This document shows, piece by piece, positions 1 through 64,000 of a stretch of DNA of 64,000 nt; position 1 is the first letter of the stretch, and each line of letters opens with the position of its first letter. Below the pieces are notes generated by a model. It had not been told where the DNA came from and made no database searches. It saw nothing but the letters and a program-made list of their open reading frames with translations. The position numbers were made by a program, and so were the translations under genes. Source of the stretch: Macrostomum lignano (Eukaryota); contig NIVC01002769.1 of NCBI GenBank assembly GCA_002269645.1, forward strand, positions 78,071 to 142,070, in the 5' to 3' direction.

Positions 1-303
1 CGCCACTGCACATCGGAATTCATCCCGCCATCTGACGGAGATCAGCTAGTCATGTCTGCCGGATTCACCTTCATTGAAACCGCCGTGCAGCACTTCTACT
101 TCAACGGCTCCATCGCTACAGTCGATTCATCTGAACGTAAGAGTAGTGCCTTCTCTGTCGATCGATTCGAGAGACTGAATCTGGGGCTGTCATCGAAAGA
201 CTCAAAGTGCCTGAACGGCACAATGTTCTGCTACGGGTTCAGCCTTGGAGCTCTCAGCCTCGACGAGTTTCACCAGCTCGAGCTGCTGTGCTCAAATGAC
301 TGA
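1..303 (+). CDS. Terminal exon (partial) of a PAN/Apple + LamG-like secreted protein paralogue
   Basis: Open frame from base 1 (RHCTSEFIPPSDGDQLVMSAGFTF...LNGTMFCYGFSLGALSLDEFHQLELLCSND*) is homologous to exon 3 of the gene at 4908-6100; the 5' part lies outside the window. Confidence 0.75.
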   Translation, partial: RHCTSEFIPPSDGDQLVMSAGFTFIETAVQHFYFNGSIATVDSSERKSSAFSVDRFERLNLGLSSKDSKCLNGTMFCYGFSLGALSLDEFHQLELLCSND

Positions 304-1996
304 ATTCAACCTCAAAGTCAGTCAACGGTTGTTATAGTAGAAGAGATATTTACTCAATTAATATAGGGAGTAAGAACTCTAAAGAGATTTTAATATCAGT
401 ACTCTAATAAGTTTTGGAAAGAATGCTTTATGCGCTGACGCTATAAAAATACGTTCCAAACAACCGATCAATCAGTCGTCGAATGACAAGCGTATCCTGA
501 CTCAACTCTTCAATTGAAGGAATAATTTCAGAAGAAACAATAACAATCACGTTTTAGGGAAACAGCTTTGATCCCTATAAAACTTCGAATTCATTTGAAT
601 GTATTCTTAAAACATATAATAACTTATTTGATATTCCCTTTTAATAATTAGTTGGCAGCCAGGCTGTTACAGCCGGATTCTAAATATACATTTCAAATCC
701 TAATGAGATCCTTTTGAGGTCTATAATCTCTGTCTGTAATATTACTAAATTGTTTATTATTTTAGTCGTGTTCCAGCCTTCTCTCCGACAGATTATTAAA
801 AGCCAATTTACAGAAGAGACGCTTCCTTCACAATATACCGGTAGAAGGCGCTATTGAAACAAATAGCGAAATATTCTAGAAATAGAAAATAGAAAATAGA
901 AATGGCACCGAGCCAATGCAATGACATGGTTACTCGATCAACATTTGCTTTCGAGACCGAGAAAAGCTTGATAGTCTGCAAAGCTTGAGAGTCTGCAAGC
1001 ATGAAACTACTCGTAAGTTAATGTGTCAAAGAAATAGGATAAATGAGATATTGAATCGCGTTTTACCGACTGAATACTTCCGTTCGATTATGCAAACTCT
1101 TTACGAGTACAAGACTTGTCTAAAGCTTCTAAAAATTCGAGCTATCAGCAGGAGGCGAAAGTCTTGAATTGAATATCAAATCAGCTACTATTACAGCAAC
1201 ACAGATCATGATGAGAAGGATTAGCGAATTCCCAGCACTGTCACTGATTCTCTTGCTGCTAGGCTGGAGCTCAGCAGCCGCTATTGCAGTAGTGCTATTG
1301 TTCGAGAAGTTCCATGGCTGTCCCACCGCAGAAGCCTCTCTGCTCCCGACTGCCCACCTGCAACGCATTCCACTTCAAAATTGGCACCGGCCAGTGTTAC
1401 CATGGAGACGCGTGCTCAGAACTCAAGCAATGGACTGACGAAGGCGACTGCGACTCGTACAAGTACACGGATGTGCTGTGCGGAGACTGCGGTGAGTTGC
1501 ACAGCAGCTCATACGTATTTGGACTGAAATTTTCATTTATTCCGTCTCAAATGAGCTGATCGAGTACTCAAATATTGTTTCAGACTTGCCTAAGCCCGAG
1601 TTCACCAAGCTCAAACTGAAGCTGTTCTACAAGTTCTCGAGGAGCGGTCTCAGGAATGAAGTCAACCCGAGGCAGTTCTGTCTGAAGTCTTGCAACGTAA
1701 AAATCGACTCAGTGGGTGCTCACTTTGATGGTAATTCTGGCTCATTCCTGAGCACAGCGACTCCCGGATTCTGGAGATTCTTCAAGCTCGGTGAAAAGTA
1801 CTCTGGATTCGTTTGAGTTCGGTACTTGTTCCACGATTCACTATAAGCTGAGGCGTGAATATTGAATGCGTTAATCTTGTTTCAATTAAACTCGTTTTTA
1901 GAAATTGTATTCAGAAAAAATTGTACCATTTCAGAAATCAGAATTATCACTGGTTTTAATCGGCGAGTGGCTCTTACGGCAATTCATTCTTTTCAT

Positions 1997-2142
1997 CACG
2001 TAGCCGTATACGCGACTTTGCTAAGGTAGGCAAAATCTCATTCGAACTTCAAAGTCACTGCACATCGGCACGTAGCCGTATACGCGACTTTGCTAAGGTA
2101 GGCAAAATCTCATTCGAACTTCAAAGTCACTGCACATCGGCA
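1997..2142 (+). repeat. Perfect 72-bp tandem duplication inside the pseudogene
   Basis: CACGTAGCCGTATACGCGACTTTGCTAAGG...CACATCGG starts at both 1997 and 2069. Confidence 0.9.
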
Positions 2143-2256
2143 CCTATACTGTCATCTGATGGAAATCAGCTAGTCATTTCTGCGGGATTCACCTTCAATG
2201 AAACCGCTGTGCAGCACTTCTAATTCAACGGCTCCCTTGCTACAGTCGATTCATAT

Positions 2257-2570
2257 TGTTGTGTCGTGACAATGCTGCCCTGAAAAGGGCCGTTTTACTT
2301 ATTAGCTAGTTTATTAACTGCGCAGTATTTTTCTACCTTCTCTATTACAAATAGACGTTTATGTAATGGGCACGTCGCATTGTTATTTTCTATCTTTCTG
2401 ATTTAGGCTATTAATTATTGATTGTATAGTAATTTGGTATTTAGGCAAATATAAGAGCACGGTTGTCATGTTAAGAGAAACCGTCTTTCTTCCCGGTTCA
2501 ACCGCTACAGCGTTCCTGTTAGTTTCTTCGGAAGACACTACACATATAGCGCCACAAACCATGTCTACTC
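2257..2570 (+). mobile_element. Short inserted repeat (possible LTR fragment), related to 34000-34304
   Basis: Interrupts exon 3 relative to the paralogues. Starts TGTTGTGTCGTGACAA...AAAAGGGCCGTTTTACT, matching the reverse complement of 34260-34304. The right boundary is approximate. Confidence 0.45.
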
Positions 2571-3471
2571 GGTAGATCGATTTCAGATACTGAATCTGGG
2601 ACGGTCATCGACAGACTCAAAGTGCCTGAACAGCACAATGTTCTGCTACGGTTTCAGTCTTGGAGCTTTCAGCCTGGATGACTTTCACCAACTCGAGCTG
2701 CATGCTGTGCTCGAATGACTGAACTCGACTTCGAAGTCAGTCAAATGTTGGTAATAAAATTTACTCAATTAATTTAGGCAATAACAATTATAAAAAGATT
2801 ATTATAACGCTTTAATAATTTTGGCTGGAAATTAAAGTGAAGCAGATAGCTTTATTTAGGTTCTGATGCTGTAAAAAGATGTAATTTCAGACAACCAACT
2901 AAGCCGTCGTCTAAATATCTCGAATCCACTCCAGTTTATGAACAAGGGCCACTCAAGTAGAAGGACAGGAAACTTCGTCTCTTGGAAAGTTTTTAAGAGG
3001 CAGGTTTTGCCTTAAAATACATTACCGAGAATGAAGGCTTTCAATTTTTCAGCGCAAAAATGGTTATTGCTTTTGATTGGAGGCTGATCCAATGTTCATC
3101 CCATAAAAATGGCACAGCTCGACTCATTGGTTTTATGAATCTATTTCATCATTCTGTTACACATTTTCTTACACAGTTACACTAATAAAAACCTCCATTC
3201 TCCGTTATATATGTTTTTCCGGCCTTCTAAAATTTTCCAAGAAGTGTCGTTTCCAGTCCTTCTACTTGAGTAGCCCTTGTCTATGCACCCGCGTCGTTTC
3301 TCGCAAAATGATCGCTTCTAAGCTGGTACACAGCTTTGATGCCTATGGTATTTTGCATTCCCCAAAATGTAGCAAATCTCATAAAAATGTTATAAGTATC
3401 TATTTGACATTCCCTTCAATATTTAGTTGGCATCGATGCCGTTAAATAATCTGATTCTAAATTTATATTTC

Positions 3472-4329
3472 TGTGACGTTGCTAGTTTAAGGTGGTCCCG
3501 CAAAAAGGCCGTTGGACTACAATTTTCCTTATAATTTCTCATTTAAAATTTCCAATTGTGTATTCTCACGTTTACTTGTAGTAGCGCGCAACTAATCTGT
3601 ATCAATTGCTAAATCACTGCGTACTTTGTAAGCCTTGCGTACGGCTGTAGGGTCTCGCGCGATCGATAATTTCTGTTTCTTGTTTTTCCCGCGCCAGCCA
3701 ATAATAACTCTCCGCATATATTATGTTAACCCTCCTGCGCTCCTTTATTAACCCCGCCTGGCGGCGGGCTGGGGGTTTTATTCACTTTCGTTCCTTTCCT
3801 TCCTTCGTCTCCTTCCCTCTGTCCTGGCGTTCCTTCGTTTCCTTCCTTCGTTCTTTCGTTCCTTTCCTTCCTTCTCTCTCCTTATCTCTCGCCACGGCTC
3901 CACTGTCTGGGCCAGACTGTCTCTTGCTCCACTGTATACTGCCACGGGCCGGCGCCCAATCTCGCCACTTAATCTGTTGCCTACTTGTTACTCACTGCCA
4001 TCACTGTGCTCACAGCCATCACTTGCTACTCGGCTTCATCCCAAGTATCATCATCTACTCAACTCTCATCTATACCACTAAATTGCATCAACCCATTGTT
4101 GCAGCCGCCAGTGCCCCATAACGCCATAAGCTTCTGTATTAACATTAAACATTGATAATTATAAACCAGTTGGCGTCTCTTATTATATATCGCCATTGCC
4201 AAGTGCTACCGCTACAAACTCTACTCTGCCATTGTTGAGTTCACCATCCTTTTGGGACTGATAACGTCAGTACCCTCGTCAAACGGCCCTTTTGAGGGCT
4301 ATAGCCATTACAACGCCAATAACGTGACA
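3472..4329. mobile_element. Probable solo LTR (TGT...ACA)
   Basis: Termini TGTGACGTT...AACGTGACA (imperfect inverted), flanks ATTTC/ATTTT (4 of 5 bp TSD match); absent from the homologous spacer at about 680-720; no coding signature. Confidence 0.5.
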
Positions 4330-4907
4330 ATTTTATATCCCTATAAGACCCTTTTAATGTCTATAATCTCCTGTCTGTTTAATTGATATTGTTTCACTCG
4401 CGTGCGGGCTCCGGTCCGACAGATAGTGCTGTTAACAAAAATCGCGAAAAAAATATTCAGCAAGCTAATGCAAACACCTTGCAACTGAGGCTCCTATGTA
4501 AACTGCCAGCCACCCTAATTGCAATGGCTAAAAGCCAGCAATATAGCTGTCACATTAAAACAATTCTTAGACCAGGGATCGTTGTGGCACCGTCCGAGCC
4601 TATGCAAAGACAGTTAGTCGCTCACATTTGCTTACCGAGAGACGCTTAGCGCCAACAGAGTTTGGAAGCAGGAAACACAGTTGATGTGCCTATAGGAAAT
4701 GGAAGAAATTCCATTTCATCCCATTATGGCGACTAATGGCATCCCAATGGCATAAGTAATGGAATCCAATTTAGGCGACTGAATACTTCCGTTCCATAAT
4801 GCAGTGGCTTGTGTGGAGACTTGTCTCGAGCTTTTAAAAACTCCAGCCATCTTGCCATTCAGTGAGCTATCAGCAGCAGGCGTAGTGCAATTACTGCAAC
4901 ACCTACC

Positions 4908-6100
4908 ATGATGAGAAGGATTAGCAAAGTCCTATTCCCGTCACTGATACTCTCACTGCTAGGCTGGAGCTCAGCAGCCGGTGCCTCCGCCTCTAAGCTG
5001 TCGTTCGAGAAGTTCCACAGCTGTCCCACCAAAGAAGCCTCTCTGCTGCCGCAAAAGCTGACCAGCAAGCTGCAGTGCGCCGCCGCCTGCTCCCGACTGC
5101 CCACCTGCAATGCATTCCACTTCAAAATTGGCACTGGCCAGTGTTACCATGGAGACGCGTGCTCAGAACTCAAGCAATGGACTGACGAAGGCGACTGCGA
5201 CTCGTACAAGTACACGGATGTGCTGTGCGGAGACTGCGGTGAGTTGCACAGCAGCTCATACGTATTTGGACTGAAATTTTCATTTATTCCGTCTCAAATG
5301 AGCTGATCGAGTACTCAAATATTGTTTCAGCCTTGCCTAAGCCCGAGTTCACCAAGCTCAAACTGAAGCTGTTCTACAAGTTCTCGAGGAGCGGTCTCAG
5401 GAATGAAGTCAACCCGAGACAGTTCTGTCTGAAGTCTCGCAACGTGACAATCGACTCAGTAGGTGCTCACTTTGATGGTCATTCTGGCTCATTCCTGAGC
5501 ACAGCGACTCCCGGATTCTGGAGATTCTTCAAGCTCGGTGAAAAGTACTCTGCTTTCGTTCGAGTGCAGCACTTGTTCAACGATTCGCTGTAAGCTGAGG
5601 CGTGAATATTGCATTTAAAAGTTAAATGTAGTGGCTGACCACGACCAAGACTTGCAGAATCTTTTCACTATTTTAGTGTCCAGTTCTATCAAAAGTTTTC
5701 GAACAACAATTCCGAGTTAGGAAATTCGTTTTATTTGAAAGAGCGAAAAATCTACGACGTTGTTAAGGTGGAACCGGACGTAAATGGGAATAGAAAAATT
5801 CGCTCTAAGTCGCAGCCAATCCTGCCATCTGACGGAGCCCAGCGAGTGATGTCAACGGGATTCGCTTGCAATGGAACCGCCGTGCACCAATTTTACTTTA
5901 ACGGCTCGCTGGCTTTAGCTGATTCGGTTGAACGCGAATCAAGCGTCTACTCGGTAGATCGATTTGAGATACTGAATCTGGGACGGTCATCGACAGATTC
6001 AAATTGCCTGAACGGCACAATGTTCTGCTACGGTTTCAGCCTTGGAGCTCTCAGCCTGGAAGAGTTTCACCAGCTTGAGCTGATGTGCTCAAACGGCTGA
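4908..6100 (+). CDS. Secreted PAN/Apple-domain + LamG/pentraxin-like protein, 337 aa; exons 4908-5238, 5331-5589, 5677-6100
   Basis: Hydrophobic signal peptide; PAN motif QCAAACSRLPTCNAFHF...GQCY; LamG-like AHFDG.SGSFL and C-terminal LNLG...LNG.MFC...ALS.EEFHQL...C. GT-AG introns 5239-5330 (phase 1) and 5590-5676 (phase 2) give a continuous 1014-nt frame. Confidence 0.7.
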
Positions 6101-7020
6101 ATTCGACTTCAAAGTCAGTCAAATTTTGATGATCGCAGAAATTTACACTCGATATGTTGAGACAATTTGAAGTCCAAAAGCAACTATAAAAAACCTAACA
6201 GAGCCTAAAACCAAAGACACTACTTATAAGTATGACAAATATACCTCGTATCTACACAAGTCGAATTACTCGTATGTCTAGTTAACCGCCTCGCCCTAAA
6301 AGTGTACACGTATGAATATATATATAATTAATAATTTGCCCTAATATTTATAAAGTTTTTTTCAGTTTGAAATTAAACCAAAACCAACTATTGTTGAAGA
6401 AATTCTTCTCTTATGTTTAATCTTATTGAATATTTTATAAACCTAAATAAACTGATAGCAGCAGTTATTGCTAGCAAAACTGCAAATTATATCACTAACC
6501 CTGGCATCGAAATGTTAAGACTTTCTGATAGAATTTCCTAGAAATCATTTTTAAAAATAATCAGTTAAAATCTGCGGATTAAAACAAAGAACCAAATTTT
6601 CAACTTAACACGTCAACTTGCAAGCCGAGCTCTAACTTGAGAATTTTGTTATCTATCAATAAAGCGAAAATTCTCTGACATTCTGCTGTGTGCTTCACGC
6701 TATCTAACCCGATTATGTAATCGTTTGCTGCATATAGCTGCGGGAGGACGGTGAAACATGGGCAACCTCTTATGGGTAATTAACAGGAATACTTACCGAC
6801 TACCGCGAAAGAGACAGTAAACAGTCTCTTTCAGGTGGTAAACAAAAATCTTTCTAATTGAAACTTTTCAAACCATATCTAGCTATTGGTGCTTAAAGTT
6901 AATGTGTCGTATTCACGGTTATTTGCTTCGCAATCACACTTGGACCTGTCGGTATTGAATAGCCGGTTACACACTGTTTTTATCAAAAGGGACTTGCACT
7001 GTAGACATTATACTGTTGCC

Positions 7021-7449
7021 GCCCCTGTTGCTGGCGCCCCTGGCGCTGGCGCCCCTGGTGCTAAAGCCCCTGGTGCTAAAGCCCCTGGTGCTAAAGCCCC
7101 TGGTGCTAAAGCCCCTGGTGCTAAAGCCCCTGGTGCTAAAGCCCCTGGTGCTAAAGCCCCTGGTGCTAAAGCCCCTGGTGCTAAAGCCCCTGGTGCTAAA
7201 GCCCCTGGTGCTAAAGCCCCTGGTGCTAAAGCCCCTGGTGCTAAAGCCCCTGGTGCTAAAGCCCCTGGTGCTAAAGCCCCTGGTGCTAAAGCCCCTGGTG
7301 CTAAAGCCCCTGGTGCTAAAGCCCCTGGTGCTAAAGCCCCTGGTGCTAAAGCCCCTGGTGCTAAAGCCCCTGGTGCTAAAGCCCCTGGTGCTAAAGCCCC
7401 TGGTGCTAAAGCCCCTGGTGCTAAAGCCCCTAGAGCTGGCGCCCCTGGT
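7021..7449 (+). repeat. 15-bp minisatellite (GCCCCTGGTGCTAAA)n, about 28 units
   Basis: 25 perfect units at 7051-7425 flanked by GCCCCTGG(T/C)GCTGGC-type variants. Confidence 0.97.
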
Positions 7450-9095
7450 AGTGAAGTGTTCAGTCGCGCTAAGAGTGAAACCCATTGAACTCGAAAGATA
7501 GAAAACCTTGAATTGCCAATTTGATTTAGAGCATGTGTAATGGCTGTGTTCGACAAGTGCAGCCTGAATGTCCGCGACTACCACATGCACTCGCTGGGGT
7601 TTGATTGTTTGTCAAAGAGCAGCTTGTGCGTCCAAGAATAGACGACGTTACACCAGACGTACTACTAGCTCGTACGATGGGTGTCTTCTCCTTTCTAACT
7701 TAAACCGGGTGACTAACTCTACTTTTAATTAGTAGTATAGGTTGATATCAGTATAATTATAGAACCGCTTGTTGCATTCTTTAGGTAAATTATTCTAATA
7801 AATGCGCAGCAGCCAGAATAATAGTTTGTTTTACTAGTATCTTTATGGATAAATTTAAACAATATTTTTAAGACGTAAAAAATTCACATTATTGCTCAAT
7901 CGTGTTTAAGCATGAAACTGCACAATATTAAAAGAAATTTAAATAAAAGATTAATTTTAAGTCGTACATAGTATGCGTTTTTCATTACTTTACTTTCTTT
8001 TAAATCCACTCACTTCATACAATGCAATAGAAAAAATCTAGCTTATAAAAAAGATTACCATTTTAGTCAGCTGATTGATATTTTCCTAAAATCAATTGCT
8101 GGCACGTTTATTATCAGCCATAATTGTGCTGCGACCGCATTTCTAGACCAAACGTCATCTCTGTGTCAATTATACGCTAATGTGTGACAGGAAAACGTCA
8201 CAACCGCACACCGTTTTCGTGACGCGGCTCTTCAGTGTGCATTTGTAATTAGTGAACAGAGAGGCGGCGACCGATTTAATGAGAGCGGGACGGAGGGAAG
8301 ATGGTGGAAAGAGGTTGGGGTCACGGACGCAGCTTTAGTAGACCGACAGACCCGGCCTTCAAAGTTGTGTCCGTGCGCCTGTCTCAGCTATAGCGCTCGC
8401 TCACATCAAGGCTGCACGCCGTTCACTCCAGACTGAATAGAGATTTGACTGACAAAGCGTATTTCTCTCTTCTAATCCAGTTTCCGATCACGTGATTCTC
8501 AAGCGTCTCTACCAACAACTCTCATTCAACATTTATAAGTGAGTACGACACAGTGAATCAAATTCATAGTTATTTTCCCAAAGACCAGTTACTATAAAGT
8601 TACAGTTTGAACATTAAAGTATTAGTCTTATTGTGCGCATTGTGGAAGACTATCTTGCCAGAGGACGCCAAGCCTAAGCGTGCCGCAATGCCGCCGCTTC
8701 GCACAAGCTGTTGCTTCTGCAGTCAGCTCTATACTACGTGACTGGCTTTGTTTCTGCCCCCTTCAGGTAATTCGCGAGTGCGAGCGCGCGTATTTAATCC
8801 CGAGAATTGACCCACAATCCCTACGCCGCAAAAACAACAGCTGGCAATATAGTATAGAATTGCTATTCAAATCCTCCATAAGAATGGGAGAAAAGATCTG
8901 GAGAGAAAAATAAATCCGATCGCCTCATAGTCCTCAAAACCTTCGGGGGAGGAACTACGGAAGCTTGTAAAGCAGTAAATACTGAGTTACTGCAGTAAAA
9001 AAACAGCGCATAAATGTTGCACAGTACTTTGTTAGTCTGCGCGTGTCTTTATTAGATTTTTAAACTGCCGATTGCATCCTGATTTCTGAGTCCTC

Positions 9096-12000
9096 ATGTC
9101 CCTGGTGGTCTGGTCCCTGAGGCGCCTAGTCAACTATCGCGTGCTGCTCCTCATTCCGCTGTTGTGGTTCGCCGTCGCTCTCTTCTTGATCGGCTCTCAC
9201 AACGGTGGCAGTGATCACCCGGTTGAAGATCGCGGCGACAGACTACTGGACGGCAGCAAAGACGATGTCGACGACTCGGTCTTGGGCTCGATTCGGGAGG
9301 CGATTCGACTAGATAAAGAGCGCGTCAGAGCCGAGCTGTGGAATGCGGATTCAGCAGATAAATCCCGCTTAACTAAGAAGAGCAGAGACGATGTTGCTTC
9401 GGCAATCGATGCAGACATCCGTAACCGAATGGCTAAGTTGAAACGTAAAAATGAGCAATTCAGGCAACGTCTGGCAGATTTGAGGAAGGCTGCCACTGAG
9501 ACAACAACAGCCGAAGAAACAACGGAGGAATCGACGACAGCGACAGCAAAGACAACCACAGGAACGACCAAAACTTCGTCCGTAACTGCAAAAACAAGCA
9601 AGACGTCGACTGAAACAACGCCGACGACAACCCAGCAAGTCACCAGCAAGTTGCCGACCCCGACAGGTCCCGGCGAGCTCGGCGCCAGCGTGGTAGTCAA
9701 CAAGCAGCTGCTGGATCAGCGCCAACTCGAACGATTTGAGCGAGGCTGGAAGGAGAATGCGTTCAACGAATACGCCAGCGAACTAATCAGTGTGCAACGC
9801 AGGTTGCAGGTAATTTTTACCTTCGATTTTTTGTCAGAGTAGCTTTTTTGAGCATCGATAGATGAAGTATTTTTCTAGCTAGGGCCAATTAACTAGACTG
9901 AGCACTTTTCTGGGTGTTATTACTGAATACTTGACCGATTTGTAGCACCTTTATGGCAATAGTTTTTTAGCGAAACATGATAATGCAGATAGATTCTGAG
10001 AAAGCTTCTTTAATGAAAAAAAACTTAGCGTTTGTTATAATTATCAGGATTACCGTCCAAAGGACTGCCGAAACAGAAAGTACTCGATTGAGCAGCTGCC
10101 AAACACCAGCGTCATCATGTGCATGCACAACGAGGCCTGGAGCGTCCTTCTGCGCAGCATCCACTCTGTGCTGGACAGAGCACCGCCTGCTTTGCTGCAC
10201 GAGATCATTCTAGTAGACGACTTCTCTAATCGACCTCACCTAGGCCGACCCCTTGAAGATTACCTGGCAAAACTCGGTCGCGTACGCTTGTTGCGCAACA
10301 AGAAACGCGAAGGTTTAATTCGATCAAGATTGGTTGGCGCGTCTGTGGCCACCGGGCAGACGCTGACCTTCCTCGACTCGCACATCGAGTGCACCAACGG
10401 CTGGCTGGAGCCGCTGCTCCAACGCATCCGAGACGATCGACGAAATGTCGCCGTGCCCTACATCGACGTTATCAACGAAGATAACTTCGGCTTCTTCCAC
10501 GTCGCCAACGAGCGCATGGTTGTTGGTGGATTCCGCTGGAACACCATGAGCTTCAGCTGGCAGTCGATGCCGCAGAGAATCCGACAGAATCTCAGCAGCC
10601 TGGCTCAGCCGGTGCCGACGCCAACCATGGCCGGAGGACTTTTCAGCATCGATAGGAGCTACTTTGACGAGCTTGGTCGATACGATGAAGGCATGGAGAT
10701 TTGGGGCGCGGAGAATCTTGAAATCAGGTGAGCATAGATGTACATATTCGTAACTTATCTAATGAAAATCTATTAGTATACAGAGATAATGATTTTAAAA
10801 AAAGTACATCCACACATTTATCCAGCCAATTTTAACCCGAATCACTCGTCAAATCTCATCCCAGCTGATCCTACTGTATGAGGATCCTGAGAGCGTGTGT
10901 ACCTACCAGCCAACCAAACGATGAAAGTCAAAACCACTGTGCACCCTTTAAAAGTTGCTCGAGTGTTGTGCCTGACTCACATTCAAACAAAAGTATCCAA
11001 ACAAATATTCCTTGCAGTTTCCGCATCTGGATGTGCGGCGGTCGCATCGAGATTCTGCCCTGCTCCATCATCGGTCACGTGTTTCGCACCCGAAGCCCCT
11101 ACTCCTGGGGCGAAGGGTCCGGCGATGTTCTCAAGCGGAACACTGTTCGAATGGCCGAAGTGTGGATGGATAATTTCAAGCATATTTATTATCGCCAGTT
11201 TAATAACCTGCTGGGCGACTTTGGCGATGTTTCTGAGCGACTTGCTCTCCGAAAACGGCTCAACTGCCATTCGTTTCGCTGGTACTTGGAGCACGTCTAC
11301 CCTGAGCAGCTGAGATGGGGCAACAGCACGCGAATCGGGGTCATTCAGTCCTTCCGCCTAGTTGGCGGAGATGCCTGGTGCCTTGACGGAATCAGGCGAC
11401 AAGGAGGCGCTGAAGTCAGCCTGCAGCGGTGCCACAACAAGGTATTGGAATGTGAATCTAATCACTGCTCTCGATCTTTTTCTTTCCCGCTACACTAAAA
11501 ATGAGTTGTCAGTATCTATATTTCCTATCTAACATCCCTGATATCAACATAAAAATATATTGTGGCTTTATTACAACATCGTTGGGTCTAGTATTAGTGT
11601 TATAGTGCCGTATTGGGTCTCTTATTAGTGCCCCGTGCTTCCATATCTAGATATCCTATTCATATCTAGATCATTTTCTTCTATATCAAGATCCTCTCCA
11701 TGCATTCATATCCGGGTCCTTTCCATCCACATCCGTGTCCTATCCTATCATATCCATTTCTTAACATATATTTCCGGGTCCTTTTCTTTCCCCTGCTCAT
11801 TTATGTCAATCAATCAATCAATTGCAGGAAATATAAAAATTAATATTAAATGAAAATAATAAATATACCATTAAAAACGCTAACCACACTACTATTACTC
11901 TACAGGGCGGCAATCAAGTCTGGACTCTGTCGCAGCACGGCGAGCTGATCCGTGAAACAGACTGCTTGCACTACAACGGTCGCGCCCTGACCCTCGTGGC

Positions 12001-12283
12001 CTGTCAAGGCTACGGAGGCTACGGCAAATACCAGAGCTGGCGGTACGAGGACACCGGGGACAGGCAGATTTACCACCCGGCCACTGGCCAGTGCCTAACC
12101 CTGCGGCACACGGCGGCCATGTCTCAGCCAGGCCTGAGCATGGAGTCCTGTCGAGAGCGGGACCAGAGCCAGGCCTGGAGGCTGCCCGAAGTGCTCGACC
12201 TGTCCGATAGCAGTCCGGATTTGAGTACAGACGGACCAGCCAGGGCTGTGCTGGAACCGCTAATGCCCAATGCTGTTGAATGA
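9096..12283 (+). CDS. GALNT: Polypeptide N-acetylgalactosaminyltransferase (GT27), 731 aa; exons 9096-9809, 10048-10727, 11018-11441, 11906-12283
   Basis: Type II TM anchor, stem, [38 protein letters not shown], DxH motif [24 protein letters not shown](I)[14 protein letters not shown], and a C-terminal ricin-type lectin. Intron phases 0/2/0 are all compatible. Confidence 0.95.
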
Positions 12284-13748
12284 AGTTTTATTTGATAATT
12301 CAGTTATAACCATCGTATCAGGACGCAATACTTGATTTTCGCGCTTAACTTTGCTTTGAAGTCTCGTCTCCCATTAGAGAAATAGAAAATTTTGTCTATT
12401 TTTAGCACAAAACTATCGGCAATCTCAATTAGCTCGGTCCAAATACATAATAGCTTCATGCGATTATCGTAAGTAAGCCAGAGGTAAAAAATACTGCATT
12501 AAGTACTCCAAAAAAATTATATTTCATGCATTTCAATGCATTTCAAAATGAATTCGAGCGGTTGTAGGAGGAAAATGAGGATCTTAAAGAACGAACAGGG
12601 GTCTTAAAAAAGATAGGAGGCTTGATTAATCATTGAATTGCAAATGTAGCAAGTTAGTTTTTTGTCTGTGACAGTCCTTCCGTGTAATTTTCCATGATCG
12701 TAAACTTTCGCGAAATCAATTCGGTGTGGAAAGCTGATTTTTGAGAAAGTCTTTTGTTTGAATGAGGTTGTTTCTTTTTGTTTTTCAATTTTTCGACTTC
12801 CTTCCCGATAATTAATAAATAAAACCCTAGGAACTTTCTTTGCTTTATCTTTCGGAAACTTGGATAATTAATTTGAGTAATTCATAGCTAGCTTAAAAAT
12901 AAAAAAATACAAGTCTGTGTGTTAGATGAGAATTTGAAGTCTTTATTGTCAAATTGTAATAAACCTTGTTGTTTTAAAAAATTGAGCATTTGGTATTCAC
13001 GTATTGTAAGAAAATTTTTTGCGTGCAAGAAAATTATTCGCTGCAGTACGTTAGTGACTACTTACATGTATGTAGTGCTCAGTAGCAAATTGTGAATGTC
13101 ACGCGTATAATGCAAATTATGGCTGAGCAAATTCAATTCTTTTTATTAGTCTCACCAAGAAATGACCAATATTTTTAAGCTGGCCTAAGAAAGTATCCTA
13201 AGTTTAATCTTAAATGACGTACATGTAATTCTACAACGTTTGAGATTGAAGCTGTGAAAAATTTGACCCCAACTAAAACTTATCCCAATAAAATCCACCC
13301 TACAATCAGCACAACCTGCACAAGCATCCTTGATTCCTGCATGTAACAACAGCATCTTTTCCAGGAGCATCCTTGAGTCCCTGAAAGTAGCACCTCCTCG
13401 AGCAACGTTCCACCAAAATTAGTTGACAGCTTTAGGATACAACAAAAAATTATCACAGCTTCCTCATAGTTTATCTTAAAAATATTGGTTACTAACAATC
13501 ATAATAAAAATTTGTACGAGTATGACAGTAAAATGATGCTAAAATGCTTTTTGACTTCAAAACTCTATTAAAACTTTGAGTTTGTTTTAACCGAGTATAA
13601 ATCAAGAAGTTAACTTACTTTAAAAGCAGTGAACTCTTCTAGAAATAGCTGAGAACTTCATGTAGCTTAATAAAGTGTCTGACACTGACATGTAGCTTCA
13701 AAAAAGTTACGACACTTTAAATTAGGACAATGAAAGAATCTTAGATCA

Positions 13749-15792
13749 CTACTCAACAATGTCCGCAGACGACCTGATTGCACAGCATTTCACCGGATGT
13801 AGCAGTTTTTTGTGCAGCAACTCTGGTCGATTTTGCACCCGTTTTGACAGCACCGTCCGCCTGTAGACGCTGTTGAAGTTCGTGACGATGACAGGAACTG
13901 GCAGGGCCACCGTCATGACCCCGGCTACAACGCACGCTGAACCAATCAGCTTGCCAACCAGGGTTCGCGGCACTGCGTCTCCATACCCGACGGTGCACAA
14001 GCTGATCACCGCCCACCAGAACGCGTGCGGGATGCTCTGGAACTGCCGGTGCACCGCTCCTTCCGCTTGGTGAATCGCCGAAGCGAACAAAACCACGCTG
14101 ACGCCGACGAAGAACAGAAACATGGTGAGCTCCCGGATGCTCATCCTGAGCGTCCTGCCCAGAATTTGCATCCCGGTCACGTAGCGGTACAGTTTGAAGA
14201 TTCTCAACACATGGCTAAAGTGCAACGCTCGCATCAGGCCGCTGTCGGCGCAGAATCTTCCCAACGTTTCCATGGCAACTGAGATGAAGTAGGGCGTAAA
14301 GCTGATCGCGTCAAGCCAAACAGCCGCAGAACGGACCAGGTGAGTTCGGGGCAGCGGGCAGACGGCCACTTTGATGCAGAACTCCAGAGCGAACCAAGAG
14401 ACGCAAGCGAATTCGAGTCTGGTAAACCATAGACTGTTGGAGCTGATTGACATTTGCTTGGGACCGAATACCAGCGGCAGGTAGCTGCAGAAGTCGGTCG
14501 ATAGAGCATGTTTTTGCTTTTTTCAGTGATGGGCCCGTTAGGGGTGGCAAGTTCCGCAGGTAAAAATAACATACTTGCTGAGTTCCCTCTCGGGTTGAAT
14601 TGATAGATCCAACCACTTACATACTCTATAGTTTTAATTCCTTTTAAAAGGTATTCCGTCTCTAAAGGAAAATCTGAAGGGCCAAACAGTACGACGCACC
14701 TCAGCCACAAAAGCTGAGATCGTGTTTTTTTATGAGATAGCATTTTCAGATTGCGTGGCCAGATTGTCGTCCAATTCTCACCCAATCAGGACAAGGCTCA
14801 GTGAGTGTACATATTTGACGATTAGAAAGTCTGAGCTGCTGCACACCCTTTGTGAGCGAGCGTATGAAAGCGTTCTGCACGCTTGCATGTGCTCAGGGGT
14901 CAGGGAAACAGGCAGAACTACCTCTTTGCTAGTTGTAGGATTATATCGACGAAGACGTTGCACCAGTGTTCCCAGAAGCTTTACCAGACACTCACCGTGT
15001 CGAAGCCGCGGAGCTCCTGTTGCCATCCTCCCCGGTGCCATCAGCCGCGGTGCACGGGTCTGGCTGCGAGTGCAGGCAGTGCAGCGCCACTGACAGGATA
15101 ATGATGGCCACGCTGGGCGCCACCAGCAGCCTGCCAAACTTGGTAGTCTTCGGATAGTGCAGCGCAGAGAACAGGCTGGTTCTCCAGCTCGGCTGACTCC
15201 AGTGCCGCACCGTGAGCTGCGAGTAACCTTCGGACACTAAGAAGCTGCGAATGACGGCTTCGTCAAGTTGAAAGAATCTCAGCTCCTCGTAGAACACCTC
15301 CTCGGGCACTTCATTTGGTCGACGCAGCCTGCCGCCAGACTGGTAATAGTTGAGTATCGCGGCGAACGAAGGGCGGTGCCTGTCGAAGAAGTACTGTCCT
15401 CGACTGGCGTCCCAGTACTGCAGCCGCTTCTGGTCGTTGCCAAGCAGAGTGCCGGGAAATCGACGCAGCGTTCTCAGCTGAGTTTCGAATATTTCTCCAG
15501 CCACGTTAATGCTGACTCGCTGGCAGCCGCTGTCGCAGCTTGATTCTTGTCGGCGTAAACTGCCAGCAACTCCGTCGACAACTGCGCTCCGATGCTGATG
15601 ATGGGGTTGATGCGGAGCGGAGGCTGTAGTACCGCTGTCTGCCGCATTCGCGTTGGTCTTCGATGCATCGTCCGGCTCGGGACAGGCGGCTTCGGCTGCG
15701 GCTGCCGCGGCGGATTTTTTGCACCGGCGGGACTTGCCCCGCTGCGCGACTCGGAGAAATGAGTACATTGCTCTCAGCTCAGAGGCGCCCAC
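13749..15792 (-). CDS. Shaker/Kv1-like voltage-gated K+ channel alpha subunit with atypical S4; exons 15792-14996 and 14484-13749
   Basis: T1 domain (RVSINVAGEIFETQLRTLRRFPGTLLG...YFFDRHRPSFAAILNYYQSGGRLRRP), S1-S6, pore FWWAVISLCTVGYGD, S6 ALPVPVIV. The phase-2 intron (CG|GTGAGT ... TTCTGCAG|C) joins the two ORFs in frame. Confidence 0.93.
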
Positions 15793-16503
15793 AAGCGCTT
15801 AGAAGTTTTTTAGAACAAAAGCGTCAAAACGCTATCATTGCTCCAAGTGGATAAGCATGCTTGTGGTGACGTCAAAGTTTTAGAGAATATTTAACGGTTG
15901 GTACTGGGTGGCTGTGTCTGCTAGAAGACAGATGGAAGCTGTCTGCAGAGAAGTGGCATTCTCAGCACTGACTGCTAACAATTGGTCAGCTCTGCTGGGG
16001 AGCGGCATGCAGCCATGAGGCTCAGAGACTCAGGGAGAGGCAGAGGGGAGCAGAGGGGAGCAGAGGAGAGGAGAGTGGTAGGCCGCGTCTTCCCTGCATA
16101 GGCACAAGTTGAGAAGTTTTGCGCCCAGTCACAGCGATGGAGCACAGGCACGCGATGACAGCTTACAGCAGAACTACAAAAAAACGCTTGTTAGGCCTTT
16201 AAAAAAGTCCCCAAAAAGCGACTGGGAAGACCGGCCGACTGCCGGAGAGGAGCGCAGAGCAGGAATGAGTTTATAGAAAAACACCAATTTGAGTCGGGGC
16301 TCAACAAAACACCCCATCCCCAAAACGCGTGGCATTTTACCGGCATTGAGTTGCGATTCACTGAATTTTGTTTTTATGATGCTCATCCTATCTATTGAAA
16401 ATTTTTACTCAGTTTTTTCATTGAAATTCCCCCGCGTCGGGGTAATGGATTTTAATGGATGCCTAATGAATTTTCAATGGTAAGATGAAGCCAGAGTTTC
16501 ATT

Positions 16504-17401
<898 letters not shown>

Positions 17402-18060
17402 GCTTCGGCGTTGTTTAAGTATATTAAAACAATTCTCTATATGCATACATATAAGCTATGCGTATGTGTATATTACTTTATGATCCCAATTAACTAGAGC
17501 CAGCATATACACAGAAGAGTTTTAGCAAGTGGTAGGGAGAGAGTAGGAGTAACAGAGAGAGAGGAGGGGTGGCAAGAGGGAGAGTCCAGAATCACACAGC
17601 AGCATCAAAATTTGCCACACAGAGCCAACTATTAAGCAATTAAGTTTCCATGCGTGAGGACTCCGCTGCTAACCGGCTGCAGCACCGGCCACAACCCCTT
17701 CATCCAGTGCAGCTGCTATGTATTATCTTCACTAAAATTTGCCAACATGCGAGTTGCAGCTGAACTGTGCTCATGAAAACGGCGCTGCACTGTAAAAATG
17801 GCGTTGGTCCGTTAATTACAGGAGGTTTATGAATGTGTCTGCGACTGCTTTCTAACAAGCGTAGTTGAAAATAAAGTGTGCATGCACATGTTCTGCAAAT
17901 TACTCGGACAATTATTTCATCATTTAAAGCTACGCTAACGCTACCAAAGTAGCGGCTAAAAAGTTTATGGAAATGCATGGTTTCACATGCACCAGGGACG
18001 TGGACCGACAGAATTTTTCAACGGGTGCATCTCTGAAAGCGCTGTTTCATTTGAGGGGGG

Positions 18061-18517
18061 TTAGCACCAGGGGCTTTAGCACCAGGGGCTTTAGCACCAG
18101 GGGCTTTAGCACCAGGGGCTTTAGCACCAGGGGCTTTAGCACCAGGGGCTTTAGCACCAGGGGCTTTAGCACCAGGGGCGCCAGCACCAGGGGCTTTAGC
18201 ACCAGGGGCTTTAGCACCAGGGGCTTTAGCACCAGGGGCTTTAGCACCAGGGGCTTTAGCACCAGGGGCTTTAGCACTAGGGGCTTTAGCACCAGGGGCT
18301 TTAGCACCAGGGGCTTTAGCACAGGGGCGCCAGCACCAGGGGCGCCAGCACCAGGGGCGCCAGCACCAGGGGCGCCAGCACCAGGGGCGCCAGCACCAGG
18401 GGCGCCAGCACCAGGGGCGCCAGCACCAGGGGCGCCAGCACCAGGGGCGCCAGCACCAGGGGCGCCAGCACCAGGGGCGCCAGCACCAGGGGCGCCAGCA
18501 CCAGGGGCGCCAGCACT
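18061..18517 (-). repeat. 15-bp minisatellite, inverted copy of the 7021-7449 array, about 30 units
   Basis: (TTAGCACCAGGGGCT)n followed by (CCAGCACCAGGGGCG)n is the reverse complement of the same two unit types. Confidence 0.97.
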
Positions 18518-20285
18518 AGACGACGCCATGCAGCACCATATACATGTACATGTACATGTACTTCTGGCAGCCGATTTTGCGGGCCGCATGGATTGCACAA
18601 AAATCTTACAAAAGGCACAGATCAGTAAGGTGTCCATGTATATTTTAATGTTTGCTACCTGCAATTTTACTAGGCCCTGCATTATTCATTATGCAATAAC
18701 CATGATTTAGTCAAGGACTACTTAATTAAGTAATTTACGTAGTCCCTGGATTCGGTTACGTAGGTGCACGCAGGATCGATACAGTAATTAGAAATAGGAT
18801 TACTGAAATAGAAAAACGAATTTTTTGATACACAAAAATACACGGGATTTTCGAAAGTCTTTAATTTGTAGCGCTCTTCTAATATATGTAAGTAAACGAT
18901 CGACCTGTTTGAAAAATTGTAGCATTTTGGAACAGTTCTTTAGGTCAGAAATCGATTTTTCTGAGCGAAACGTACATGTATACAGTGTATATGTAAATAA
19001 TAAAGTCCCCTAGTTAAAACCCTCTTAGTAAAACATTAGAGATCTTTTATTAATCGCATTTTTTATTGTTGTAGCGTTTCCGAAAACTTTTAATTATAAT
19101 CGGTGACTGATTTTGCTGAAATGATTCTTCTAAGCTTAACAAAGCTACATTTATTTATCATAAGAATGCTCAAAAACTGCAATCCTAGCGATTTTTGTAT
19201 CAAAAAATTTATTCTATTAAAAAATATTAAACTTAAGACTTAGATAATTTATAATATATTTATAATGGATACCGTTTTCGACAAAGTCAATTAGGTTATT
19301 ATTTTACATTTTTCATAGCGGCAGTAACAAATACTAAGTCGTGTAGTTTTGATTTTGAAATTATATAGCTTTCATATTCATTAATGAAAAAAAGATAATA
19401 AACTTTCTGATTTATTTTTTATATATCTTTACCTCCTCTAACTTATGATCAGCTCATACTAGCTATGAATTTGTCCAGTGTTGTGTTTCCATCTTGTCTT
19501 GGCTATTTATTTTCAGCTCAGCTACATATTTTTAGTATATTGGATTAATCTTTTATCGATGCATTATATTAAAATACTTTTTTAAACTCTGTCATATTCT
19601 GTTGGAGTTTTATCTAACATAAAGTAACACTTTATGATAAGTGCAAACTTTATGCAAAGTAACTTAAAAATATATAATTGATAAGTTGAGATAGTAATCT
19701 GGTATCAAATGAAAATTATTTTCTTGCTTTTTATGAAAATTTTATACTTAGCAAAGTAAATTTCAAAGCAAATGTCCGCTTTTATAATTGATTGAACAAT
19801 ACTGCTTTTGTGTTTTTTGTATATTGTTCTATGTACATAGGCATTTGCTAGATTTTCTAGATTTTTTCAGAGTTTAAATTCTGAAATAAAGTTTTTTTTA
19901 CTTTCTTTCAAGCTCGCAATGGAATATTCTCTGCGTACCATGCGGCTTGGCAACTCACTTCACCATATGCTATGAGAATTTTAACGAAAAAGTTTCAGGT
20001 TTGATCACTGACATTTGAGTTGCTAAGCCACAGGGTACTCAGAGAACATTGAACCATTGCGAGGCCTTTACTTTTCTGACAGAAAAATGAAAAAAGCACT
20101 GAAGAATCAATGAAACAAAGTAGCCTTTGGCCCAAATACGTTCGTATATCAAAACTGGACTTCTGCCGCTAGTGCTTTTAAATGATTCCGTGGGGATTGA
20201 TGTGGGCTACTGATGTTAAAGAAATCAATAAAATATTAAATCACATGCTTAAAAAACATTAATTTTTGCTGTCGCCACAGTAACC

Positions 20286-23200
20286 ATGCCTAACACATCG
20301 CATGCTGCGCCAGGCGTCACTTCACCAACAATATTCGACAGTGTCGACACTGTCTGTTACAATGGCGGCGGCAATAGCGGAGGCGTGCTATTCTGCATCG
20401 ACACCTCAGGCAGCATGCACTCTAAGCTGCCAGCCGTCCGCTCCGAGCTAGTAGAGCTGCTCAACCGATGGTCGGGCAGTTCGCGCCGATTCAATTTGAT
20501 CAGATTTGGCGCCGGCTCTCTGCAGCGCTGGTCTGAAGGCATGGTGGACTGCACACCCGCAGCCATTGTCGACGCGGACAGATGGCTTTCGATTGGCGGC
20601 ACGTCCGGTTGCTGCTCCGACACCCGAGCCGCGCTGACCACAGCCTCCGTTGAGGCAAAAAATTGCGGCGCATCGTCCGTTTGCCTCGTGACAGACAGTT
20701 TGCCAGAGGCCACCCTGACATCTTCGGAGATGTCCTCGCTGCCGCTGCCGGTGCACTGCGTCTACCCCAAAGAGTCGGAGCTGACGCCGCAGCCGGGTTT
20801 GATGGCCGAGCTCCAGCAGATTGCCGGCGCTACCGGCGGTTCGTTGACAGTTGCCAACGTCAGCCATCGAGGTGTCATCGAACGGGTAGCTCCGGTTGCT
20901 CGGACGGCTCCGCCAGCGACTCGCTGGGGCCGTCCTGGCGGTCAACAGGTTCCACCTGCCATTAACGGTGGGAAACTCTGCTCGGTGACAGCTTCGCTGC
21001 GCTGCGACCCGCTGCTAGACGCTCCGGCTCTGCTATTCGAAGGCGAGGACAGAGACGGCTGGCGGTTTGTGTATTCAAACCAAGGCCCGCCAGGGACTCA
21101 CTGGGGCGGCAGCTGGAGCAAGTTTCAGGCTAGTCGGCCAAGAGTTCGAGCCGCAGAACGAGGCGCCTCGCCGCCCAGATCACCGCCGCCTTCAATTGCT
21201 GGAGTCAGCCTGCTGGGACGTCGAGTGTTGGCAAGGAGACGGTCGGACGGACTCTTCTATGAGGGCACCGTCTTATCAGAGGTGAGCAAATTTTTTCCTT
21301 AAAAGTCTTTTCTGTCTTCAATAGAGTATCTCTAATACTCTAATTAGAGAAGCTAGAATTTCAGTAGGAAATTTCCTACTGATACCGATGGGAATCAGTA
21401 ACGCGCCTGAATCTCGATATTTTAATAAAGAAATTTCTAACTTCGATTTCAGACATACGTCTAAAAAGACGATATCTTACGAGAAAAAATGTCTGTAGTT
21501 TTAAAACTCGTATAATACGAGAATACTCGTATAACGTGTACATTCATTGCATCCATTACGCAGGCATCAACTCCCGGCCAATTCAACGTAGAACTGCAGA
21601 CAAACAGACCCAAAAACTGTGCTGGAAAAGACGGCTTCTCAGACACCGAGTACCAAATTACTCCGGTTGGCGAGCTTATCGCCCTGGACGACGCGCTGCG
21701 CCGACAACTGCTCCCAGGAGACTGCGTCCTGGCGCCGCGCGGCCCCAACAGACCCGACTATGGGCCTGCAATCGTGCTGGACGGCTACGAGCTGCGTCGG
21801 AGACAAGCAGCAGCAGGAGATCGCGTCGAAGACCAACCAGACGACAGCGTCGACGACTGCAAAAGCGGGGTGGCGTGCGACCGTTGGCCGTCGCTTTCAC
21901 GGACGGCGCGAGCTGCGTGGCGGAGCCGGGAAAGGCAGTTCGTATCAGCCACTCGATGTACCACCGACTGCAGCTCGAGGCCGTCATGCCAAGGCGGGAG
22001 CGGCTCGCCCTGGCCGACTGGACGCCCGAGTACCCGGAGGCGACTCGTCCGGGCTATTTGGCTACGCGGCCGCTCAGGAATCCAGACGAATTCGAAGCAG
22101 TGCGGCCGGTTTGGCCACCAGGTCGCATGCTTCCGGAAGCTGTTCCGGCTCGATCTCACCGCAGCGGAAGCGTTGATGGCGGCCGGATGCTCTACGACTC
22201 GGCAGAATACGACGAGTTCGAACAGTGGCCAGACGATACGGATCGGCGCGCCGACCAGCTGATTGCCGACTTCGACAGGCGCCTTGTCGACGCCTCTGTG
22301 GGACCAGAAGCTCCAGCTGTTAAGTCAAAGAGTCGCACAGCGCCGACAAAGTCGATTCTGAAGAAGCCACCGCCGGCGCCGTCAAAGCAGCGATCGTTTG
22401 CTGTCGGGGCGAGCACCAACTGGGCTTCGGAGAACGGCTTCTCCTGCGGCTACTCGGGCCATCGGCAATCTTCCAGATGGACGGTGCGTTCGGCCAATAT
22501 GTACAACCGACGGCCACTTGAGATCGGCTCGTGTCTCGGCCGGGGCGACTTGGAACTCGAGACTCGTCAACATCGAATTTACGAGCACAGACGCGCCGTG
22601 TCGGCGGAACGCGCAGATGCACTGTTGCGCTCTCGAGCAGACGAGGAGTCTGCCAAGGCCGCTCGACTGGCGCGCATGGCTGAAACTCGCGGCTCCACAG
22701 CCGCTGCCGCCGTAAGCGTCGAAGAGACGCCCGACGGTCGATTCGGTGGCCGACGTCGCATTACTGCCACGCCGCCAGACGAGCGATCGCGCGAAAGTCG
22801 ACGCCGCTACGTTACGCCGCCCTCGGTGCCGACAGAGGAGCGGCCCTGCCGGGTGAGGCGAGTCACTCCGTGCGGCGACAGAGGCATCCAAGTGGTCGGA
22901 GATGGAAGCGGTGGCGGCGGACTGCAGCGAAGCGTTCGGTTCAGCTCATCAGAGCCGTGAGTTGACAATGAAATGGATTTGTCGCAAATGTCTAAGATCT
23001 GCTATAGTATAAGCGCAGTCCGGGGGCGTCATGGACGTCTGTCCGTGAGCAAAGGACTTCTGGAGGGTGTCTTTGTCCCAGCAGCTGAGGACCTACTAGG
23101 GTGGCCCAGCAACTGAGGATTTGGAAGGCTGGCACAGCAACTGAGGGTTTAGGAGGCTGGCACAGCAACTGAGGATTTGGGAGGCTGGCCCAGAAACTGA

Positions 23201-23583
23201 GGATTTGGGAGGGGTGGCTAGTGGCTTGACGAACGTAGCCTTAAAATTTAGTGTCCGCGGTGTCTGAAGTTGAAAACTATTGTCATTCTACTCATGAGTA
23301 CCCACTCGCGCTACAACTCGCTTGCAGAACGGTCACCGCCTGGATCAAGCGCCAGGATCACATGACCCCATCGGAGGTGAGAAGCAGCGCGCAGCAGCTG
23401 GCCGCCAGGCACAAAGACTGCGTCGACGGTCTTGAGCGACAAAGATGGTCAGCTGCGGTGGCTTCAAAGGCACCGCCAGCTTCAAAGACGACGTCAAGCA
23501 AAAAGTCCAACTCGTCGAAGTCAAAGTCGACGTCCACTAAGACTTCTTCGAGTTCCGCTTCCACCGCCAAGGCGTCAGCCTAG
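20286..23583 (+). CDS. VWA3B-like protein (vWA domain + DUF4537/Tudor-like region); exons 20286-21281, 21564-22956, 23328-23583; apparent 1-nt frameshift near 21867
   Basis: vWA MIDAS-type FCIDTSGSM, FNLIRF, LVTD. DUF4537-like VLARRRSDGLFYEGTV, LLPGDCVLAP..DYGPAIV, then LAVAFTDG in another frame. Splice sites GAG|GTGAGC..CAG|GCA (phase 0) and CC|GTGAGT..TTGCAG|A (phase 2). Upstream exons are possible (CAG acceptor at 20280). Confidence 0.65.
23078..23218 (+). repeat. Intronic minisatellite of about 28 bp, 5 degenerate copies
   Basis: Unit CAGCAACTGAGGATTTGG(A/G)AGGCTGGC(A/C). Confidence 0.85.
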
Positions 23584-25309
23584 ATAGACGTCCATATATT
23601 TTGGAATTTAAAGATTGACCCTCTTCGCGAATGGTAACAACGGGCACTTTGACGTTACTTCGACAAGTTACGACATTCATCGACTGACTGTCGGTGTAAT
23701 ATAAAAGTATCCGCTTGGAAGCGACGTCCATTGACGTTGAGTACGTCGGATAGGTTGGCGAATGTCGAACGTGTAGCTACTTAAAGTGTAAGTAACTGCG
23801 GTACAGTTTTTGACTCAGATATCGAATTCGTAAGTTATTTTATTAATAAACAAGTTTTTTCTTAAGAATATTTATTCAACTTACGTTATAAATGATTTGT
23901 TATTTGCACCTATTTTCATTCCACAAACCTTTTATGTACCATTTTACAATGCAAAAAATACACTCTGTTTGATGACTTTCAGTTTCAAAACTATTATCAG
24001 TTAGTTTATTTAAATTTGTTAGTTTACTTGCTACTCCTCTAGTTCTGAGCTACGGGACAAATGAAAAAACCCAGAAGTACATGAACAACCTCTGCAAGAA
24101 TTTCGATGCGAGTAGGCAAATTTGTCGATTCAAAGTTGTCCGTTTAAGCTAGTAGATATATATTGTAAGTTTGTCTGAATGCTACATGTTCAGGGACGTG
24201 GAACTTTACAATGATATCATTTGGATTTGAGGCAGGCTACTTTTCTTTAATACAACTCGTAAGCCTAGAAAGACAAAGCCGACAAAAAATTTATTTTTCG
24301 AGGATTTGTGGATATTGATGGCGAATAAAACTAAAACTTTATTTGTACGACATGTTTCGCTGAACATACAGCATCGTCAGGTAGAATAAAATATGCTCGT
24401 ATTAGTGAGACCAACAGGTTACCAAAAAGCTAGTATTGGAAAACATTAAAATTACACAGTCGATAGAACTAAAAAATTCTGAGGTGCATACTGCTGCCTC
24501 TCCCTGCTCCCAGCACCAAAGTATGAAATTTTGATGACTGGATTAGAAGTTAAATTCTTTTCCTTTTGCGTACTTTGTTCTTTCTTATTAAATTTATTGA
24601 GCAGGAACTTGTAAATCTCATTATTCTATCATTAAATCTATTACTGTCATTAGAGTACAAAAACAATAAAAACAATTGAGTCTTTAAAAAGCAGCGTCAC
24701 AGGCGCGCCTCTGAGCCAGGTCGCCAACGAAGGCCACGGGGGCGCCAGCATCAAGCAGCATGTGGGCCTTATATTTTCAACTTTTGTTAGCCCAGGAGAC
24801 TGCTGGATTATCAGAAAAAAGCACCATACTTCAAAACCTTGCCATATATGGCTTAAAGAGCGAAAGCAAATTTGAATCTGTGGAGATGGCTTTAATGATT
24901 TAAACAATTAAATAAAATTGTTAAAGTAAAAAACTCAAAAAGTAGAATTAAAAAATAAAAATATACACGAAGGAGCAAAAAAATAAGTTCTACATGACAG
25001 TAAAAAATGAAAAACATTTATAAGTATTCACACATTGCACTATCGCAAAAAAGCAAAGACAGCCAATATAATAAAAAAAATTTCTACCATTCAATAAGTG
25101 CTCAAATGAGTACAGACTAAAAAGTGTTTGAGGCCCGTAAGTACATAAAATCACGTAAACAAATCCTGAAAAAGCAACTTGTCAATCGTGATGTCAGTGC
25201 CCTCCTAGAGCACGAGCTCCTCTCGCTCTCTAATTCCATATCTCTTCCTCTTCGTTGCCGCACTCAAGGACGACTAAATTAAGTAATAAAGTAAGTCCTT
25301 GGCCGCACT

Positions 25310-25742
25310 GTGCACCAAGCCTTTCTCACTAATTGCGACAACTTCTCACTCACAATTCAACTCCTAAGTTACGCAACTAAGCCGCCGCGAGGAGGGAAAA
25401 GTTGACTGAATCAATAATAAACGTCAGTCGCACAAAATCATAAGTTTATTTTTTATACAAAATGCAATTAGAATCGCGATGCTTAATAACGCGTGTTATA
25501 TCCCCTTGCGTGCAGATTGCGGCGACTCTGCAGGGCATCCCCAGGATGAGGCGGCGCAGAAAGTCCTGGGGAAGCTGCTGCCAAGCGTTTTCAATGGCAT
25601 GACGCAGCTTCGCAGCATTCTCTAGCGGACTATCTTTTTGAATGCTTAGATAAACACAAGTGGCAATAAGCTTCGCGCTTACCGTAAGTTGCGTCACTCG
25701 CAATAAGTGAGAAAAATTCATCTTCATTGACTGTTGAGTATA
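25310..25742 (-). mobile_element. Internally deleted Tc1-like DNA transposon remnant
   Basis: C-terminal Tc1 transposase motif NAAKLRHAIENAWQQLPQDFLRRLILGMPCRVAAICTQG. TIR-like end at 25684-25742 shares the core AGTGACG(C/T)AACTT with the TIRs of 35555-36169. The left boundary is approximate. Confidence 0.6.
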
Positions 25743-26188
25743 TATATATAAATACATCGGTTCCAATTCATTAGGAGCCTGACGATGCCTGTCGCTTAGC
25801 CAAAAATTCCAGTGCTCGCATTCTTATTTTTACGATTCTTACTAGAACAGGCGTCAGTGAACAATTTCTCTTGGACAATTCTAAAATAAAAAATACAAGA
25901 AAACTATCGGGGTAGCTTTATTCCGTCCGATCCTCGCACACCGCTCCCCCCACTTCATTCTGCAACTCAATTCTTCCGCTTGGCGTAGCTAAGTTGCGTC
26001 ACTGGTAAAGATCGAGAGACTTAACCTGCACTCTCAAAAGTGGCGACTACAGATGGAATCTGCTATGATGGCGACTTTTCGATGGTGTTGAGCACAAATT
26101 TCATTTACCAGTATACTACAATCTACGTACATTACATCAAGTAAAGTTTACCGATGAATGTTCACGAAAGCAATTTTAGCTGCCGATT

Positions 26189-29100
26189 TCAGCAATCTGC
26201 TGTGATCTCGCGGACTTTTGATGACTCAGCGCGTTTTTTCTGCTGCTGATATTTCTCCTCCAGCCACTGAGGCACGTCACCGAACATCTTCGTGCTTTTT
26301 CTCAACAGCAGCCGCAGCAGCTCCACATCTTGGCAATTCGCTGCAGCAACCACCAGCTCCTGCTCGTCTGCATATTCCATGTGAGCCACATGCCGGATCC
26401 AGCGTTGAGCATCTGAGTCTCCTGTACCCAACAACTCAAAGCGGAGCGCTTGCAGCAGAGCGTCGAAGTTTACAAAGAAGTAGGTGTTGTAGTTCTCTAA
26501 TTCGAGGGGGATGTAATTGAGGATCACAGCAGTGCTATCTGAAATCGGTAGCTTAGGCCGCTTGCGAAGCCAAAAGCAGAACTTCCACGCGGAGTCTCGG
26601 CTCGTCAGGTGCTCCCTCACGAATTCCGTAGTCGCCTCACTCGCCGACCCCTCAGCGGGCCAGTCGATGCCTCTGCTTGCGCTGAACGGCCCGCAGTCGC
26701 TCACGACTTTCGCTGCAGCATCTCGGTCGCCGAACTTCAGGTAGCTCAGCGCTCTGAGAGACTCTCGCGCTGAGCGGGCGCAGTCTGGCAGCTTGTCGAT
26801 CAGCTCCGAGAGACGCTGTCGGGACTCTGTGCTTCGGTCTTGGTCCGACACTCCGAGAAGCGACTCTCTCACGATGTCGTAGATCTCGTGGTACTCGCAG
26901 GTCTTCGCCGTTGACACCGGTTTATCAAACTGCATGAGCGGCAGAATGAGGAACGGGTAGAAGTGGAATCGGCCCGAGTCGGTGACGGGTCGCAGGCTGT
27001 CCTCGAACTCCAGCAGCAGCTCAGGCAGCCTATCGATCGCATCTTTCACTGCATCGGCTGCCTCAGTCAACGCTTGAATCGCCTTCTCAGCTGATGAGGT
27101 GTCCACGCCTCTCAGGTACACAGCGGCATCGCGAAGGAAAAAGTGGTCCATGATCCTGGCGTCAGGTCTGCCTGATCTGCAGTCGCTCTCAAGCATCTGC
27201 AGCGAGCGTCTGGTGAGACTCACGAGATTCCGGGGGTCGTTCCACTGCTCAACCGGTGTCTGGTCGAGCATTCGGAACGCGATGGTTTTTGCGTGATACG
27301 ACTTGAAGCCGTTGTGCCGGACGGCCTTCTTCAGCAGCCACTTGAGCGTGACGAACAGCTGGCCCTGCAGAGTGCTGACACTCCGCAGCAGCCGCCTCTC
27401 CAGGAAGCTGGTGCTCACTCGGAGCTGCTGGCCTTCTTTTCCGGGAGGCGCTGCGTGCACCACGTGACAGGGCGATAAGGCAGAGGTGAGATCGTGCTCT
27501 AGCAAACGCAAAACGGACTTGGGGATGTTGGAGACTCTGTTGGTGGCAAGTGGCGCGATAGGCGGGTAGCGGCAGAGGCGGCGGGCCTCAACAATGTCTA
27601 CAGCCGGTCTCAGGATGGAGCCATTGTACTGAGTAGCTGGCCTGGATGCTGCAAGCGTAGTTTTGCGAGTGTAAAGAGCGTTAAAAATAACATTTTTCGT
27701 AAATCTCTCTTATAATTTTTTATTCTTTCTAATAATGAAGTTGCCGAAGTTTAGGACGAACTACTGTGTTAATATCATCTTCCTCCAGTGTTTTATGGAG
27801 CATGCCAATCATTTATTGAGCTATCCTTTATTGCTTTTATTCCTTAGAATGCCGGGTAGGTGAAAAAGCAACTCTCACCGAAACCAGGGCAGAATACGTG
27901 TCCATTGCTGTACTTCAAAGTCTCAGCAGCCGTCTCTTCAGAGCACTCGCACACATCCTTCGCGTGCAACGAGATGCCTCTGTGCAGCTGCATGGCATCG
28001 ATGTCGGACTCCACGCCAGTTCTGCCATCCAGCGAGACCAGGCTGTTCCCCCAGCCCTCGGAGAAGCTGCCCACCAAATAATAGTTATCTTTCTTTTGCC
28101 TTTTCCTCAGAATATCCTGCAGGACATCAGCCACAGCGCTCTGCAAGGCGGCTCTCGAGTCCACGAATCCCGACCGAAAGAGCTTCGAGTGCAGCTGCTG
28201 GCTGAGGTCCGAGTCGCTGATAGGAGCTCTGAATGAAGAGTTTCGTAACTTTTAGTGCATACTATGCGGAAATTTTATTTTGTGAAAGGGATTAAAGCTA
28301 TCAATATTATTTTACACTGCATGTGAACCAGGAGCAATCGTCAAGTAAAAATATTTTTGCGGTGGCAGTTGTTACAATTCCTCATTTTGTTAAAAGTTTG
28401 CTGGGCATATAATAGGGTGTAGGGCACATTTGGCTGCCTTATTACGATTTGAGGGGTTTCATTATTTTGCATTATATATTCACGATATACAGAAAGTTCT
28501 CGCGGTTTCCGAAGTTACGGTTTGTAAGCCGTACATAAATTTCTAAAGGCTTCCAGAGGGTTTGGTGTGCAGAGGTATACAAATGTCTTTGACTGACGCA
28601 GAGCAAGCCAAATTTAAGTTTCAGCTACTGTGCCACAGTACCATTACATTAACTTAAAGTACTTTATTTCATTGAAGGCTTCAAAAACCACGAGAACTTT
28701 TTGCTTAACCCATTATTTTGCTCGAAACAAAGGAACTTGCAACTTTATGTTAAATTAACTGAATTCAAATGATCTCAGTTCTTGAGTTAAGTTATGTTAT
28801 GTTATGTTATGTTATGTTATTTTCGCAACATAACAGTTCTTGAGTCGAGCACATACCTTTTATTTGGTGGTTGCAGGCTTGCTCCCCGATTGCCATGCAG
28901 TGCACGCTGCAAAATCTCTACAGATTTTTCGCTACCAAAGTCCCGAGCGCGCTCAAGAGCCGATTGAATCGAATGCTGAGAGTCGTCGATTACTCGTATG
29001 TGGGAGCTGAGCAGCAACTCGACGATGAGATAGTGGTCATTTTGTGAGGCAATGTAGAGAAGCGACTTGCCTGAGCTAATTTCAACATTGACGTGGGGTT

Positions 29101-29980
29101 GAGCATCAATGAGCAATTTAGCTACGAGATGGCGGCCTTGCTGAGCTGCAATGTAAAGAGGCGACTCGCCGGTGTCTCGACGAAGGCTGACGTCGGCTTG
29201 CGCTTTGATGAGTGAGTCCACTACAAGATGGTGACCGTTACGGGATGCAATGTAGAGAGGTGACTCGCCATTGTCTTGTTGAAGGTTGACGTCGGCTTGT
29301 GCTTCAATAAGCGAGTAGACCACCTTATTACGACCAAAGCGAGATGCAATGAAAAGAGGTGAAGAACCAGTTCTGCGTTGAAGATTGACATCGGCACCTG
29401 CTTTGATGAGCGAATTGACCACGTCGAGATGACCGTACTGTGATGCGATGTAGATAGGTGCTTCACCAGGCATTCGCTGAAGATTGACGTCGGCCATTTC
29501 CTTGATGAGCAAATCGACTACGATATGATGACCGTTGCAGGATGCAATGTACAGAGGTGAGGCACCAGTTCTTCGTTGAAGATTGACGTTAGCTTCTGCT
29601 TGAAGGAGCAGTTGAACCACCCGGTAGCAACCAAATTTTGATCCGATGTAGAGAGGCGTCTCACCGTCGTTGTTTTGTAGATCGACGTCAGCTCCAGCTT
29701 TGATCAGCGTCCGAACCGCCAGATGTTGGCCGTGCTCTGAAGCGAGGTGAAGTGCAGAGGATCCATCGCAGTTTCTCTGGTCGATATTCAAGTTCTCCTG
29801 AGCAAGTCTTAGCAAGATTTTGTCCCTCCCTAAGCAGCTCGCAAGCATAACTAGTGTGATCTCGGATTCATTCCAAGTGTAAAAGGTGTCAATATTGTGT
29901 CCACAAGATATGTAATTCTCAAGGGCTTGAATTTCGTTGGCTTCAATTGCGGAAATGATTGCAGCATTTTTGGGCTCCAT
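26189..29980 (-). CDS. Ankyrin-repeat cGAS-like receptor (cGLR / Mab21-family nucleotidyltransferase), 977 aa; exons 29980-28857, 28228-27879, 27648-26189
   Basis: Exon 1 has about 9 ankyrin repeats ([24 protein letters not shown]). Exon 2 has NTase LVGSFSEG...ESDIDAM. Exon 3 has PAVDIVEA plus Mab21 C-lobe [35 protein letters not shown]. Donor AG|GTATGT and acceptor TTCAG|A (phase 2), donor G|GTGAGA and acceptor TTGCAG|CA (phase 1) give a stop-free 2934-nt CDS. Confidence 0.88.
28791..28820 (+). repeat. (GTTAT)6 microsatellite in cGLR intron 1
   Basis: Six exact copies. Confidence 0.9.
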
Positions 29981-30539
29981 TGCAACCTCCTTGATTGGCT
30001 CGCCGCTGCTAAAGAAGGACCAAAATTAGGCAGACAGCCCTGCAATAATTCGCTGCAACAACTTCAATGTCGAAAGGTACCGTGTTGAAATATTGACTAG
30101 TTAAAGACCTAGGTCTGGAGTTCTGCACAAATAAAAAGCAAATTGAGCTGTTCATAAAGTGAAAAGTCGGTCCTTATCTCTCCTTATCTTTAAATGCGAG
30201 CTACGTCACAGTGTTCGCTCACTGTACAACAGACATTTAGCTAATATGGAATGCGGACGCAGATCGAAGAAGACGAATAACATTATAACATTTAGCTCGT
30301 AGCTATTACTGTGTTGGTTTGTGACTGGTCTTGACTAGTCAATAACCAGTTTTAAACCCCTCTCCCTCTGTCCGTGCTGTGTGGGGGGGGGGGTGCTTGG
30401 CTCTGCGTGCGTCGGGTGGTGGCCTGGTGGGGTGGGCTTTAGCCTCTGCGCCGTCGCCCCTTTTATTGGCGTCTCACTCAGTTGAATCTGCGTTTTCGGC
30501 TGCCTGCATGAGCTCAATTTTTTTAGCTCTAAGATTTTT

Positions 30540-32021
30540 TCATCTGGCACCATTTCTGACCTAAACCGGTTAACAGTAGCCCAACTGCGAGTGGCCCTAA
30601 GAGACAATGGCCTACCGGTTTCGGGAAACAAGCAAGAGCTTGTTGAGCGGCTTCAAGCTGCTCCACCACAGCCAGGCGACGCCGAAGTCCCAGACTATGC
30701 AGAAGGGGACGAAGCAGATACTGCGATAAATCAGCTGCTGAACGGGGAAAAATCGGAGAATATTGACGCCACGGTCGCCACGAACATTGCCCAAGAGAGC
30801 CGACTTGATAGCGAAATTCAGCAAGCTAGGTCGCGGATCGAGCTGCTAAAACTGAAGAAGCGAGAGGCGCAACTCCGGCAGGAAATCGGTCTGCATGCCG
30901 CCGCCACAGCTGAAGAGGTCGACCCGATTTCGGCACTTTTTGGCTCGCTTTCAGCGAAGGCGCGGCCGGCTCGACGCCCTCTGCTCATCCCGAACTTCGT
31001 GGATGGTAGACGGGATCAGATGACAGGGCTGACGCATGATCGCGACCGGGGCGCGGCGAAGAGCGGTGCGTCCAGCCTCGACAGCATCAGCACTGGGCAA
31101 TGGATCGCTGCTAACGCCAGAATAATGCTGCAGCTGCTTGAGTCCAACCAGCTCGTCTCAAAAGGAAGCGATGGAAGCATCGATGTGCGGCGCTTGAAAG
31201 CTTACCTCAATTTCAACATACATATCGGCTAGCTCATGGAAGCAGACTACGATTGGAATGTCGTCCTACGATACGATCAGGACATGCGTCTGTTACAGCA
31301 CGAGCGGCAAAGAGACTGGGACAGCCCAGACCTCCATATCTTAATCAAGCACATGACTGCGCCTAAGAACCTGCGAAAGACAGGCAGCAAAAAGTCTTCC
31401 AGATGAAGCCAAGCAACATCATGAGGCCAGACGATTTGCGGCCTCTTCAACAGCAACCGTGACTGCCAGAAGCAGCCTTACAACTTCGCACATGTCTGCC
31501 GCATCTGTGAGGCTCCGCACCCGGCCCATCAGCACCAGCACAACAATGGTTCGGGTCCAAAAAACTGATTGACCTCCGCCTCGCCTGCTGCCTTGCCTGC
31601 TCCGTCTTTAACTTCGTCACCCAACTCGCCTACAGCTTCATTCTTATCCATCTCGCCTCATCCGTCATCGGCTACTGCCGCGCCTGGTGGTGCCATTGCT
31701 GCCTCCAGATCGTCTAACCCGCCAACCCCGCCGCCAGCCCAGCTGCCAGCTCAGCCGCCAGCCCAGTCACCGGTCTCGACCTGGTCGCTTTCGCCATCAG
31801 CTTCGGAGCCTGTTCTAGCCAACGATCCGGATGCGGAGTTTTTCCGTACTGGCCTGCGCAATGGATTCCTCATCGTCAACAAGCCAGCTCAATCGGCCTC
31901 CGAATTCAGCATCTACGAATCCGCTCTTTGTGAGGACACCTACCAGCTGGTTGAGTCTCAGATCAGAGAGGAACTTGAGACTGGCCGCTATGTGTGCGCT
32001 TCAGAGTTGAGCTCTTTAAAC
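30540..32021 (+). mobile_element. Degenerate, 3'-truncated DIRS/Ngaro-like (tyrosine recombinase) retrotransposon: gag plus start of RT ORF
   Basis: N-terminal SAP motif LTVAQLRVALRDNGLPVSGNKQELVERL; gag core QWIAANARI...YDWNVVLRYDQDMR (past an in-frame TAG at 31230); Cys/His knuckle ICGLFN...FAHVCRICEAPHPAH; pol start DPDAEFFRTGLRNGF...VESQIREELETGR; cut at about 32021. Confidence 0.6.
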
Positions 32022-32129
32022 GCTGTCGTTCGAAAGTGGCAAGTCTCTTCTTTATAATGACTCAACCGCGATTGATTTGAATGTGTATTTTACGAGATAT
32101 GTGCACTTGAGTAGAGAGAGATCGGTCAT
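32022..32129 (+). repeat. Left arm of an inverted repeat pair of about 108 bp (partner 33892-33999)
   Basis: GCTGTCGTTCGAAAGTGGCAAGTCT...GAGATATGTGCACTTGAGTAGAGAGAGATCGGTCAT matches the reverse complement of 33892-33999 at roughly 85% by eye. Confidence 0.85.
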
Positions 32130-32267
32130 GTATCCCCCACTTGCCCCGGGCGAACGTCTATGGTCTCAGTGTAAACTTCATTTATTTGCATCGGTGCAAA
32201 TAAACGGTTTATTTCACTCGCCCAAAGACAATATTAAAACGCTGCTTCTAACTGCTCACTTGGCTAC

Positions 32268-32907
<640 letters not shown>

Positions 32908-33449
32908 TTTAAAGTACTTTAATTTTGCGGGATGTATTCAGATAAATCCCGGAGCCATACTTGTATGTCTATGGTTGAAGTTGGGGATGGGGTGTGGGGG
33001 CGAAGCCCCTGCTGGGGGTGTGGGAGCGAAGCCGCCACATTCTTACCATAGAAAAAATTTCATTAAGAAATTTCCCGAGTCACGAAGAAGAGAAGAGAGA
33101 AGCTCGCTTATTTAGATACATACAATGTATGATAATCGAGAGGTCACGCTTCACACAATAATCCTTGCAATATGTCAGGGAAAGTGATCGATTAAATCCT
33201 GCAAAACAAAATCTATGTCAAACACCTACCTGAAAGTGAGCTTTAAAGTGGTTTAAAGAAGCTTAAATACGAGCGTACCTGCTAAAATTAGCATTCTGCT
33301 CAATGACGAATCGATATTTTTGCATGCATGTAGTTGTTTTGTGGTCAAATATGGCACAGTGAAGAGTTTTCTCAAAAGAATACGGCTGCACCAGTTGTGT
33401 CAAAATTTTTCACTGTTGCTCAAGTTTGATCCACCAATTGTCAAATGGA

Positions 33450-33860
33450 CGTGCATTCAAAGACGGTAGCGACATGCCATCTTTACACTTTAGAGCTCCG
33501 GATGCAAAGCAGCTGACATTCACAAGCAACTCTGAACTGCGCAAGGCGACCATTCCGTCAGCACGATGACAGTAAACAGAGGGTGAACGAGTTCAGGGGT
33601 GGAAGAACTGACATGAACTGGAACTGAACTGACTGAAGGTCAGGACGCTCTGAGATCCATATCAGCGGCGGCCTCGTCTCGGATCCATTTTCGACTTGAT
33701 TGATGAAGACAGCCATCAAAGCATCCGCGAAATAGCCGATAGACGATGATTGCTTGAAGTTCACAGTTTACAAGTGTCTGCAGAAGATTATTCATGCCAA
33801 GCTGAGTGCCCGTTGGGTTCCCTGACGACTCTCTGAGGACATGAAACTGTATCGTCTGTA
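33450..33860 (+). mobile_element. Mariner transposase remnant (HTH region to WVP motif)
   Basis: DLIDEDSHQSIREIADR and KLSARWVP*RLSEDMK resemble mariner LI.EDRR.T.REIA and ARWVPHEL; stops and frameshifts present. Confidence 0.55.
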
Positions 33861-33891
33861 CAGAAGGCTTGTGTCTAGGTTCTGTAAGTCT

Positions 33892-33999
33892 ATGACCGAT
33901 CTCCCTCTATTCAAGTGCACATATCTCTTAAAATACAAATCCAGATCAATCGCGGTTGAAGTCATTATAAAGAATAGACTTGCCGCTTTCAAACGACAC
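33892..33999 (-). repeat. Right arm of the 108-bp inverted repeat pair
   Basis: Reverse complement of 32022-32129. Confidence 0.85.
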
Positions 34000-34304
34000 C
34001 AAATTTATGTCAATGCAGCTTACCAAACGTCCGCAACAAGTAAAAGTAACACTACTTTCCGGACACCCCTCGTAATTGAGCAATTAGGAATCAGGATAAA
34101 TCAACGCAACGACCGCGCGCTTATTTTTTTATAATTGGATCACAACACAAATTACCTTATGATCGATAAGTTTCGTTACACAAAGAATATTTGTTTGTAT
34201 AGACGTTTACTTATACTAGAGTAGTAAGAAAACTGCTCGCTTTATTAAAACTTGTAAATTAGTAAAACGGCCCTTTTTAAAGGGCCCCTTTGTCACACAC
34301 AACA
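34000..34304 (-). mobile_element. Short repeat / LTR-like fragment related to 2257-2570
   Basis: Minus-strand start TGTTGTGTGTGACAAAGGGGCCCTTTAAAAAGGGCCGTTTTACT resembles the start of the insertion at 2257. The left boundary is approximate. Confidence 0.4.
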
Positions 34305-34959
34305 TTTGCTATTCGTCCATGTTGACAGTTTCCCATCATTTTGCTATTCTTCATTTTAGCGGTAATGCCAACCTCACTATAAACTGTGTCCCCGACTATA
34401 GTCTCGAGATGATGGAGTCTGGGCGATTGCTGGCTGCCTATACCCATGCAGCTCTGTGCGGGCTCCACTACTGTCTATATTTTTGCTAACTTGTAGAACT
34501 TAAAGATCTGAGTTTGACCTCTTGATTAGACTTCGGTCCAAGGATCCCATGTTCCAGGAAACGAATTCCAACCATGCTTTCAACATTGGCTACACAAAAG
34601 AAAATGTGTGGCGGTGCTTCGCTGTGTTCCAAGGCCAACTAGCTCGTAATCTTATTTGAAGCATTGTGGTATCGTTGCATATTTTGTTGATTTCTACTGC
34701 GTGAGCATCTATGGACCTTGTCGTGTTAAGATGAAATCCCAGGGTTCTACAAGCTGACCCAGCGGGAACAGCTGTTTTTTCTCCCTGAATAGTACTGCAT
34801 ACCTGAATTGAGGAATTGTATTTTGTTAGCAAAGTAATTTTTTCAAGTTATTTCACTTCAAGACGACTCATCAGATTTTTTTCAAGCATCGGAACGCGAC
34901 CATGTATTTAAAGAGGGTTTTAAAACAATTTAAACGATCAACTTTGACCTAGAAATTAG

Positions 34960-35450
34960 GTTCCAGACTATAATGCTCCAACGAAACGGTTACTCTTCAG
35001 CCTATATCCACACCACAATATCCACAAATTCATTTCTGAAAGACTGCTGTGTTGACCAGATCAACTGCTCGGTTGACCAGAGCGTCTCCTACGTACGTGG
35101 GGAAGACCAAAAGACACCTGCACACTAGAACCATGGAGCACTGGCTCAAACCGTCGGCCATCCAAACCCACCTTTTGGAATGTAACAGCTGCTCCAATTG
35201 TAAACCTGAAGAACGCTTTAAAATCATCGATCAAGGCCCATCTGATCACAAGCTCAAGATCTTCAGAAGCCTTGTACATGAAAAACCAGTCGCCCACCCT
35301 TAATACGCAACTTCAACATAGTGGTGCAGGCCATGTGCTCCGTGTATTTGAGTGAGAGAGCACTGACCATGTTGTAACCAGTGCTCATTCAATTATATTA
35401 ATTGTTTTCTGCTCATTGGTCTTCGCCCCGCCCTACAGACTATCAACCTC
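34960..35450 (+). mobile_element. Penelope-like retroelement 3' fragment (GIY-YIG endonuclease)
   Basis: L.RNGYS..YI (C-terminal RT/linker) followed by YVGKTKRHLHTRTMEH...SAIQTHLLEC...FKII, the typical GIY-YIG tail; deleted and frameshifted. Confidence 0.65.
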
Positions 35451-35554
35451 CAACTACTTTGTACACACAAAATACTTACTGACCAGCTACATATGTTTCA
35501 TTGACAAATAATTTATAAATTCGCTTACTCACACCTTTCGTTTCAAACAATATA

Positions 35555-36169
35555 CACTCAGCAACAGTCAAAACCGCCACCCTACCGAGAGGCGACTTCT
35601 CTCTCACCTCAACTGCAAGTGACGTAACTTGCCCCACGGCGTGGCTAAAGCTGGGTGAGAGTGAATTCCAGGGTGAGAGTACAAAAGGGACTGGGGTTGG
35701 AGTTGGGGGTGCAACAGTACACGTGACAATGGTCAGGCATATGACAGACGCTGAACGATGCCGCGCTGTTGGCATGCTAGAAGCTGGTGCATTTATCAGC
35801 GCAGTTGCGCCAATTTGGCCGATCACGTTCAACAATTCGAGCGCTGTTAACGAAGTGTCAAGATACTGGTAGTGTTCAGCACGCAGCCATAGGCAGTCAG
35901 CGCCATGATCTCCGCGGCTCAACAGCCAGGGCAAATCGACGTCTGCTGTGGATTTTCAGGCGAACTTCGACCGCGCCAGCCACCCTGCTCCGTCTAATGT
36001 GGGATGAAAGAAGCAGATGGGGCATCCCCTGCATCCCCTGATTGCCCTCTCCTGCATTCACTCTCACCCAGCTTTATCCACGCCGTGGTGCAAGTTGCGT
36101 CACTTGCCGTTGAGGTGAGAGAGAAGTCGCCTCTCTCGGTAGGGTGGCGGTTTTGACTGTTGCTGAGTG
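35555..36169 (+). mobile_element. Non-autonomous Tc1-type element, 615 bp, TIRs of about 125 bp, TA TSD
   Basis: TA|CACTCAGCAACAGTCAAAACCGCCACCCT ... AGGGTGGCGGTTTTGACTGTTGCTGAGTG|TA; internal N-terminal HTH remnant MVRHMTDAERCRAVGMLEAG...TIRALLTKCQDTGSV. Confidence 0.9.
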
Positions 36170-36705
36170 TACCTGACGATGCACCTTGGTGTGCGAAACG
36201 CGTCGTACAGTAACAACCTGACATGTTGATTTTCGGCTTTCTCTTCGAACAAAAACACTGGCAACAAATTAAACTTAACGAATTGTGACACCTAATCCCG
36301 ATGTATTTGGGCTGAATAAATAGAAGAATAAATATTGGAACACAGCAGACAATAAATAAAGTATTGGCTAAGCACTCCATGACCCGGTCAAGTCTCAAAT
36401 CGTAAATTAATAATTTTGGCGTGACAGAACAAAACAATATAATATCGGACAATAGACAGGTAAACAGGTAAGTGGAGGCGTTACGCTCACAAGGACTACC
36501 AATAAGTTACCATTGTATCAGGACGTAAAACTCGTAAATAGTGCAGAAATATTTGAAGGCACGCTTGTTTACGTACGCGTATTTTTAGTGATGCTTGCCT
36601 TCTATTTGACTGCTTTAGGGAAACCTACGCTAGCTTGTGCCACAGAAACTCCAAGACAGGTGGTGTATTTATGATTGCCTAAGGCTTTAACCTGACTAAT
36701 CTATA

Positions 36706-37456
36706 TATAGCATTTTGCAGCCCATTTGGGCTTACGCGCATTTAATTTAATCCAAGATACGTTTGCCAATGTAACAGAGCATTTGTCTATGGTAGCAAGG
36801 CTGGCGCAGCGGCATTCAATCCGGTCCAACAAGCATCCATTTGGTCCAAACACTCGTGAGCCATTGGACAAACTTTTGCCTTCTCTCAACCGTCTGCAGG
36901 TTGTTGCGCACCGCTGGAATGTCAGCGTCTCTAAGAAAAATTTTCAGTTGCTTTTCCAGAGCTCTGCTGATGGTCGAAATCTGATAACCAACTGGAGCTG
37001 TTCCCTCAACTTCTGCTGCATTTTCTGAAACGTCAACAAAGGGTTCGTCTCCACTGCATCGAGTAGCAGTTGGACCTGAGGCTCTCGAGCAACTTTCCTT
37101 GGCGATTGCCACCCTTTCGCAGGCAATCTCTGCCGGCAGAGTTTTAACGCGCTGCTGGATGCTGTACACCACCTTTTCTTTTACATTCAGCAACCTTGCG
37201 ATGTCCTTTGAGTGTTCACCTCCGTCGAGTGCTTCGATCACAAGCCAATGACATTCGTTCAACAGCCTAGCATATGGTCCACAATTCTGGGACTGAGCTG
37301 CAAATGAACTAAATGGACCAAATTGATGCTTGTTGGACCAAATCAAATGCCGTTGTGCCAGCCTTGCTACCATAGACAAAAGCTCCGTTACTTTGACAAA
37401 CATATCTTGGATTAAATTCAATGCGCGTAAGCCCAAATGGGCTGCAAAAAGCTATA
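36706..37456 (-). mobile_element. Non-autonomous IS630-Tc1-mariner element, TIRs of about 145 bp
   Basis: Ends TATAGCATTTTGCAGCCCATTTGGGCTTACGCGCAT and its reverse complement. Frameshifted HTH (KDIARLLNV; DAVETNPLLT; ISTISRALEK...PAVRNNLQTVERRQKFVQW); no DDE region. Absent from the paralogous flank at about 57600-57650. Confidence 0.85.
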
Positions 37457-37594
37457 TTAAACATTATATACACAGCGGCGACTTCTAGTGGTCCTTGTGC
37501 GCAAACTGAAAATAGACCGACAAGCCTTCAGTACAAATTATAACAAAGTAAAATTATACGATGAAGGAAAAACACAGAAGCTAACGTAAATTGT

Positions 37595-37720
37595 AGAAAA
37601 AAACAGAAGTTAAGGGACATTGTAGAAAAAACAGTGCAGTTGAGGGACATTGTAAGAAAGTACACATCAGTTGAGGGACATTGTAGGAAAGTACACAGCA
37701 AATAAGGAAATTGTCGGAAA
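37595..37720 (+). repeat. Degenerate minisatellite of about 29 bp
   Basis: Unit like AGTTGAGGGACATTGTAG(A/G)AAAGTACAC, 4-5 copies. Confidence 0.65.
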
Positions 37721-38080
37721 AACACGACAGCCAAAGCCCGGTTTACTACGCCATCAAACGAGACCAATTTTTGCGAAATCACACTGCTTGTAATTTTTTC
37801 GTAGCACTATGTACCCCAATAATGCAATTTGATGGCTGATTTGATGGCGCTCTGAACAAGCCTGAATAAAATGAGGCTGCGACAGAACAGACGCAGATAG
37901 ATTGGGAATTTTACATACAGATATTCTGTATGCGAAAACCATGGTAGCGTGGAGTTGGGTTAAAAGTAGGAAAATCTTTTTTATGGAATATAGTAGTGGG
38001 TTCCGTCCAATTAATACCCATCAAAGCCCAATGAGTACTTCGGCTCAAGCTGTCAAATTTTTAATATTTTCCACAAATTA

Positions 38081-38387
38081 GGGGTTGTAGCCTAGTGGTT
38101 AGGGTGTCGGACTCACGACTTGAAGGTCGGGGGTTCGATTCCCGATCCCTCTGCAACAATTTGTGTCCTTGAGCAAGACACTTAACTCTGCGTTGCTTCA
38201 GTTTACCCAGCTGTAAAATGGGTACCAGCATTAGCTGGGGTAATTGAGGGTGTGTGTGGCGACCCCCCAGTCCTTGGACTGAACAGCCGTACGCAGCCTT
38301 CAGATGCGCCGCGCAATAGCTGCGGCTGAGCTGTCGGTTGCACATCTGCCCATTGGGCAGGTGTAATCAATTATTATTATTATTATT
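38081..38387 (+). mobile_element. tRNA-derived SINE with CORE/Deu-like central domain, (ATT)n tail and 8-bp TSD
   Basis: tRNA-like head with A box (TAGCCTAGTGG) and B box (GGTTCGATTCC); central GTGTCCTTGAGCAAGACACTTAAC...CAGCTGTAAAATGGGTAC; TSD ACAAATTA at 38073-38080 and 38388-38395; absent at the paralogous site near 58100. Confidence 0.88.
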
Positions 38388-40287
38388 ACAAATTAAAACA
38401 AAGCAAGTTTAGAGAAAAAGCGAAAGTGACGCGTGAAGAAATAAAATATCATAAATAATTATTTTAGAGGCAGGTGCAGGAGGTGGTGTGCCAAGAGTTA
38501 ACCGAGGTCTTTGTTATTAGTCACTCCTGTTAAGTCCATTTAAGTCCGCGACCCCTTAGTTGTAATCCTGACTCCATTAACCCTCTACGAAAAATGAAGC
38601 TAGTCCAGTCAATGGGATTAATTAGGAAGTTGCTTGCATTTTAATCATTTTCAATACCCAAAGAATCAGATTCCAATTCTATGCATTGAGTCTCGCGGAA
38701 CCACGAATGTTTTTATTTAAATAGCGTTTAAATTCAAGTTAAAGATGAATCAGTAACCGAATTTAGACAATCCAGTGAAATGTCGGTGTCTTCAGTGTCA
38801 TCAAAACAACCAAATAAAACTTCGAGCAGGAGCTCGGGTCAGACTTGATCCGCTCAGCTCATCCTGCTGTATGAATCGAAACTCTGAAATTTTTCAGTCG
38901 AAGTTGCAATTGGGAAATCTGGAATTAATTCTGAAAATGATTTGGATATGTATCTAAATCCTTGATTAGCTAATGAGGCCGTATGTCAAGTTCAGGATAA
39001 ATACTGGGTATTCAATCACTGGAGATATGGCCGACTTACGCTTATTGATTGCTTCTCCTGCTGCCTCTGCCGCTGCATCTGCTGTAAAATGCTCATCACT
39101 TTCTCTAACTTTTTGTCCATTTTCTCGTTGTCCTCTCTCTGAGCAACGAGCACATCCTGCCGCAAGTCCTTGACCTGGTTCTCAACGTGCGCCTTGAGCA
39201 CATCGATGTCTCCTTTGTTCCGCTCCACAGGCCACTGCAGCCGGGGCCGGTGGTCTCGCAGCTGCTCAGCCTGGTAGATCAGGAAGCGCTTGAAGTCCTT
39301 GGGGTAGCCGCTGAAGTCTTCTTTGTGCTGCCACCACGGCTGGAACGGAAAAGTGTCTTATCTGATGTCACTGTATATTGAAAAAACGAACAAAAAGTGT
39401 CTGAAAAATGATTTTGGAATTGAAAGTAACGAAGCACTCCGTCCTGATCAGTTAAGCATGAAAAATTTGTCAGCCTAAAGCATAATATGACATAAAATTA
39501 GAACGCTGCTCGGTAAAAGCTGCTTACCTCAGAATCTTCATCACCAGCAACTGGGAAATATTCAGCGGAGCAAGGCTGGCACCGACAAGCGTAGCACCTT
39601 TGCAGAAGTTTCCAGGCGTAGTGTGGGAACGACAGCGGTGGCGGAACTGGACTGACCTCCGCGAACTCCCGCAGCAGATTGAACAGATTCTTGCGCCAGA
39701 GAGCCTCCGCCCTGCTCGCCAACTCCGTCACGGTGCGGCTGAACAGCGCGATCAGCAGATTCCACATCACTATGGTGACCAGAAGGAGATACACGAACAC
39801 CAGAATTCCGTTGTAAGCCTTATTTCCAGCTTCATCCGCACAGGACTCTCCAGTCGCGAGGCTGCTGGAGTTGCACGACTCGAACTGCGCGCTCTCCACC
39901 ATTCCGAAGGCCAGAGACACGGGCACCGTGAAAATCTTTGTCAGAACCTGAGCATCTCTTGAGTCTGAAAAGGCCGGAAACAGCAGGTTGAAGAAGAAGA
40001 TGCCGAATGAGTACACCAGCACCAGCAAGACCAGCATGAATGGCACCAGGTCGCTGAACAGCAAGCTCTTTAGCATACATGCGCAACTGCTGGCCGACCT
40101 GGCCGATCCGGCCACCGTAAATTGTGGCTGACCAGGGGTAAGTCGCAAAATTGAGTCAACCAAAAACAGAAAAACACAAGAACCAAGAAAGGCAAGAGGA
40201 AAGCGAAAGAAAGAGCAGTTCAGGGAAAATGGTGAAGCAAAAGAAAAACAATTCGCAAAAGAAGCAAACTAAGTTGTAAAAATAATC

Positions 40288-40568
40288 AGGTAAGTCGCAA
40301 AAAGGATCAGGTAAGTCGCAACAGGAATCAGGTAAGTCGCAAAAGGGTTAGGTAAGTCGCAAAAAGGATTAGGTAAGTCCCAAAAAGGATTAGGTAAGTC
40401 CCAAAAAGGATTAGGTAAGTCGCAAAAGGATCAGCTAAGTCGCAAAAGGGTTAGGTAAGTCGCAAAAGGGTTAGATAAGTCGCAAAAGGATTAAGTAAGT
40501 CGCAAAAAGGATTAGGTAAGTCGCAAAAAGAAGCAACTAAGTCGCAATAAGAGGAAAGTAAGTCACAA
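40288..40568 (+). repeat. Subterminal tandem repeat, 20-21 bp unit AGGTAAGTCGCAAAAAGGATT, about 14 copies
   Basis: Direct inspection; the TAAGTCGCA motif also recurs at about 40139, 41981 and 42005. Confidence 0.92.
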
Positions 40569-40789
40569 TCAGAGGCAATCAGGGGGTAGTAGGTGCAAGT
40601 GTGGCAGGAGAGCAAAAACAGAATAGAAGCCTTCAACCACAGACAAGATCTTTGAAATCAGAAGCCCGCGTCATTTCTTAAACTCTGGAGCAGGGGTCGG
40701 CAAACTCCGGCTCGCGAAGCCCCTCTATCTGGCCCTCGCCCCTCGGGTTCTTTGAAACTTCCTAACTACGAGTAGCAAGGTTGGTGTCT

Positions 40790-41465
40790 CTTCAACTCTC
40801 ATCTCTCTCTTCTTCTCTACCTTGCCTCCCCTCTTCTCTCTCTCCCCCTTTTCCCTCTTCTCTCTCCTCTCATTTTTACTCTCCTCTCTTCTCCCCCTTT
40901 CTCTCTACCCTTTCTCCTCAATGCCCTCTTCTCTCCTCTTATCTTCAGAAAAAATATGTGCATATTTTCTTACTTCAAAGTAGAGGGAATAGAAGATTAG
41001 AGATAAGCAAACAGAGGAGAGGCGAGCGATGCGATGGGAGAAAAGATAGAAGAGGAGAGAAAAGCTGAGGGAGGAAAAAGAGATGAGAGAGAAGAGGAGA
41101 TGAGAGAAAAGAGGAAAGAAAAGATGATGGATAAGATCAGAAGAGAGGAAAGAGGAAAGAGGAGAGAGTAGATGAGAGACGAGAGGATAAAGAGGAGATG
41201 AGAGGAGAGTGAAGAGAGGAGAGATGAGAGAGTAGAAAAGAGAGGAGAGATAATGAGAGAGTAGAGTGGAGAGAGACGAGAGGGAAGATAAGATGAGAGA
41301 GTAGAGTGGAATGGAGAGAGACGAGAGGAGAGATAAGAATGTAGAGAGGAGACAGAAGAGATAGGAGAGGAGAGGAAAGAGAGGAGAGAGGAGAGGAAAG
41401 AGAGAAGGGATAAGGGATGAGAGAGAAAAGAAAAAGAGGATGAGAAGATTGAGGAATGGAGAGAA
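40790..41465. repeat. Low-complexity polypyrimidine tract followed by a long polypurine tract
   Basis: CT-rich at 40790-40945, GA-rich at about 40975-41465. Confidence 0.9.
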
Positions 41466-43053
41466 TTTGCAAAGGCCTCAAATCTTAGTTTAACATGCAT
41501 TACTCCCATCTTTGCCTTTTTCCTAACTGTTAACAAGTTTTTGTTTGAGCATGACTTCAAATTTAGAATCTATGCAAAAATAGTTCCGGGAATTAGAATT
41601 CAGTGGTTTAAAAATCTGTGGGTTTTCACAGCTTGTATCTCTACTGGATTCGTATTCTGCATCTGATGAGCCATCTGAATCAGGGCTCTCATCTTCCATG
41701 CCAAATCGTCTAGCAAATCGTTCTTGAGCTATAGGTCACACTGTATTCACTTCACTTACTTCTGGACATTCATGAATCATGACTTTTGTAGTATGCTCAC
41801 TACACTGTACTGACAATTTACTAATTGCTTCATGCCGCCACTAGATGACACTGATTAGCTGTTATAAAAACGCGGAATCTGCACGCAGCACTAATTAGCT
41901 GGCGAGGCATTTACCTTAAAAAATATGGTCATAGTTACTCCTGCCGTTTACCTAAAGTTTTTGCTTGGCTCTTTCATAGGTAAGTCGCATTTTTTATCGA
42001 AAACTAAGTCGCACGGCCAGCGTAATTTCAGAAGTTGCGCATGTATGCTCTTTAGCATATTGATTTTCGGCCCGGTGACCTTGAAGTAGCTGAGCAGGGC
42101 CACGGAGCGGAAGCCGAGAAACAGGAATGAGACGCTGAGCACAACCTGGCAGCTTCGCAGGAGGCTGGAGTCGCTCAGGTGGCCGAGCAGCTTCAGGACC
42201 AGACCTGCCCACATCAGCAGCAGCCCAGCCATGTCGAAGTAGTTGAACAGGTCAATGAAGTAGCGTGGAATTCTTATGTCAAGCCCGAGTATTGTCAAGT
42301 CCTTCAGAGAAATACTGTTAATAAGTTGATTGACTTCCTGCAGCGTGAACGACAGTGCGTACAACAGCAGGATGATGTCTGGCACTGGAGATTGTTGAGT
42401 CCGACTGAAGTCCGTCACGTACCAGGCAAAGTAGAGCAGGAAGACCAGGAAGGAGATGGAGTAGATGATGAATCGCTGTTGAATTGTGACTTTTGCTGCA
42501 ATGTTGCAGGTGCAACAGCGTTGAGGTCTGCTCCACGACAACGGTGGATGCCTCTTCCAATGCTACTCCACCAAATTGCTGATGCACTTAGTTGCGAACA
42601 AGTCGTCGCAGTCAAGAGTCTCTACAAGGTCCATGACTGATTTGAACTTTTGAGACGCTGTATCATTTTCGGAAGAAAGTTTCCGTGCTTCGTTGCTCCT
42701 TTTCTGTTGAGGCTTGTCATTGTCCGCATGGGAGCTTTCCCGTCGCAGGAGTGATGAATGAGGTGCCAAAAACCTCGGCCCAGCATTGCGCTGGTCTTCC
42801 GAGAGACGAAACGAACCAGTCAGGTAGGTGAACAGAAGTTCTCGCGTGTCTTCATCAGCATTTGCGTAAAGGTGGTCCAGAATGTTGATAATGGTGTTAT
42901 AAGCTTGAAGTTGCACTCTCTGAAGAATCTCACTCTTATCGACTTTCGTCTTTAGGTAAGTGAGCAGTCTCAGGGTCTGAGGAATGATGTCGAATTGAGG
43001 CAACAACATGAGGTCAGTGAGAAGCTTTGGCTTCTCGAGCAGCACAGCGTATT

Positions 43054-44852
43054 CACGGACTACTTAAGTAGAAGGACGCGACACGCGCAAAACGTGCAAA
43101 TTTTATTGGAGGCTGAATATTCAATTTTATGTAGCTCGACTCCAGAAACTCGCCGAAGTGTAGTTTTTTCACATGATACAAATAATTTAGTCCTTGTTCA
43201 TGTAACATATGTAATGAATGATTAAAACGATGCAGAAACCTTAGAAATTAGTTTCAAGCGACGAAAACTAACTTTTTCTGGTGAGTTTCGAGTCTCGACG
43301 TGCGGCATTTGTAGCACAAAATATAGCTCTTCATTTTGATATAGCACTTATTTTAAGTGATTCTTTTAGCTGTTCATTGTTACTGTGAAGCGGACCTTTT
43401 TGACCTGGTCATAAGAAAACCTATCGCAAGATGTACAGACATATAACAGATACCACTGATTCTGCGCCAATCGTATCGGATAAATAGAGTCAAGACGAAC
43501 TAAGACGAAAGATTTTAAGAACACGAAGAACACGAACAGCAGTACAGTGACAGTTGTAAAACCTCAGCCTTGGACACTTCATTGTCACAACAGTTCTGGA
43601 GCATCCTCCTTAAGATGTGTGTACACTTGTTTGTGAGGAAGCCAACCACTCGAGTATTTGTTCCATGTATACAAAATAGCAACCTCCATGGCCTTGCCTA
43701 TAGATAGAGAATTCTTTCTCCAGACCATCCAATTGAAAGTCACCTGAAAAGGATAAGGAAAATAGCTGCATAGCATGAATACTTAATGATACACAACCTA
43801 AATAAAACAAGTTAATACTTATAATATTATTCATACCTAGCATGACATTTAAATTGGAAGTGAGATAAATTGAATTTATTAATTAAGTGAGTTAAATTGA
43901 AAGTGGATATATTGTGACATCTGAATACAATACTTCCATGGGTGACCATGTAACTGCTGCCCCCCCCCCTTAACCAGAGATAGTGTGTCGCCATTGAATT
44001 TTTATATATTAACAGAAAAACTGATTAAAACAATTTAGGCCCTATATGCCTCTGAAAGAATATAAGATGAGTAAGTTCTTAAAAACATAAATATCTATAA
44101 GTTCTATAGCAAAAATATTAATGCAGTATATATTTTTGAAGCATGGGGCTATAATTATAAATAGACTGACATGAGTCATAAAAAATATATAGGTTTACCA
44201 GTAAAATGATTAATAAGAATAGAATACTTAAAGTTAAATACTTATATTAATAGGCCTATATTTTATAAATTATCTTAGTCTAAGCCTAGCTAAGTCAATA
44301 ATAGATAGAAGAGATAGCTTATAGGTTTACCAAGAATACCAACTAATGCCAATGGTAATGATATACAATAGTTAGCTAGGCCCTATACCTAGATAATGTA
44401 GATATAGGCCTATGCCTAATAGTTTAATAATGAAATACTGCAGGCCCCTATGCTGTAATAACAAATAGCTACATTATATTTTATCATCGCCAGGGTAGTA
44501 GCAGTGGGCCCTGACTAGCAAATGTTGATAAATTTCCAAAAAGTATACTTGCATAGATGGCCTATGCCTCCTATGGTCTACATACAAATTCTAATTTAAA
44601 TTAGGTTAGGCTAGCTATGTATAAACGATACATTTCTAAACAGTACTAAGCTAGACGGAAATTATGTATTGATAAAAAATGGGACAAAAACAAAAAACAC
44701 TCTAAAAACTAAAAAGATCTGCATTCTATGATAAAAACATTTCAATGCCCTGCTAAATCTATAGTATACGCTAAGGGAAATTCAGCCTCCAAAAAAAATT
44801 ACACGAATCGTGCGTGTTGCGTCCTATATAAACGACAATTAAGTAGTCCGTG
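43054..44852. mobile_element. Non-autonomous DNA transposon, 1799 bp, 14-bp TIR, 8-bp TSD (hAT- or P-like)
   Basis: TIR CACGGACTACTTAA / TTAAGTAGTCCGTG; TSD AGCGTATT at 43046-43053 and 44853-44860; empty site in the paralogue at about 60609-60617; AT-rich non-coding interior. Confidence 0.9.
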
Positions 44853-47800
44853 AGCGTATTCCATCAGCACAAGAGCTTTCGAATTTCCGTCTTGTACTGA
44901 ATAATATTGCTCCAAAGTAGTCATAATCGGAGACTTAGCATTCGGCTGCTTTTTGCTGATCTGTGCTAAAATATGCTTAGAAAACTGGTCATCAATCTCA
45001 TCATTGACAAGGCCCAAACTGATCAAGCTGCGCAGCATTTCAGTTGAGTCAAGCTCGAAGGCCTTGAACAGCATCTGTACTTCAGGAGACTCTTCTGTCT
45101 TCGACATGCGTTCAACATCGTGCTCAGTCTTTTTATCATTTTTCTTTCTGCCTTCTTGAGAGTTTCTTGGTGCAGAAGTTCTTCTATCAATCTGAATGCT
45201 GGCCTTAAGTGAGGAGTCAGTAAATTTAGTCAGGTGATTCCGTGCGCTCTGCTTGTCAGGAAGTTTCAGTGCCTTCTTTGCTACATCCACTAACGTGAGC
45301 AGTTCCCTGAGGCTGAAGGAATTCTCTGTCGGAAATTTATTGATATCATTTGCTACCTCAATGAGAACTTCGAGTTTCCCCTTGTTGCAAGCGAAATCGA
45401 CGCATGTCTGCCCAGCTGCCGTCTCATCCTGCAGTTTTGCACCATTCTGAAGAAGGTATTCGATGTTCTCTTTGTGACCAGACTTGCAAGCAAAGTGGAG
45501 ACACGTTGCTCCTTTAAGAGGACCGTCGGAGACACGAACAGCTAAAAGTTTTTCAGAACTGAGACCACAGAGATTTCCTAATTCTTGTGCAATTATTTGA
45601 AGGTCGTATGTTGAACAAAAAACGTGAGCAACGTGCAGACCCTCCGAGTTTCTTTGAAGGTTTTTGAAAGCTACTCGTATTGACGACGATCTCCTCAGAG
45701 CATTTAAAACTTCTTTTAAGTGAATTTCATTTGCTTCTGAAGAGAACAGACAGTTGTGATTCCTCTTGTTCTCGGCTGCAGGATCAACACGCAGTTCGAT
45801 GCGATCAGTGAGCATTTCCAGTTCATCTGATGTCCGAAATTCATTCAGTTTTCCGAACAGTGCATGCAGCATAGTATTGCCATCTAAGTCAGTTTCACGC
45901 ATATCTACCAGATCTTCTTTGTCCACCTTTTTGAGCTGCTCAAGCAGCCATCGTAAAACATCCGGAAACGTGCTGTTAAAGACGGAAACGAAAAACTGGG
46001 TTTGCTGCAAATCATTGGCGACTGTCAAGCAGTCTCTCCATGAAAGCTTCTGAATCAGAACAGAGATGGTCGAAGAGATGGTCGACACGTTTTGGCAACA
46101 AAAAGCGTAATGAATGGGAGTGTTTCCATCATCATCTCTGGAAAGGAACTGCTGCGTATTTTTAACTTCGGAAGCGAGCCACGTTAGCGGTGAAGGATCC
46201 CAACTGTTTTCAGCTGCTACATGCAAAATTGTTCGGTTTCTGGGGCCTTTGGCCAAAATGCACTTTTGCAAATCGAGTTCTGTTGCCATTGCCTGAAGAG
46301 TGTCTAACTTTTGGCATTTAAAAGCAACGTGCACGGCACTGTCTCCATCGTCATCTGGATCGAAGAATCGTTTCTTGTCCCCAACTTCGGAAACAAGCCA
46401 GAGAAGCACTGACGGATCCTCACTGTTTTCAGCTGCGGCGTGCAAAATTGTTTGTTTTCTATGGCTTTTCACAGCAAAGCAGTTTTGTAAACCGAGTTCC
46501 TCTGCCAATTTCTGAAGAGTGTTGAATTCTCGGCATTTAAAAGCAACATACACGGCACTCTCTCCATCGTCATCTGGATCGAAGAATCGTTTCTTGTCCC
46601 CAACTTCGGAAACAAGCCAGAGAAGCACTGACGGATCCTCACTGTTTTCAGCTGCGGCGTGCAAAATTGTTTGTTTTCTATGGCTTTTCACAGCAACGCA
46701 GTTTTGTAAACCGAGTTCCTCTGCCAATTTCTTAAGAGTGTCCAATTTTTGGCAATTGAAAGCAACATACACGGCGCTCTTCTCGTCCTCATCTGGATCG
46801 AAGAATCGCTGCTTGTCTTCCACTTCTGAAAGAAGCCCCAGCAGCACTGATGGATCCTCATGTTCTTGAGCTGCAGAGTGCAAAATTGTTCTCTTTTTGG
46901 GGCCTGTAACAGAAATAAACTTCTGCAAACCGAGTTTCGTTGCTAATTTATTAAGAGTCTCCAAGTCTTGGCATTTAAAAGCAACATCCACGGCACTTTT
47001 CCCATTCTCGTTTGGATCAAAGAATCGCTGCTTGTCTTCAATTTCAGAAACAAGCCACAGTAGCACTGACGGATCTTCACTGTTTTTTGCTGCGGCGTGC
47101 AAAATTGTTTGTTTTCTATGGCTTTTCACAGCAACGCAGTTTTGTAAACCGAGTTCCTCTGCCAATTTCTGAAGAGTGTCGAATTCTTGGCATTTAAAAG
47201 CAACATACACGGCACTTTTCCCATCCTCGTCTGGATCGAAGAATCGCTGCTTGTCTTCCACTTCTGAAAGAAGCCACAGCAGCACTGATGGATCCTCATG
47301 TTCTTGAGCTGCAGAGTGCAAAATTGTTCTCTTTTTGGGGCCTGAAACAGAAATAAACTTCTGCAAACCGAGTTTTGTTGCCAATGTCCGAAGGGTCTCC
47401 AAGTGTTGGTCTCTGAGAGCAACATACACGGCACTCTCTCCATCATCGTCTGGATCGAAGAATCGCTGCTTGTCTTTAACTTCGGAAGCGAGCCAAAGAA
47501 GCACTGACGGATTGTATATGTTGTGAGCTGCTTCATGCAAAAGTGTTCGGTTTTTGGGGCCTTTAATGCTAAGGCATTTTTTAAAATCCAGGTTTGAAAC
47601 CAACGTTTGAAGAGTGTCCAATTTATGATGTTTGAAAGCAACGTACACCGCACTCTCTCCATCATTGTCCAGATCGAAAAATCGCTGCTTGTCTTCAAGT
47701 GCACAAACAAGCCAAAGAAATGCCGACGGATTCTCGCTGTTTTTAGCTGCGGAGTGCAAAATCGTTCGATTTCTCGAGCCTTTGGCGGAAAGGCAGTTTT

Positions 47801-50800
47801 GCAAATCGAGTTCCTTTGCTAATGTCTGAAATGTCTTCAAGTCTTGATTTTCAAATGCAGCATACACGACAGTTTCTCCATCCTCGTCTGGATTGAAGAA
47901 TCGCTGCTTGTCTTCCACTTCGGAAACGAGCCACAAAAGCACTGACGGATTTTCACTGTTTTCAGCTGCCGCATGCAAAATTGTCCGACTTCTGGGACCT
48001 TTGGCGGAACCGCAGCTTTGCAAACCGAGCTCTGTTGTCAATGCCTGAAGAGTGTCCAACTCTTGGTAATTGAAAGCAACATGCACGACACTCTTTCCAT
48101 CATTGTATTGAATGAAGAACTGCCATTCGCCTTTTATTGTGGAAGCAAGCAAGCGAAGCAAATCTGGGTTTTTGCTGTTATGAGCAGAAATGTGCAAAGG
48201 TGTTTTCATATCAGCATTCAGCTTTTTGACCAGCTGTTGTCCACATTTGTCCCAAATAATTTGCAGTGCCTGGACTGTCGAATCTGTCTGCTTGCAGCAG
48301 CAGGCAAAGTGAAGCATGTTGTTGAATTTATCGCTTCTCAGTCTGAGGCACAGATCAGGAAGCCTGTCTGTCAAGACTTTTAACAGCTGGATATCGGACG
48401 TGACAGCTGCCAAAAACAGCAGTGCCTTCGCTTGTACTCGTATATCATTCTGATCCTCAATGCACGTTTTTAGTGTCGTTGCTATTCTGTTCTGCTCCTC
48501 AATGTCGTCATTCTTGCAAGCTTGGCGCAACTCCTTGTGCCATTCTCTGCACTTACTGTCTGCGTCGCTCCAGATGGATTTGAAATCGAATTCATGCAGT
48601 CCAAACTGGCTTAAGTCGAAGTCCTCATTATCCATTAGGAGCGTCTGGCACAGCTGTGAATTCTCCTGGCAGTAAAACAGCAATCGGTTTTTTAGAATTA
48701 GGCCAACAAAATAATGCGTGAGCAGGAAATAACTTACTTCAAATATACAATGTAAAATCCAGTAAAAGTAGTGCTGAGGCGTTTCTATGTTCCCCTGTAG
48801 GTACAAAAAGACTTACGGACATTTCCTCTCAGGCATTTCCCTTTTTGGCATCACCCTCTCGACAGTAGTATGGTGTAGTAGAGAGAGATGGATATTGGAG
48901 TTGCAGTGGTCGTGAGTTCAACGCACGACTTATAGCGTAGAGAAATGAACTTTAGCTACTACAAGCTGAGATTTTCATAAATACTTCACTTTATAACACG
49001 GTTCATTGTCAAAATAAAAATTTTGTAAATTTCGTTCAAATAAAATGTACAATAACCTTACAGGGTATACATTAAATCAGCAAGTAGAGCTGCAAACCGG
49101 ATCCCATTCTTGTCAAAGTGGACGTCAACAAAGCACCTAAAGGATTCCTGCAGTATTGTGTTCGTTTACGTTTCAACTACTCGTAATTTATCCTAACAGT
49201 AGATTTTCAAAATTGATACAGTCTATGTGCTATTGGTAAAGTAAGCTAAGTATTTTAAAACAAAGTTCCAATGCTTTACTACCATTCACAAGAAAACATC
49301 ACCATGCATATAAAGTTTTAAGGACCATATCTAATATTAATACTTTTCTCTAGGGACTAACTGTGCACTTTATAGCGCAAAGCCTTTGGCGACATCGTTC
49401 CAACAACCAGCACAGAGGCAATTCTGCACATTCTGCTGACTCAAGCTCGCCAAGACTGTACGCAACTGGGCACTCGTACACACGCTCACACAGGGTGTAC
49501 AGGCTGGCCTTGAATTTCTTAGCGCCAAGGGGCTGTACACTTTCTGCGCCTTGTGCATTTTGTGCTCCAGAATCAGAGTTGTCTACCGCTGAGCTGCTCT
49601 ACCGGCCCCTAACCACAGGTGAAGCTCCTGACCACACTGTCTTGCCATAAATTGCCGAAAAACGCCATGTAATCCCATGCAAGTTAAGTCGGTTGATTGA
49701 AGCATCTCAAACTTTTGACAGGCATCTATAAGCACATTGTGAGGATGTAAATCTTATGAGGATCCGGAATGTTTAGATGATCTACTAGAGGGCAAGCCTG
49801 ATGCGGCCTTCTGAACTGCTGCGCGAGCGGCGACACTTCGACTGGCTGGCCACGTCATGTTGTCGAAAGCTGCGGCGGGGAGCCGCTGCATTGACGTGCT
49901 GCTGCTTCCAGCGGCAGGGACCGCGTAGGCAAGGCCAAGGGCGAACGGCTCGCTACATTGACAGATTCATAAAGGAGGACGCTAGCGCCCATGACCACGC
50001 GGGTGGGTGTGAATTTTTGATGGACCCTGACCCATCTGACTCCTCCCCCCTTCTGGCCACTTCGTGTGATCGGTGGGATGGGTTCTTAGTTGTTATTGTT
50101 GAACACATGATTGTTTGAACTGAGTACTACGGCTTATAGCCTACGAGTACAAAAAGGCTACAAGGCTTCTTGATGACCTTTGCGACTTTCACAACAGGGG
50201 CTGCTGCGACTTTCATAGCCGAAAGGGATGTGAAGCTCTCACAGTCCACTGGCACGGGAGCTTATGCCCCGTGCTTCGAACTGATGATAAAACGTTTCTC
50301 ATACCTCAAACTCGCTACTCTTAGTAGCAGATCGCTTCCCAGTCACTCGGTCTCATTCTCTCGACCAGGCTACAAAAGTGCTTTTCACCAAATTCTTACC
50401 TCTGCGAGGCAAAGAGTCAAATTTACGAGTAGGAGTAGGCAGAGAGAGAACAATCGAGCATAAACAAAAGCTTTGTTGACTAAAGTGAGAATTAAGTTTT
50501 AACAGAAAGTGGAATTATGAACAGTCGCAGTCGCAGCAAAATCTGAGGCTGACTCTCGTCTTCTTCCTCGTCTATCTCTTTCTACATTAATTTAAACACT
50601 ACTGCTAGACCTAGAGTAATGGATCAATGCTAATGAGAATGAAAATCAACAAGATCGGATATCGTACATGTACTACGTCTCTTGTACATGTATGTAAATA
50701 GAAACCCCCATCAGCGAGACAGCTGATTCAAGCCCTCAGTTACACCCGGGCAGTTTCAGCCCAGTTTCATGGACTCAACAGCATATTGATAAGCGTACAG

Positions 50801-52377
50801 CTGGCTTCATTCTCGAATATATCATCTTTAAATTGCATTGCTTGCTTGCTTGAAAAAGAGGTTTTTCATTAATGGAAATCTTTGTCGAAGTTTAATTATC
50901 AGAGCCAAGATCGCTAGAAAAATTACGTTGAGCCCCTCACTACTCCATGCACTACTCAGCAATGTGGCCGACTTCTCCTGGAAACCAATGCTGTCTGCCA
51001 GGAAATTAGAAGCAAGGTCACACTCTGTCACTAAAGAAACCGCAGCGATCTTGACAAGCACAAGTCAAACCGCCGAGCAAATTTCCAGCTTGGTGATCCA
51101 CATAAGCTTTGAAGAAAATTAATGCGCAACTCGCCATTCACGCACCGCAGTCTGCGCAAACTGGCGCTAAGGCGAGAAGACTATTGGCACCAACAAGCCG
51201 TCATGAGAGGCGGCGGTGGGTGGCAGATGCTATTTTTCTATTGGATAAGAGAAGGAAAAGGTTTCTGATACTGGTAATTCCTTTCACGACTTGATGAATT
51301 GTCCGTGTTATCAGAATATTTAAGCTCTAATTCAATATTTTGCTCAACGTGAACTCAGGTCTTTCTTTTTTGCCTTCTCGAATCCAAAATAATTTTCTGC
51401 TAAAACTTCCTATAGTCTGCTTAGTCTCATTTGAATTACTTTAAATCTTGTGTGAAATTATTAACTCTTCTTGAAATGAATTGCAAAGAATTTGTTCAAA
51501 CACCACCTTGTCGTCAATTGGTTTCAGGACAATTTCCCGAATTGTTTGCTCCATTTTTACTATAGAAAATTTTACAAGTGCTTATTCGATTACTATAGAA
51601 AGGACATTGACGTCCTCACTCAGGCCACAAGGTCACCTGCGAAATTATATGATGGTATATGAAATTCTCCAGGATATTTTCCCGTGGAGAAAATAGGGGG
51701 AACCCTCGAGATTGCACTTTGGATGTCTATTGAATTGCCAAAGAAAATATTTTTTCTAAAAGCCATTTTTACTGTGATATTTTGGTAAAATTATTGTTCC
51801 AGCTAATCTCCATTTCCTTCTCCGGAATGTAATTCATTCTCATGTCTATATATTCTGCTTGGGAAATTCAGACAATAACATTGACAAAACGAGCACCGCT
51901 TACTACGGCATATTATCAATCCAAAGATGGTAAACGTGTATTTTCAATCCAAAGTTGTTTTTAGCATACTACTTACATAAGTAGCATGGTTGTCTATAGC
52001 TTCTATTGTTTTCTTGAGAAACCAGCAATGAACGTCAATCGTTTCTAGTCTTTTCATATTGGCGAATAATGTTTGATTAAACAGACCTCCGATCTTCCTA
52101 CTGCTTCCTTTGGCTTTCCTAACTGCCTCGTAAGAACGACGCCTAAGCTCTTTTTCAGACGGCATGGTTTGGTGTTAGAATAGAAAATTGTTCCCTTGTG
52201 GAAAATGATAGGAAGCTTCTTATTATATAAAATTTGGAGGTCTCCCATTAGATGCCAGATTTTCTGCCAAAGTTCCGCCAAAAATTCCGCCAAAAATTCC
52301 GTCAAAAATTTTGCCAAAAAATGCTGGTTTTGGCGGCCTATTGGGATTAAAGAGATAAGGCCTCTTTCTGAGAATAA

Positions 52378-52752
52378 TAGAGAAGCTGCAGGGAAGTTCC
52401 CCTTTTTCGAGAACAATAGACTCTTGAGAGTACTCAGTACTGAGAGGAGAAAGGAATGGTTGTAATTAGCGACTAGATGGGTAAGAGATTTTGAGTACTG
52501 TTGAATCCACGTATAGGCAACGTAGTTCCCCTTTTCTGAGTACAATAGAAACTGCGGGGAAGTTCCCCTTTTCCGAGAACAATATAGACTCTTGAGAGTA
52601 CTCAGTACTGAGAGGAGAAAGGAATGGTTGTAATTAGCGACTAGATGGGTAAGAGATTTTGAGTACTGTTGAATTCACGTATAGGCAACGTAGTTCCCCT
52701 TTTCTGAGTACAATAGAAACTGCGGGGAAGTTCCTCTTTTCCGAGAACAATG
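52378..52752 (+). repeat. Tandem duplication of a 166-168 bp unit, about 2.2 copies
   Basis: GGAAGTTCC(C/T)CTTTT anchors at about 52392, 52558 and 52726 with near-identical intervening sequence. Confidence 0.9.
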
Positions 52753-53547
52753 GAGACTGTATGTGGGCTTTCAGTAACAATGGAAGGTATGAAGCTCTGA
52801 CTTAGTCAGCCTCCTCTTGAGAACACTCGTAATTACTATTATTCTCTTCTGAATCTACACTTGTTGCGTATTCACTTATAGTATAAAATTTACGTTTGAA
52901 TGAGTTTTACAAAATCCTGGAAACGTTTTACTCATTTCGATTACTTGAATTAAATGAATTTTACAAAATCATTTTTTTTCTTTTTTCCTATCACTTTTTA
53001 AAAAGGGCATTGCCTTCACCACCACCCTCAGAAAAAATTTAAACGCCAATCATTAAAAATTACAGTTTAAAAAAGAATAATTTGTAGTAGTTGTAGGTAC
53101 TCGTATTATATTGGATGGATATCAAGTGAAGAATGAACGAATGAAAGAACGAGCGAAGCGGGTGAATGATGAACACCTCGACGAAGTCGAGTGTACGGCC
53201 ACCCAATATAATACCTACAACTACTCTCGCCTTCTGAAGCTTCTGAAACTGAAGCTTTGAAGAAACAGCTCACAAAACTACACAAAAAGGAATAAAACGA
53301 GGCAAGGAAGGAACAATAGGAATCATTGAGCAAGGAAAAAACAAAAGAGAAACTCGCATTCACTCACCGCACAGTTTGCGCAAATAGGCGCTAAGGAGAG
53401 AAGATACCAAAAAATTGCACCAAAAAACCAGTTGAGCTTGATGTGAGTAGCCTCCAATTGTTGGCTTATATCTGAGCAAACTAAACTGAGTAACCAACTA
53501 AAACAAGGTCTCATTTAAATAGCGGCAGTTTTTACGGTGGGAGTGCT

Positions 53548-53730
53548 TATTGTCACGGTACCGTAAGAATAGTGGGCAAATTATTCGCACGGTACCGTGA
53601 GAATAACTTTGAACTTATTCGCACGGCATAATATAGAGCCTAGCCCGCCTAGGCCTATCTTTGTAGTGTACCGTGCCAATAAGTTCAAAATTATTCTCAC
53701 GGTACCGTGCGGATAATGTTCCCGCACGGT
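53548..53730. repeat. Foldback / MITE-like element with nested palindromes
   Basis: 48-bp inverted arms 53581-53628 and 53669-53716 (4 mismatches), each containing the palindromic core CACGGTACCGTG; a third related core at about 53554. Confidence 0.8.
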
Positions 53731-53904
53731 TGTTCAGTGCTCTCAGAAATGCGTCGTCGTCAAGGAGCAATTGCGACGGCGCTTGCAGCAGCGGCAGCGC
53801 CAGCAGAGCGGAGAGCTGCGCTAATGGGCCTGTTGTTGCCAAACTTGCTTGCTGCCAAAGAGGCAGCAAGAAACTATGGAGAAGCAACAAAGACCAGCTG
53901 CTGC

Positions 53905-54600
53905 TGTTGTTTCTTCTTCTTCATATTCCAGACGCGGCCGATCCGGCGGTGCTGATAGGGCCGAGGGGCTAGATGCGCCCCATCCTGCGCAGCAATTCGA
54001 GAAGGGCCGCCGAGTTCCCCATCAAGTCCTCGGTCGGCGTGCCGCTGTGAGCTCTCCATGCGTCCCCGCGTGGGCATTGGTAGATCAGGTGTTCGACGGT
54101 GTCCTCCATGCCGCATCTGGCAGAGGGGGGACGCGTCGAGCCCCATGCGGTGACGGGTGCTGCCGTTGATCATACTGGCCCCCGCTCGGATCTGGTTGAT
54201 TAGCACCTGCTCGTCTCGTCAGGTCCTTCGGTGAGGGCCAGGCCGGGCCTGTGACTGCGGCGTCAAGGGCTCGCCTGCAGCGGCAGATGGCCGCCTTGAC
54301 GGCGCTTAGATAGATGGGCGTCCGGTTTTGGTCCAGGGTGGCAGCGCAGTTGGCCGCCTGGTCCGCTGCTTCGTTGCCCGACATGCCACAGTGGGCTGGC
54401 ACCCAGATGAATTTGACTCTAGTTGACTCTAGAGGTCGAGTAGGTAGTCCCAACACTCAGCAGCGACGCTGTCGGTTTGGTTGAGCGGGCCGGCGCTCAG
54501 GGCCGTGATGGCACGAAGGTTGCGACACTTTGTCGACGGACTTTCCGGGTGTCCATCGTCCGGGGGCCCCGCGGGGAGGGGGTCGCTTGCCACGAGGGGT
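53905..54600 (-). mobile_element. 5'-truncated non-LTR retrotransposon 3' end with RNase H (I/Loa-type group)
   Basis: ALSAGPLNQTD...ECWDYL and VKFIWVPAHCGMSGNEAADQAA (RNase H), then a degenerate C-terminal Cys/His region and a (GAA)n tail at about 53910-53922; stops and frameshifts. Confidence 0.75.
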
Positions 54601-55872
54601 GATGGCGATCACGTACCGTGGTGTCCGGCTGTTGTTGCTGCAGCTGCTGCCGCGGCAACAGTAGCGACGCAGAAGCAGCAAGCTGAAAGAAAGCCAGAAC
54701 AAAGACCCACCCCCTTAGCAATCTCCGCTAGGAATCTTCGAAATTTCCTCCGCTTCATAAACTGCGGGATGCTCTGCTCAAAGCCCTGGAGCTGGAGCCC
54801 TGGAGACAATGGCGAACAATTAAAAATGTCAGTGTATCGAAAGAGCGACACAGACCACAAAATCACTAAGATGCACATGCAGGTAGAATAAGTTGATAAT
54901 TAGTCAGATGAAAACGTTGCTTCTGCAATAGTGCTGTAGCAGCTGGGGTCCTGTTCCAGCTGGACGAGGCACCGGTAAGACCGGAAGAGCAGGCAGTGGC
55001 CAGGCTTCATGGCGGGACCTGATCTCCTGACTGTCGCGCAGGGCGCTGTAGGAGCTGTAGGCACTGCGGACACGCGGGTGCTGTAGAATAGGGTGGGGGG
55101 GGCAACCACACCTCGTATGTAGTTGGCAACGAGCTCAAAGGTATTCGGGGCAGTAGCAGCGAGCGTCCTGCAGGTGGGTCAACGATCGCATCGTCTCTCC
55201 GTGGCGAACGGGGCACTGGTCGGGTGGCAGCACCCTAGGGGGGCAAACCAAAATACATCAATCCCTAGACCGCCGCGTTGACCACAGCCCCAGCTCGACC
55301 GGTTCGGTAGAGAGCACCAGCTGCTGATGCTGCTGCTGCTACATGCGGCTGTTGCTGTTTGTTACTGTTGCTGTTGCCACTTTTTGTCCGCCAACTGTGG
55401 AATGTGGCCAAGGGAGAGATTTCGACAGGATACTTTTCCTGAAGAATCCTTGGATTTTTTCTGCAGCCACTCGTAACACTCTCAGGGCTGTCGCTCTATA
55501 CATGTAGTACCCTGCATGGTGTTACCAGTGCATCGATGAGCGGGTACAGCGTTAGCTTTAGCCGCTCCGATCGGTGGTTGAGTAATCGGTGCCAACCCTC
55601 AACACCTCTTTGTTGGTGCTAATAGATCGGCCGAATACTAGTTTTTTTGGTATGAAGAACTGGGTTCGAAAGCCAAGTTGAATTCACGTAAATCCAGCAG
55701 TAGCGGGGCAAGTGGCAGTCTCCTTTAGGCCTCTCTCCATGCTCAGCCAGCAGCTATATGCCAATGCCGTCCGAGCAAATTTGCTGGGTGCGAGGATCCG
55801 CCCTGGCCTGTAGAACTGTTGCAAGCCCAGATGCTGTACACGGCGAAAAATTGCTTGTGCGTAAATGGCAAA

Positions 55873-55982
55873 GCAAAACTGATCAGGCTGCGCAGCATTT
55901 CACTCGAGTCAATCAAGCTCAAAGGCCCTGAAAAACCATCTAATTCGGGAGACTCTACTGTCATCGAAATACTGACAGCATC
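55873..55982 (-). pseudogene. Orphan fragment of a third ankyrin-TRPM paralogue
   Basis: CTGATCAGGCTGCGCAGCATTTC...AAGCTC(A/G)AAGGCCCTGAA...GGAGACTCT(A/T)CTGTC(A/T)TCGA matches 60775-60880 and 45020-45120. Confidence 0.7.
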
Positions 55983-58591
55983 TTGCAAGCCAAAAACCGC
56001 TTGAAAAACCGCTTAAAAACCAGTTCTCTTTTTATCACTTAATTTACGTTCTACCTTCTTAAGTGTTTTGTGACGTTGGTGGTTCTTTTATTCTCCCAGT
56101 TCGTCGATTAATATCTACTAAAAATATTTAATATGTATTTTATTTATATCAATTGGTTTTACTTTTATGTTTATTGAAAATAGTAAGCAATGCTTTGTTT
56201 TACTGCATTAAAATAGTTATATTTAACATTTTGAATTCTGTGGCTTCGGAGAAGACTGAGCGTGGTGTGCAGCTGCTGTTCCTATCGCCAGTCATTTGAT
56301 TTTAGTAAACACTGATTGATTTAGTAAACACTGAAAAAAACAGTAGTTCAAGATCGCTCTCAATTTAGTAGTGTTACCCACTAAGGTCATCTTCGAAGCC
56401 ATTCCATTGACACTGCAATTGTTCGTTACCAGTTAGCATCAGCAATAACCACTACATGTGTAACCTGCAAATATACATAATCCGTAATCGAATTATCGGC
56501 GCCGTCAGTTATCGTCAGCACTAACTGTGTGTTTACTCACTACTTTAATAGCAGCCCGTCAGCACGCGAACTCGGACCAGATATCGTCACAGTTTCTTAC
56601 CATCTATAATGGTCAATTTTGGGTGCACACTGTCAAAAATGGATGAAACATGCGCAAATTATGTTACATAGACGGCCAGACAAAGACACTGTTTTGTAAC
56701 CCAGTGTCAAAAAATAATGCACACTGCCAAAATCGCGACACCTTTTCACTTTCAGTTTTGAACTACCTGCAGCAGTGCAGGGTTAGGCAAGAAAATTATG
56801 ACTGTCCGATCATTTTGTGCTTACATTAAATGCTCATTGGTGTTCTTTACATTGCTCAGATTGCTTGTTTTTGTTTGTTTCGATTTGCTTGTGTACATCT
56901 CAAAGCACATTGCCTGTAAAAGAGAGTCAATACATTGTGATGTAAAAAGTTTTGTGTGTCCAAAAAGAATGACAGAGTTAAGAGAAGAAGATACTTTATT
57001 GCCTATGTTTACCTGTCTTAATCGATTGGAAGATGTCGGGATTGAATTTGCGGAATGGAAATTTCAACCTGAAAAACGATAATGCGCATTCTACCCCACT
57101 TGACGGAATTGGTTGGCTGTTGTTAGAACTGATTGACTGTTTGTTGGAAATTTATGCCAACTGTCGAATCTGTATCGCAGTTTTGTCGAAACTGGTTGAA
57201 AATCGAAGCTGTCACAACCAAAAAGTGTCGGAATTGGATGCCAGAATATTAAAGTTCGATATTAAATATCGAATGAACATTTGGAGTTATTGCTATTTAG
57301 TAGCTACATCTAATTTATTCTTTAATATGCTGTTTTTGTTCAATCCAAAAAATACACCTGTATTTGCTATTACCCTTTGTTCGTTCGACAAATCCTAATT
57401 ATATACGCATCGTACAAACTAATAATATGTTGTTTTTTCACTTTCTTTATATTTTTATCCTTGCTTTTCTAAGAATAAATACTGGAACGCATCAGACAAT
57501 AAATAAAGCATCGGATAAGCACTGCATGATCCGTTAAAGTATAAAATTCTAAGAGAAACACTTAGCTGTCTAAAGAGGCAACTGGACAGTTGGCAGGTAA
57601 ATAGGTGAGCGGCTCAGGCGTTTCACAGGCTTAAAATAGTCAAGACAAACCTTGAGCACAAATTATAACAAAAATAAAATAAATGATATAGATAATCACA
57701 GCTAAACACAGCTAGGGACGAATTGTAGGACAAAAAGAGTACTCAGGGGATATTTTAGGACAAACACAACAGCTAAGAATCATTGTGGGAAAAATATAGC
57801 AGTTAAAGCCCGGTTTAAAGTGCCATCAAGGAGACAATTTCTGCCAGTTCAAACTACTTGTACTTATTTTTTCGTAGTTTTGTAGGACTGCGCCTTACAG
57901 TAAGATGTAAGATGGCAAGAAAAACGCAGATATATTCGAAAAATTACATGAAAACAACGCGAATGAATACAATGTTACCGTAGAAGTGAGTAAGAATATA
58001 AAATCAATTTATGGAATAAAAAAGTTCTTAGAAACGTGTTCCTTCCGATCACAAGCCCTGGTGAGTACTTCCGCTCAAGTTGTTAAAGTTTGAAAATTTC
58101 ACAAAAATAATAACAAAGCAAGTTGAGAAAAAACAGCGAGAGACACGAGCAAAAATTAAATACCATGATGTAACTACAGTCGTCAACACAGTTCATTGGA
58201 ATAATTAGGAAGCTGCTCGTGTATTTATCATTTTCAATACCCAAATGAATTGGTTTCCAATTCAATGTATTGATTCAGGCGGCTTAGCTATTTAAAAAAC
58301 ATTAAATTCAAGTTAAATAATTAGAATCAGTAACGAAAGTTAGTCAATCCGGTGGCAAATCAAAACAAACAAATGAGACTCTGAGCAGGAGCTCGGGCCA
58401 GTCTCGATCCACTGAGCTCATCCTGCAATTAGGGAATCAGTCTGAGAACTGAGCTGAAGAATTAATTTTGAAAATGACTAGAATGTACATCTAAATCATT
58501 GAGTAGCTAATCAGCTAAGTTCAAGAGTACGAGCATAAGTATTTACGAGTATTAACTTGAGATATACGGCCAATTACACTGGAACGGCTCT

Positions 58592-61500
58592 TTACTGCTG
58601 TCTCTGCTGTTGCATCTGCTGTAAAATGCTCATCACATTGGTCATTTGTTGCTGCAGTTTGTCCAACCTTTCATCCATTTTCTCGTTGTCTTCTCTCTGA
58701 GTAGCGAGCAAGTCCTTGACCTGGTTCTCAACGTGCGCCTTGAGCACATCGATGTCGCCTTTGTTGCGCTCCACAGGCCACTGCAGCCGGGGCCGGTGTT
58801 CTCGCAGCTGCTCAGACTGGTAGATGAGGAAGCGCTTGAAGTCCTTGGGGTAGCCGCTGAAGTCCTCGGTGTGCTGCCACCACGGCTAAAGCGGAAGAGT
58901 GTCTTATGTAAATGGAACAACAACGTCAATTAAATAATAAATATAACAAACACTAAGTGTCTAGAAATTTGAAACAAAATAACGAATCATTCCGCTCTGA
59001 TGAGTTTGGCAAAATGCCTACATGAAAATAGTCTGACATATAATTGCATTTTTGGTCGGCAAAAGCTGCTCACCTTCGAACTTTCAGCACCATCAGCTGG
59101 GCTGACTTCACCGGATCGTGGCTGGCACCGACAAGCGTGGCACCTTTGCAGAAGTTTCCAGGCGTAGTGCGGGAACGACAGCGGTGGCGGAACTGGACTG
59201 ACCTCCGCGAACTCCTGCAGCAGCTCGAATAGATTCCTGCGCCACAGAACCTCCGCCCTGCTGGCCAACTCCGTCACGGTGCGGCTGAACAGCGCGATCA
59301 GCAGGTTCCACATCACGATGTTCACCAGTAGGAGGTACACAAACACCAGAATTCCGTTGTAAGCCTTATTTCCAGCTTCATCCGCACAGGACTCTCCAGT
59401 CGCGAGGCTGCTGGAGCTGCACGACTCGAACTGCGCGCTCTCCACCATTCCGAAGGCCAGCGACACGGGCACCGTGAAAATCTTTGTCAGAGCCTGAGCA
59501 TCTCTTGAGTCTGAGAAGGCCGGAAACAGCAGGTTGAAGAAGAAGATGCCGAATGAGTACACCAGCACCAGCAAGACCAGCATGAATGGCACCAGGTCGC
59601 TGAACAGCAAGCTCTTTAGCATATTGATTTTCGGCCCGGTGACCTTGAAGTAGCTGAGCAGGGCCACGGAGCGGAAGCCGAGAAACAGGAATGAGACGCT
59701 GAGCACAACCTGGCAGCTTCGCAGGAGGCTGGGGTCGCTCAAGTGGCCGAGCAGCTTCAGGACCAGACCTGCCCACATCAGCAGCAGTCCAGCCATGTCA
59801 AAGTAGTTGAACAGGTCAATGAAGTAGCGTGGAATTCTCATGTCACGCCCGAGTATTGTCAAGTCCTTCAGAGAAATACTGTTAATAAAGTCATTCACTT
59901 CCTGCAGCGTGAAGGACAGTGCGTACAACAGCAGGATGATGTCTGGCACTGGAGATTGTTGAGTCCGACTGAAGTCCGTCACGTACCAGGCAAAGTAGAG
60001 CAGGAAGACCAGGAAGGAGATGGAGTAGATGATGAATCGCTGTTGAATTGTGACTTTTGCTGCAATGTTGCAGGTGCAACAGCGTTGAGGTCTGCTCCAG
60101 GACAACGGTGGATGCCTCTTCCAATGCTGCTCCACCAAATTGCTGATGCACTCAGTTGCGAACAAGTCGTCGCAGTCCAGAGTCTCTACAAGGTCCATGA
60201 CTGATTTGAACTTTTGAGACGCTGTATCATTTTCGGAAGAAAGTTTCCGTGCTTCGTTGCTCCTTTTCTGTTGAGGCTTGTCATTGTCCGCATGGGAGCT
60301 TTCCCGTCGCAGGAGTGATGAATGAGGTGCCAAAAACCTCGGCCCAGCATTGCGCTGGTCTTCCGAAACACGAAACGAACCAGTCAGGTAGGTGAACAGA
60401 AGTTCTCGCGTGTCTTCATCAGCATTTGCGTAAAGGTGGTCCAGAATGTTGATAATGGTGTTATAAGCTTGAAGTTGCACTCTCTGAAGAATCTCACTCT
60501 TATCGACTTTCGTCTTTAGGTAAGTGAGCAGTCTCAGGGTCTGAGGAATGATGTCGAATTGAGGCAACAACATGAGGTCAGTGAGAAGCTTTGGCTTCTC
60601 GAGCAGCACAGCGTATTCCATCAGCACAAGAGCTTTCGAATTTCCGTCTTGTACTGAAAAATATTGCAACAAAGTAGTCATAATCGGAGACTTAGCATTC
60701 GGCTGCTTTTTGCTGATCTGTGCCAAAATATGCTTAGAAAACTGGTCATAAATCTCATCATTGACAAGGCCCAAACCGATCAGGCTGCGCAGCATTTCAG
60801 TTGAGTCAAGCTCGAAGGCCCTGAACAGCATCTGTACTTCAGGAGACTCTTCTGTCTTCGACATGCGTTCAACATCGTGCTCAGTCTTTTTATCATTTTT
60901 CTTTCTGCCTTCTTGTGCATCTTTCGGTGTAGAAGTTCTATCCTTCTGAATGCTGGCCTTAAGCGAGGAGTCATTAAATTTAGTCAGGTGATTCCGTGCG
61001 CTCTGCTTGTCAGGAAGTTTCAGTGCCTTTTTTGCTACATCCACTAACGTGAGCAGTTCCCTGAGGCTGAAGGACTTCTCTGTCGGAAATTTATTGATAT
61101 CATTTGCTACCTCAATGAGAACTTCGAGTTTCCCCTTGTTGTAAGCGAAATCGACGCATGTCTGCCCAGCTGCCGTCTCATCCTGCAGTTTCGCACCATT
61201 CTGAAGAAGGTATTCGATGTTCTCTTTGTGACCAGATTCGCAAGCAAAGTGAAGACACGTTGCTCCTTTTAGAGGACCGTCGGAGACACGAACAGCTAAA
61301 ATTTTTTCGGAACTGAGATCACAGAGATTTCCTAATTCTTGAACAATTTCTTTTAGGTCGAATCTTGAACAAAAAGCATGAACTACGTGCAGACCCTCCG
61401 AGTTTCGTTGAAGGTTTTTCAAAATTGCTGTAACCGGAGATTTCTTAAGAGCATTCAAAACTTTGGCTAAATGAAATTCATACGCTTCTGAAGCAAACAG

Positions 61501-64000
61501 ACAGTTTTGTTTCGATTCGTTTTCGGCTGCAGGATCAACACCCCGATCGACAAGCAATTTTACGCGATCGATGAGCATTTCCAGTTCATCTGAAGTCCAA
61601 AAGTAATTCAAATTTCTGAACAGTGCATGCAACATATTGTTGCCTTTCAAGTCAGTTTCATGCATATCTACCAGATCTTCTTGGCCCACCATTTTGACCT
61701 GCTCAAGCAGCCATCGGAAAACATCCGGAAATGTGCAGTTCATGACGGAATGGTAGAACTGGGTTTGCTGCAAATCATTGGCGACAGTCAAGCAGTCTCT
61801 CCATGAAAGTTTCTCAATCAGAACAGAGATTGTTGACAAATTTTGATAACAAAAAGCGTAATGAAGGACAGTGCTTTCATCATCATCTCTGGAGAGGAGC
61901 TGCTGTGTATTTTTGACTTCGGAAGCGAGCCACATTAGCAGTGAAGGATCCCAGCTGTTTTCAGCTGCTACGTGCAAAATTGTTCGGTTTCTGGGGCCCT
62001 CAGCGGAAACGCACTTTTGCAAACCGAGTTCATTTGCCAATGCCTGAAGAGTGTCAAATTCTTGGCATTTAAAAGCAACATACACGGCGCTTTTTCCATC
62101 GTTTGTATCAAAGAATCGCTGCTTGTCTTCGATTTCAGAAACAAGCCACAGCAGCACTGACGGATTTTCACTGTTTTTTGCTGCGGCGTGCAAAATTGTC
62201 CGACATTTGGAACCCTTAGAAGAAACACATTTTTGCAAAGTGAGCTCCGCGGCCAATGCCTGTAGAGTGTCTATTTCTTGGTAATTGAAAGCAACATACA
62301 AGGCACTTTTTCCATCCTTGTCAGGGTCGAAGAATCGCTGCTTGTCTTCTACTTCAGAAGCGAGCCACAGTAGCACTGACGGATTATATCTGTTTTCAGC
62401 TGCGACATGCAAAATTGAGCGATTCCAGGCGCTTTTCAAAGAAAAGCATTTTTTCAAATCGAGCTTAGTTGCCAGCGTACGGTTAGTGTCCAAGTTTTGA
62501 CAATTGAAAGCAACGTGCACGGCACTCTCTCCATCTTCGTCTGGATCGAAGAATTGTCTCTTATTTTTAACTTCAGAAGCGACCCACAATAGCACTGATG
62601 GATTAGATCCATTTTCAGCTGCGGCGTGCAAAATCGTCCGACATCTGGGACCCTTGGATAAAATGCACTTTTGTAGACTGAGCTTCGTTACCAATGCCTG
62701 CAGAGTGCCCGAGTTTTGGTATCTGAAAGCAACGTGCACGGGACACTCTCCATCTTCGTCTGGATCGAATAATCGCTGCTTGTCTTCTATTTCGGAAACA
62801 AGCCACAGAAGCACTGACGGATCCTCACTGTTCTCAGCTGCGGCGTGCAAAATTGTGCGATTTCTTGGTTTTTAAAGGAAACACACTTACGCAAATCGAG
62901 TTCTATAGCCAGTTCCTGAAGAGCGTCCGAGTTTTGGCAACTGAAAGCAACATACACGGCACTCTCTCCATCTTCGTCTGGATCGAAGAATTGCTGCTTG
63001 CCTTCAACTTCGGAAACGAGCCACAGCACTGACGGATCAGATCCATTTTCAGATGCGGCATGCAAGATTGTCCGACGCATGGGATCCTTGGCGGAAAGGC
63101 ATTTTTTCAAGCCAAGCTCCGTTGCCAATTCCTGAAGAGTGTCCGAGTTTTGGCATCTGAAAGCAACGTGAATGGCGCTCTCTCTATCCTCGTCTGGATC
63201 GAAGAATCGCTGCTTGTCTTCCACTTCGGAAACGAGCCACAGAAGCACTGACGGATCCTCACTGTTTTCAGCTGCGGCGTGCAAAATTGTGCGATTTCTA
63301 GGGCCTTTCACAGAAATACATTTTTTCAAGCCCAGTTCCTTTGCCAACGTCTGAAGAGTGTCCAAGTTTAAGCAGCTGAAAGCAACGTGTATGGCGCTCT
63401 CTCTATCCTCGTCTGGATCGAAGAATCGAATGCTTGTCTTCCACTTCAGAAACGAGCCACAGAAGCACTGACGGGATGGATCTGTTTTCAGCTGCAGCAT
63501 GCGAAATTGTTCTCCTTCTAGGACCCTTGGCGAAACGCAGCTTTGCAAGCCGAGCTCCGTTGTCAATGCCTGAAGAGTGTCCAACTCTTGGTAATTGAAA
63601 GCAACATACACGGCACTTTTTCCATCCTCGTCTGGATCGAAGAATCGCTGCTTGTCTCAACTTTAGCAACAAGCCACAGAAGCACTGACGGATCCTCACT
63701 GATCATTGCCGTAATGTGTAAGATCTGTCTCCCTGGCATTTGACAGATAGGCAGTTTTTTAAACTGAGCTCCGTTGCCAATGTCTGAAGATCTCCAAATC
63801 TTGATATTCGAAAGCAACATGCACGGCACTCTTTCCATCATTGTCTTTAATGAAGAACTGCTGTTTGTCTTGACTGTAGAAGCAAGCCAACGAAGCAAAT
63901 CTGGTTTTGGCTGTTTTGAGCAGATATGTGCAAGGGTGTTCTCATTCAGCATTCGGCTCTTTGATCAGCTGTTGTCCACATTTGTCCCAAATAATTTGCA
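58592..64000 (-). CDS. Ankyrin-array TRPM-like cation channel, copy 2 (5' end beyond window; exons >64000-59074 and 58885-58592; multiple frameshifts above 62850)
   Basis: 73-aa double-ankyrin units, pre-S1 DLFATECISNLVEQHW, S1-S6 with YFIDLFNYFD, TGPKINML...SDL, pore PVSLAFGMV, S6/TRP box NIVMWNLLIALFS...LWRRNLFELLQEFAEVSPVPPP, and C-terminal coiled coil. Intron AAG|GTGAGC..TTTAG|CCG is phase 0. Frame open from 62850 to the end. Confidence 0.85.

Follow-up and report, generated by a model that had tools for sequence, protein, structure and literature searches.

The 64,000-nucleotide stretch of Macrostomum lignano DNA analysed here (the window) carries on its minus strand two copies of a gene in which a long array of ankyrin repeats precedes a TRP-type channel core, and this raises the questions of what kind of channel such a gene encodes, whether the two parts are genuinely joined and whether either copy can still yield a channel. 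An earlier note had presented this combination as a chimeric TRP architecture. Published work, however, already describes it: in TRPM_MCLZ (Smp_333650), the protein that meclonazepam targets in schistosomes, ankyrin repeats stand at the N-terminus and SLOG is missing (PMC10788528, PMC11731825, PMC12861061), and a flatworm 'TRPM-like' clade has been defined by these two features together with a TRPM-type core (PMC11731825, PMC12861061). The window gene is a long-array variant of such ankyrin-bearing 'TRPM-like' channels, with up to ~28 repeats.

Structure and condition of the two gene copies

Copy 2, located on the minus strand, has an ORF at 58987..62850 (1287 aa; coding part 59074..62850), in which 16 ankyrin repeats are followed by a helical linker of 348 aa, then by S1-S6 and finally by the TRP helix. 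The in-frame array (61099..62850), recognised from the ORF, Pfam matches and periodicity, consists of five 73-aa double units and six diverged proximal repeats, the latter with a pLDDT of 80-93 in the AF2 model. The linker (60055..61098), assigned with the help of hhalign, includes the pre-S1 motif 'DLFATECISNLVEQHW', and the segment at 59164..60054, delineated by PDB sequence matches, AF2 helices and Foldseek, contains S1-S6 with the pore helix, the FGM filter, the TRP helix and the PPP motif. The earlier description of most of the gene as one giant exon is correct for this copy. A phase 0 GT..AG intron (GTGAGC...TTTAG; 58886..59073), whose spliced junction agrees with P0001 and P0003 and whose position is the same in the paralogue P0005, separates this ORF from the last exon at 58592..58885 (stop codon 58592..58594). 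The last-exon peptide opens with PWWQ and continues as a coiled-coil-like stretch, and its product (PWWQHTEDFSGYP...), a heptad-rich C-terminal helix followed by a Q-rich tail, is 100% identical to residues 1552-1648 of P0003. This helix is a putative tetramerisation coiled coil; no Pfam match to TRPM_tetra was obtained in the copy 2 protein, the heptad-like helix included, and its Pfam content comprises ankyrin families and Ion_trans. About 10 more ankyrin repeats form the distal array at 62851..64000. Nine frame shifts interrupt this array, and the window edge clips it, as copy 2 continues past the window end and its N-terminus lies outside.

Copy 1, also on the minus strand, is a pseudogene with a premature stop and two inserted transposons. 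One ORF at 44853..48635 runs from its start (MDNEDFDL...) through 28 ankyrin repeats into the beginning of the linker. The linker is interrupted by a 1.8 kb insertion (43054..44852; TIR CACGGACTACTTAA; 8-bp target duplication AATACGCT) and continues to the S4-S5 segment at 42045..43053, within which an in-frame TAG is present at 42563..42565 in place of the CAG (Gln) codon of copy 2. The second insertion, of 2.0 kb, lies in the S4-S5 linker/S5 (40077..42044; TIR ACATGCGCAACT; ~12-bp target duplication, ATGCTAAAGAGC) and is followed by the remainder of the gene at 39083..40076, in which an intron separates the stretch from S5 to the TRP helix (40076..39528) from the last exon (~39349..39083). 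Neither insertion is present in copy 2 or in the allele L001. The allele of copy 1 in GCA_002269645.1 has acquired independently a TCG>TAG change in S2 and a frame-breaking deletion in the array. The earlier note overlooked both the pseudogene state of copy 1 and the distal frame shifts of copy 2.

The channel part of copy 2 is intact, with 1259 open codons and an undamaged last exon. Comparison of the two copies over linker and core gives a dN/dS of 0.31, and the channel part of copy 2 bears a signature of constraint. Eight of its nine distal frame shifts are absent from P0003, which represents the same gene in another assembly, while the P0003 gene model, too, bypasses the one near 62870; the earliest ATG within the intact ORF is codon 306. 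Either these frame shifts are, in part or in full, errors of the assembly or this copy is decaying too, and copy 2 may be non-functional. A rival reading is that neither window copy yields a working channel, the Mlig010093-type locus being a decaying pair of pseudogenes with function confined to other paralogues. The insertions and the TAG codon of copy 1, the separate lesions of its allele and the nine shifts of copy 2, including the one that the P0003 model also avoids, are in line with such a loss. It is countered by the retention of the open channel part and last exon of copy 2, by the dN/dS value, and by the nature of the eight shifts missing from the other assembly, which are single-base losses within ~500 bp, typical of poorly polished long reads. 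We lean against complete loss of function at this locus, while giving it substantial weight.

TRPM-type core, linker and probable affinity with flatworm TRPM-like proteins

Every TRPM hallmark motif to which the earlier note had pointed is found in copy 2, on the minus strand: the S3 motif YFIDLFNYFD (59797..59826), GPKINML (59617..59637), the pore helix/filter PVSLAFG (59449..59469), the S6 motif NLLIALF (59287..59307) and the TRP helix LWRRNLFELLQEFAEVSPVPPP (59182..59247). When the 345-aa segment of copy 2 spanning S1-S6 and the TRP helix was searched by phmmer against all PDB sequences, the best 60 matches were exclusively TRPM chains (TRPM3, 2.5e-15; rank 60, 4.9e-8). Similarly, with an AF2 model of the region from the linker to the TRP helix, obtained from a 21-sequence alignment (pLDDT 73.6), the top 45 Foldseek matches in the PDB were TRPM4, TRPM3, TRPM2, TRPM8 and TRPM5 (TMq 0.41-0.48). 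TRPA, TRPC and TRPV were encountered neither among the best 60 PDB sequence matches nor among the 50 best fold matches. Among the TRP subfamilies with solved structures, TRPM is the one nearest in sequence to the S1-S6/TRP segment, and the predicted linker-to-TRP fold is likewise closest to TRPM. The assignment of the membrane core to the TRPM type is hence upheld by both rankings, and a grouping with TRPN, TRPA or TRPC, named beforehand as the outcome that would overturn it, is seen in neither.

The profile searches that had been proposed as a check for the absence of SLOG/MHR1-2 did not detect this domain: no Pfam match to LSDAT_euk/SLOG was obtained in the copy 2 protein, even at E<=10 on protein parts, and a SLOG-seeded jackhmmer search retrieved the domain in 33 other matches and in none of the subfamily of the window gene. 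The claim that the N-terminus is not made of melastatin regions thus stands with respect to SLOG/MHR1-2, but not with respect to the 348-aa linker, which appears to be a diverged MHR3/4 remnant, connected to its canonical counterpart via the ankyrin-bearing group. The linker itself has no Pfam match, TRPM2-like (PF25508) not being recognised by Pfam nor MHR3/4 by the jackhmmer profile. The linker of the copy 2 family aligns over 125 columns with the pre-S1 region of those TRPM-like proteins of flatworms that bear ankyrin repeats (hhalign probability 96%, E 3.8e-9), and that region aligns to canonical TRPM MHR3/4 with an E of 4e-27; direct alignment of the subfamily linker to canonical MHR3/4 by hhalign gives an E of 0.022 over 37 columns.

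Canonical TRPMs lack ankyrin repeats, and the common ancestor of TRPM and TRPS has been described as ankyrin-free (PMC7306681); the earlier note was correct on the former point, but missed the flatworm TRPM-like exception. The feature set of N-terminal ankyrin repeats, no SLOG and a TRPM-type core is present in the window gene, as in the TRPM_MCLZ clade. An exhaustive HMMER search assigned 30 clusters at E<1e-30 to its subfamily, and in those of fuller length the match extends over both linker and core. Almost all of these clusters are M. lignano models bearing the names ANK_REP_REGION or Ion_trans, and identity between the window proteins and their M. lignano model relatives is 70-98%; ~24 kb of the window also aligns to GenBank contig NIVC01001982.1 at 91-98%. 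The next matches beyond the subfamily include flatworm proteins with 5-8 ankyrin repeats, Ion_trans and no SLOG (M. lignano, Schistocephalus, Dicrocoelium), and among these proteins MHR3/4 is recognised as Pfam TRPM2-like in the two M. lignano models and by a jackhmmer match in the two parasite proteins. Two features provide an anchor to TRPM_MCLZ: a Tyr in S4 of P0082 and an Arg-Thr pair behind its TRP helix correspond, with the offset being +13 in both cases, to the residues H946 and R1120/T1121 published for Sm.TRPM_MCLZ, and the P0075 cluster contains a member of identical length labelled 'TRPM7', the earlier name of TRPM_MCLZ.

In distance trees of 279 columns, from which TRPC, TRPN and TRPA outgroups and Sm.TRPM_MCLZ itself (S. 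mansoni Smp_333650, UniProt A0A5K4FCC0) were left out and in which no TRPS was identified, the Macrostomum subfamily forms a clan with 100% bootstrap, and the split uniting it with the ankyrin-bearing flatworm proteins against SLOG-bearing TRPMs receives an NJ bootstrap of 78-82% under four distance corrections, with long-branch attraction between two fast-evolving flatworm groups being possible. On HMM bits, the subfamily scores 135 with the profile of the ankyrin-bearing group versus 129-142 with equally sized SLOG-bearing TRPM profiles, and the window protein scores worse with the former (145) than with the latter (158-176). The window gene probably belongs to a Macrostomum-expanded TRP subfamily, either part of the flatworm 'TRPM-like' clade or its sister group, and encodes a tetrameric cation-channel subunit. 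An independent, convergent origin, in which a canonical SLOG-bearing TRPM of Macrostomum lost MHR1/2 and captured its own ankyrin array without any relation to the TRPM_MCLZ clade, would account for the core-domain HMM scores, which do not prefer the ankyrin-bearing group, for a joint-clan bootstrap that remains below 85% and derives from distance methods only, and for the recently amplified 73-aa units of the Macrostomum array as against 5-8 canonical repeats in the other group. Nevertheless it is unlikely, given that the linker profile is much closer to the ankyrin-bearing group than to canonical MHR3/4, that both ankyrin-bearing groups belong to one phylum, occur together in M. lignano and have an identical domain order without SLOG, and that one loss plus one gain is the more parsimonious history.

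The ankyrin array and its junction with the pore

In copy 1, the array (ORF 44799..48806) contains 20 strictly periodic repeats, corresponding to ten 73-aa double units with a DNA period of 219 nt, and these together with six diverged proximal and two distal repeats give a total of 28. The count of 26-28 repeats given in the earlier note is consequently right for copy 1, but not for 58592..64000, to which it had been attached and where the intact ORF holds the 16 repeats described above. In other paralogues the linker is preceded by 850-1000 residues. Tandem amplification of the 73-aa double repeat has made the array long, and the number of double units varies from copy to copy and among assemblies. 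The junction of array and pore is real, since one exon of the intact paralogue Mlig023275 (P0005/L002) extends over array, linker and pore, the first 1646 residues of P0005 being one exon in L002; the presence of an ankyrin array and a TRPM-type core in one gene, as originally claimed, is evident also from their shared ORF in copy 2.

With 26-28 repeats, close to the 29 of NompC, the gene could be taken for a divergent TRPN/NompC orthologue whose core is only superficially TRPM-like, the more so as NOMPC (5vkq) is a significant Foldseek match (rank 46, E 2.8e-11) and schistosomes are reported to be without TRPN (PMC5196486), making a replacement conceivable. This reading is disfavoured to the point of being very improbable by the best 60 sequence matches in the PDB, which are TRPM throughout and include no NOMPC chain, by a TMq of 0.35 for NOMPC versus the 0.41-0.48 of TRPMs, by the homology of the linker to MHR3/4-type regions and by an array length that stems from recent tandem duplication. 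That a separate ankyrin gene and a channel gene were misread as one, as in some clearly mis-merged database models of this family (Opisthorchis P0028 and P0171, with two channel cores each), is refuted by the raw DNA of copy 2 and L002, in which array, linker and pore occupy an uninterrupted ORF without recourse to any gene prediction, and has next to no probability left.

Proposed function and comparison with known systems

By analogy with TRPM_MCLZ and canonical TRPMs, proteins of the window family would conduct cations, with gating presumably exerted via the interface of S1-S4 and the TRP helix. Conserved polar residues in S2 (QExxD) and S3 (NxxD) appear to occupy the Ca2+-binding positions of TRPM2/4/5/8. 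The ankyrin array could be a scaffold in the cytoplasm, or a compliant tether, through which a partner is coupled to the linker and the TRP helix. The many paralogues, tandem copies and repeated pseudogenisation would fit birth-and-death evolution of a family of receptors for environmental sensing; for the immune channel also suggested earlier, nothing in the analysis points to such a role. What appears to be new is a NompC-length array built from tandem 73-aa double repeats, together with the expansion in Macrostomum.

Canonical TRPMs (TRPM1-8; solved TRPM2, 3, 4, 5, 7 and 8) provide the best sequence and fold matches for the linker and core of the window protein and have in common with it the S3 YxxDxxNxxD motif, GPK, the pore-helix/FG filter, NLLIA, the TRP helix, PPP and a C-terminal helical region, whereas the window protein lacks SLOG/MHR1-2, carries an ankyrin array and has no TRPM_tetra Pfam match. 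TRPS (soromelastatin, ced-11-like), the sister family of TRPM, likewise has a TRPM-like core, but unlike the window protein it retains SLOG, and ankyrin repeats are not detectable in it (PMC7306681). Drosophila NOMPC (PDB 5vkq) resembles the window protein in a solenoid of N-terminal ankyrin repeats that makes roughly one superhelical turn (29 vs 26-28 repeats) and in the order of array, helical linker, six-helix core and TRP helix, although the core and linker of the latter are not TRPN-type; by this likeness a tether or spring function is possible.

The TRPM_MCLZ clade of flukes and tapeworms, also flatworm-specific, is alike in the replacement of SLOG/MHR1-2 by ankyrin repeats, the retention of an MHR3/4-type linker, the TRPM-type S1-S6, TRP helix and PPP motif, and the small number of exons. 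It differs in having ~8 ankyrin repeats instead of the 26-28 of the Macrostomum subfamily, and in a linker still recognised as MHR3/4 by Pfam or jackhmmer, while that of the Macrostomum subfamily is recognised by neither; the cores match with E ~1e-14 to 1e-19 at ~26-29% identity. Since the S4 position critical for meclonazepam sensitivity, His or Tyr in the TRPM_MCLZ clade (PMC12861061), is Gly in the window gene by hand alignment on the conserved GP motif, sensitivity of the window channel to this drug would not be expected. TRPM_MCLZ has been studied in parasites, whereas the Macrostomum subfamily has expanded in a free-living flatworm.

Joining of the ankyrin array to the TRPM-type pore

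In the gene on the minus strand at 58592..64000 (copy 2), the ankyrin array, the linker and the pore lie within one unbroken ORF of raw DNA (58987..62850, minus strand, 1287 aa), whose coding part ends at a GT donor (59073), and hence the fusion requires neither splicing nor a gene model. A 188-nt intron follows this donor on the minus strand, and the last exon (58592..58885, minus strand) encodes PWWQHTEDFSGYP, a helix rich in heptads and a Q-rich tail. Mlig023275 (P0005, 1967 aa) is an intact paralogue in which residues 1-1646 are encoded by a single exon of locus L002 spanning the start codon, the array, the linker, S1-S6 and the PPP motif, and the only downstream intron checked occupies the same position as in copy 2, immediately before the WWQ motif. 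The joining of array to pore, for which the earlier note had looked to transcripts, is thus established independently of them by one ORF in copy 2 and one exon in the paralogue, and the combination of an ankyrin array with a TRPM-type pore is a genuine fusion. The order of domains is an ankyrin solenoid, an MHR3/4-like helical linker, S1-S4, a pore helix with an FGM filter, S6, the TRP helix and a C-terminal helix.

All TRPM motifs listed in the earlier note were found in the translated ORF of copy 2, comprising YFIDLFNYFD in S3, GPKINML, PVSLAFG in the pore, NLLIALF in S6 and LWRRNLFELLQEFAEVSPVPPP in the TRP helix. When the 345-aa segment of S1-S6 with the TRP helix was compared by phmmer with all PDB chains, the best 60 matches were all TRPM (from 2.5e-15 for TRPM3 to 4.9e-8 at rank 60), so that every TRPC, TRPN, TRPA and TRPV structure scores lower. 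A Foldseek search with the structural model returned TRPM4, 3, 2, 8 and 5 as the top 45 matches at TMq 0.41-0.48, with NOMPC at rank 46 and TMq 0.35. Pfam recognises ankyrin families and Ion_trans in the channel protein, with no match to LSDAT_euk/SLOG or TRPM_tetra, and the linker searched alone matches no Pfam family.

Relatives and descent of the Macrostomum channels

The proteins nearest to the window are M. lignano models of 70-98% identity, and a word-indexed protein search with the window as query returned two Macrostomum proteins only. When 1.84 billion representatives were scanned exhaustively with HMMER, the matches fell into two tiers. The first tier contains 30 clusters at E<1e-30, whose fuller-length members are matched across both linker and core, are 33-53% identical to the window protein and carry 850-1000 residues of ankyrin repeats upstream; with one exception, all members looked up are from M. 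lignano. The exception (P0006/P0155, MEE4247282.1) is a protein of 1537 aa and 41% identity on a 5.1-kb contig of a Kangiellaceae bacterial MAG, has an ankyrin array plus core, and is most likely eukaryotic contamination from a marine animal. A jackhmmer profile seeded with the SLOG domain detects SLOG in 33 other retrieved TRPMs and in no member of the first tier, in agreement with the Pfam result, and the lack of this domain suspected in the earlier note is borne out by both HMM searches.

The second tier (E 1e-22 to 1e-12), in which most matches are confined to the core, is a mixture of canonical SLOG-bearing TRPMs and ankyrin-bearing, SLOG-less flatworm proteins. The latter, from M. lignano, Schistocephalus solidus and Dicrocoelium dendriticum, have 5-8 ankyrin repeats, an MHR3/4-type region and Ion_trans with no SLOG; their MHR3/4 region is detected by the Pfam TRPM2-like family in the M. 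lignano members, and in the two parasite proteins by a jackhmmer profile alone. This architecture is that of TRPM_MCLZ (Smp_333650), the meclonazepam target in schistosomes, which has ankyrin repeats without an NH2-terminal MHR1/2 or SLOG domain and whose clade has been named 'TRPM-like' (PMC11731825, PMC12861061, PMC10788528). In the retrieved protein P0082, S4 contains Tyr and the TRP helix is followed by Arg-Thr, both shifted by a constant +13 relative to the published TRPM_MCLZ residues H946 and R1120/T1121; Tyr is the residue expected at the S4 position for Plagiorchiida (PMC12861061). The Schistocephalus cluster includes a member of identical length that bears the annotation 'TRPM7', under which TRPM_MCLZ formerly went. 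Judged by these residue offsets and annotation history, with the Sm.TRPM_MCLZ sequence itself outside the tree, both look like TRPM_MCLZ orthologues. The Opisthorchis viverrini model P0028 was rejected as a distant family member, as P0028 and P0171 each carry a pair of complete TRPM_MCLZ-like cores (in P0028, at residues 686-987 and 1365-1671) and represent two tandem genes fused into one database model.

In unrooted, distance-based NJ trees of 121 core domains and 279 columns, drawn without TRPC, TRPN and TRPA, the first tier forms a clan at 100%, and the split uniting it with the ankyrin-bearing, SLOG-less flatworm proteins receives 78-82% bootstrap with Kimura, two gamma and Scoredist distances. 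The linker profile of the first tier matches the pre-S1 region of this ankyrin-bearing group (probability 96%, E 3.8e-9), which in turn matches canonical MHR3/4 at E 4e-27, while the direct comparison of the linker with canonical MHR3/4 reaches E 0.022 only. The main rival reading, that the first tier gained its ankyrin array independently, draws on the unrooted, distance-based nature of the trees and on the neutral scores of core-domain HMMs, which do not prefer the ankyrin-bearing group for the first tier and serve as a guard against over-reading the NJ tree. Overall, descent of the first tier from the known ankyrin-bearing TRPM-like branch is likely, albeit not proven.

Array length and decay of the gene copies

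The unit of the array is a 73-aa double ankyrin repeat with a DNA period of 219 nt. Copy 1, an upstream-complete second copy of the gene at about 39083..48635 (minus strand), has 28 repeats by profile matching, comprising 20 strictly periodic, six diverged proximal and two distal ones, and the 26-28 repeats counted by hand earlier belong to this copy. The intact ORF of copy 2 has 16, and its gene extends past the window end. Counting was based on profile matching and Pfam, and a single-sequence AlphaFold model of the copy 1 array (1097 aa) at pLDDT 47 was set aside as unusable. The model of proximal repeats, linker and core, built from a 21-sequence alignment, has a mean pLDDT of 73.6, with the repeats at 80-93. 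The number of double units varies, the P0003 model of the copy 2 gene from another assembly having ~196 aa more than the window and the allelic contig ~727 bp fewer. The ankyrin array is length-polymorphic, in regions 44853..48635 and 61099..64000 of the window and 8904..9734 of the allelic contig. Separately, an ORF of 387 aa at 28817..29980 (minus strand) encodes ankyrin repeats very close to the canonical form (Ank_2, E 6e-93), whose sequence is unrelated to that of the 73-aa units.

About 24 kb of the window is collinear with the allelic contig NIVC01001982.1 (GCA_002269645.1) at 91-98% identity. Copy 1 is a pseudogene, with a CAG>TAG stop at 42563..42565 (minus strand) and two different TIR DNA transposons within its coding sequence. 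The linker is interrupted by the first, of 1.8 kb (43054..44852, minus strand), with TIR CACGGACTACTTAA and an 8-bp target duplication, and S4-S5/S5 by the second, of 2.0 kb (40077..42044, minus strand), with TIR ACATGCGCAACT and a ~12-bp target duplication; the second contains an internal repeat of ~100 bp at 40278..40568. Neither copy 2 nor the allelic contig has them, and hence the insertions are recent or polymorphic; together with the TIRs, the target-site duplications and junctions without GT..AG, this led to rejection of the interruptions as introns. The allelic contig has its own TCG>TAG in S2 (12122..12124; window ~42300), where the NCBI model P0002 ends, and a deletion junction that breaks the frame of its array. 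Since the lesions of the two alleles differ, at least two independent events have inactivated the copy 1 locus.

Copy 2 retains 1259 open codons and the last exon, and its comparison with copy 1 gives dN/dS 0.31 over linker and core. Between the copies, dS is 0.065 over linker and core (59164..61098) versus 0.30 over the proximal ankyrin repeats (61099..61900), and this unevenness suggests gene conversion of the channel part or a mosaic origin. The distal array of copy 2 (62851..64000) has nine frame changes, mapped by exact 6-mer frame tracking, as tblastn of P0003 had merged out-of-register HSPs. Eight are single-base losses inside ~500 bp, missing in P0003, whose residues continue seamlessly across, and look like poor consensus quality; the P0003 model likewise skips the ninth, at an A5 run near 62870, which may be real. 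Loci of this kind are unstable, with variable unit numbers, transposon insertions and nonsense alleles that arose independently, and single gene models of them are hence not to be trusted.

Elsewhere in the window, a Kv-type voltage-gated potassium channel gene lies at 13749..15792 (minus strand; BTB_2 tetramerisation, E 1.7e-25, and Ion_trans, E 1.4e-35), a SAP-domain ORF at 30591..31232 (plus strand; E 1.8e-7), and a 168-bp tandem repeat (2.3 copies, 94% identity) at 52365..52758 in the spacer between the channel copies. Several other ORFs of 200-470 aa at 9-27 kb have no Pfam match.

Possible function and comparison with known TRP channels

By analogy with TRPM_MCLZ, which in HEK293 cells yields both Ca2+ signals and currents (PMC10788528), the first-tier protein would be a tetrameric non-selective cation channel, gated via the S1-S4/TRP interface, in which the ankyrin array would serve as scaffold or compliant tether. 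The S2 QExxD and S3 NxxD motifs are conserved across the first tier, at sites which we take to be those where TRPM2/4/5/8 bind Ca2+. The abundance of paralogues, the tandem copies and the repeated decay would suit a family of sensory receptors evolving by birth and death. At the S4 position governing meclonazepam sensitivity, an alignment made by hand, with the conserved GP motif as anchor, places Gly in the window protein, making meclonazepam an unlikely ligand. The further reading of a convergent NompC-type tethered mechanosensor on a TRPM-like pore, in which 73-aa amplification produced a gating spring of about one superhelical turn, is a long shot, although TRPN is reported missing in the best-studied members of the flatworm phylum, as in schistosomes (PMC5196486); if true, rapid change in unit number would tune spring length between paralogues and haplotypes.

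The chimeric architecture inferred in the earlier note is already published for parasitic flatworms in TRPM_MCLZ. As far as the literature was searched, the NompC-length array arising from tandem amplification of a double repeat and the expansion in Macrostomum are undescribed: full-text searching gave no paper whose title or abstract concerns Macrostomum TRP channels or ankyrin/TRPM, and PMC5196486 cites Macrostomum solely for a TRPV sequence.

In TRP classification, an ankyrin-free, SLOG-bearing N-terminus is the mark of TRPM, a rule to which TRPM_MCLZ, a validated anthelmintic target, is the single published exception. The free-living M. lignano encodes dozens of related channels whose arrays exceed that of TRPM_MCLZ three- to fourfold in length, and the ankyrin-bearing branch thus has a greater age and diversity than work on parasites would suggest. 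As RNAi and transgenesis work in M. lignano, it offers an experimental system for the role of the ankyrin module in this branch, and a natural array-length series in which the 'ankyrin spring' idea can be tested outside TRPN.
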